Of a DNA stretch of 40,476 nucleotides, positions 1 to 40,476 are shown one piece after another; the stretch's first letter is position 1, and each line of letters opens with the position of its first letter. A program made the translations under genes and the position numbers. The DNA comes from a virus (taxonomy: Duplodnaviria; Caudoviricetes). The notes under the pieces were generated by a model. That model searched no databases. It was not told where the DNA came from and worked only from the letters and a program-made list of their open reading frames with translations. The DNA lies in the IMG/VR virus record IMGVR_UViG_3300016471_000324, positions 1 to 40,476 of that record; one strand, given 5' to 3'.

Positions 1-50
1 CGCCGCAGGTGATCGCCGACGACAGTTGGGTGCTGGCGCGTCAGTGGTAA
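1..50 (+). CDS. C-terminal end of tail tubular protein A/adaptor; ORF wraps from 39921..40476
   Basis: Joining window end to start reads ...NAIEL-P-PQVIADDSWVLARQW-TAA in frame (556+50 = 606 nt, 201 aa). Confidence 0.85.
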   Translation, partial: PQVIADDSWVLARQW

Positions 51-68
51 TCGGGCTACGATATCGCC

Positions 69-2333
69 ATGCCGCGCAGCGCCCCCATCTGGAACACCTT
101 TAACGCAGGTGAGCTTTCGCCCCTGATCGACGGCCGCACCGATCAGGAGAAATACTTCGCAGGCTGCAAGCGGCTGCGCAACTTCATCCCCACGGTTCAA
201 GGCCCGGCCGCCCGCCGCGGCGGCACACGCTACCTTGGAGCGACGAAGAGCAATTTGCGCGCGTGGTTCCTCACGTTCGAGTTCAATCAGGCGCAGAGCT
301 ATGTCCTCGAACTCACTAATCAGAAGATGCGCTTTTGGGTCAACCGGGGGCAACTGCTCTCCGGCGGCGTGCCTTACGAGATCGACACGCCTTGGACGGC
401 CGCCAACCTTGTCAGCGAAGAGGGCACGCTCGCGCTGCGATCCGTGCAGAGCGCCGACGTCATGTGGGCGGTGCACTACGAAGGTGCGGTGCGCCCGCAG
501 AAACTCTCGCGCTTGGGTGCGACGAACTGGACCCTTAGCAACGTAGAGTTCGAGAACGGCCCTTTCGAGGATATCGACCCCGACAACCCTGTCACTGTGA
601 CGGCCAGCGGCACGACCGGCACGATCACGCTCACCGCCTCGTCGGCGATCTTCACCGCTGACGATATCGGCACCGCGTTCTACATGGAGCAGAAGGACGC
701 TGCGGGGGTGAAGACGTGGCAGGTGCAAACCGCCACGTCAGGGGGCTCCTACCGCCTCTACGAGGGCAACTACTACCTCGCGACGGGCACGGGCGGCACG
801 GCGCGCACGGGCGCGAAGCCGCCGGTTCACACCGAAGGGCGGGTGTGGGATGGACCGGCAGGCACGTCGGTCGATCTCAACAAATCGGACGGCGACGGGA
901 TTGAGTGGGAGTATCGCCATTCGGGCTACGGGTGGGCGCGGATCACTGCTATCGGCGGAGGCGGCACGACCGCCACCGCGCAAGTCGTGCTCAACAACGG
1001 CCGGCTCCAGCTTCCTAACTCCTTCACCACGACGGGCACGAACCGTTGGGCCAAATCGGCCTTCAGCCAAGCTCGCGGGTGGCCGACGAGCGTGGCCTTC
1101 TTCCGCGAGCGGCTGGTGTATGGGCGCGGCCGCGATCTGTTCTTCTCGGTCGTCGGGGCCTATGACGACTTCTCGCGTCTCGACGGGCCGGATATCACCA
1201 AGGAAACGGCGATCAAACTGACGATCGCAAGCGACAAGCTGGACCTCATTCGGTGGCTCACGCCGAGCGCCGCGCTGCTTATCGGCACGGCGCGCAACGA
1301 GCTTTCGGTGCAGGAGCAGACGACGCAGCAGGTGTTCGCCGCCGATAACGTCACGGCCACGCCGCAGACCGAATACGGCTCCCGGCTGCTCGAACCCATT
1401 CGTGTCGGCAACGCCGTGCTCTTTATCCAGCGCGCAGGGCGCAAGCTGCGCGAGATGATCTACGACTACGCCAGCGACCGCTACAAGGCCGACGATCTCA
1501 CCGTCTTGTCGGAGCACATCGTCGACGCCGGGGTGATCGACATGGATTTCCAGCAGGAGCCGGATAGCATCTTGTGGTGCGCGCTGGCCGACGGCACCTT
1601 GTCGGCTCTTACCTACAACCGCGAGCGCGGCGTCGTGGCGTGGGTGCCTCACGTTATCGGCGGCCCCGGCGCATTCGTCGAGACGGTGGCCTCGATCTCG
1701 TCGCCTGACGGCCGCCGCGACGACGTGTGGTTCGTCGTGCGTCGCACCATCAACGGGAACACGGTGCGCTACGTCGAGGTGCTGGAGGATCACCGCCTGG
1801 CCGAAATCGACACGGCCGATGCGTTCTTCGGCGACGCGGGGATCACCTACGACGGTGCGTCGACCAAGGTGATCGCCGGGCTTGGGCATCTCGAAGGCGA
1901 GATGGTGCAGGTGCTTGCGGACGGCAGCGCCCACGCCGATTGCCTCGTCGCCAGCGGGCAGATCACGCTCAATCGCTTCGCCACGAAGGTGCAGATCGGC
2001 TTCGACAGCGCCGCGCAGCTTCAGACGATGCGGGCAGACGGGGGCACGCAAGACGGCACCGCACAGACCCGCTCGAAGTCGTTCGGGGAGGTGTGGGCGC
2101 GGCTGCACAACACCATCGGGGGCCGTATCGGGCCGAGCTTCGACCGGCTCGACCCGATCCCCGGCCTGAAGCCGGGTAGCCCTGTTGGCACGCGCCCTGC
2201 ACTCTACAGTGGCGACCGCAAAATCGAGTTTCCCGCCGACGTCGGAACTGACGGCTATATTTGTGTCGAATCTTCACCTATGTTGCCGATGACGCTCGTC
2301 ATGCTTTCGGCACGGATGGAAGTGAATGATTGA
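69..2333 (+). CDS. Tail tubular protein B / nozzle (T7 gp12-, P22 gp10-like)
   Basis: 754 aa; N-terminal FNAGELSP...RRGGT, internal WPTSVAFFRERL motif; follows tail tube A. Confidence 0.85.
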   Translation: MPRSAPIWNTFNAGELSPLIDGRTDQEKYFAGCKRLRNFIPTVQGPAARRGGTRYLGATKSNLRAWFLTFEFNQAQSYVLELTNQKMRFWVNRGQLLSGGVPYEIDTPWTAANLVSEEGTLALRSVQSADVMWAVHYEGAVRPQKLSRLGATNWTLSNVEFENGPFEDIDPDNPVTVTASGTTGTITLTASSAIFTADDIGTAFYMEQKDAAGVKTWQVQTATSGGSYRLYEGNYYLATGTGGTARTGAKPPVHTEGRVWDGPAGTSVDLNKSDGDGIEWEYRHSGYGWARITAIGGGGTTATAQVVLNNGRLQLPNSFTTTGTNRWAKSAFSQARGWPTSVAFFRERLVYGRGRDLFFSVVGAYDDFSRLDGPDITKETAIKLTIASDKLDLIRWLTPSAALLIGTARNELSVQEQTTQQVFAADNVTATPQTEYGSRLLEPIRVGNAVLFIQRAGRKLREMIYDYASDRYKADDLTVLSEHIVDAGVIDMDFQQEPDSILWCALADGTLSALTYNRERGVVAWVPHVIGGPGAFVETVASISSPDGRRDDVWFVVRRTINGNTVRYVEVLEDHRLAEIDTADAFFGDAGITYDGASTKVIAGLGHLEGEMVQVLADGSAHADCLVASGQITLNRFATKVQIGFDSAAQLQTMRADGGTQDGTAQTRSKSFGEVWARLHNTIGGRIGPSFDRLDPIPGLKPGSPVGTRPALYSGDRKIEFPADVGTDGYICVESSPMLPMTLVMLSARMEVND

Positions 2334-2748
2334 CCTCATACCTGCTCGGCCTTGGATGGCCGAGCGCTTGCGGCTCCAAGCCGCGCAGCAGATCAGCGGG
2401 CAGGCGATGACGCCCGAGAACGTCGCCATGGCGATCAGCGGCGGCATGGCGCTGGCGGCCGTGGAGGCCGACCGCATCGTCGGCATGGCGGGCATCTACG
2501 AGCGGTGGAGCGGCGTCGGCTTGGCGTGGGCACTCCTGGCCGAAGACTTCAACGACCGGCGGTTCTCGGTTTTCAAGCTCATGAAACGTGCTCTCGACGT
2601 ATCCCCCCTTGTTCGTATAGAAGCGCATGTAGCAGAGGGGCACACCGAAGGGGAGCGCCTGCTCGATCACCTAGGCTTCGAGAGGGAAGGGGTCATGCGC
2701 AAGTTCTGGCAAGAGCGCCACTACAGCCTCTACGCACGGGTGCGCTGA
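2326..2748 (+). CDS. GNAT-fold-like virion-associated protein (T7 gp13 position)
   Basis: 140 aa; RIEAHV...ERLLDHLGFEREGVMRKF resembles GNAT C-terminal motif; between nozzle and ejection genes. Confidence 0.6.
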   Translation: MIDLIPARPWMAERLRLQAAQQISGQAMTPENVAMAISGGMALAAVEADRIVGMAGIYERWSGVGLAWALLAEDFNDRRFSVFKLMKRALDVSPLVRIEAHVAEGHTEGERLLDHLGFEREGVMRKFWQERHYSLYARVR

Positions 2749-3221
2749 TGGCATTTCTGCCCGCAGCCCTCCCGCTTATCGCAGCCGGGGTTTCGGTGCT
2801 CGGCACCGGAGCGTCCGCGCTCGCGTCGGCCAACGCCGCCTCCTATCAGGCTGATCTCGCCAAAGTGCAGGGGCGACAGGCGCAAAACCAAGCCGCAGTG
2901 AAGGCCGGGGAGGTAGCGCGCGAAGGCCGCCAGCGCCTTGCTGCGGCGCGGGCAGGGGCGCTCCAGAACGGCTTCGAGATCACCGGCTCCATGAACGATC
3001 TGCTCGATCAGACGGATCGGCAGGGGCAGCTTGACTACCTCACGGCCGTCTACGACGGTAGCGTGCAGGCCACGGGCGCAAACGCCAGCGCCCGTCTCTA
3101 CCGGAATCAAGCAAAGAACGCGATCATCGGCGGCGTGCTCGGGGCAGGTTCGCAGGCGCTCGGAGGTGTCGCGAACGTCTACCGTGCGCGAGGGGCCAAC
3201 ATCGCAGTGAACGGAACCTGA
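2748..3221 (+). CDS. Small internal virion/ejection protein (gp14-like)
   Basis: ATG overlaps upstream TGA (TGATG); 157 aa, Ala/Gly/Gln-rich with hydrophobic ends. Confidence 0.7.
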   Translation: MAFLPAALPLIAAGVSVLGTGASALASANAASYQADLAKVQGRQAQNQAAVKAGEVAREGRQRLAAARAGALQNGFEITGSMNDLLDQTDRQGQLDYLTAVYDGSVQATGANASARLYRNQAKNAIIGGVLGAGSQALGGVANVYRARGANIAVNGT

Positions 3222-3222
3222 C

Positions 3223-5751
3223 ATGGCACAGTTGCCGACGATCGCTTCGACCGCAGCGCGCCGTATCGCCCCTTCCGCCGATCTGCGCGTGGACGGGGTT
3301 TCGCCCGCCGCGTTCGGCGCGGCCGTGGGCGCGGGGCTTCAGCAGGTAGGCGAGGCGGGCGCTGAAGCCGTGAAGGCGATGCAGCAGTTCGAGCTTGTCA
3401 AGCAGCAGGAAGCGAACCGCCTGGCCGAGTTTGACCGGCAGACGCAGTTCGTGGCCTTCGGCTCCGATCAGGCGACAAAGCTCGAAGAGCAGAGCCGCGA
3501 TCTCACCGGCCCGGCGCAGGATTTCACGAAGACGTTTATGGGCGGCTTCGACGCAGATGCGGCGGCGTTTCTCGAAAAGGTGCCCGAGCGCGATCGCCCG
3601 GCGTGGCAGGCGCGCATGGCGCAGCTTCGCGCGGGCGTGTCGGCCGGAGCCCTGAAAACCGAGTTTGCGCAGCGCGACAGCTACTACAAGACGACCCTCG
3701 CCGACACGCTCGGGAAGCTCCAGAACGGGGCCATGTCGCAGCCCGACAAGCTGGCCGATTGGATGCAACAAGGGGAGCATGTCATCGCTGCCTCGGGCCT
3801 GTCCGCGCAGGATAAGCTCGATTACACGACGAAGTGGAAAGGGGCCGTCGCCGTGGCGGCCGCGCAGGGCGATATCCAGCGCGATCCTGAAGGGGCGATG
3901 GCGCGGCTCGGGGGTATCGACTTCATCGTCTCGGTGGGCGACGGCACGCCAGCCGCCGCAGGGACTATCTCTGGATCGCAGCAAGACGCCATCCGTTCGG
4001 CGGCAAAGCAGCTTGGCGTCACCCCTGTCGAGTTGGCAGCGCTGGCGAGCTACGAGAGCGCGGGCACCATGAAGCCGAGCGTTACCGGCGGCGACGGCAG
4101 CCGTTACGTCGGCATCTTCCAGTTCGGGCCGGAAGAGCAGCGCCGTTATGGCGTCAGCCCCAAGAGCAGCTTCGAGGATCAGGTCAAGGCGCTGGTGCGG
4201 TTCGCGAAGGACCGCGGCTACAAGCCCGGCATGGGGTGGAAGAAGCTCTACACGACCATCAACGCGGGCAATCCGAACGCTTCCGTGAAGGCGGCAGATT
4301 CCAACGGCACGCAGGAAGATCACTACCGGCAGATCGAAGGCACGCACTTCGCGAAGGGGCGGGCGTTCCTCGGCGTGCAGGGCGAAGGGGGTGTGTCGGG
4401 GGAGGGCACGGTCGTCTCGCGCACCGTGGGCACCGGAGAGGTGGACCCGCGCTACGCCGATATCCCGATCGACGCGCGAGTGCAGTTGATCGGCGCGGCC
4501 GAGCGCCAGATCGACCGGCGCGAGCGCGAAGTCGAGGCGGCCGAGGCGCAGGCGCACGACGAATGGCTCAACACCTTCATGACCGATCTCGTCGACGGCA
4601 AGGCGGGCCGCGAAGATATCGAGGCTGCGCGCAAGTCGGGCGCGCTGAAGGACGTCAACGAGATCGTGGCTGCGCTCAACATCGTGGAGGCCCGTGAGAA
4701 GGAAACCGCCGCGCTCGACTTCTACAACGCCGCGACGGCGGGGGGTGGGCAACTCAACCCCTTCGACGAGAACGCGAAGAAGGGGGCGGAGGCCGCCTTT
4801 CAGCAGCAGGTGAAGGTCGCGGGGGCCAACCCGATGCAGGTGGCCGCGAATATCTGGCAGCGTTCCGGTGTGCTGCCAGAGAGCGGTGCGACGATGATCC
4901 GCGGGGCGCTGGTGTCGACCGACCCGAACCGCGTCGCGGCGGGGGCGTCCGTGGCGGCCAACATGCTCCAGCGCAACCCCAACGCCTTCGCAGGAGTGCA
5001 GGGCGGCGATCAGATCGAGAAAGCCGCCGCGCTCTACAGCCACTACGTCAACGATCTCGGCATGACGGCGCAGGACGCGGCGGCTAGGGTGGCGCAGCAG
5101 AACGCGCCAGACGTGAAGCGGCGGCTCGACGTCAACAAGCCGCAACTCGACGCCTTCCGCGCCGATCTGCGCAAGCGCGACGTCGGCAACATCATGTCGA
5201 ACGCGCTCGGCGGGTGGTTCGTTATCGACCCGGATTTCACCGCGCCCGAGCAGATCAACGCGGCCGCGCAGGACTACGCCGATTTCGCGCTCGATCACTA
5301 CGAGAAGAACGGCGATCCGGCTGCGGCCGAAGCCTACGCCGTGCAGCAGATGAAGAAGCTCTACGGCGCGGTCGACGGGCGGATCATGAAGTTCCCGCCG
5401 ACGCGGGCCTATCCGCCTGTCGGCGGAAGCCACAACTATATCTTCGAGCAGGCCGCGGCCGATATCCAGAGCGTGACCGGCCGCAAGATCGACCCGAAGA
5501 ATATCTACCTCATGCCGATCCCAACCGCGACGGCACAGGCGTTCCGCGCTGGCCGCCCCGTCCCCTACGCGGTGCACTATATCGACACTGTGGGGGGCCA
5601 GAAGGTCTACCGCGCGCTGCCGGGCGTGGCCTTTACGGCCGACGTCGCTGCTGCGCAGAAGGGGGCGGGGCGCAAGTTCCAAGACCGTCGCGACATGCAG
5701 CGTTTGACCCAAGAGGTGTTGAACCAGCCGGTGCCCGGAGGGGTGTGGTGA
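3223..5751 (+). CDS. Internal virion/ejection protein with lytic transglycosylase-like domain
   Basis: 842 aa helical protein; AIRSAAKQLGV...LASYESAG...GIFQFG matches lysozyme/SLT ES and GxxQ motifs. Confidence 0.75.
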   Translation: MAQLPTIASTAARRIAPSADLRVDGVSPAAFGAAVGAGLQQVGEAGAEAVKAMQQFELVKQQEANRLAEFDRQTQFVAFGSDQATKLEEQSRDLTGPAQDFTKTFMGGFDADAAAFLEKVPERDRPAWQARMAQLRAGVSAGALKTEFAQRDSYYKTTLADTLGKLQNGAMSQPDKLADWMQQGEHVIAASGLSAQDKLDYTTKWKGAVAVAAAQGDIQRDPEGAMARLGGIDFIVSVGDGTPAAAGTISGSQQDAIRSAAKQLGVTPVELAALASYESAGTMKPSVTGGDGSRYVGIFQFGPEEQRRYGVSPKSSFEDQVKALVRFAKDRGYKPGMGWKKLYTTINAGNPNASVKAADSNGTQEDHYRQIEGTHFAKGRAFLGVQGEGGVSGEGTVVSRTVGTGEVDPRYADIPIDARVQLIGAAERQIDRREREVEAAEAQAHDEWLNTFMTDLVDGKAGREDIEAARKSGALKDVNEIVAALNIVEAREKETAALDFYNAATAGGGQLNPFDENAKKGAEAAFQQQVKVAGANPMQVAANIWQRSGVLPESGATMIRGALVSTDPNRVAAGASVAANMLQRNPNAFAGVQGGDQIEKAAALYSHYVNDLGMTAQDAAARVAQQNAPDVKRRLDVNKPQLDAFRADLRKRDVGNIMSNALGGWFVIDPDFTAPEQINAAAQDYADFALDHYEKNGDPAAAEAYAVQQMKKLYGAVDGRIMKFPPTRAYPPVGGSHNYIFEQAAADIQSVTGRKIDPKNIYLMPIPTATAQAFRAGRPVPYAVHYIDTVGGQKVYRALPGVAFTADVAAAQKGAGRKFQDRRDMQRLTQEVLNQPVPGGVW

Positions 5752-5755
5752 TGTA

Positions 5756-8700
5756 ATGGCGCTCCGACCGCAAGCAGGTGTCCTGCCCGACCTTCTGGCC
5801 CCGCTCGGTGCCGAGCCTATCCCTGAAGAGGGACCGGACCCGCAGGACGTTCCTTCGCCCGGTGCGTGGGACACGCTGAAGGCCGCGTTCCGCACGGAGA
5901 ACATCATCGGTTCGCTGCTCAACGACGACACCCTCACTCTCGATAACACGGTCGAGCAGGGCTACAACCCGTGGGAGGATATCGTCGGCACGAAATACGA
6001 GGACTATTGGGAGAGCTTCACCCGCAGCAATAATCGCCGCTACTCCGAAGCGCTGAAGCGGAAGATCGACGCCGAAGAAGACGACCGGCGCACTATTGCG
6101 GCCGCAGGCGGCTTCGGTATCGCCTCGGCTATCGCAGCCGGTATCCTTGACCCGACGATTCTCATTCCTGTTGGCGGCCAGATCGGCGCGGCGGGCAAGG
6201 CGGGCGGGAGTGCGTGGCGCGTTGGCGCGGGAGCGGCGCGCGGCGCTCGCGCCGCGTTCGTCGGCGTCGGCGCGCAGGAAGCGGTGCTGCAAGCCTCGCA
6301 AGAGCTTCGCACGGCGGAAGAGACGGAGATCGCGCTCGGCGGCTCGATCGTGCTCGGCGGGCTTCTCGGCGGCGTGTTCGGCAGGCTTTCGCGCCCGGAG
6401 CAGATCGCCGCGCAGGACGCGCTGCGCCGTATTCAGGAAATGCCGCTGCCCGGCTCCGCAGGCGCGGCGGCCGTCGAGCGCCTTGGGATCGAAGACCTGA
6501 CGGTGGCGGGCACTGCGGCCGAGCGCCTGGCCGAAGCGACCAAGGCGATCTCGCCGAACCTGCGGTCCAACTTCCGCGAAGCCCCCTCGGCGCGCCAGAT
6601 CGCGCAGGAGCTTGCAGAGAACACCCTCTATCAGACGATGCACGGGGAAGGCCGCTCGCTCGGCGCGGCCGTCGAGACGCAAGCCCGCGTCGCCTTCACG
6701 AGCCGAATGGCCGACGCGGTGCAGGCGCACGAAGCCCTCTACGCCGAGATGAAGAAGGCGGGCTTCAACATGTCGGCCCGTGACTTCGACGAAGCGATCG
6801 GCCGCGCGCTGCGCCGCGGCGACGTCGGCGAGAACGAGTTCATCAGCCGCGCCGCGAAGGCGTGGCGCGAGCGCGTCTTCGAGCCTTTCAAGAATGAGGC
6901 GATCGACCAAGGGCTGCTGCCCGCCGACGTGTCGGTGCGGACGGCCGAGAGCTACCTTAGCCGCTTCTGGAACACCGAGCGGCTGACGGCGCAGGAGCCC
7001 GAGTTCAAGCAGAAGGTGATCGACTACTACAGCGGTCGTCTGCTCGGGGACTACGAAGAGAGCGCGCGCGTGCTCGCCGAGCGCAAAGCCGCGCTCGATC
7101 AGGAAGTCGCCGACCTCCGGCTCGGCCCCGACGACCGTGCGCGCGTTCTCGCCGATCTGGAGAAGCAGGGCGAACGGCTCGACGCCGCCAACTTCGACGA
7201 GATCGAGCAGGTGTCGCGCATCAACGAACTGCGGCGCATCGCCAAGCAGGCGAAAGATTTCGGCGACGTCCGCGGCGAACAGGCGGCCCGCGCCGAGATC
7301 GCGAATATCCAAGAGCAGGGCGGGAAGCGCCTGGCCGAATACCTCAAAGAGCGGGGCAAGCTGCGGAGCCGCGCGCGCAAGGTCGACCTCAACTACGCCG
7401 GTATGGCGGAACGCGCCGACCGTATTCAGGCGTCGATCGACAATATCCAGCAGTCGAATATCCGGGGCGTGCAGCGGCTCGTCTCGCGCGGCCGCACGCT
7501 GGAGAAGGAAGCGCAGCGCCTCGACCCCGACAAGCTGAAGCAGAAGATCAGCGATCTCCGCACCAGCTTCTACCAACTGATCGAGAAGTCGAACCGCGCA
7601 CAGGAACGGCTCAACAAGTCGCTGTCGGAGATGGAGCCGGGCGAGGCTTACGCCAAGCTGGAGAAGCAGGCTGCGGTCGAGCGCGCCCGGCACGAGCAGT
7701 TGAACCGCATCTCCGAACGGCTGGAGGCGGCCGAAGCGCTCGACCCGCACCTCACGCTCGCCGAGCTTCGCGCCTCGATCGACGATATGGTCAAGCAGGT
7801 GTCGGAGGTAGCGCTTGGACGGGGCGAGAAGGTGCAGCGCCTTCGCGAGCGGCTGGCCCGCCTCGACCCGAAGAAGATCGACGGGCGCATTGCGGCTATC
7901 GCCGAGACGAAGGCGCGCATCGAGCGCGAGTTCTACGACCGATGGGAAATCCAGCGTCTCGGGGAGGGCGTCGGCGGGCCAAGGCCGAACTTCGCCGAGC
8001 AAGCGCGCATGATCGCCGACGAGGTGTTCGACAAGCTCACCGGCCGCGCGGCGACGGCGAGTTCGTCGGTCGACCCGACCTATCTGACGGCGATCACGCG
8101 CGGCCCGCTGAAGGATCGCACCTTCAACATTCCCGACGAGATCGTTGAAGAGTTCCTGCACAGCAATATCCGCGAAGTCGGCGATCGCTACGCCCGCACC
8201 ATGGCGGCGGAGATCGAGCTTACGCGCCGCTTCGGCCGCGCCGACATGCGCGATCAGATCGCCGCGATCCGCGAAGAATACCGGGTGCTGCGCGAAGGCG
8301 TGGCGGGGGAAGAGCTTTCCGTCCCTGCGAAGGAAGCCAAGCTGAAGGCCTTGGCCGCAGACGAGAAGGGTGCGATCCGCGATATCGAGGCGATGCGTGA
8401 TCTCGTGCGCGGCACCTACAAGGCGGTCGAGAACGCGAGCAACTACGGCCGCGTCGTGCGGAGCCTCATGGCGTTCAACTATATCCGCTCCATGGGCGGC
8501 GCAGTGATCGCCAACCTCGCCGAAATCTATCGGCCGGCCATGGTGCACGGGCTCGGCCGCTACATGAACCAAGGCATTGCGCCGCTGCTCTCGAACCTCG
8601 ACGCGGTGAAGCTGTCGGTGAAGGAAGCGCGGCTCTCGGGGCAGGTGACAGAGCGCATCCTTCAGCACCGCATGATGACACTCGGCGAGATCGGCGACCC

Positions 8701-9694
8701 CTACCGCTCCGGCACCGCGGTCGAACGGTGGCTCTCGAACGGCGCGCGGATCGGCTCGAAGTGGAACGGCCTCGTCTACTGGACCGATGGCATGAAAGCC
8801 ATCTCGTCGGTGCTGTCGCAGAACCGTATCCTCGAAGCGGTCGTGTCTGGCAAGAAGGACACCCGCCTGCTCGCCTATCTCGGGATCGACGGCGACATGG
8901 CGAACCGCGTCGCCAAGCAGTTTGCGGATCACGGCGACGATCTCGACGGGGTGAAGATCGCCAACACCGAGCGGTGGACCGATCCCGAGGCGGTGCGCGC
9001 CTATCGCGCGGCGGTGTCGAAGGACGTCAGCAGCATCATCGTGACGAAGAGCGTCGGCGACGTGCCGCTCTTCGCCAACACGCCGACCGGCAAGATGATT
9101 ATGCAGTTCCGCAACTACACCTTCGCGGCGCACCAGCGCGTGACGCTGCGGGCCATGCAGGAGGATCAAGCGCAGTTCATCTCCGGCATGATCGGCATGG
9201 CCGCGCTCGGGATGCTCGGCGCTACGCTGCGCTCGTGGCGCGCGGGCGATGATCGCTGGCAGAAGTTCCGCGAGAGCGCCAGCAACCCCGGATATCTTGT
9301 CGGCGAAGGGCTCGATCTCTCCGGTATGTTCGCGTTGCCGATCGAACTCGGCAACACGGTCGAGAAGCTGACGCAGCCGACCGGCTTCAGCTTCAACCCG
9401 ATCAAGACGCCGCTCCTGGCCGCCGGAACGCTGTTCAACCCCGAAGCCTCCATGCAGGGCAACAGCACGCGCTTCGCCAGCCGCGATCCGCTATCCGCGA
9501 TCCTCGGCCCGACCGCTGGCCTTCCTGCCAGTGTCGCCCGAGCGGCCGGTGCACCTGTCAATATTGCTACGGGCGAAGAGGCTTCGCAGAGCCAAGCAAA
9601 CGCTGCGGCCAGCCTCATTCCGTTTTCCTCTTACCTCGGGATGCGAGAAGCGCTACAAGTGCTTGCGGGCGATAGCCCATACATCGGGGAATAA
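5756..9694 (+). CDS. Large internal virion/ejection protein (gp16-like)
   Basis: 1312 aa; Gly/Ala hydrophobic N-terminal segments, long coiled-coil middle; sits before the tail fibre gene. Confidence 0.75.
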   Translation: MALRPQAGVLPDLLAPLGAEPIPEEGPDPQDVPSPGAWDTLKAAFRTENIIGSLLNDDTLTLDNTVEQGYNPWEDIVGTKYEDYWESFTRSNNRRYSEALKRKIDAEEDDRRTIAAAGGFGIASAIAAGILDPTILIPVGGQIGAAGKAGGSAWRVGAGAARGARAAFVGVGAQEAVLQASQELRTAEETEIALGGSIVLGGLLGGVFGRLSRPEQIAAQDALRRIQEMPLPGSAGAAAVERLGIEDLTVAGTAAERLAEATKAISPNLRSNFREAPSARQIAQELAENTLYQTMHGEGRSLGAAVETQARVAFTSRMADAVQAHEALYAEMKKAGFNMSARDFDEAIGRALRRGDVGENEFISRAAKAWRERVFEPFKNEAIDQGLLPADVSVRTAESYLSRFWNTERLTAQEPEFKQKVIDYYSGRLLGDYEESARVLAERKAALDQEVADLRLGPDDRARVLADLEKQGERLDAANFDEIEQVSRINELRRIAKQAKDFGDVRGEQAARAEIANIQEQGGKRLAEYLKERGKLRSRARKVDLNYAGMAERADRIQASIDNIQQSNIRGVQRLVSRGRTLEKEAQRLDPDKLKQKISDLRTSFYQLIEKSNRAQERLNKSLSEMEPGEAYAKLEKQAAVERARHEQLNRISERLEAAEALDPHLTLAELRASIDDMVKQVSEVALGRGEKVQRLRERLARLDPKKIDGRIAAIAETKARIEREFYDRWEIQRLGEGVGGPRPNFAEQARMIADEVFDKLTGRAATASSSVDPTYLTAITRGPLKDRTFNIPDEIVEEFLHSNIREVGDRYARTMAAEIELTRRFGRADMRDQIAAIREEYRVLREGVAGEELSVPAKEAKLKALAADEKGAIRDIEAMRDLVRGTYKAVENASNYGRVVRSLMAFNYIRSMGGAVIANLAEIYRPAMVHGLGRYMNQGIAPLLSNLDAVKLSVKEARLSGQVTERILQHRMMTLGEIGDPYRSGTAVERWLSNGARIGSKWNGLVYWTDGMKAISSVLSQNRILEAVVSGKKDTRLLAYLGIDGDMANRVAKQFADHGDDLDGVKIANTERWTDPEAVRAYRAAVSKDVSSIIVTKSVGDVPLFANTPTGKMIMQFRNYTFAAHQRVTLRAMQEDQAQFISGMIGMAALGMLGATLRSWRAGDDRWQKFRESASNPGYLVGEGLDLSGMFALPIELGNTVEKLTQPTGFSFNPIKTPLLAAGTLFNPEASMQGNSTRFASRDPLSAILGPTAGLPASVARAAGAPVNIATGEEASQSQANAAASLIPFSSYLGMREALQVLAGDSPYIGE

Positions 9695-9706
9695 GGGGCT
9701 ATCGGC

Positions 9707-12127
9707 ATGGCGGTCGAACTTACCGCAACGGACTATTCGGGTGTCGGCACCGGCTCGTCTGCGACCTACGCCACGGGCATTTATGCCAACGCCTCGGATC
9801 AGATCAAAGTCTTTGTGGCGGGAGTGCTACAGACGCTTGGCGACGAGTATTCGATCGACGGGCTCGGCGCGGAAACCGGCGTCGACGTCATCGGCGATTT
9901 CGCGGCAGGGGCTCCCGTCTACGTCGAGCGCGTTACCCCCGTGACGCAGCTTGTGGACACGCAGAACAACGAGACGATCCTCGAAGACGTGCTCGACGGC
10001 GCGCTCGACAAGCTCACGCTGATCGCGCAAGAGATCGACGGCAAAGCGCGTCGCGCGCTGTCGTTCCCCCGAGGGGAGGCCGGAGCGACGATCCCCGCAG
10101 CGGCGGAACGCGCGAATCGCTTTTTGGCTTTTGATATCGACGGCAATCTGGTGCTCTCTTCAGGGCCAGGAGCGGACGGCGGGCTACGAACCGATCTCGG
10201 GGAAGACAGCGGCGCGACGCTCGTCGGCTCCGACGACGGAGCAGGCGGTTCGCTCTGGAACTCGATAGCAGGATTCGTGGCCTTCCTGCGTGCCAACCTC
10301 GGGGCCTCGGTGATCGGCTTCATTCAAGCAGGTGTCGGCGCGGTGGCGGAAACTCTGCTCGCGGCGGTGCGCCGAGAGGTGTGGGCCGATCAGTTCCGTA
10401 TGCCAGCCGACGTCGGTCACGGGCCGAGTATCACTCGCGCCGTCACCGCCCTTCTGGCGGCGAGCGGAGGCGGCGTGGTGCGGCTTTCCCGTCGCCCCTA
10501 CACCCTCGCCGCGCCGATCACCTTCACCGGCCTCAACAACGTCCGTCTCGTCGGCGCGGGCAAGTCGAACGACGGCACGATGCTCCGGGAGAGTTTCGCC
10601 AACGGGAGCGGCATTACCTTTTCGGGTTGCCAGTCCTGCGAGATCAGCGACGTCTATTTCTGGCCGACCGTGAGGAAAACGGGCGGGTTTTCGGTGCGTA
10701 TCACCGGGTCGTCGTTCTCGTGTGCGGCCGATATCCGCAGCGATTTCGGCTGGAACGCGCTGGATATCGAAGGCGCGAGCGAAACGCGCTACAAATTGAC
10801 CAGCCGCTATCTGCTCGGCACCAACGGCGCGCGCTACGCGGGCACGTCGGGTAGCCGATCTTTCCGCGCGATCTGCGAGGACCAGATCAGCGATAACCCT
10901 TACCCGATCGCCCCGACGCCTTCGAGTATCAAGACTTTTTCGCCCGGCATGACGCTCGCGGCGGGTGATATCTTTCTTGCCAACGGTGCCATCTGGCAGT
11001 GCACGGTGGGCGGAACCGCAGGGGCTTCCGCCCCCTCGGGCTACCCCGCAGGAACCACACCGGAGAGCGTCTTCTTCACCGACGTGGCGAACGGAACCGC
11101 AACGCTCCGTTGGATAGCGAACGCGGGGCTCACCCACATCGCCATGGACAGTTGGGCCTATTCGTTTGTGATCCGCTCCGCGGCCGTTCTCAACGGAGGG
11201 CGGCCGTTTGCCATGCTCGACAACGCCAACACCGGCACCAGCTACCCGGTTTGGGTCGATGTTCAAAACCTCGAATGTGACCACGGCTTCTCCGTAGGCG
11301 TTGATCTGTCGGGCGGGGAGGGCTTCTACGGCCACGGCTTCTTGTGGGTAGGGTCGACGCTGGCCGGGAATGGCATCTTGATCGGCCCCAACTACCGCGG
11401 CGACGTCTCGCTCGGGCCGGGCACGCGCGTCTACGGCAACGCGCAGCACGGCATACTGCGGCAGGCTGGACCCGTGGACGTTCGTTTCGTCGGGGTCGAA
11501 TGCTGCGATAACGGCGTGTCCGCGCCCGCCACCTTCCACGGCCTGCAAATCGCGAGCGGTTCTGTCGGAACTCAAATCGTCGGCGGCAATTATGGCGACA
11601 GCCCTTCGATCGGGGGGAACGCGCAAGCGTTTGGTATCTCGATCGGCTTGAATTGCGATCAAACCCGCATTGTCGGGCCGAACCTCCGCGGCAATTCCAC
11701 CGGCCCCATCAGCATAGGCGCGACACAGGTCGGTTTGACCTACGACAGCGCAACCTACATTCCCTTTCGCACAATTGGCACGATCGGGCCTGCCGCCACC
11801 GGCTTCCTCGCAGAGTTCGGCAACACTCCGACCGAGGGGGATGCAATGTGGCGGGCACCGCGCAATGGCAGAATTGTCGGTTTTTACGCCGCGACAACGG
11901 TCGCGGCCGGCGCGGGTCAGACCTTCACCTACACCGTTCGCCGCAACAATGCGAACACCACTCTGACGGGAGTTTCGACCGGAGCGGCAAGTTTTAACAC
12001 CGATGTTTGGTGCGGGTCGAGCCCTATTGCTCTCGCCAAGGGCGACACCTTCGCCATGCAGATCGCGACGTCGGCGACGGCCGGAGCCGCACGACACAAC
12101 GGCGCTTTGATTTTTGTGCCTGACTAA
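9707..12127 (+). CDS. Tail fibre/tailspike with T7 gp17-like N-terminal anchor and probable beta-helix depolymerase
   Basis: N-terminal ERVTP...LDKLTLIAQEI anchor; GGGVVRL...Y...ITF...NVRLVGAG beta-helix entry; Gly/Asn/Ser-rich rungs. Confidence 0.8.
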   Translation: MAVELTATDYSGVGTGSSATYATGIYANASDQIKVFVAGVLQTLGDEYSIDGLGAETGVDVIGDFAAGAPVYVERVTPVTQLVDTQNNETILEDVLDGALDKLTLIAQEIDGKARRALSFPRGEAGATIPAAAERANRFLAFDIDGNLVLSSGPGADGGLRTDLGEDSGATLVGSDDGAGGSLWNSIAGFVAFLRANLGASVIGFIQAGVGAVAETLLAAVRREVWADQFRMPADVGHGPSITRAVTALLAASGGGVVRLSRRPYTLAAPITFTGLNNVRLVGAGKSNDGTMLRESFANGSGITFSGCQSCEISDVYFWPTVRKTGGFSVRITGSSFSCAADIRSDFGWNALDIEGASETRYKLTSRYLLGTNGARYAGTSGSRSFRAICEDQISDNPYPIAPTPSSIKTFSPGMTLAAGDIFLANGAIWQCTVGGTAGASAPSGYPAGTTPESVFFTDVANGTATLRWIANAGLTHIAMDSWAYSFVIRSAAVLNGGRPFAMLDNANTGTSYPVWVDVQNLECDHGFSVGVDLSGGEGFYGHGFLWVGSTLAGNGILIGPNYRGDVSLGPGTRVYGNAQHGILRQAGPVDVRFVGVECCDNGVSAPATFHGLQIASGSVGTQIVGGNYGDSPSIGGNAQAFGISIGLNCDQTRIVGPNLRGNSTGPISIGATQVGLTYDSATYIPFRTIGTIGPAATGFLAEFGNTPTEGDAMWRAPRNGRIVGFYAATTVAAGAGQTFTYTVRRNNANTTLTGVSTGAASFNTDVWCGSSPIALAKGDTFAMQIATSATAGAARHNGALIFVPD

Positions 12128-12141
12128 CCTAGGAGCCCATC

Positions 12142-12621
12142 GTGTATAAGCTCGGAGCCAAATCTCTCGCCAACCTCAACGGCGTGCATCCGGTTCTCGT
12201 GGCGGTCGTCACCCGCGCCATCGAGATCACCAAGCAGGATTTCAGCGTGCACGACGGCCTGCGCACCCTGGCCGAACAGCGTGCGCTTGTCGCGCGCAAG
12301 GCTTCGCGGACCATGAACTCGAAGCACCTGCCGCAAGCAGACGGCTTCGGCCACGCGGTCGACCTCGTGCCCTTCATCAACGGGCAACTCCGTTGGGAGT
12401 GGGAGCCGATCTACGTCCTCGCCGCCGCGGTGCGACAGGCCGCCGAAGAGCAGGGCGTCGCCAGCCGCATCGTGTGGGGCGGGGTGTGGGATCGGTCGTT
12501 CGACCGCATCGCCGCAACGCCGACCGCCATGCGGCAGGCCGTCAACGCCTACGTCGACCGCCGCCGCGCCGCCGGGCGCAGCGCCTTTATCGACGGGCCG
12601 CATTTCCAACTCGGAGCCTAG
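12142..12621 (+). CDS. Endolysin, M15 family peptidase (L-Ala-D-Glu type)
   Basis: GVHP, GLRTLAEQ, SKH...GHAVD, WGG.W and DGPHFQL motifs; AGGAG RBS before GTG. Confidence 0.9.
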   Translation: MYKLGAKSLANLNGVHPVLVAVVTRAIEITKQDFSVHDGLRTLAEQRALVARKASRTMNSKHLPQADGFGHAVDLVPFINGQLRWEWEPIYVLAAAVRQAAEEQGVASRIVWGGVWDRSFDRIAATPTAMRQAVNAYVDRRRAAGRSAFIDGPHFQLGA

Positions 12622-12630
12622 GAGGCGACT

Positions 12631-12894
12631 ATGAAGCAGATCGTGCAACACTTCCGCGAGCACTTCCGTGAAATGCTCCAGTTCTGGAGCGTGCGCCTCG
12701 CCGCGCTGGCCGGGCTCGTCGTGGCGTATCTCATGTCCGACCCGACGCTTCTGCCGCGCCTCGTCGCCCTCGTGCCGGAACCGTGGCGTCCGGTGGCCGC
12801 AGTGCTGACGGGCTTCATCGCCTTCGCGCTGCCGACGATCGCCCGCGGCTTGCCGCAGCCCAAGCTCGACGCGCAGCGCGGAGCGCCGCAGTGA
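12631..12894 (+). CDS. Holin
   Basis: 87 aa with two hydrophobic segments (WSVRLAALAGLVVAYLM; VAAVLTGFIAFALPTIA); AGGAGG RBS; between endolysin and spanins. Confidence 0.75.
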   Translation: MKQIVQHFREHFREMLQFWSVRLAALAGLVVAYLMSDPTLLPRLVALVPEPWRPVAAVLTGFIAFALPTIARGLPQPKLDAQRGAPQ

Positions 12895-13283
12895 TCTACG
12901 CCCGCATCGCCGCGGGGCTCGGAGCGCTCCTGCTGATCGCGGGAGTGTTCTTCTACGGCCGCCACGTCGGCTACATGGAGTGCGAGAACGATCGCCTCAA
13001 AGCCGCTGCGGCCGCGCAGGAGAAGCGCGAAGAGCAGATCGGCCAGGCGCAGGCCAACGACGCCAAGGCGGCCGAAGCGGACGTGCAGCGTGAAACCATC
13101 GTGAGGGAGATCACCCGTGAAGTTCCGAGGATCATTGACCGCCCTGTGTATCGCAACGTCTGCGTTGATGCTGACGGGGTGCGCCTCATTGGGCGAGCGG
13201 TCGAAGCCGCTAACGGGGGAGCGCCCGCCCGCCGATCTGCTGGTGACGCCGCCGGAGTTCCAGAAGCCGCCGGTAGCCGTTGA
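12891..13283 (+). CDS. Inner-membrane spanin (Rz-like)
   Basis: GTG overlaps holin TGA; N-terminal TM helix, coiled coil, PVYRNVC motif. Confidence 0.75.
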   Translation: MIYARIAAGLGALLLIAGVFFYGRHVGYMECENDRLKAAAAAQEKREEQIGQAQANDAKAAEADVQRETIVREITREVPRIIDRPVYRNVCVDADGVRLIGRAVEAANGGAPARRSAGDAAGVPEAAGSR

Positions 13284-13434
13284 CCCCGCCACGGGCGAGG
13301 CGGTTCTCGAAGGACGCGACGCATTGCCTTGGGCGATCGACACGTTGAGCGTCGGCGGGGATATCCGCAGCCGTTACGTGCGTCTACAAGGGTGGGTGAA
13401 AACCCTTCTCGGCGACAAGCCCCCTGCGGACTAG
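13117..13434 (+). CDS. Outer-membrane lipoprotein spanin (Rz1-like), overlapping Rz
   Basis: Signal peptide with lipobox LTG-C; Pro-rich mature part; +1 frame overlap with Rz. Confidence 0.75.
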   Translation: MKFRGSLTALCIATSALMLTGCASLGERSKPLTGERPPADLLVTPPEFQKPPVAVDPATGEAVLEGRDALPWAIDTLSVGGDIRSRYVRLQGWVKTLLGDKPPAD

Positions 13435-13796
13435 AAACGATGGCCCTGTCGGAACCCCTGCTCGACATACGTATCCATGCGCATCCGACCGGCCTCGCGG
13501 TCCTCGGCGGCGAAGCGGTCGAGCATCCGGCACATTTCTTTGAAGGCCGAACTCGGCAGGCCCGCGGCCCCGCGCTTGCCGCGCCAAGCCATTGCGAGCG
13601 GAATCAAGACTTTCCCGCGAGCGGCACAACGGTTATGAAAGGCCAGCTTGTGCTCCGAGCAGCAGAACAGCCGCTTGGGGTTTGCAGCTTGGAAAGACTG
13701 ATTGCACTCCGCGCAGGTTCTCTCGACCGGCTTGAAGTGCCGAGAATAAGGGGCTGCGGGGCGCGTGGTGCTACAATCGGTGATAAGGCGGGTCAT
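13431..13796 (-). CDS. Hypothetical zinc-finger protein, inverted relative to lysis cassette
   Basis: 121 aa; CAEC...FCCSEH motif; AACGGAGA RBS. Confidence 0.7.
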   Translation of the reverse strand: MTRLITDCSTTRPAAPYSRHFKPVERTCAECNQSFQAANPKRLFCCSEHKLAFHNRCAARGKVLIPLAMAWRGKRGAAGLPSSAFKEMCRMLDRFAAEDREAGRMRMDTYVEQGFRQGHRF

Positions 13797-13810
13797 CGTG
13801 GCTCTCCGTT

Positions 13811-13833
13811 GCAAAAGCGCCCGAACGGGCGTT
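13811..13833 (-). terminator. Probable intrinsic terminator for leftward transcription
   Basis: Minus strand CGCCC-GTTC-GGGCG followed by CTTTT. Confidence 0.45.
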
Positions 13834-13856
13834 CTACAGCTTCGGTGTTACACGGT

Positions 13857-14171
13857 ATGAGCGAGCCCGACAAGAGCCTGCTCGAATTGCAGGTGTTGCA
13901 GCAGATCAGGGACAGCCTGACCTCGCTCAACAGCGACATGCGCGAGACGCGCGAGCGGGTGATCCGGCTGGAGGAACGCGATAGCCGCGTCTCTTCGCTG
14001 GAGAGCCTTGTCGCGACGCTCGACGCGCGCGTGGACGTTCTGCTGAAGGACAAGGACCGGCGCGAAGGAGCGATGACTTTCGGCCAAACGCTGCTGAAGC
14101 ACCTGCCTTCGATCAGCTTCGGCGGTATGCTCGCGGCTGCGGCCGCGTGGGCCGCCAAGGCCCTGCCCTAG
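13857..14171 (+). CDS. Coiled-coil protein with C-terminal hydrophobic segment (possibly lysis-associated)
   Basis: 104 aa from ATG 13857; heptad-rich RVIRLEERDSRVSSLE then hydrophobic tail. Confidence 0.65.
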   Translation: MSEPDKSLLELQVLQQIRDSLTSLNSDMRETRERVIRLEERDSRVSSLESLVATLDARVDVLLKDKDRREGAMTFGQTLLKHLPSISFGGMLAAAAAWAAKALP

Positions 14172-14632
14172 AACGGACAGTCGGCCGTCACGGCCGTGCG
14201 CGGGAACCACGGCGGCGGCTCGAAGAACGGCACGCCTTCCGGCTCCGGCGAGTAGACCGGAGGGGCCTCTTCGTAGCCGCGCTGCACCAGCAGCCAGAAG
14301 CGCCGCTCCGCGTTCGTCTGCGCCACCCGCTTGTTGCGCTCGGTGACGTTCTCGGCCAGCGTCTCGGGCTTCAGGTGCAGGACGCAAAGGGTGTTCGGCG
14401 CGCCTCCGGTATGCGGGCAGCAGTGGCCGACCGTCAGCCCTTCGACGTCGAGCCCGAGCAGGTGCACCGCGCTCCAGCGATGGGCGAAGTGGCGGCGGCC
14501 GCGATCCCAAAAGACGCCGTAGCGCGCAGAGTTGCCGCGCCCGGCCGACGTGCCGCCTTTCCAGACGACGCAGCCGGTGATCGGATCGAACTCGCACTTG
14601 GCGAGAAAGCGTTCGATCGCCGGGGCGCGCAT
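14168..14632 (-). CDS. HNH-type (His-Me finger) endonuclease
   Basis: ERFLAK...GCVVWKG...YGVF...AHRWS...VGHCC...LCVLHL...ENV pattern typical of phage HNH proteins. Confidence 0.75.
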   Translation of the reverse strand: MRAPAIERFLAKCEFDPITGCVVWKGGTSAGRGNSARYGVFWDRGRRHFAHRWSAVHLLGLDVEGLTVGHCCPHTGGAPNTLCVLHLKPETLAENVTERNKRVAQTNAERRFWLLVQRGYEEAPPVYSPEPEGVPFFEPPPWFPRTAVTADCPF

Positions 14633-14781
14633 CAGGACCGGGGCTCCCTGCGCGACAGCATACGTTCGACGGCCCGTGCTTCCGCGCGCGTCAGATAGGT
14701 CACAGGTATCCGCACTGTCTGCGCGAAAGGATCGGCCAAGCCGCGACGCACTTGCCGAAGAAGTTCGGATTCTTCTCGCAT
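14632..14781 (-). CDS. Hypothetical protein (49 aa)
   Basis: TGATG translational coupling at both ends; fills the gap exactly. Confidence 0.55.
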   Translation of the reverse strand: MREESELLRQVRRGLADPFAQTVRIPVTYLTRAEARAVERMLSRREPRS

Positions 14782-16670
14782 CAGAAGCTCGGCAGGGCCA
14801 CGTAGCGACGGCCGCCGAAGGCGACGAACTGCACCGCGCCGCTCTCGACGGCGAATTGCAGTGTCGGCTCCCACTTGCGCCGCACGTTGGATGGATCTTT
14901 GGAACCGCCGTAGCGGTCGCGGAACAGGCTCTTCACCACGTCGACGTCGACGCACTGGCGGCCCTCGATCTCTTCGGGCTCGTCGACCAGCGCCCATTCG
15001 ACGCACTGGATCAGCGTCTCGACGTGCTTCGGGGAGTTGGTGAGATCGCGCGCCGTGGGCGGGGCGTCGGAGACGTAGCAGGAGATCACGGCGCGGCCGC
15101 GGCTATCCCGGCCGAGTTCCTTCGGCACGAGGGTGAAGACGCCGAGCGAGCGCTGCTGCGCGTCGCGCGCCTTGGTGATCGACAGATCGCGGATCGCGTT
15201 CGTCTTCTCGCGGGTGATCTCCAGCACCACGTCGACGTCGTTGAAGATCGCGCCCGCGCCCCGCTGGCCTTTGCCGTCCTTCGGCGGGTGGTGCGTCACG
15301 AGCACGAAGGCGTTGAGCATTTCGGAGAGACGGGAGAGCGCCTTCATGGCGACGCCCGCCTCGCTGTTGTCGTTCTCGTCGCGCAGCAGGCCCGACGCGG
15401 ACAGGGTGTCGACGGCGATCATCCGAACCGGCAGGCCGAACTCCGCCTCCATCTCCGCCATCTTCTCGCGCAGATCGGCGGCCAGCGATTCGAGCGCGCC
15501 CGGCGCGGCCAGGTTGTTGATATCGCCGCTCACGATCGGGAGCCGCGCGTCTTCGCCAAGCGCCTCCATGCGCGCCAGAACGGAGCGGCGGCCTTCCCCG
15601 GTGAGCAGGATCGCCCCGCCTTGCTCGTCGGGCGTTATGCCGAAGAAGGGCTTGCCCGTCGCGAGGCATCGGGCAAGGTGCATGAGCACGAACGTCTTGC
15701 CGCCCTGCGAGGGGCCGGAGAGGACGCCAACCCCTGTCTGCGGCAGAAGCTCGTAGAACAGCCATGTGGCGTCGAGATTGAGGTAGTCCCCGTGCTGCTG
15801 CCAGCGACGATCTGTCTCGACGCGGACGTAGCGCGGGGCGATGGGCTCGACACCCGCGAGGTCGACGGCTGGCGACTGCCCTCCGGCCGACGAGAGCGCG
15901 TAGGCGAAGGCGTTCTCGACCTTCGTGCGCAGTTCCTCGATATCCCACGGCGGGGCGCAGCGGTCGTTCCAGTGCTCGGCCATGGCGTCGAGAACGCCTT
16001 CGGCCGAGAGCCCCATGTCCTTCACGATGCAGGCGACGCGGAACGTGCAGTCGTCACCGCCTTGCCCCTCGATCGCCAGCGGGGCTTCCTCGCGCAGATA
16101 CTTGACGGCCCGAGCGATAGCAAACTCGGTGTCGAGATCGGTGGCGGCAAGGACGGAGCCCCGCTCGCGCGGTTCGTCGAGGCGGGCGATCAGGTGCGCG
16201 GGCGCTGCGGCTGGCGGGGCGTCGTTGTCGATCGCATAGACCCCTGCCTCCAGCACAGAGCCGGGCGCGATGACGTAGCCGTGCGCGCTGCGGATATCGA
16301 GGCCCTGGCCGATCTTGCCGACCGACAAGCTCTTGCTCGGGCCGGAGAGGTAGGCGTGCAGGCCGCCCGTGGGGGTGCGCACCATGAGGGTGTCGAGAGG
16401 CAGATCGAGTTCGAGGTAGCTCGCGAGCCCGTTCTTCCCGTCTTTCATGTCGATATCGACGACGATCATGCCGTCCGTCGCCACACCTATGTTGTGGTCG
16501 AGCGGCCAGCCGGTGATAGGATCGGTCCACATCGCGGCGACCCGTTCCGGGTCTGCGGTCGCGACGTCGTAGAACTCTTTGACCTTGGGCAGCTTGCTCC
16601 GGGGCACAAGCGGGAACACCCGGAAGCCCCGCTCCGCCCAAGCTACTGCATGGTCCCTCATGGATTGCAC
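14781..16670 (-). CDS. Bifunctional primase-polymerase fused to RecA-like (AAA_25-type) helicase
   Basis: GFRVFPL, NIGVAT, VVDID, TPTGGLHAY and DIRSAHGYVIAPGS prim-pol motifs; Walker A GPSQGGKT, Walker B IAVDT, VTHH. Confidence 0.88.
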   Translation of the reverse strand: MQSMRDHAVAWAERGFRVFPLVPRSKLPKVKEFYDVATADPERVAAMWTDPITGWPLDHNIGVATDGMIVVDIDMKDGKNGLASYLELDLPLDTLMVRTPTGGLHAYLSGPSKSLSVGKIGQGLDIRSAHGYVIAPGSVLEAGVYAIDNDAPPAAAPAHLIARLDEPRERGSVLAATDLDTEFAIARAVKYLREEAPLAIEGQGGDDCTFRVACIVKDMGLSAEGVLDAMAEHWNDRCAPPWDIEELRTKVENAFAYALSSAGGQSPAVDLAGVEPIAPRYVRVETDRRWQQHGDYLNLDATWLFYELLPQTGVGVLSGPSQGGKTFVLMHLARCLATGKPFFGITPDEQGGAILLTGEGRRSVLARMEALGEDARLPIVSGDINNLAAPGALESLAADLREKMAEMEAEFGLPVRMIAVDTLSASGLLRDENDNSEAGVAMKALSRLSEMLNAFVLVTHHPPKDGKGQRGAGAIFNDVDVVLEITREKTNAIRDLSITKARDAQQRSLGVFTLVPKELGRDSRGRAVISCYVSDAPPTARDLTNSPKHVETLIQCVEWALVDEPEEIEGRQCVDVDVVKSLFRDRYGGSKDPSNVRRKWEPTLQFAVESGAVQFVAFGGRRYVALPSF

Positions 16671-16689
16671 GCCCCGCCCTCGATCTGCG

Positions 16690-16935
16690 TCAGATGCTCG
16701 TCAGAACGTAGGTGCCTTTGAGGCGACCCGGCTTGACGACCTGCCGGTGTTCGCGGAGCCGACGATTCAGCTTCGTGACGTAGGGGCCGAGATACTGCTG
16801 CGCGCGCCGGAGGGGAAGCTCTTCGTTCCCGACGACGTTGCGGTAGATTTCGAGGATTTCGACGTCGCCCTTGCCAGCGAGGAAGTCGTGCAGTTCCTTC
16901 AGCTTGGGCGGTAGTTCGAGGGGCTTCGTCGCCAT
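16690..16935 (-). CDS. Small putative winged-helix DNA-binding protein
   Basis: 81 aa; YVTKLNRRL...VVKPGRLKGTYVL resembles an OmpR-type wHTH end; own RBS and promoter. Confidence 0.55.
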   Translation of the reverse strand: MATKPLELPPKLKELHDFLAGKGDVEILEIYRNVVGNEELPLRRAQQYLGPYVTKLNRRLREHRQVVKPGRLKGTYVLTSI

Positions 16936-16960
16936 GGTGCTCTCCGTTACGGGCGAATAG

Positions 16961-16989
16961 GTTTAACGTGTTATAGTATAGAAAGGCAA
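16961..16989 (-). promoter_or_regulatory. Sigma70-like promoter overlapping TAACACGTTA palindrome
   Basis: TTGCCT-N17-TTAAAC in an AT-rich intergenic gap; palindrome at 16964-16973. Confidence 0.55.
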
Positions 16990-16993
16990 GAGC

Positions 16994-19180
16994 CTACTTC
17001 ACGTAGCGAACGTCCTCCCATGCGCCGACCGCCGTTGGCATGTCGGGGCACCACGGATCGGGCTCGGCCATAATCCGCTGGTATTCCTGCCACGAGCCGA
17101 ACCACTGATCGACCTCGCTCACGTTCTCGTCGTGGACGGTGAGCACCAGCGGGTAGCCCGCCGCTTCGAGCCGGAACATGGAGGCGACGAGCTTGTCGCG
17201 GGCGAGGCCCTGCACGACGTTGTTGAACTGAAGGCCGCCGTAGAGGCTCTGCGTCGTCCACCGCTTCGTGTAGCTGTCGACGCCCTCGTATTGCACCTGC
17301 ATCTTCACTCGGCCCGCGTCGTCTTCGGTGCGGACAAGGCGCGGCATGGCGTAGCAGATCACCCGCCCGCTCGGCAGGCGGCAGTAGAGGAAGCCGTTGG
17401 CGGCCAGGTAGGTGACGCGGCCGTGCAGGCAGGGCACCTTCAGGCCCGGTGTGCCGACCGCAGCAATGGCCGCATCCTGCAAATCCCACCACGCCTGCAC
17501 GATGTTCGGGTGCGCGGCGCGCCAAGCGTTGACGACGCACTTCACGCCGGTCCACGTCTCCTGATCGAGCCCGCGCGAATCGCGATCCGAATAGGTCGAG
17601 GCGACGCGATACCACTCTTCGGGATCGACGGCCGTGCGCGCGACGTCTGCCACCTGCTGCGGCTTGATCCCGTAGCCTGCGGCCATGGTGATGTAGGCCC
17701 CGACGCTGCCTTGGTAGCCGAGCGCGAGTTCCTGCACCTTGCCGATCTGGCGCTCTGCCTTCGTCACCTGCTCGACGTCGACGCCGAACGACCGGGCGTA
17801 GGACAGCTTGTAGAGATCGTGCCCCTCGCCGCGATCATAGGCGCGGAAGGCTTCGAGCTTCCACTTCTCGTCGGCGATCCACGCCGCGCCGCGGCCCTCG
17901 ATATTGCTGAAGTCGCCCGAGACGAACTTCTTCCCCGGCGCGGCCACGAGCATCGCCCTCATGCACTTGGCGACTGCTTCAAGCGGAGGGCCTACCAGCA
18001 TCTCGATCGCGTCGGCGAGTTCCTTGGCGACCTTGCCGGTGCCGAACATGTCGAGGATCATGAGAATGTCGGGCAGTTCCTCTGCGTCGAATCGGAGGAA
18101 GTTCTGCGGCTGGATAATTCGGCCGGCCCATCGCCCGGTGGCCGCACCGTGATAGGCGAGCGTTCCGCGCACGCGGCCGTCAGCCCCGACGCTGTTGAGC
18201 ATCGCTTTGAACTTGGCGGTCGACGTCTTGGCCGCCGCGCGCCGGAGCCGGATAACCTCTTCGGCCGTCTCGTCGCCCATGATCGACGACATGAGCACGA
18301 TCTCTTCGACCTCGCCCTTGGCGACGCTCTCACAGGGGATACCGCGGGCGTTGAGCCATTTGACGATCTTCGCCGCCTCGGAGCACTTCTTCACTTCGCC
18401 ATCGGTGAGCCACCACATGCGATCGTCGGCGCGCTTCAGCGCTTCGGTGACGACGGCCAGGGCGACTTCGACAGAGGGCACGTCGATCATCACGCCGCGG
18501 TCGTTGATCCGCTGATCGAGTTCCCACACGCGGCGCTCTTCCGGCGAGAGCTGCGGGATCGAGGCGTCGACGCCCGTCTCCGTCTCGACGTCCTGATCGC
18601 AGTAGGCTTGCAGGCGCTCGATCCGCTCTTCGTCATCCCACCATACCGGCACGGTGCCCGTGACGGTCCTGATCTGCCCTGTGCCGCCGCACACCTTGCA
18701 GGCGGGGCCGGAGCACGGCGAGCAACGGTGCGTCGTGTAGACCTCGCCCATGCGGCGCGGCTTGCACATGCGCATCATGAGGGCGTGGCCGTCCTTGTCC
18801 TTCTGGATCGGGGTGCGCAGCGCCTTGCCGAGTTGGTCGAGGCTGGCGGGCAGGCCGAGCGCGAGCCCCCGCGCCATGGTGCAATCCTGCTGCTCGATCT
18901 GGAGGCGCGGCCAGTGCTTCGGCACCTTGGCGTTCCAGATCGGGCGCTCGAAGCCCGCGTTGTGCGCGACGACGCGGCCGCCCTGCTCGACGTGGGCCAG
19001 AAGTTCGTAAGGGTCTTCGTCGCCCGGCCGCCAGCGCTGCACGGGGCCTGTGTTTCCGATGCGCCACGACATGCAGATGATCCCCGTGTCGGGGCTCTCG
19101 GCGTAGCGATAGACACCGGCCTTCTTGAGATCCACGGTGGAGCGCGTCTCGAAGTCGATATGCGCCGAGACGTCGCCCAT
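16994..19180 (-). CDS. polA: Family A DNA polymerase with 3'-5' exonuclease
   Basis: DFET, AHNAGFE and YCDQDV exonuclease motifs; TGRW; motif A DFSNIEGR; motif B RQIGKVQELALGY; motif C TVHDE. Confidence 0.95.
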   Translation of the reverse strand: MGDVSAHIDFETRSTVDLKKAGVYRYAESPDTGIICMSWRIGNTGPVQRWRPGDEDPYELLAHVEQGGRVVAHNAGFERPIWNAKVPKHWPRLQIEQQDCTMARGLALGLPASLDQLGKALRTPIQKDKDGHALMMRMCKPRRMGEVYTTHRCSPCSGPACKVCGGTGQIRTVTGTVPVWWDDEERIERLQAYCDQDVETETGVDASIPQLSPEERRVWELDQRINDRGVMIDVPSVEVALAVVTEALKRADDRMWWLTDGEVKKCSEAAKIVKWLNARGIPCESVAKGEVEEIVLMSSIMGDETAEEVIRLRRAAAKTSTAKFKAMLNSVGADGRVRGTLAYHGAATGRWAGRIIQPQNFLRFDAEELPDILMILDMFGTGKVAKELADAIEMLVGPPLEAVAKCMRAMLVAAPGKKFVSGDFSNIEGRGAAWIADEKWKLEAFRAYDRGEGHDLYKLSYARSFGVDVEQVTKAERQIGKVQELALGYQGSVGAYITMAAGYGIKPQQVADVARTAVDPEEWYRVASTYSDRDSRGLDQETWTGVKCVVNAWRAAHPNIVQAWWDLQDAAIAAVGTPGLKVPCLHGRVTYLAANGFLYCRLPSGRVICYAMPRLVRTEDDAGRVKMQVQYEGVDSYTKRWTTQSLYGGLQFNNVVQGLARDKLVASMFRLEAAGYPLVLTVHDENVSEVDQWFGSWQEYQRIMAEPDPWCPDMPTAVGAWEDVRYVK

Positions 19181-19599
19181 CAGCTACACCCCGGCGCGGG
19201 CTCGTCGACGCCCCACCGCTTGCCGCAGCGAGGGCAGAAAATCTCGTCCTGCTGGCGCTCGATGTTGCCGTGCTGATACATGAGGTCTTCGAGCGGAAGC
19301 TGCGGCGCGGTCGTGTCGACGCAACGGTCCTCGGCCAGCTTCGCGTAGCCTTGAATGTCGTGCCAGTTGTCGGTGCAGTTCGGATCGCCCGAGAGGATGC
19401 GCGCGATCTTGTCGGCGATCACCGTGAGCGCCTGCTTCTGCACGGCCGAAAGGCGGTGCCAGCCGATCATGCGCGCGCCGGTCGCATCGCGCGTCTCGGC
19501 GGTGTGCATCACTGTCTGAAGTTCCTGCGCGATAAGCGCATGATCGCTGAAGTCGCCGTAGCGCGCGCCGCGCTCGGCCGGTGTGTTCTCAAGCCCCAT
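19180..19599 (-). CDS. DUF6378-like protein with C-terminal zinc ribbon
   Basis: ERGARYGDF...KIARILSGDP...DNWHDIQGYAKL; CPRC near C-terminus; AACGGAGA RBS before ATG 19599. Confidence 0.7.
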   Translation of the reverse strand: MGLENTPAERGARYGDFSDHALIAQELQTVMHTAETRDATGARMIGWHRLSAVQKQALTVIADKIARILSGDPNCTDNWHDIQGYAKLAEDRCVDTTAPQLPLEDLMYQHGNIERQQDEIFCPRCGKRWGVDEPAPGCS

Positions 19600-19681
19600 A
19601 TCGGTTCTCCGTTGGTTTTCTGCCGCAGCGGCGCGCTGCGCCTGCCAAAACCGCTTCGCTTCCGCGCCGCCGGGCACCATG

Positions 19682-20347
19682 TCAGAACAGGCTTGCCGGG
19701 TTAACGGCCGCAGCCTGCGCGCTGGTGTCGATCGCGACGCCCGCGAAGTCGGCAGCGGGATTGCTGCCGCCACCGCCGAAGGTGCGATCCTTGGCGATCA
19801 TCATGAGGCCGTTGAGGCCGAAGCTGACGCCCTTCTTGAGCCCGCTGTCGAAGACGAACGGGCGCAGCACCATGAGATACCAGTAGCCGCTCTGCGCTTC
19901 GTCTTGGCTGGTGATCGGCGCGCCACGGCTGTCGACGATATAAGGCTGACGCTGATCGGCCACGCCGACGATGAAGACGCCGCCGGGGGTGTAGCCCTCG
20001 ATGTTCGCCTTGTCGGCCTGCTGGCGGAACGGCGTGTGCAGCGACGGCCCGCCGGCCTGGCCTGCTTGCGGCCACTTCGACAGCGCGGCTTCCGTGGCCG
20101 CCGCCTTCAACACCGAAATGTCGGCAGCGGGCGGGAAGAGCGCGGTCGCGGTGAACTTGCCCTGCGTCGCGGGCGGCACGGGCTTGGAGCGGGAGAAGAT
20201 ATTGAGGAAGCTGCCGCGCACCGGGCCGGTGCGGTAGTTGCCGTTCGGCTGGCCGTTGGCGTCGACGATCTTCTGGCACGGGAACTTCGCCCACATTTCT
20301 TCGACCCACTTCGGGTCCATGTCGGAGGCGTTCATCACATAGGTCAT
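19682..20347 (-). CDS. Single-stranded DNA-binding protein (DUF2815 / T7 gp2.5-like)
   Basis: VRGSFLNIF, GKFTATALFP, QSGYW, GVSFGLNGLMM...FGGG; between DUF2800 and polA genes. Confidence 0.8.
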   Translation of the reverse strand: MTYVMNASDMDPKWVEEMWAKFPCQKIVDANGQPNGNYRTGPVRGSFLNIFSRSKPVPPATQGKFTATALFPPAADISVLKAAATEAALSKWPQAGQAGGPSLHTPFRQQADKANIEGYTPGGVFIVGVADQRQPYIVDSRGAPITSQDEAQSGYWYLMVLRPFVFDSGLKKGVSFGLNGLMMIAKDRTFGGGGSNPAADFAGVAIDTSAQAAAVNPASLF

Positions 20348-20377
20348 AACTCGGTTCCTTTCTGTCTCGGTTCTCGG

Positions 20378-21706
20378 TTAGCCGTTGATATTTACGCCCG
20401 CAAAGTCTGCGGCCGCACCAGCGGGCACGGCATCCCGCTTGTCCGTGTCGGGCACCATCGTGAGGCCCGAGCTATCCTTCAGGGTGAAGCGCAGCGACAG
20501 ATCGTCGAGGGCGGCCTTGCGCCCCGCCTTGTCGGTGATCTTCGCCTTCACCAGCCGCTCCGCCCCGGTGATCGTCACCAGCTTGCGCGGGAAAATGTCG
20601 TCGGCTTCGACGCCGTAGACCATCTCGACGTAGGCGGCGATATCACCCTCCGCGTCGATCCACTTGCGGCGGCCCTGCTTGTCGACGAGCTTGTAGCCGG
20701 GGATCGCGACGCCTTGCACGAGGCAGTTGTAGGCGAAGTCGCGAACCTGATTGGCCCATGCGGTGAGCACGTCGAGCCCTTGCAGCAGCGCGGCGATGCG
20801 CGCGGTGTCCATGTCCTTCGGCTCCGGCAGGGCTTTCGGGCTGATCCCCGCGACGTCGTGGAAGTCAAGGCCGATGGAAGTGATAACTTCCTGCTGCTTG
20901 ACCGGGCACACGGCGGCCGCATCGCACCAGCGGCAATGCTCACCTGCCGCGTAAGGTTTCCACTCTGCGCCGCTTTCGTCGACCAGCGTGTCAGTCGTTT
21001 TGGCGGGTAGAAGCTCGATATCCTTCGCCCGCGCCACCGCCTGCTCGACCGTGCCAACGAACTCGATTAGCTCGAAGGTATCCATCGGCCAGGGCTTGAC
21101 GCCCGGCACGTCATACTGATCGGCGTCGCGGGCGCGCGGCTGCACGATCACAAGCTCCAGTTCGGCGATGCTCCATTCGGGGTGCGACAGAGCGGCCCCG
21201 GCCGCATAGAACTTCAACTGCGGGCTATCCTCGACCGACACGCTGACGCCCGCGCCGTGCTTGTAGTCGAAGACGACGAGGCGGCCGAGCGAGGGGTGGT
21301 AGACCAGCGCGTCGTTCGCGCCGAACACCTCGCCCTCTTCGGCCGTCGAGATCGGCAGGGTGAAGCGTTCCTCGATCAGCAGCACCGGATCGGGGCTGCG
21401 GTTCATCTCTTCCTGCACCGCGTCGAGGTAGACCTGCACGGCCGCCGCCATCTCGGTCGTGACGGCCTTGCGGCTGGCGAGCTTCGGGCTCCACACCTCG
21501 TCGCCGATCTTCTGGCTGGCGTCGAAGATGCGCTGCGACAGGCACTCTTCGGCCAGGGCGTGCGCGAAGGTGCCCTCGTCGGCGTAGGCGGAGGAACGGC
21601 GCTCGGGCACGCTCTTGACGAGCGCGACAGAGCCGGGGCATTTTATCACTCTTCCTATGACGCTACCGCCGAAATCCGAGTGTGCTTTCGTTGCATGTTC
21701 AGACAT
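20378..21706 (-). CDS. DUF2800 Cas4-like PD-(D/E)xK exonuclease
   Basis: CPGS, EGTFAH, FGAND, VFDYKHGAG, QLKFYA, IVQPR, HCRWC...CP; RBS before ATG 21706. Confidence 0.85.
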   Translation of the reverse strand: MSEHATKAHSDFGGSVIGRVIKCPGSVALVKSVPERRSSAYADEGTFAHALAEECLSQRIFDASQKIGDEVWSPKLASRKAVTTEMAAAVQVYLDAVQEEMNRSPDPVLLIEERFTLPISTAEEGEVFGANDALVYHPSLGRLVVFDYKHGAGVSVSVEDSPQLKFYAAGAALSHPEWSIAELELVIVQPRARDADQYDVPGVKPWPMDTFELIEFVGTVEQAVARAKDIELLPAKTTDTLVDESGAEWKPYAAGEHCRWCDAAAVCPVKQQEVITSIGLDFHDVAGISPKALPEPKDMDTARIAALLQGLDVLTAWANQVRDFAYNCLVQGVAIPGYKLVDKQGRRKWIDAEGDIAAYVEMVYGVEADDIFPRKLVTITGAERLVKAKITDKAGRKAALDDLSLRFTLKDSSGLTMVPDTDKRDAVPAGAAADFAGVNING

Positions 21707-21802
21707 TGAGGTTTCTCCGTTCGTTCGGGTGAGAGGCGATCTCTCCGGGAAGGTTAATATGCGCCGCCGAAGCATTGCACCCACGACCGCCTCTCGCCAG
21801 AA

Positions 21803-21822
21803 CGCCGGGCCGAAGCCCGGCG
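21803..21822 (-). terminator. GC hairpin with cUUCGg tetraloop (terminator or stability hairpin)
   Basis: Minus strand CGCCGGGC-TTCG-GCCCGGCG right after stop of 21828..22409; weak U tract. Confidence 0.45.
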
Positions 21823-21827
21823 CACGG

Positions 21828-22409
21828 TCAAGCGGCTTTCGCCGCCACGAGGGCGTCGAGGGTGCGGCGCATGATCGTCGGATCGTCCTTCGCCTTTTCG
21901 ACGACGTTAGGCGAGCCGCTGGTGAGACTCTTGCAGCCAGTCGCGGCTTCGAGCGTCTGCATGGCGAACGACGCGCTCTTGGCCTTCAGCAGATCGGCCA
22001 TGGCGTCCTTCAACTGCTGGATCGTCACCTCGCCCGCGTCAGCCGCAGCCTGATCGGCCGGGCTGGTGGCCGCCGGGGTGGCCGTGGTGGCAAAGGGATC
22101 GACCGCAGCGTCAGAAGGGGGTGCAGCGGTCGTCGCAGTGGGGCCATTGTCGGACGTCTGGCCGCCATTGTCCTGCGTAGTAGCCGGGGTAGACGACGCT
22201 GCCGTGGCCGCGCTCGCATCGTCGCTCTTCGGCTTCCGGCTCCGGGCGTTTCCCTTGGGGGCCGCTTCGGTCGCAACGACCGCCTCGACGGCGGCGGGGG
22301 TGTGTGCGATCTCGGGCATGATGGCCGTCGACGGGGTGCGCACGAAACGCGCGAGTAGAGTGTCGAACTCCTGCACGTTGTCGGCGCTGATCGTGAGGTT
22401 GATAGGCAT
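21828..22409 (-). CDS. Hypothetical replication-module protein with disordered Ala/Thr/Pro linker
   Basis: 193 aa; AGGAG RBS; C-terminal helical domain (TIQQLKDAM...GCKSL); upstream of DUF2800 gene. Confidence 0.7.
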   Translation of the reverse strand: MPINLTISADNVQEFDTLLARFVRTPSTAIMPEIAHTPAAVEAVVATEAAPKGNARSRKPKSDDASAATAASSTPATTQDNGGQTSDNGPTATTAAPPSDAAVDPFATTATPAATSPADQAAADAGEVTIQQLKDAMADLLKAKSASFAMQTLEAATGCKSLTSGSPNVVEKAKDDPTIMRRTLDALVAAKAA

Positions 22410-22431
22410 TTCGGTGTATCTCCTGTTCAAG

Positions 22432-22469
22432 AGGACTAACGTGTTATGCGCGGCGCTTGCGCTTGTCAA
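22432..22469 (-). promoter_or_regulatory. Promoter with TAACACGTTA palindrome
   Basis: TTGACA at 22469-22464; GCATAACACGTTAGTCCT matches 27634-27651 at 17/18 positions. Confidence 0.6.
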
Positions 22470-22980
22470 TAGCGCCGTTGAGCAGATCGGTCATCTCCCG
22501 TGCAATGCGCTCGGCGAGATAGCGAACGTCGCGCTCCGTCCACCGATGATCTTCGGCCAGGGCGTAGCCGACAGGCTCCGCGTATCGGTTCTCCAGTTCG
22601 ATCCGAACCATCGGCCGGAACTCGTCGCGCGAGAGGTGCAAGCGCCAGATCAGCGCCTCGATAATCGTCACGACGGACGTCATGGGCACCGGGGCGCTGC
22701 GCGGCACGATCCTCATGAGATCGACAGGGGAGAGCCGGAGCCGGCCGCCGAACGATCGCACGTCTTCGACCGCCATGCGCCGCACCTGCTCGTTGAAGGC
22801 GCTATCCGGCCCCATAAGCTGCGCGACGTCTTCGGCCCAACGGTGCAGACGCGAACGAAGCTCGTCGGCTTCGAGCTTCCGTTCCCTGCTGCGGTTCAAT
22901 GCCTCCGAAAGCATCTCGTTTTTGGTGGCGATCTCTTCGCGCATCCTGCGGCGCTGATTGCGCCCGAATCTCTTGCTCAT
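22444..22980 (-). CDS. Hypothetical protein (178 aa)
   Basis: ATGA overlap with helicase stop; MSKRFGRNQRR start; RBS present. Confidence 0.7.
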   Translation of the reverse strand: MSKRFGRNQRRRMREEIATKNEMLSEALNRSRERKLEADELRSRLHRWAEDVAQLMGPDSAFNEQVRRMAVEDVRSFGGRLRLSPVDLMRIVPRSAPVPMTSVVTIIEALIWRLHLSRDEFRPMVRIELENRYAEPVGYALAEDHRWTERDVRYLAERIAREMTDLLNGAIDKRKRRA

Positions 22981-24449
22981 GCTGCTTCTCCGTAGTTTTC
23001 GATCGAGGCGATAGCGGCCGTCTTGCGCGCCACGGTGTCGCTCACGATTTCGTCGATCGAACCGGCGAGGCTGATGAAGCGGGCGCGGACGTTCTTCGCC
23101 TGGCCGATGCGGTGCACCCGCATGAGGGCCTGCGCATTGTCGGCCGGAGCCCAACTGCTCTCGAACATGTCGAGATCGCTGGCGGCGGTGAGCGTGAGCC
23201 CCGTTCCGGCGGCGCGGATATTGCCGACGAAGACGCGGTGATCGGGGTCGTTCTGGAACGACTGCACCGCGGCCACCCGGTCAAGCTCTTTGGTCTTGCC
23301 GTCGACGAGCGTCGCGTGCAGTCCCTCGCTGGCAAGATAGCTGGTGATGATCTCGGCCGCCTTGGTGTGCCATGTGAAGACGACGAGCTTGTCGCGACCG
23401 TTGTGCAGTTCCTCCGCGATCAGCTTCGAGTAGGCCGGAGCCTTGGCCTCGCCGACGAGACGGCGCAGCGTCGCAATGTGCTGCGCGTCGAGGAACGATA
23501 GGCCGCCCTGCTCGATCGCGTCGAGGATCGCCTGCTCCAAGCCCGGCCATTCCTTCAGCATGGCGACGATCTCGCGCGTATCGCCGTCCACGGTCGTCGT
23601 CGTGAGGTGGATCGGGGGTAGCTGGAGCCCGGCCTGCGCCTTGGTGCGCTTCAGCCGGAAGGCGTCGAGGGCCATCTTCAGTTCGGGGATCATCTCGTCG
23701 CGGGGCGTCTGCTTGGCGCTGAAGGTGCCCATGCGGCTCTTGAAGTAACGGGCGGTGAAGGGGCCGAGCCCGAGCGTCGTGCCGCCGACGAAGCGGAGCC
23801 ACGGCCACACGTCGACAGGATCGTTCGGCATGGGGGTGCCCGTCGCGAAGAAAACGCGGGCCGCCCACCGCGCCAGCCCGTTCGCGCCGTCGCATTGCGT
23901 GCCGAGGATGGCTCTCGTTCGCTGCGAGGTAGGCGTCTTGAGGTAGTGGGCTTCGTCGAGCACAAGCACGTCGAACAAATCGCCGTGGCGCTCGATCTCG
24001 GGTGCCCATTTGGCCGCAAGCTCGTAGCTCACCAGCATTACGTCCGCTCGACCTTTCAGCCATGTGCCGAGATCGTGGATATTCTTCGCCTTCAGTATTT
24101 TGCGCGGGATACGGGCGAATTTGCGAAACTCGCCTGCCCACACTTCGCGCACGGCGGCGGGGCATACGACTATCACCCGAAACGCCCCGCAACGGTCGAG
24201 CGCGCCGATTATCTGCGCGGTTTTCCCGATTCCCATTTCGTCGTGCAGCGCCGCTCGATCCCGGTTCGCCAGAAACTCCGCGCCTTGGACCTGATAAGGG
24301 AATAGCTCTAAAGGCATTTTGCACCTTTGCGTCGGTTGTCTGCCCGCCATAGCGGTTGAATGTTGGTGTAGTGACACGCCTGCGCGGTCGCGATTGGCGA
24401 GGAAGTCTGCGCCCTGCACCTGATAGGGCATGAGGTTGAGGGGTGTCAC
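22977..24449 (-). CDS. SNF2/SF2 helicase with duplicated N-terminus
   Basis: PYQ, DEMGIGKT, DEAH, TGTP, GTGLTL and QALMRVHRIGQ motifs; GTG 24449 coupled to MTase stop; second in-frame ATG at 24317. Confidence 0.9.
   Translation of the reverse strand: MTPLNLMPYQVQGADFLANRDRAGVSLHQHSTAMAGRQPTQRCKMPLELFPYQVQGAEFLANRDRAALHDEMGIGKTAQIIGALDRCGAFRVIVVCPAAVREVWAGEFRKFARIPRKILKAKNIHDLGTWLKGRADVMLVSYELAAKWAPEIERHGDLFDVLVLDEAHYLKTPTSQRTRAILGTQCDGANGLARWAARVFFATGTPMPNDPVDVWPWLRFVGGTTLGLGPFTARYFKSRMGTFSAKQTPRDEMIPELKMALDAFRLKRTKAQAGLQLPPIHLTTTTVDGDTREIVAMLKEWPGLEQAILDAIEQGGLSFLDAQHIATLRRLVGEAKAPAYSKLIAEELHNGRDKLVVFTWHTKAAEIITSYLASEGLHATLVDGKTKELDRVAAVQSFQNDPDHRVFVGNIRAAGTGLTLTAASDLDMFESSWAPADNAQALMRVHRIGQAKNVRARFISLAGSIDEIVSDTVARKTAAIASIENYGEAA
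24308..24382 (-). pseudogene. C-terminal remnant of an HNH homing endonuclease, out of frame inside helicase 5' end
   Basis: +1 frame reads QACHYTNIQPLWRADNRRKGAKCL-TAG, resembling the HYTNLQPLW..DN..KG end of HNH nucleases. Confidence 0.75.
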
Positions 24450-25366
24450 ACCAGCGTCTCCTTCAGCGCTTCGAGGAAGCCGGTCGCGACTTGCGCGTTG
24501 ACCGCATTTCCGTAGGCGCGCAGTCGTCCCACTCTTCCGGCAAGCCCATGAGCCAGCGGGAATGTGCCGGGTTCAACGGGCCTCCGGCTTGGCTCTCCGA
24601 CAGGGTTTCGGCACAGCAGCCAATCAGCGCCTCGCCAGTATCCGCTAACCGGCCCCGGACGCAGAACGGCCCCTCCATCTGCATTTCGAGCGCCAGCTTC
24701 CGTATCGCCACGAGGCCCGCCGAGTTCCCCGCCTCGTTGTTGCCGTTCTTCGCTGGCGCTAGGCTCGTCGGCGTCGGCCAGCCCGTCAAGGCTGCTGCTG
24801 CCGGTAGCCGATCCGGCCCCTGCGACGGGCCTCCGTTCGGGCCGTCCTGCGCGCAAGGGGTCGGCCACCCATGCAAGGTATAGGCGCTGACGGATATTGG
24901 GCGAGCCGAAGCCCGCAGAGCAGAGATCGAGCGCCCCGCCGGTGTAGCCCGCGCCTTCCATGTCAGCCGATACAACGTCGAGCCAAGCAAGTCCGTCTTT
25001 GCTCGCAACCTGCTCTCCAACCCACACAGGAAAGCCGCACTCGCGGATGAGGTGGTATTGCGCAGGCCATAGATGCCGCTCATCCTCAACCCCGCCTCGT
25101 CGGCCTGCCGCGCTGAAAGGCTGGCAGGGGCAGGAGCCGGTGGCGAGAGGGCGGTCGTCGGGCCATCCGGCGCGGCGGGCGGCGTAGCTCCAGACGCCGA
25201 TCCCGGCGAAGAAGTGGTGCTGTGTGTAGCCTCTAAGGTCATCGGGTGAAACGTCCCTAATATCGCGCTCGTCGACGTCGCCGGGCGCTATGTGTCCGAA
25301 AAGGATCAACCGGCGCAGCCACTCGGCGGCGAAGGGGTCGATCTCGTTGTAGTAGGCACCGCTCAC
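24446..25366 (-). CDS. DNA cytosine-C5 methyltransferase, alpha polypeptide (lacks motif IX)
   Basis: Motif [40 protein letters not shown]. Confidence 0.88.
24463..25242 (-). CDS. Nested +1-frame ORF: probable methyltransferase beta polypeptide (start uncertain)
   Basis: 259 open codons inside the MTase; two GWPTP repeats and [16 protein letters not shown], a motif IX-like segment. Confidence 0.7.
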
Positions 25367-25998
25367 CGGCTGGCCTCCTGCGAAGCCACGGCGCTAGCTG
25401 TGCGTGCGAGCTTGGCGGCCGCTTTCCGCTCCGCAGCCGCCTCGCGATTGCGCCGCGCCTGCTCGACGTCCTCCTGCTCTTCGGCGGTGCGGGTGCGGCG
25501 CACCCCACCTTTGATCCAGCGCTCGCCGTAGAGCGACAGCATGGCCGCCTCGGCCTTGCCGTCGTCCTTCTGCATCGGCCAGAGGTGCGCGAGCATCGGC
25601 AGCATCTCGGAAGCGCGGCCGCGCGCCGCCCGCTTGTCCTTCGGCACGCGAAGCTCGGCTTTCCAGAGCGCCGGAGGCACCGCCTCGATCGCGAGCCCTG
25701 CCGCCCTGGCCGCCATGCGCACGATCCCGTAGCCCATGCCGAAGTTGAACGCCGCAGGGGCGCTCTGGCCGGGGAGGCCCTGCACCTGTTCGATGAAGAG
25801 GTGCGTCGCACCCATCGCCGCGAAGGCTTGGAGGGTCGAGAGCACTTCGGCCTCGTCGATGATCGTGCGCTTGGCGCGGCCGCGGATTTCGCGCTTCTGC
25901 ACCGGCATGGGCACGATCTCGAAGCGGCCGGTCGACCAATCGTTGAAGCAGAAGGCACCCGTAATGCCCGGATCGCAGGAGAGGATCAAAGCCCCCAC
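25363..25998 (-). CDS. RuvC-like Holliday junction resolvase
   Basis: CDPGITGA, FIEQV, AFNFGMGYG, VPPALWK, DGKAEA. Confidence 0.82.
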   Translation of the reverse strand: MGALILSCDPGITGAFCFNDWSTGRFEIVPMPVQKREIRGRAKRTIIDEAEVLSTLQAFAAMGATHLFIEQVQGLPGQSAPAAFNFGMGYGIVRMAARAAGLAIEAVPPALWKAELRVPKDKRAARGRASEMLPMLAHLWPMQKDDGKAEAAMLSLYGERWIKGGVRRTRTAEEQEDVEQARRNREAAAERKAAAKLARTASAVASQEASR

Positions 25999-26384
25999 TC
26001 CGTATTGCCATAGAGCACGGCCTGAAAGACCATGATCCGATCCGGCTTTTCCATGAGGTTGAGCCGAGTGCAGATGCGCGTCGCGATCTTGTGCAGCCGC
26101 ACGAAATCGCGGTTCTTCGTCACGATCAGGTTGTCGCTGCCGCGCCGGAACGACGTGAAGGTATTAGCGCAGACGTTCTGATAATGCTCCGTCGCGCCTT
26201 CCCACTGCCACCCCTCTTCGTCGAGATAGGTGAGCAGCTTCGACAGGTGATCGTCCGTAGCGACGAAGACGAGATAGTCCGTGTCGGTATCGACCGGCGC
26301 GGGATTACACGTCACGCGGCTCCCGCACGGCGTCACTTCAGCGCCATACCATAGCTCCAACTTCTCGATATCCTGCGGCGTCAT
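25986..26384 (-). CDS. Minimal nucleotidyltransferase-like protein (pol-beta superfamily)
   Basis: CGSRVTCNPAPVDTDTDYLV fits hG[GS]-x(9-13)-DxD. Confidence 0.6.
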   Translation of the reverse strand: MTPQDIEKLELWYGAEVTPCGSRVTCNPAPVDTDTDYLVFVATDDHLSKLLTYLDEEGWQWEGATEHYQNVCANTFTSFRRGSDNLIVTKNRDFVRLHKIATRICTRLNLMEKPDRIMVFQAVLYGNTEWGL

Positions 26385-26386
26385 CG

Positions 26387-27136
26387 TCAATGCTCCAGAA
26401 AGGCGACGTTCTTGGTGGTGCTCCAGCACGCCGCGCACGTCGCGCAGCAGCGCGTCTTGCCTGTCTGCTCGGGGCACACGAAGGCGTCGGACGGGCAGCC
26501 GGCTTCGGCTTTGATCGAGCGCGTCGCCATGCGCGGCGAGGTGCTATTGCTGTTGCGGATCATCCACCGCCGGTCGAACTCGATCTCGCCGAGCATGAGG
26601 CGCTGGCCGATAGTGCCCGGCCAATCGTGCGCCGTGTAGCCGAAGATCGCGAGGCGCGGATGCTTGCGAAGCTGATCGCGCCAGAAGTCGACATAGCCGA
26701 CGCTGTAGAAGTCGCCGAGCGCGTGGAGCCGGATCAGCAGCATCTCGATCTCGGCTTCGAGCGCGGGCAGGAACGCAGGGTCGGTGTGGTCGATCCGCTT
26801 GTTCATATGGAGCGCATTGCCGTAGCAGTCGCGCCAATGAAAACAGGATCGCGGGCAGGTAGCGCGCTCTTCGAGCGAAAGAGTGTAAATCCAATAGCCC
26901 TTCAGCTTCCCTTTGCGGACGTCTCGGCCGAGCTTCATGTTGTTGTGCCCGCTCACCAGCAGGTTGCCCGCGTGAGCTATGCGCAGCACTCGGCCCTTGA
27001 ACCGCGTTCCGGTAGCGTCTGCGGGCATGGGCGCAGCCTTGCGCTCCGACTTGTGGAAGCCATCGGTTTTGACGAACCGCGTCAGCGTTGCGTCGTCACC
27101 CTGCGCGGCCGAAGCCTTACGCCTGTTCGCTAGCAT
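26387..27136 (-). CDS. Gp88-like Cys-rich (radical-SAM-like / Fe-S) protein
   Basis: TCPRSCFHWRDCYG, RLHALGDF, IFGYT and C-terminal CPEQ...CATCAACW; AACGGAGA RBS. Confidence 0.7.
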   Translation of the reverse strand: MLANRRKASAAQGDDATLTRFVKTDGFHKSERKAAPMPADATGTRFKGRVLRIAHAGNLLVSGHNNMKLGRDVRKGKLKGYWIYTLSLEERATCPRSCFHWRDCYGNALHMNKRIDHTDPAFLPALEAEIEMLLIRLHALGDFYSVGYVDFWRDQLRKHPRLAIFGYTAHDWPGTIGQRLMLGEIEFDRRWMIRNSNSTSPRMATRSIKAEAGCPSDAFVCPEQTGKTRCCATCAACWSTTKNVAFLEH

Positions 27137-27218
27137 TTCGGTTCTCCGTTGAAAAGAATCCCGAGCCCCCGCGCTCGATGTAGTCGGCGGCCCTGCGCAG
27201 GTTCGATAGCTGCTTCAC
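27117..27218 (-). pseudogene. 33-codon ORF, possible remnant of an endonuclease VII-like gene
   Basis: GTGA-coupled start; LRRAADYIER resembles the Endo VII-family terminal helix. Confidence 0.35.
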
Positions 27219-27610
27219 CAGCGAAGCCCCTTCATGCAATCGCCGAGCACTTCGGCCGCGACGACCTTGGCGATCTCGGCGTGAAGCGCCTGCATGAGTT
27301 CGATCTTGTGCCAGCCATCGGGCTTCACCTCGTCGACACTGGCCTTGGCGGTGCAGCGCTTGCCGTTGATATCGAACACGGCAGCGGCGAAGATCATGTA
27401 GTTCTGCGACGGCTCCTGCCACACCTCAAGATGACCCTTGAAGGCGTTGCCCTCCAGCTTCATCGCCGCGATCCGCTTGGCGTCGGCGGCCTGCTCCATC
27501 TCGCGCAGCAACTTCACGCTCTCGTCGGTAGGAGCGCGTTGCTCGGTGACGTTGACTTGGCGCGTGACGTATTCGGTGCGCGGGCGCGGTGTGATGTAGG
27601 TATCGAACAT
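27215..27610 (-). CDS. Hypothetical protein (131 aa)
   Basis: AACGGAGA RBS, upstream promoter, typical codon bias. Confidence 0.75.
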   Translation of the reverse strand: MFDTYITPRPRTEYVTRQVNVTEQRAPTDESVKLLREMEQAADAKRIAAMKLEGNAFKGHLEVWQEPSQNYMIFAAAVFDINGKRCTAKASVDEVKPDGWHKIELMQALHAEIAKVVAAEVLGDCMKGLRW

Positions 27611-27633
27611 GTTGCGTCTCCGTTGCTGCTGGC

Positions 27634-27664
27634 AGGACTAACCTGTTATGCCCACATACGTCAA
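27634..27664 (-). promoter_or_regulatory. Promoter with TAACAGGTTA palindrome
   Basis: TTGACG-N17-TTAGTC; palindrome at 27639-27648. Confidence 0.65.
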
Positions 27665-27727
27665 GAGCCGCCGCGCAGATTTTTGCGCAGCGGCTCTCGA
27701 AGCGCCATGATTGCGAGGGGTAGCGGG

Positions 27728-27910
27728 CTAGTCGACTTCGCCGTTCAGTTTGTCGGCCAAGCGTTTCGCCGCCTCGAATGACGCGAACCGAAGTGCGCGG
27801 CCCCTTTTATCCTCGTGCCACTCTCTGCCCGCGAAGCGCGACACGCCCCATCTGTATTTGCTGGCACCGTGGCTGCTCGGATACCACGTCGGGTCGGTGT
27901 AGGCGTCCAT
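27728..27910 (-). CDS. Hypothetical protein (60 aa)
   Basis: TGATG coupling; GGAGGTG RBS; MDAYTDPTW...LNGEVD. Confidence 0.65.
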   Translation of the reverse strand: MDAYTDPTWYPSSHGASKYRWGVSRFAGREWHEDKRGRALRFASFEAAKRLADKLNGEVD

Positions 27911-28614
27911 CAGTCCACCTCCCCGATCGCGGCGAGCATGTCGCGTTGCAGTTGGGCGAGCAGGATCATGCGCTCGCCGATATCGTCGGCCAGGTGCCGG
28001 ATCGTCTCGGGCTCCAGCTTCTCGGGCAGTTGGCCGCGCGCATAGGCTTGGATCGTGGCGCGGCTCTTGCCCGTCATGGCTGCAAGCTCGCGGTCGGCCG
28101 TGCCCGTCAGTTCCTTGTAGCGGCCGATGAACGTGGCCTCGGGGTCGCGCATGGCCTTGGCCTGCCGCTGCCGGTGCGCCTCTGCGTAGCTCACGGGCTT
28201 TTTCCGCCTCGCGGGGGCCGGTTTTTCGGCCACGCCGCCTGCGGCGTCGCCACTGCGTGCTGGTGCGTTTTCCGGCTCCGAAGGTGGTGCAGGGGCCTCC
28301 AAGGGCTCTTCGCGCTCCACGGGGCTTGTAGCGGGGCTCTGGCGATATGCGCCGCAATCCATGCAACGGCCGTTGCCCGCGATACGGGGTGCGGCGCACG
28401 GCTTTTCGAGCCTGCACCCTTCGTCGCCCGGCCCCATGATTGCGACGGGTGCCGGTGCGCCTTCAAGCGCAAGCTCGATCGCGATTGCGACGTCCAAGGG
28501 GTCGTCGCTGCCGAGCAGGGCGGCCGCTTCGGCCTCCTGCTCTTCGCGGGTGGACGTGGCGAATGTGGGGTCGTCGCGCAGACAGATCGCGACGGCTTCA
28601 GGTGTCATCGCCAT
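27910..28614 (-). CDS. Putative transcription regulator with C-terminal XRE-type HTH and Cys cluster
   Basis: DRELAAMTGKSRATIQAYARG HTH; C..C...CMDC; GGAGG RBS before ATG 28614. Confidence 0.65.
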   Translation of the reverse strand: MAMTPEAVAICLRDDPTFATSTREEQEAEAAALLGSDDPLDVAIAIELALEGAPAPVAIMGPGDEGCRLEKPCAAPRIAGNGRCMDCGAYRQSPATSPVEREEPLEAPAPPSEPENAPARSGDAAGGVAEKPAPARRKKPVSYAEAHRQRQAKAMRDPEATFIGRYKELTGTADRELAAMTGKSRATIQAYARGQLPEKLEPETIRHLADDIGERMILLAQLQRDMLAAIGEVD

Positions 28615-28762
28615 CGTTTCGTTCCTCCAGTAGTGCGATGAAACGCGGCCAGGCGGCACGCAGATCGCGGTAAAGGCTCCAGCCAGCGAAAAGGCCGGCG
28701 GTCGCCATGATTGCGCGTGCGGCGAGGTCAATGGCCTCGCGGTGCTCCAGAGCCCAAGACAT
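28598..28762 (-). CDS. Small membrane protein (54 aa)
   Basis: TAATG coupling; hydrophobic AIMATAGLFAGWSLY. Confidence 0.55.
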   Translation of the reverse strand: MSWALEHREAIDLAARAIMATAGLFAGWSLYRDLRAAWPRFIALLEERNDGDDT

Positions 28763-28953
28763 TAGCCGCGCATCCTGCGGCGAATGTCGGCGATGCGCTG
28801 GTGCTCCGCCTCTTCGGCCTTCAGCCGTTCGTTGCGCTCGCGCCATGCCGCTTTCTGCGCGTCGCTGACACGCGGATTGGCAAAGCATGCGGGATTGTCG
28901 CAATCCTCGCCTGCGTGCGGATAGCCGCAATCCGGGCAAGTTTTCAGATCCAC
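28762..28953 (-). CDS. Small zinc-binding protein (63 aa)
   Basis: CPDC...CDNPAC; AACGGAGAAACGAC leader. Confidence 0.65.
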   Translation of the reverse strand: MDLKTCPDCGYPHAGEDCDNPACFANPRVSDAQKAAWRERNERLKAEEAEHQRIADIRRRMRG

Positions 28954-28996
28954 GTCGTTTCTCCGTTTCGCGGCCCCATGATTGCGGGCGCGCGTG

Positions 28997-29060
28997 GCCT
29001 AGTGCCATCATCGCCCCCTGAACGGCCGGAGCCGCGCAAGGGGTTAATGGGGCACTAGGC
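28997..29060 (-). other. Long intergenic hairpin (RNase III-like site candidate)
   Basis: GCCTAGTGCC/GGCACTAGGC 10 bp base stem plus imperfect upper stem. Confidence 0.55.
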
Positions 29061-29453
29061 GACGCGGCGAAGGTTGCAGAACATGCCCGCGCCTTCGCCA
29101 AAACCCTTATAGCGCGCTCCGGCGATGGTCGTTTCGATCCGCACGCGCCGCTTTCCGCCGGCCGTGCGATAGTGCTCGACACGCGCGGAGCCGAGATTGT
29201 CGCCGGGCCAGGTGGTAACGGCCGTGCAATCGCTGTTGAGGTAGGCATAGAGGCGCGCGGGCTTGTCGCGGAAAATCTCGAAGCGCTCGACACGGCCGCG
29301 CATGGCATTATCGCACGCGGCATAGTCAGTGTGCGCGGCCGCTTCCTTCGGAATGACAATCCAGCCGTTTTTCTGGCGAAATTGCTCCGCATAGGCCGCA
29401 GCCTTATCGCAGATAGTGCGCTCGCGCTCATAGTCGGTTTGCGTATACGTCAT
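29055..29453 (-). CDS. Hypothetical early protein (132 aa)
   Basis: GCGGAGAAACGACC-ATG leader identical to that of 29525..29812. Confidence 0.75.
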   Translation of the reverse strand: MTYTQTDYERERTICDKAAAYAEQFRQKNGWIVIPKEAAAHTDYAACDNAMRGRVERFEIFRDKPARLYAYLNSDCTAVTTWPGDNLGSARVEHYRTAGGKRRVRIETTIAGARYKGFGEGAGMFCNLRRVA

Positions 29454-29475
29454 GGTCGTTTCTCCGCTAGTGGCT

Positions 29476-29528
29476 CTAGTGCCAATGCCGCGCCCGGCCG
29501 CGAAGGCCAGGCGCGGTGAGGGCATTAG
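29476..29528 (-). other. Long intergenic hairpin (RNase III-like site candidate)
   Basis: CTAGTGCC/GGCATTAG base, CCGCGCC/GGCGCGG and GGCC/GGCC upper stems. Confidence 0.55.
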
Positions 29529-29812
29529 GCGGCGCGTTGGATACCGAAGCCGGTTTTGGTGCACCAAATCCTGAACGTGTGGCCTACAGGCGAAACGAAA
29601 GTCTTGCCGCGGCCCTTCTGCCAATAATCCGTCGCGCCTAGGGTGAGGCCCTTTTCTTGGACGTAATATCCGAACTCAAAGGCGAGATGCAGCGGCGAAC
29701 CCCAAGGGTGGGGGTTGACGTATTGGCAGCGCCCGTAGGCGAGGCTCACCCTCTCGCCTTCGCGGTATCCGGCCTCAAGAGCCGCGCGCTCTGCAGGTTT
29801 CATATGTGCCAT
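29525..29812 (-). CDS. Early protein with Rmf/CrpP-like N-terminal motif (95 aa)
   Basis: AGYREG...NPHPWGSPLHLAFEFGY; strong RBS and promoter. Confidence 0.65.
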   Translation of the reverse strand: MAHMKPAERAALEAGYREGERVSLAYGRCQYVNPHPWGSPLHLAFEFGYYVQEKGLTLGATDYWQKGRGKTFVSPVGHTFRIWCTKTGFGIQRAA

Positions 29813-29860
29813 GGTCGTTTCTCCGCTGCGTCACCGCGCCAAATCGCGGCTCACTCCCGC

Positions 29861-29889
29861 TATATGGCAATTTTGCTAGAAGCCGTCAA
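29861..29889 (-). promoter_or_regulatory. Sigma70-like early promoter
   Basis: TTGACG-N17-CATATA. Confidence 0.6.
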
Positions 29890-29908
29890 GCCCTTATGGC
29901 AAAAAAAG

Positions 29909-30301
29909 CTAGAACAAGCTCGCAGGGTTGACTTCGCCGGGCGCAAACTCACCTATGCCGTAAAGGGTGTAACGGTGACGCGGGCCTTTGGGGAAGCTCT
30001 GCCAAGCGCGCGGACGTGCTTTGCGGCAATCGGGGCAACGGCGCATGAAGCCCTTGAAGCTCGCGCCGGTGACTTGTTCAAACTCGCAGCTGCATTCGCT
30101 GCATTCGCTCTGCCAGGTAAGAAGCGTTCCGGCGCTGCCATCGCGGCGCGTGTGATCCTCGAAGTCAATGAGCTTGTGAGTGCAGACGTGCACACGTTCG
30201 CGGCAACGGCCCGTCGCGGCTTTGCGGTCGACGACCAGTCGCGAGCCTATTTCGGGCGTATCATCGCCGGTGAAGTCGAGATAAGGCATTATTCGGGGCA
30301 T
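29909..30301 (-). CDS. Zinc-ribbon protein ending VNPASLF (130 aa)
   Basis: CSEC...CPDC; GAGGAG RBS before ATG 30301. Confidence 0.75.
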   Translation of the reverse strand: MPRIMPYLDFTGDDTPEIGSRLVVDRKAATGRCRERVHVCTHKLIDFEDHTRRDGSAGTLLTWQSECSECSCEFEQVTGASFKGFMRRCPDCRKARPRAWQSFPKGPRHRYTLYGIGEFAPGEVNPASLF

Positions 30302-30772
30302 GGGTGTTTCTCCTCTATATGAAACCGCGCATCCGTAGCGCAAAAGTGTTCCGTTTCATAGCATATATTCTATTCCATAGCCGGGGGGTTACTACCACCC
30401 CGTCTCGGCTTGCGCCGCCCTTCCGGGCGTCGCGCCTCTACGGCCCCGGCGTCGCTATGGCAGGTAGTAGGTGGTAAGGGGTGGTATTTAGGGGCCTACC
30501 TTACACTTTTGCTATAGGGTTTTTGCCCCGTTCACGTCACTGCGAGACGCTTTCAGGCCTCTAATCCGCCCCGGTTCTGTGGGCTTTGCGGCTTTCAGGT
30601 GCCCGATTCCCAAGGCGTTCGCCATGGCCGATTATCCGTTACGGTTCAAAGGCTTAAGGGTGAGTTGCACCTCTTTTCTAAACCCCGTTGCGCCCGCTTC
30701 GGCTATGGGGGATAGTTCCCTAGCGCCTTATCGGCCCGGCCTCTAATCGCCGAAAATCGGGGAAAATTCAAA
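30302..30772. other. Divergent non-coding control region (candidate origin / pac / genome end)
   Basis: Largest ORF-free gap; lower GC; inverted repeats; separates the two transcription directions. Confidence 0.55.
30688..30716 (+). promoter_or_regulatory. Putative promoter for TerS
   Basis: TTGCGC-N17-GATAGT. Confidence 0.4.
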
Positions 30773-31459
30773 ATGTCTGGCAAAAGTGCAACTTATCGCG
30801 ACCCGTTCAAGCCCGCAACGCCGCAACGCCGCAAAACCGGCTCTCGCGCCAAGCTCGCAAAGCGTTTCTTCGAAGACGTCTACGCCGCTTGGGAAGAGCA
30901 GGGGGAAAGCGTCATAGCCCGCGCGTTCTTTCACGATCCCGTCGCCTCTATGCAAATGGTTGCGCGCCTCATGCCGCAAAAGATTGAAATCAGCACGCCC
31001 ACTGACGGTATGTCCGATGAACGCCTAGCCGAAATGCTAGAATATGCGGAACGGATGGCAGGGCTCAAAGCCGAACAAGCGCGCGTCATTCAAGCCGATG
31101 CGCCTGGCCTTGCTGAAAGCGCCGCGCGTGCCCTGCCCTCTCCGCCACAGGCTTTGCAGCCTGCCCCGCTTCGCTCGCACAAGCTCACCGACGAAAACGC
31201 CGATCTGCCCGATGCGCCCGAGAGGGGGGCGGGGGGCCGCTGCGGCGAAATGGGTGTCGGGGGAGAAAATACCCCATCCACAATAGCGGCGGAGCGGGCC
31301 GAGACGGCCGACACGCCGGAACGGCATAACACGTTAAAACAAGCAATCCTGCCATATCCGGTAGGTCGCCCCTTCGCCGAACCGGATCATAGCGTTTCTG
31401 CCAGAAACCGCGCCGCGCTCCAGCAGATTGATCCTGTTGACCCCGCGTCTCTGTTCTGA
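30773..31459 (+). CDS. terS: Putative terminase small subunit with long disordered tail ending VDPASLF
   Basis: GSRAKLAKRFFEDVYAAWEEQG...DP...VARLMPQ helical domain; first gene of the packaging arm. Confidence 0.6.
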   Translation: MSGKSATYRDPFKPATPQRRKTGSRAKLAKRFFEDVYAAWEEQGESVIARAFFHDPVASMQMVARLMPQKIEISTPTDGMSDERLAEMLEYAERMAGLKAEQARVIQADAPGLAESAARALPSPPQALQPAPLRSHKLTDENADLPDAPERGAGGRCGEMGVGGENTPSTIAAERAETADTPERHNTLKQAILPYPVGRPFAEPDHSVSARNRAALQQIDPVDPASLF

Positions 31460-31523
31460 AAGAATAGGCCGCGTCGCTTCGGCAACTCGTTCGCCGATCC
31501 GGCATCCTCTCCCAAACTCACCA

Positions 31524-31555
31524 GCCGGGGCGCGTCTTGCACCCCGGCGTTTTTT
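31524..31555 (+). terminator. Intrinsic terminator
   Basis: GCCGGGG...CCCCGGC stem followed by GTTTTTT. Confidence 0.75.
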
Positions 31556-31745
31556 CAGGCACAAGCGTGGCCGCAGCGGGGAGATTCCGGGGGAGCGCGG
31601 AGCGGTTCGGCTTCCCCGCCGCGAAGGTCAAGCTGTCCTGAAGTGTCGGCCCCGTTGCGGGTGTGTGGTCCCTTCATTGGCCGGCGAAGGCAGCGACACC
31701 GCTCACCGAGCCGCCGTCGCGTGCTCGACAGGAACGGAGAGAAGC

Positions 31746-31871
31746 ATGGGCAAAATCATGATCCTCGGAGCCTTCGTCCTCATGGCGATCTGGCTCATGT
31801 GGGCGCTGCATACCGCCCCGAGGTGCGTCTGCGGGCAGAGCGACTGCGGAGGCGGGTGTGGGCTTTGCTGA
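31746..31871 (+). CDS. Small membrane protein with Cys-rich tail (41 aa)
   Basis: AACGGAGA RBS; TM helix then CVCGQSDCGGGCGLC. Confidence 0.55.
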   Translation: MGKIMILGAFVLMAIWLMWALHTAPRCVCGQSDCGGGCGLC

Positions 31872-32013
31872 AGCAGCGCTGATCGCCGGAGCGTCCCTCT
31901 GCCTCGGCCCGGTGATCCTCGGCATCGTCGTGCGCTCGTGGGTGATCGGCTGGAGCAGGCCACGCAGTGGCGACGCCGCAGGCGACGTAGGTCAGGAGGG
32001 GCCTCTTGTCTGA
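31858..32013 (+). CDS. Small membrane protein (51 aa)
   Basis: GGAGG RBS, GTG start; MGFAEAALIAGASLCLGPVILGIVVRSW. Confidence 0.45.
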   Translation: MGFAEAALIAGASLCLGPVILGIVVRSWVIGWSRPRSGDAAGDVGQEGPLV

Positions 32014-33514
32014 AGCCGATATCGCCCCGCCAGCCACGTCGCAGACGTCGCCGCCAACCGAAGACGCCTCGCCCGAAGAGTGGGCCGTCTTCGCGCAGCG
32101 GATCAGGGCCGAGAAGGACCGGCGGTTCTCCGAGAACCGGCTGGCGCACTACAGGCCCTACGCCAAGCAGCTAGAGTTCCACGCGGCCGGGTGTCTCCCG
32201 ATCTACGAGCGCCTGTTCATGGCCGGGAACCAGCTAGGCAAGACGTTCGCCGGAGCCGCGGAGGTCGCCATGCACCTCACCGGCCGCTACCCGCAGTGGT
32301 GGCCTGGCCGCCGGTGGGATCGGCCGACGACGTGGCTCGCCGGATCGGTGTCGAGCGAGCTTACCCGCGACGGCGTTCAACGCCTGCTCGTCGGCACCCC
32401 CAAGGTCGAGGCCGAATGGGGCACCGGCTACGTCCCCAAGGACGCGCTGCTCGATTGGTCGCGGCGGCAGGGCGTGCCCGACGCGCTCGATTCCATCACC
32501 GTCAAGCACGCAGCGGGCGGGGCGTCCACCCTCCTGTTCAAGTCTTACGACCAAGGGCGCGAGAAGTGGCAGGCCAACACCGTCGACGGGGTGTGGTTCG
32601 ACGAAGAGCCCCCGCAGGACGTCTACTCCGAAGGGATCACCCGCACGACGGCGACCAGCGGCTCGACCTTCTGCACCTTCACGCCGCTGCTCGGCATGTC
32701 CGAGGTCGTGCGCCGGTTCCTCAACGAGAAGGACGCTCACCGCGCGGTCGTCACCATGACGATCCACGACGCCGAGCACATCAGCCCCGAAGAGCGCGAG
32801 CGCATCATCGCCCGCTACCCCGAACACGAGCGCGAAGCCCGCGCCATGGGGGTGCCGATCCTCGGCTCCGGCCGCATCTTCCCGATCGCCGAGAGCCGCA
32901 TCCTCATTCCGCCGTTCAAGCTGCCCGATCACTGGCCCCTGATCGGCGGCCTCGACTTCGGGTGGGATCACCCCACGGCCGCCGCCAAGCTCGCATGGGA
33001 TCGCGACAACGACGTGGTGTATCTCGTGCGCGAGCACAGGTTGAGCAAAGCGACGCCAAAGCAGCACGTCGCCACTATCGGCGACAAGCGCTCGTGGGGC
33101 GATATCCCGTGGGCGTGGCCGCATGACGGCATGATCGCCGACAAGGGCTCGGGCGAGCAGCTTGCCAAGCAATACAAGCAGGCCGGGCTCAACATGCTCG
33201 GGGAGCATGCGCAGTTCCCGAACGGCTCGAACTCCGTCGAGGCCGGGGTGCTCGAAATGCTGGAGCGCATGAACGACGGCCGGTGGAAAGTCTTCGACGG
33301 CGTGTGCCCGCTCTGGCTCGAAGAGTTCCGCCTCTACCACCGCGAAGACGGCAAGATCGTGAAGGAGTTCGACGATCTGATCTCCGCTAGCAGGTATGCC
33401 ATGATGATGCTAAGACACGCGCGCATCGCCCGCCGGAGCGTCAACCCGTTCGGCTTCGACGAGCGCGGCGGCCCCGGCAGGATCGCAGAGGGCACGGGCG
33501 AACCGAACTGGTAG
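32006..33514 (+). CDS. terL: Terminase large subunit
   Basis: Walker A AGNQLGKT, Walker B VWFDEE, TFTP, nuclease GLDFG and DDLISASRYA; AGGAGG RBS before TTG. Confidence 0.93.
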   Translation: MSEADIAPPATSQTSPPTEDASPEEWAVFAQRIRAEKDRRFSENRLAHYRPYAKQLEFHAAGCLPIYERLFMAGNQLGKTFAGAAEVAMHLTGRYPQWWPGRRWDRPTTWLAGSVSSELTRDGVQRLLVGTPKVEAEWGTGYVPKDALLDWSRRQGVPDALDSITVKHAAGGASTLLFKSYDQGREKWQANTVDGVWFDEEPPQDVYSEGITRTTATSGSTFCTFTPLLGMSEVVRRFLNEKDAHRAVVTMTIHDAEHISPEERERIIARYPEHEREARAMGVPILGSGRIFPIAESRILIPPFKLPDHWPLIGGLDFGWDHPTAAAKLAWDRDNDVVYLVREHRLSKATPKQHVATIGDKRSWGDIPWAWPHDGMIADKGSGEQLAKQYKQAGLNMLGEHAQFPNGSNSVEAGVLEMLERMNDGRWKVFDGVCPLWLEEFRLYHREDGKIVKEFDDLISASRYAMMMLRHARIARRSVNPFGFDERGGPGRIAEGTGEPNW

Positions 33515-33524
33515 GAGCAAAGGC

Positions 33525-33758
33525 ATGAGTTTCATCCCGAAAGTGGCAGGCGGGCTCGTAGGCGGAGCGCTCGGGGGGCCGATCGGCGCGGTGGCGGGCG
33601 GCGCGATCGGCCGCGCTGTCTTCGGCGGTGGCAAAAAGAACAAGCCGCACCCGCGCGCCAACGACCCCTACTACAAGCCGCAGACCGACGCCAACGGCAA
33701 CCCCATCTCGACAGGCGGCTATCGTTCCGGTAGAGGTTCGTCCTCGCTCTCCGTCTAA
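33525..33758 (+). CDS. Glycine-zipper small protein, probably virion-associated
   Basis: GGLVGGALGGPIGAVAGGAIG; AGGAG RBS. Confidence 0.65.
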   Translation: MSFIPKVAGGLVGGALGGPIGAVAGGAIGRAVFGGGKKNKPHPRANDPYYKPQTDANGNPISTGGYRSGRGSSSLSV

Positions 33759-33772
33759 GGAAAGGAACCACC

Positions 33773-33961
33773 ATGTCCGAAAAGAAGTTCGCCCCGATCC
33801 GCGATCAGGGCACGCAGGCATCCGAACTCGGCCTGTCGCGCGACGACTGCCCCTACGCCGATGGCGACAATCGCGAAGCGTGGCTCGAAGCCTTCGACGA
33901 CGCCGAAGCCGCCAAGGCTCTCGAAGCCGAAGCCGCGGCTCCCGCTCCGGCGGGCGAGTAA
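33773..33961 (+). CDS. Ribosome modulation factor (Rmf/CrpP)-like protein
   Basis: GTQASELGLSRDDCPY...REAWLEAF aligns by eye with RMF GYQAGIAGRSKEMCPY...RSQWLGGW. Confidence 0.6.
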   Translation: MSEKKFAPIRDQGTQASELGLSRDDCPYADGDNREAWLEAFDDAEAAKALEAEAAAPAPAGE

Positions 33962-33966
33962 CCGGC

Positions 33967-34155
33967 ATGGCGGGCCTGTTCTCCAAGCCGAAGGTGCCCG
34001 AGCCGCCGCCGGTTCCGACCGTCGACGACGCGCAGGCCCGGCAGAACGCTATGGACCGCACGCTGCGGCGCGGTCGCGCAACGACCGTGCTCACGGGTGA
34101 CACGGGCCTTCCCGATCTCGGGAAAACGAGAACGCCCTCCGCCACGGCGGGGTGA
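33967..34155 (+). CDS. Small pre-portal virion protein (T7 gp7.3-like position)
   Basis: MAGLFSKPKVPEPPP...RRGRATTVLT pattern. Confidence 0.7.
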   Translation: MAGLFSKPKVPEPPPVPTVDDAQARQNAMDRTLRRGRATTVLTGDTGLPDLGKTRTPSATAG

Positions 34156-34159
34156 CGTG

Positions 34160-34213
34160 GACCGGCTGGCGCGGGTGTATCTCCGTGCCGAAGCGCCAGC
34201 CGGTCTTTGATTT
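34160..34213 (+). terminator. 13 bp hairpin before portal (terminator/processing site)
   Basis: GACCGGCTGGCGC-N20-GCGCCAGCCGGTC then TTTGATTT. Confidence 0.45.
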
Positions 34214-34237
34214 CAGGGGGTGCGCGTGGAAGGCAAC

Positions 34238-35869
34238 ATGACTGCGAGCGAGATCATCAAGCAGGCCGACAAGGCCCGCGCGGATCGCTGCAATTTCGAC
34301 AATCAGTTCGAGCAGATCGCGCGCTACGTCCTGCCGCGCATGGGCGACTTCAACACCAAGCGCGAGAAGGGCGCTCGGCGCGACGAGTTTATCTACGATT
34401 CGACCGCCCCCCTGGCCTTGCCGAGCTTCGCCGCGGCGATCGAAAGCCTCGTGATCCCGCGCACGCAGAAGTATCACGGCTACCGGCCCTCCAACCCCGC
34501 GCTGCTCGAAAACCTCGACGTCATGTCGTGGCTGGAGCAGCTTCGCGATCTCACCTTCCGGCTCCGCTATTCGGCCCGGTCGAACTTCGCCTCGCAGGCG
34601 AGCGAGGTGTTCCTGTCTCTCGGCGCGTTCGGCACCGGAGCGCTGCTGATCGAAGACGGCATGTCGCGGGGCATCCTCTACCGCTCGATCCCTCTCTCGC
34701 AGCTTTGGCTCGTCGAGGACGCATGGGGCTTCATCGTCGGCTTCTACTGGCGCTACGAACTCACGGTGAAGCAGGCGGTCGACAAGTTCGGGCGCGAAAA
34801 TCTGCCCGAGAACGTCACCAAGTTCTACGAGAGCGAGCCGGAGAAGACGTTCGAGTTCATCTTCCACGTCTGCCAGAACATGAACCGCAAGCCCGGCAAC
34901 GTCGGCTACGAGGGCATGGCCTACCGCGCCTACGACGTCTTGTGCGAAGGCAAGCACATGATCCGCGAAGGCGGCTACCGCACCTTCCCCCTGGCCGTCT
35001 CGCGCTACACCGTCGCCCCCGGCGAGGTCTACGGCCGTAGCCCGGCGTGGGATGCGCTCGCGGATATCAAGACGCTCAACGAGATGGCGAAGACGAGCTT
35101 GCGCTACGGCCAGCTTGTCACCGACCCGCCGTGGCTGACGGCTGACGTCGACGCGATGACGCCCTTCTCGATGCGTGCCGGAGCGATCAACGCGGGCTAC
35201 ATGAACGAGCGCGGGGAGGTGCTGGCGAAGAGCGCGGCTCCGCAGGGCGATCCGCGCTTCAGCCTCGAACTCCAAGATCAGCGGCGGCAGTCGATCAACC
35301 GCAGCTTCCTCGTGACGCTGTTTCAGATCCTCGTCGAGACGCCCGAGATGACGGCCACGGAGGCCATGCTGCGCGCGCAGGAGAAGGGCGCTCTGCTCGC
35401 CCCGACCATGGGCCGCCAGCAGTCGGAGTTCCTTGGCACCATCGTCGCGCGGGAACTTGATATCATGGACGCCAGCGGCGTGATCGAGGACGCGCTGCCG
35501 CCCATGCCCGAAGAACTCGCCATGTCGGGCGGGGCGCTGGAGATCGAATACGACAGCCCGCTCACCCGTGCGCAGCGCGCCGAAGAGGGCGTTGGCGTGC
35601 TGCGCACGCTGGAGACTGTCGGCACGATCGCGCAATACGACGAGGGCGTGCTCGAAGAGATCAACTACCGGCGCGCCCTGAAGGTCGTCGCCGACGCGAA
35701 CGGCGCGCCACTCGGCATGTTCAACACCCCCGCCGAGAAGGAAGCCATTGCGGCCGCCAAGCAGGAGCAGCAGGATTTGCAGCTTGCCCTTCAGGCGGCA
35801 CCCGTCATCGCCGACACGGCGAAGAGCGCTGCGCAAGCGCAGCAGGCGTCCACGGCCGCGCCTTTCTAG
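34238..35869 (+). CDS. Portal (head-to-tail connector) protein
   Basis: IYDST, SNF, FGTG, GEVYGRSP, MTATE and EYDSPL motifs; start may be 34220. Confidence 0.92.
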   Translation: MTASEIIKQADKARADRCNFDNQFEQIARYVLPRMGDFNTKREKGARRDEFIYDSTAPLALPSFAAAIESLVIPRTQKYHGYRPSNPALLENLDVMSWLEQLRDLTFRLRYSARSNFASQASEVFLSLGAFGTGALLIEDGMSRGILYRSIPLSQLWLVEDAWGFIVGFYWRYELTVKQAVDKFGRENLPENVTKFYESEPEKTFEFIFHVCQNMNRKPGNVGYEGMAYRAYDVLCEGKHMIREGGYRTFPLAVSRYTVAPGEVYGRSPAWDALADIKTLNEMAKTSLRYGQLVTDPPWLTADVDAMTPFSMRAGAINAGYMNERGEVLAKSAAPQGDPRFSLELQDQRRQSINRSFLVTLFQILVETPEMTATEAMLRAQEKGALLAPTMGRQQSEFLGTIVARELDIMDASGVIEDALPPMPEELAMSGGALEIEYDSPLTRAQRAEEGVGVLRTLETVGTIAQYDEGVLEEINYRRALKVVADANGAPLGMFNTPAEKEAIAAAKQEQQDLQLALQAAPVIADTAKSAAQAQQASTAAPF

Positions 35870-35893
35870 GGCCGAAAGCAACGGAGAAGTGAA

Positions 35894-36382
35894 ATGCGCG
35901 CTTTCATCGGAACCAAACTGATCCTCGCCACCGCCATGACGCGGCTCGCCTACCACGCCTACCGCGGGTGGACGCTGCCCGAAAACGAGAACGGCGCGGA
36001 TGAAGGCTTTCTCGTTGAGTATGTCGACGGCGGCGCGAGCAACGACCCGCGGCACGAAGGCTACATTTCGTGGAGCCCGGCCGACGTCTTCGCTCGCGCC
36101 TATCGGCCGACCGACGCCATGAGCTTCGGCCGCGCCGTCGAGATGCTGAAGCTCGGCCGTAAGGTCGCGCGTGCGGGTTGGAACGGAAAGGGCATGTTCC
36201 TGTTCCTCGTCCCCGGCTCGACCTTCACCGTGAACCGGCCGCCGCTTCTCGGGATATACCCCGAAGGGACGCAGATCGACTATCATGCGCACATCGACAT
36301 GAAGACTGCGCAAGGCTACGTGGTGCCGTGGCTCGCTTCGCAGGCCGACATTCTCGCCGACGACTGGCAGATCGTCGAATAA
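35894..36382 (+). CDS. Two-domain protein with C-terminal DUF2829/Tad2-like anti-defence sponge domain
   Basis: MSFGRAVEMLKLGRKVARAGWNGKGMF...WLASQADILADDW; N-terminal FIGTK...EGFLVEY...SWSP..VF..AY domain. Confidence 0.8.
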   Translation: MRAFIGTKLILATAMTRLAYHAYRGWTLPENENGADEGFLVEYVDGGASNDPRHEGYISWSPADVFARAYRPTDAMSFGRAVEMLKLGRKVARAGWNGKGMFLFLVPGSTFTVNRPPLLGIYPEGTQIDYHAHIDMKTAQGYVVPWLASQADILADDWQIVE

Positions 36383-36406
36383 GGCGCTCAACAACGGAGA
36401 ACCACC

Positions 36407-36691
36407 ATGAGCCTCATGCTCGAAACCAAGGACAAAGACGCGCTCGGGATCGCTCACGACCGCTTCAAGAAGGGCGATATCACCAGCTTCGTCGTCGTCA
36501 CCGTCGATCTGCTCGGCAACACCGAAGTCAGCTACGACGTCAACATGGCGGTGCGCAGCCAGACCGTTCCGCTGCTCAACAAGCTCGGCGGAGGGCTCAT
36601 GGCGGCGCTCGAAGCGCTGCGCCAGCTTGCGATCGAGCAGCGGATCGCGAGCAACATCCAGCGCGGTCAGAATCCGTTCGAGACGAACTGA
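36407..36691 (+). CDS. Hypothetical protein (94 aa)
   Basis: AACGGAGA RBS; typical codon bias. Confidence 0.7.
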   Translation: MSLMLETKDKDALGIAHDRFKKGDITSFVVVTVDLLGNTEVSYDVNMAVRSQTVPLLNKLGGGLMAALEALRQLAIEQRIASNIQRGQNPFETN

Positions 36692-36692
36692 C

Positions 36693-36959
36693 ATGTCGGC
36701 GCGCTACCGGCGCAAGCAAATCGCCATTCGCCGACTGCTGCTCGATCCGAGAGGGCAGTTGAACCGTGACGCCCGAGTGCTGGCCGTGGAGTTGAAGAAG
36801 CTCTGCTGCGGCTCTCTGACGCAATACGACCGCAATGGCGCGGTCGACCCGATAGCTACGGCGGCCGCCGCGCAGCGTCGGGAGGTGTGGGATCACTTCG
36901 TAAAGCTCCTGCACCTCGAACCTTACGAGGCGGCAAACCTACGAGAAGAGGAACAGTAA
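36693..36959 (+). CDS. Small conserved pre-scaffold protein (Bbp19-like)
   Basis: VLAVELKKLC...DPIATAAAAQRREVW pattern; between portal and scaffold. Confidence 0.65.
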   Translation: MSARYRRKQIAIRRLLLDPRGQLNRDARVLAVELKKLCCGSLTQYDRNGAVDPIATAAAAQRREVWDHFVKLLHLEPYEAANLREEEQ

Positions 36960-37955
36960 ATGGCAACGAATCCGGGGTCCGCAGCACTCTCCGCGGGCAA
37001 CCCTGATCCGACCGGCGGTGCTGGCGGCGCAGGGCAACAGACCAATCCGCCGGCCGATCCGGGCCAGGGCGGCACACCGACGCCGACACCCACTCCCACG
37101 CCGACCGACACGCCTTGGTTCCAGCAGGCGGGGATCGACCCGAAATACGCCCCGGCCATCGCGGCGAAGGGGTGGACAAACCCGAACGACATTCTGGAGA
37201 GCTACACCAACGTCGAGAAGCTGGTGAGCTTGGAGCGCGGCGGCGACGTCGACCGCATCCTCGTGAAGCCGAAGGCCGACGCCACTCCGGAAGAGATCGC
37301 CGCGTTCCGCGCCAAGGCGGGATTCTCGGCTCCGGCCGACGTCGCCGATTACGGCTTCACGCCCGAGAGCGTGCAGGCGACGGCGACCGATCTCTTCACC
37401 GCAGCGGGCCTCCCCGTCGAGCTTTCGCAGCAGTTCGCCGCGGAGATGACGCCCGTGGTCGAGAAGGCGACGGCGTGGTTCCAGCGCGCAGGCTTGCCGC
37501 CGGAGATCGCGAAGGGGCTCGTGAACGACGTTCTGTCCGACGAGGTGGCGGGCCTGAAGGCGTTTCACACCGCTTCGGATCAGGAATACACCGCGCTTCA
37601 GCAGGAGATGGGCGACAAGTTCGGCGACTTCGAGGAAGCCGGGCGGCGCGCCTTCCGGGCGTCGGGGCTCGAAAAGGGCGTGCTCGACAAGATCGAGCTT
37701 GCGATCGGCACCAAGGCCATGATGAACATGTTCGGCAAGTTCGGCCAGGCGATGACGGAGGCGTCGGCTCCGACCCCCGGCAAGCAAGGCGGCACCTCGC
37801 AGTTCACGCAGACGGCCGATCAGGCGAAGCAGCGGATCGACACGCTCTCGCGCGACAGCGATTTCCAAGCAAAACTGCTGTCGCCCAACCCCGAAGTGCG
37901 CAAGGCAGCCAACGCCGAATGGGAGAGCCTGTTCAAGACTGCATATCCCTCTTGA
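36960..37955 (+). CDS. Capsid scaffolding/assembly protein
   Basis: Pro/Thr/Gly-rich N-terminus; ESYTNVEKL; acidic helical protein directly upstream of capsid gene. Confidence 0.75.
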   Translation: MATNPGSAALSAGNPDPTGGAGGAGQQTNPPADPGQGGTPTPTPTPTPTDTPWFQQAGIDPKYAPAIAAKGWTNPNDILESYTNVEKLVSLERGGDVDRILVKPKADATPEEIAAFRAKAGFSAPADVADYGFTPESVQATATDLFTAAGLPVELSQQFAAEMTPVVEKATAWFQRAGLPPEIAKGLVNDVLSDEVAGLKAFHTASDQEYTALQQEMGDKFGDFEEAGRRAFRASGLEKGVLDKIELAIGTKAMMNMFGKFGQAMTEASAPTPGKQGGTSQFTQTADQAKQRIDTLSRDSDFQAKLLSPNPEVRKAANAEWESLFKTAYPS

Positions 37956-38041
37956 CGCATAACTGGCAATTCAGCTATCCAGCCGTCGAGGGGCATCAAT
38001 TGCTCTCGACGGCTGGCCCGGAGGGAACCGGATAACTGGCA
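37952..38041 (+). promoter_or_regulatory. Capsid gene promoter and structured leader
   Basis: TTGACG at 37952; ~14 bp hairpin 37979-38016; ATAACTGGCA twice (37959, 38032). Confidence 0.5.
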
Positions 38042-38062
38042 TGGCAACAAGGGAAATCAGCC

Positions 38063-38965
38063 ATGTCGTTTCAGGTTCCGACCCACTTCGTTCAGGCATA
38101 CAGCACCAACGTCGAAATGCTGCTCCAGCAGCGCGGCGGGAAGCTGCTCGCCACCGTCATGCAAGGCTCCTACACCGGCAAGGGTGCCAAGGCCGTCGAG
38201 CAGATCGGCGCGGTCAAGCCGGTGAAGAATCTCGGGCGTCACTCCGACACCCCCCTGATCTCGACCCCGGCCGACGCGCGTTGGGTGTTCCCCAACGACT
38301 ACGAATGGGCCGATCTGATCGACGATCAGGACCGCCTGCGTATGCTGATCGACCCGCAGTCGGGCTACGTGCAGAACGGCGTCAACGCCGTGCGCCGCGC
38401 GCAGGACGATGAAATCCTTCAGGCGTTCTTCGCCGCTTCGGCGACCGGCGAAAACGGCACCGCCTCGACCGCCTTCCCGGCGGGGCAGCAGGTGGGCGTG
38501 AACGTCGGCGGCACGAACTCGAACCTCAACGTCGCCAAGCTGCGCGCCGCCAAGCGCCTCTTCATGAGCGCGGGCGTCGACCTCGAATACGAGAAGCTGT
38601 TCGCCGCGATCACCTCGAACGATCACGACGGCCTGCTCAACGAAATTCAGGTCACGAACCTCGACTACAACACCCGCCCGACCCTCGTGGAAGGCAAGGT
38701 GACGGCCTTCATGGGCTTCAACTTCATCCCGGTCGAGTTCAACGATGCGACCGCCTACGACGCCGCGGCCACCATGGGCGGCTCGACCCGCCTCGTGCCC
38801 GCATGGTGCTCGACCGCCATGCACCTCGGCATGTGGAACGACGTCACCAGCCGCGTCGACGTGCGCCCCGACAAGCGCTACGCCACGCAGGTCTACGTCA
38901 AGTCGACCGTCGGCGCGACCCGCTTGCAGGAACGCAAGGTCGTGCAGATTTCGACCACCGGCTAA
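38063..38965 (+). CDS. Major capsid protein
   Basis: 300 aa; FVQAYSTNVEMLLQQRGGKL, DLIDDQD, RRAQDDEI, FMGFNFI, GATRLQE. Confidence 0.9.
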   Translation: MSFQVPTHFVQAYSTNVEMLLQQRGGKLLATVMQGSYTGKGAKAVEQIGAVKPVKNLGRHSDTPLISTPADARWVFPNDYEWADLIDDQDRLRMLIDPQSGYVQNGVNAVRRAQDDEILQAFFAASATGENGTASTAFPAGQQVGVNVGGTNSNLNVAKLRAAKRLFMSAGVDLEYEKLFAAITSNDHDGLLNEIQVTNLDYNTRPTLVEGKVTAFMGFNFIPVEFNDATAYDAAATMGGSTRLVPAWCSTAMHLGMWNDVTSRVDVRPDKRYATQVYVKSTVGATRLQERKVVQISTTG

Positions 38966-39006
38966 TCCGGTTTCGGCTCGACACATAGACGAAAGGAAAC
39001 ACGGAA

Positions 39007-39477
39007 ATGCCCCTTCTCTATTCGCAGAACCTCGCAGGCCAGGCCGCGCGGCCGATCATCAAGCCGAGCGATCCCGGTTACGGCGGCCGCGTTTTCCGCT
39101 TCCGCGCGACGATCAACCTCGCCGCCGTGGCGACTGCGACCTTCGGCTCGACGCAGGCCGGTATCCCGGCCGCCGATTGGGTGATGCTCGGCATCATCCC
39201 GGCGGGCTACGTCTTCGACTTCGGGATCATCACCTCGTCGGTGTCGCTCGGCACTTCGGTGGCCGCCATCGGCACTTCGCCGACGCACGCCTCCAACGGC
39301 CAGCTTCGCGCGGCGGCGACCTTCACGGCGGTCGAAACCCCGACGCTCTTTGGCACGACGGCCGCGCAATCGGCCGCAGCGCTGACGATCGACACCCCGA
39401 TCTTCCTCACGATCGCGACGGCGACGACCCCGACTTCGGGCACGCTGGTGATCGACCTCTACTACAACAAGGCGTAA
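39007..39477 (+). CDS. Capsid decoration/cement protein candidate
   Basis: 156 aa, beta-rich Ala/Thr/Gly, immediately after capsid gene. Confidence 0.6.
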   Translation: MPLLYSQNLAGQAARPIIKPSDPGYGGRVFRFRATINLAAVATATFGSTQAGIPAADWVMLGIIPAGYVFDFGIITSSVSLGTSVAAIGTSPTHASNGQLRAAATFTAVETPTLFGTTAAQSAAALTIDTPIFLTIATATTPTSGTLVIDLYYNKA

Positions 39478-39490
39478 GGGGGCACCCAAC

Positions 39491-39694
39491 GTGGCGGTTC
39501 AATTCGACAGCGTTCCGCGTCCGCAGAACGATAACAGCGGGATTACCGTCACGTTGGGCGTTGCCAACCCCGGAAGCGGGATTGGTATGCGCCTGATTAT
39601 CGACGATACCGTAATCACCTCGGAGCAGGACGCTTGGCTTGCTCTGCGCGCGATCAGCAACGAGATTCGTCGTCGCCCCTGGCCGGTGAGTTAA
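39491..39694 (+). CDS. Hypothetical protein (67 aa)
   Basis: AAGGGGG RBS, GTG start, fills gap. Confidence 0.55.
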   Translation: MAVQFDSVPRPQNDNSGITVTLGVANPGSGIGMRLIIDDTVITSEQDAWLALRAISNEIRRRPWPVS

Positions 39695-39697
39695 CCC

Positions 39698-39895
39698 ATG
39701 AAACTGATCCGATCCTTTCTGGCGCTCTGCGCTCTCGCTCTGTCGGTTCCAGCCTTTGCGCAGGCAACCTACCCGATCCCCTCGGGATCGCGCGTAAACG
39801 GCGTTGTGCCGCTTACGTGTAACACGACCGGCGCGAACTGCGTTCCGGTGACGGGCTCGGTGCACTGCAACCTCCAAGGCTGCACGGGCAGCTAA
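39698..39895 (+). CDS. Small secreted protein with signal peptide and four Cys
   Basis: MKLIRSFLALCALALSVPAFA-Q signal peptidase I pattern. Confidence 0.6.
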   Translation: MKLIRSFLALCALALSVPAFAQATYPIPSGSRVNGVVPLTCNTTGANCVPVTGSVHCNLQGCTGS

Positions 39896-39920
39896 CCGCC
39901 CGCGCGAAGGACGCCGGGCC

Positions 39921-40476
39921 ATGAGCAACAAGACGGAAGTCATCAATCGGGCGCTCGTCAAGATCGGGGCGAACACCATCGCCTCGCCCGACGAAGCGTC
40001 CGAGCAGGCCCGCAAGGCGCTCCTGATCTTCGAGACGGTCGCGCAGAACGAACTACGGCGGCAGGCGTGGAGCTTCTCGAAGAAGCGCGCCACGCTCGCG
40101 CCCTTGGCCGTCGCGACCGGCGGCGACGAGTTCCGCAACTCGTTCAACCTGCCCTCCGACTGCCTCCGGCTTATCACCCTCAACGGCAGTTGGGTGTTCA
40201 CCGCGATCCGCGAAGCGAACAACGGGCTCGCCCCCTACTATGCGATCGAGGGTCGCACCCTTCAGGCCAACGACGCCGCCGCGAAGATCGTCTACGTCTC
40301 CGACGTCACCGGCTCCGTGTCGCTATGGGATGCGGCGTTTGTCGAGGCGTTCGCGTGCCGCCTGGCCGTCGAGCTTGTGCAGTCGATCAACAAGAACATG
40401 CAGTTGAAGCAGTCGCTCAAGCAGGACTACATGGAGGCGCTGAAGGAAGCGAAGCGCACCAACGCGATCGAGCTTC
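39921..40476 (+). CDS. Tail tubular protein A / adaptor (continues at 1..50)
   Basis: VINRALVKIGA, WSFSKKR, FNLPSDCLRL, WDAAFVEAFACRLA motifs. Confidence 0.85.
   Translation, partial: MSNKTEVINRALVKIGANTIASPDEASEQARKALLIFETVAQNELRRQAWSFSKKRATLAPLAVATGGDEFRNSFNLPSDCLRLITLNGSWVFTAIREANNGLAPYYAIEGRTLQANDAAAKIVYVSDVTGSVSLWDAAFVEAFACRLAVELVQSINKNMQLKQSLKQDYMEALKEAKRTNAIEL

Follow-up and report, generated by a model that had tools for sequence, protein, structure and literature searches.

A C-terminal peptide common to an SSB, a zinc-ribbon protein and a probable small terminase of a podophage: a candidate docking motif

C-terminal segments of the small terminase (TerS) bind the large terminase (TerL) in several phages, the T7 gp4 protein has a tail similar to that of gp2.5, and the bacterial beta-clamp binding motif is QL[SD]LF. 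Except in T4, T3/T7 and a few other tailed phages, little is understood of how newly replicated DNA passes to the packaging motor. The tails of T7-type SSBs mediate polymerase and primase-helicase contacts (PMC5686142, PMC10359462), T4 gp43, gp55 and gp33 have interchangeable C-terminal clamp-binding motifs (PMC2988020), and the readers of the bacterial SSB C-terminal tail (SSB-Ct) include lambda Orf and the C-terminal three-helix bundle of lambda Red-beta (PMC6393309).

The window analysed here (the whole stretch of viral DNA, 40,476 nucleotides) is a near-complete APSE/BPP-1-like podophage. Its preliminary description reported that the SSB, a zinc-ribbon protein and a putative TerS end in V[ND]PASLF, and six-frame translation bore this out: PASLF followed by a stop codon occurs exactly three times in the window, at the ends of these proteins. 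No description of a tail shared by TerS and SSB was found in the literature searched (titles and the starts of abstracts, mainly of open-licence papers).

The same peptide at three gene ends

The tagged genes and their neighbours are as follows.

19682-20347, minus strand: SSB of the Enc34/T7 gp2.5 type (DUF2815), 221 aa (PF10991, E 2e-17; phrog_112)
19682-19705, minus strand: terminal tag of the SSB, VNPASLF and stop (six-frame translation and codons)
29909-30301, minus strand: zinc-ribbon protein of 130 aa with two CxxC, encoded first in the leftward arm; tag VNPASLF and stop at 29909-29932
30302-30772, no strand: divergent non-coding region, partly conserved, flanked by the zinc-ribbon gene and the TerS gene
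30773-31459, plus strand: probable TerS, with a DUF5681-like core at about residues 20-100 and a long disordered extension; tag VDPASLF and stop at 31436-31459
31437-31465, plus strand: sigma70-like promoter, predicted late, sharing bases with the tag codons of TerS; TTGACC-17-AAGAAT, the -10 preceded by TG
32006-33514, plus strand: large terminase (PF03237, PF17289; 49% to P22-like phage terminases)

The stops lie at 19682 (-), 29909 (-) and 31459 (+). The codons are those given previously, and the three 24-nt copies of the tag differ pairwise at 6, 6 and 9 positions, which makes the match one of protein sequence; no further copy with up to 7 mismatches exists elsewhere in the window. With the residue frequencies of the window, the chance of one gene ending so is p ~5e-9, and that of any such triple among about 60 genes is ~1e-12. 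Across homologues, the consensus is [IV][DN]PxSLF. AGC and TCN are both used for Ser in each of the three tagged genes, the Leu codons of the tag vary in the TerS and zinc-ribbon genes, and all three stop codons are in use after the tag in zinc-ribbon genes. Since the Ser codon switches between AGC and TCN, selection acts on the peptide. The tag was shown to be selected at the protein level on all three carriers, which are unrelated to one another. It was also shown to sit on tails that are predicted to be flexible; these are barely acidic, with a net charge of 0, -1 and -2 in the last 12 residues.

In relatives, the tails are conserved on all three genes, although the homologues share kinship and the counts of tags given here are not counts of independent events. 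Loci L058 and L059 were excluded from all counts; their match to the DNA pattern came from an unrelated protein with the end VDPATLF, and they have no homologue of the window proteins. A scan of genome contigs yielded no close prophage.

The SSB scores 63.7 bits against PF10991, above the curated cut-off of 26. Its AF2 model (pLDDT 88) is a gp2.5-like OB fold with a disordered tail from about residue 190 (pLDDT 43-55), and Foldseek matched it to 5odj (E 6e-10), 4klk (E ~1e-9) and 1je5 (E 3e-5). The tag is found in 48 of 58 SSB homologues in a loose form (19 of 58 in the strict form), and the endings shift from phage clade to clade. In some homologues (P0172, P0174, P0177, P0175), the motif is repeated two to three times or an extra residue follows LF, which fits a binding motif.

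The zinc-ribbon protein retains the tag in 4/4 database matches and in 8/8 aligned orthologues. The bodies of these eight are 38% identical (minimum 21%), and their tails 78%. The divergent stretch 30302-30772 does lie between the genes of the two carriers other than SSB, as had been noted. An origin beside the zinc-ribbon gene found no support: cumulative GC skew stays within 0.20-0.27 over 6-35 kb, and neither a skew inflection nor an iteron array was found.

The TerS end and the history of the tag

I infer that the product of 30773-31459 is TerS because of a match in Rhizobium phage RHph_N2, a cluster in the ESM Atlas and the position of the gene upstream of terL. The RHph_N2 match is an unannotated gene overlapping terL (32% identity, 79 aa). 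The single Atlas cluster matched (score 0.92) carries DUF5681 on 22% of its members. The protein has a helical core of about 100 aa. In G001, G005 and RHph_N2, its homologues and the terL frame overlap. Pfam and PHROG searches with the window protein gave no match, and relatives of it match the unnamed phrog_8771. The closest cultured matches of the large terminase include P22-like phages.

It was found that the tag is strictest on TerS among its carriers. Of the 120 homologues listed (identity 44-94%), 118 carry it, 112 of these in the strict form. Among the 118 tails, Leu at -1 and Phe at 0 are invariant, Ser is at -2 in 115, and the residue at -4 is Pro in 117, His in one and Gln in none; the six commonest residues at -3 are A, Q, E, N, S and T. 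The extension before the tag is only 13% identical among 33 hand-picked tagged members. The tagged share of distant TerS representatives drops with similarity, from 22/25 to 15/40 and 2/81.

Three features missed by the preliminary description are the promoter in the TerS tail, a second SSB motif common with the exonuclease, and a shortened copy of the tag in the gene at 21828-22409. The promoter match is unique within 27000-34500, where 1.1 would be expected by chance. Among 18 TerS ends, TTGAC is present in 17, compared with 13% expected from codon use, TTC in all 18 and TGA in 17. The -10 hexamer has about 4/6 matches in the close clade and fewer in L060-L064, and a 33-nt copy of the promoter region is duplicated around tRNA-Gln in L041. 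TTGAC is found in 0/8 zinc-ribbon ends and 0/6 SSB ends, and L060 has lost TTGAC while retaining VDPASLF. The TerS tag codons probably serve in addition as a promoter that drives packaging and virion genes, and the conservation of the TerS end is partly at the DNA level through this promoter.

Is the tag equally old on its carriers? The SSB of G001 ends in VDPSSLF and its TerS is untagged; neither protein is tagged in G005, and the TerS homologue of RHph_N2 is untagged. The tag looks older on SSB than on TerS, because G001 carries it on the former and not on the latter. Loci L060, L061, L063 and L064 have a tagged TerS, yet no tagged zinc-ribbon gene upstream. Together with the untagged TerS of G001 and G005, this indicates that the link is optional. 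The tails were also expected to co-vary within each genome; in the four records with all three genes, their likeness is 5.17 of 7 within genomes and 5.11 of 7 between genomes, and the expectation was not upheld.

In 7 of 11 loci from a sister group, the product of the last late gene, which is unrelated, has the end xx[ED]LF[ASG], and the SSBs of those loci end in LF[DG], IFG or DPFS. Homology of that protein to the window TerS was undetected (hhalign probability 0.8%), and PHROG gave no match.

Candidate partners and competing explanations

The replication module contains the following features.

14781-16670, minus strand: PrimPol-helicase (Prim-Pol and AAA_25, from profile matches), a further candidate reader of the tag
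16994-19180, minus strand: family A DNA polymerase (PF00476, below the curated cut-off; phrog_17), the first candidate reader on the model of T7
19736-19756, minus strand: inner (second) SSB motif, AADFAGV, tracking the exonuclease tail in 45 thinned loci
20378-21703, minus strand: DUF2800 Cas4-like exonuclease (PF10926, E 7e-63)
21828-22409, minus strand: conserved protein, client and/or candidate reader, with a short N-terminal domain, a long Pro/Ala/Thr linker and a C-terminal helical bundle (21831-22040)

A tag that is conserved beside drifting neighbour sequence likely has one common partner in the DNA-copying machinery. By analogy with known systems, it seems rather probable that the tag is a short docking motif by which the three proteins share a single pocket on one of the phage replication proteins, the family A polymerase being the likeliest. 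A common docking partner and a packaging-replication link, both proposed in the preliminary description, are the best inference; the conservation of the tails speaks for them, and of the earlier proposal the host DnaN, the origin and the genome-by-genome covariation found no support. The tag may have begun as the ordinary SSB interaction tail of the lineage; one subclade may later have added it to its TerS, and a narrower one to its zinc-ribbon protein. This would tether TerS to DNA in replication and let packaging begin on newly made concatemers, and the early zinc-ribbon protein would be recruited to, or compete for, the same site.

The candidate partner was picked by analogy and exclusion only. 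The polymerase as the actual reader is a tentative assignment, and in keeping with that role its own C-terminus lacks the tag in the window and in all loci examined. The linker and three-helix protein at 21828-22409 is a more doubtful reader, and the PrimPol-helicase an unlikely one. The linker of 21828-22409 holds a shortened tag copy, VDPF (22092-22103), and [DN]PF is found in the linker in 7 of 53 loci. The same architecture, between helicase and exonuclease, recurs in 55 hand-picked loci. A doubtful but possible extension is that this protein is a non-enzymatic adaptor, which would read the tags of SSB, terminase and accessory proteins as a peptide address code peculiar to DUF2815/DUF2800/PolA phages and gather replication and packaging into a multivalent assembly; new clients would gain seven residues, TerS from codons also serving as a promoter. 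When TerS residues 199-228 were co-folded together with the polymerase and with this protein's C-terminal domain, the score was 0.15 (mark, 0.32), which speaks neither for nor against these partners.

The AF2 model of the 21828-22409 product has a pLDDT of 91. A suspected likeness of its domain to Red-beta's C-terminal domain or lambda Orf was unconfirmed by Foldseek (no match), Pfam (nothing significant), PDB sequence search (best match E 0.12) and VIA. The last gave a best Z of 5.9 to generic three-helix bundles, and Z 4.4 to lambda Orf (1pc6; rank 36, rmsd 3.9, 61 aligned), which is background level.

Could the pocket lie elsewhere? T4 uses shared tails on a clamp, the tag ends in SLF as QL[SD]LF does, and none of the scanned proteins was seen to be a phage clamp; the tag may bind a host protein, either the beta sliding clamp (DnaN) or a different one. 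However, the position of Gln in QL[SD]LF is Pro in nearly all tagged TerS tails (Gln 0/118), Leu is not among the six commonest residues at -3, and SSB endings vary by phage clade, as would suit a reader encoded by the phage, although the hosts vary as well. I regard a host partner as unlikely, and the DnaN claim by way of QL[SD]LF is not sustained. It is similarly improbable that the tag docks on the OB-fold groove of the SSB, with TerS and the zinc-ribbon protein imitating its tail so as to get onto DNA coated by SSB. In favour of this, the C-terminus occupies a neighbour's beta-sheet groove in Enc34 as well as in the two crystal forms of DUF2815 (PMC5686142). Moreover, the inner SSB motif is repeated in the exonuclease tail at 20393-20413 and the two track each other (own pairs 19.2, permuted pairs 14.3 +/- 0.63, 45 thinned loci). 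The traced part of Enc34, however, ends 11 residues short of the C-terminus, which is a better fit to the inner than to the terminal motif.

The strictness of the tag on TerS, and the binding of TerL by C-terminal TerS segments in several phages, would also suit a TerS-TerL contact imitated by the other two carriers, which would thereby recruit TerL or restrain it. Against this, the TerL adjoining the untagged TerS homologues of G001, G005 and RHph_N2 is still 58-64% identical, and G001 has the tag on its SSB only, leaving this contact a slim chance. About as slim is a C-terminal degron by which a host protease (ClpXP, Lon, Tsp) would clear the three proteins together: the free end is hydrophobic and the tail disordered, as would suit it, but SSB tails have internal repeats, and in relatives LF is followed by an extra Asp, Gly, Arg or Ala. 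Finally, the ends of three genes might have captured a conserved DNA element (a promoter), with the peptide as its by-product. The TTGAC, TTC and TGA counts of the TerS ends and the duplication in L041 point that way, while the lack of TTGAC in the other two genes, the retention of VDPASLF in L060 and the Ser codon switch do not. Such an element accounts for the added role of the TerS end and not for a peptide common to three proteins; this is the faintest of the possibilities.

Comparison with known systems

A small terminase with an SSB docking tail would be a handle on the handover from replication to packaging, consisting of a seven-residue peptide with few candidate readers, and the natural tagged and untagged relatives allow comparison. 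In addition, the gene at 21828-22409, an unstudied, family-wide, adaptor-like gene, is named as a candidate reader.

The locus resembles that of T7 gp2.5 in having the same SSB fold class, a disordered tail ending in Phe and a family A polymerase in the same module. The tail is hydrophobic and Pro-capped here, whereas the T7 and Enc34 tails are acidic, and it is common with a probable TerS and an early zinc-ribbon protein rather than with a helicase; the partner here is a candidate. As in T4, where late transcription is tied to replication, a near-identical motif ends three unrelated phage proteins. In contrast to T4, no clamp gene was seen, the motif is a different one, and the second process would be packaging. 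The tag also ends in SLF like the bacterial clamp motif, but has Pro instead of Gln at -4 and A, Q, E, N, S or T at -3. The Red-beta domain (PMC6393309), a small three-helix domain borne on a flexible linker and binding both an exonuclease and an SSB tail with Phe at its end, serves as a model for the 21828-22409 product, whose gene adjoins that of the exonuclease. Unlike the bacterial case, where one SSB tail serves many readers, here one tail is common to several clients.

The shared tail and its conservation

Three unrelated proteins of the window end in the same peptide, [IV][DN]PxSLF, here called the tag.

19682-20347, minus strand: SSB, ending VNPASLF
29909-30301, minus strand: zinc-ribbon protein, ending VNPASLF
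30773-31459, plus strand: probable small terminase (TerS), ending VDPASLF

The shared tail is real. As the preliminary description had it, the six-frame translation has exactly three PASLF-stop ends, at these genes and with the codons it had read; the chance of three such gene ends is about 1e-12. The tail DNA copies differ by 6 to 9 mismatches per 24 positions, and no further stray copy was found elsewhere in the window. The Ser of the tag is encoded by AGC as well as TCN within each of the three genes, and all three stop codons are represented at zinc-ribbon gene ends. Since these codons and stops vary, the data point to selection on the peptide, in agreement with the earlier claim of a match at the protein rather than the DNA level. 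Comparison of the coding sequences showed one peptide under selection at the C-terminus of each of the three unrelated proteins.

The preliminary description had made its proposal depend on conservation in relatives, and the tails are conserved. Among the 120 TerS homologues listed of 170 search matches, the motif is terminal in 118 and strict in 112; the two without it, of only 158 and 177 aa, seem to have a frameshift. The last seven positions of the 118 are I90/V27/T1, D117, P117, a variable residue (A56, Q36, E13, others), S115, L118, and F118. A profile search gave 1,543 representatives, of which the best 150 were listed and 146 were new; from the best downward, the tag was present in 22/25, then 15/40, then 2/81. 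Therefore, by its distribution, the tag marks a TerS subclade with a long extension. In 33 hand-picked tagged members, identity is 48% in the core, 13% in the extension, and 75% in the tail, the last partly owed to the selection of members. The Atlas pLDDT for the whole TerS is 0.53, and the tag-bearing tails are predicted to be flexible. A zinc-ribbon insert (CxxC..CxxC) lies within the disordered extension in 17 of the 120 homologues, including P0027, P0044, P0051, P0053, P0054, P0060, and P0092.

The zinc-ribbon protein retains the tag in 4/4 database matches and in each of the 8 loci aligned, the window among them (L045, which nearly duplicates L044, was omitted); identity is 38% in the bodies and 78% in the tails. 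The Atlas clusters closest to the protein have lengths of 87-93 aa, and the best structural rows cover only its residues 1-101, which suggests that the tail was appended. Of 58 SSB matches, 19 have the strict tag and 48 a loose one, and several have two or three copies or an extra residue beyond LF; alignment A2 comprised 51 of them (3 close and 4 divergent or partial ones omitted). Phe is also terminal in the HNH endonuclease (14168-14632, minus; DCPF), the PrimPol-helicase (14781-16670, minus; LPSF), and the portal (34220-35869, plus; AAPF), the latter two endings recurring among close relatives.

A probable promoter within the TerS gene end

31437-31465, plus strand: putative sigma70-like promoter, TTGACC-17-AAGAAT, at the TerS 3' end
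29865-29878, 30359-30372, 30378-30391, 31026-31039, 31390-31403: TAGC-N6-GCTA palindromes
27910-28614: HTH gene

Does this promoter account for the shared peptide? No other sigma70-like site lies in 27000-34500, for which shuffled sequence yields 1.1, and TTGAC is found in 17/18 TerS ends against 13% expected from the codon use of the same genes (the formal p of 2e-14 is overstated because the TerS genes are related). The TerS end is thus probably dual-coded, for peptide and promoter. However, TTGAC is absent from the zinc-ribbon ends (0/8) and the SSB ends (0/6), and the TerS end at one relative's locus, L060, retains VDPASLF but has lost TTGAC. The shared peptide is therefore left unexplained by the promoter.

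At another locus (L041:10585-10787), two copies of the final 33 nt of the TerS gene flank a tRNA-Gln(TTG) gene. The operator-like palindromes cluster around the divergent region, one overlapping a TTGAC promoter directly beyond the zinc-ribbon stop; with up to 1 mismatch, the window has 17 matches versus 8.0 expected. An inverted repeat, TACTACCACC ... GGTAGTAG (30385-30472), lies in the non-coding region and is partly conserved, being present in several relatives.

Distribution of the tag among relatives

The window (40,476 bases, 99% complete by CheckV, G+C 65%) has a gene layout which I take to be that of APSE/BPP-1-like podophages.

One arm: PrimPol-helicase, family A polymerase, Enc34-type SSB, DUF2800 exonuclease, SNF2 helicase, cytosine methylase, RuvC-like resolvase
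Other arm: large terminase, portal, capsid, virion genes

The nearest cultured relatives of its terL are Rhizobium phages (64%), and an alphaproteobacterial host is a guess.

Co-variation of the tails within each genome, also anticipated earlier, fails at the fine scale. In the four records with all three tagged genes (the window, G033, G034, and the L011 contig), likeness is 5.17 of 7 within genomes versus 5.11 of 7 between them; thus, the motif is fixed in the clade. At a coarser scale, the SSB of genome G001 is tagged but its TerS is not, both are untagged in G005, and the TerS homologue of Rhizobium phage RHph_N2 is untagged. Loci L060, L061, L063, and L064, which do not reach the SSB gene, have a tagged TerS and no tagged zinc-ribbon gene upstream. 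The simplest order would be gain by SSB, then TerS, then the zinc-ribbon protein.

More distant SSBs end in LF[DG], IFG, DPF[AS], or SF[LM]x. One of these groups has an unrelated, helical last late gene whose product ends in xx[ED]LF[ASG] at 7/11 loci. The set of tagged proteins shifts among relatives, since the SNF2 helicase or exonuclease gains SSB-like endings in some (LRNIF, ESLFS, VDPFSST, VDPFAA, GGIFD).

L081:12127-12696, L083:13672-14493, L090:13439-14635, all minus strand: helical last late gene of sister phages
L008:942-2381, L009:2985-4442, L108, L115, L121, L125: SNF2 helicase or exonuclease with SSB-like ending

The sister phages have a different virion module; their late gene, adjoining a presumably ATP-grasp-like one, is possibly their small terminase. 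On two other contigs, an unrelated protein, scaffold-like by eye, ends VDPATLF (L058:2646-3455, L059:2622-3431).

Candidate readers and known systems

19736-19756, minus strand: inner SSB motif AADFAGV, shortly N-terminal of the tag
20393-20413, minus strand: the same motif at the C-terminus of the exonuclease (DUF2800; 20378-21703)
21828-22409, minus strand: linker/three-helix protein

In 45 loci thinned from 78 with both genes complete, which reduced kinship and left some, the SSB inner motif and the exonuclease tail scored 19.2 in their own pairs versus 14.3 +/- 0.63 when permuted (0/5000). The inner motif is probably a second docking motif, between DUF2800 and DUF2815. In crystals of Enc34 and in two crystals of DUF2815, the visible C-terminus sits in a neighbour's beta-sheet groove, and the final 11 residues of Enc34 are disordered (PMC5686142). 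Given this placement, the reader of the inner motif may be SSB itself, with a different protein reading the terminal tag.

A gene like 21828-22409 lies between helicase and exonuclease in most loci, encoding a short N-terminal domain, a long Pro/Ala linker, and a helical C-terminal domain (55 genes, picked by eye). The family-wide protein looks adaptor-like; in the window, its C-terminal domain is three-helix, with a confident predicted fold (pLDDT 91), and its linker contains VDPF. A linker [DN]PF occurs in 7/53 loci, 6 of the 7 with a DP-type SSB end, a clade-confounded association. Because of it, the protein may be a client bearing the tag, a reader binding it, or both. In lambda Red-beta, the C-terminal domain forms a bundle of three helices; it binds a helix of the exonuclease, and binding of the Phe-ended SSB tail requires it (PMC6393309). 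The likeness is an analogy without established homology.

The tag would be an SSB interaction tail taken over by TerS and the zinc-ribbon protein for the same pocket. By analogy, a phage replication protein is somewhat favoured as the reader. Among these, the family A polymerase is the first choice, since the T7 gp2.5 tail reportedly contacts polymerase and helicase (PMC5686142; PMC10359462) and the polymerase was never tagged in the loci examined. TerS would then be tethered to replicating DNA, and the early zinc-ribbon protein recruited to, or competing for, the same pocket. Docking on host DnaN through the clamp motif, suggested earlier, founders at a key position, which is Pro in 117/118 tagged TerS. 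Less likely alternatives are a TerL contact, a degron, docking on SSB itself, and a DNA element as the sole cause of the peptide.

Unrelated phage proteins with a common tail are already known: in T4, the tails of gp43, gp55, and gp33 bind the gp45 clamp (PMC2988020). No TerS with the SSB tail turned up in the literature, as judged by listings and abstract openings. The T7 gp4 tail is a further case of a tail common to unrelated phage proteins.
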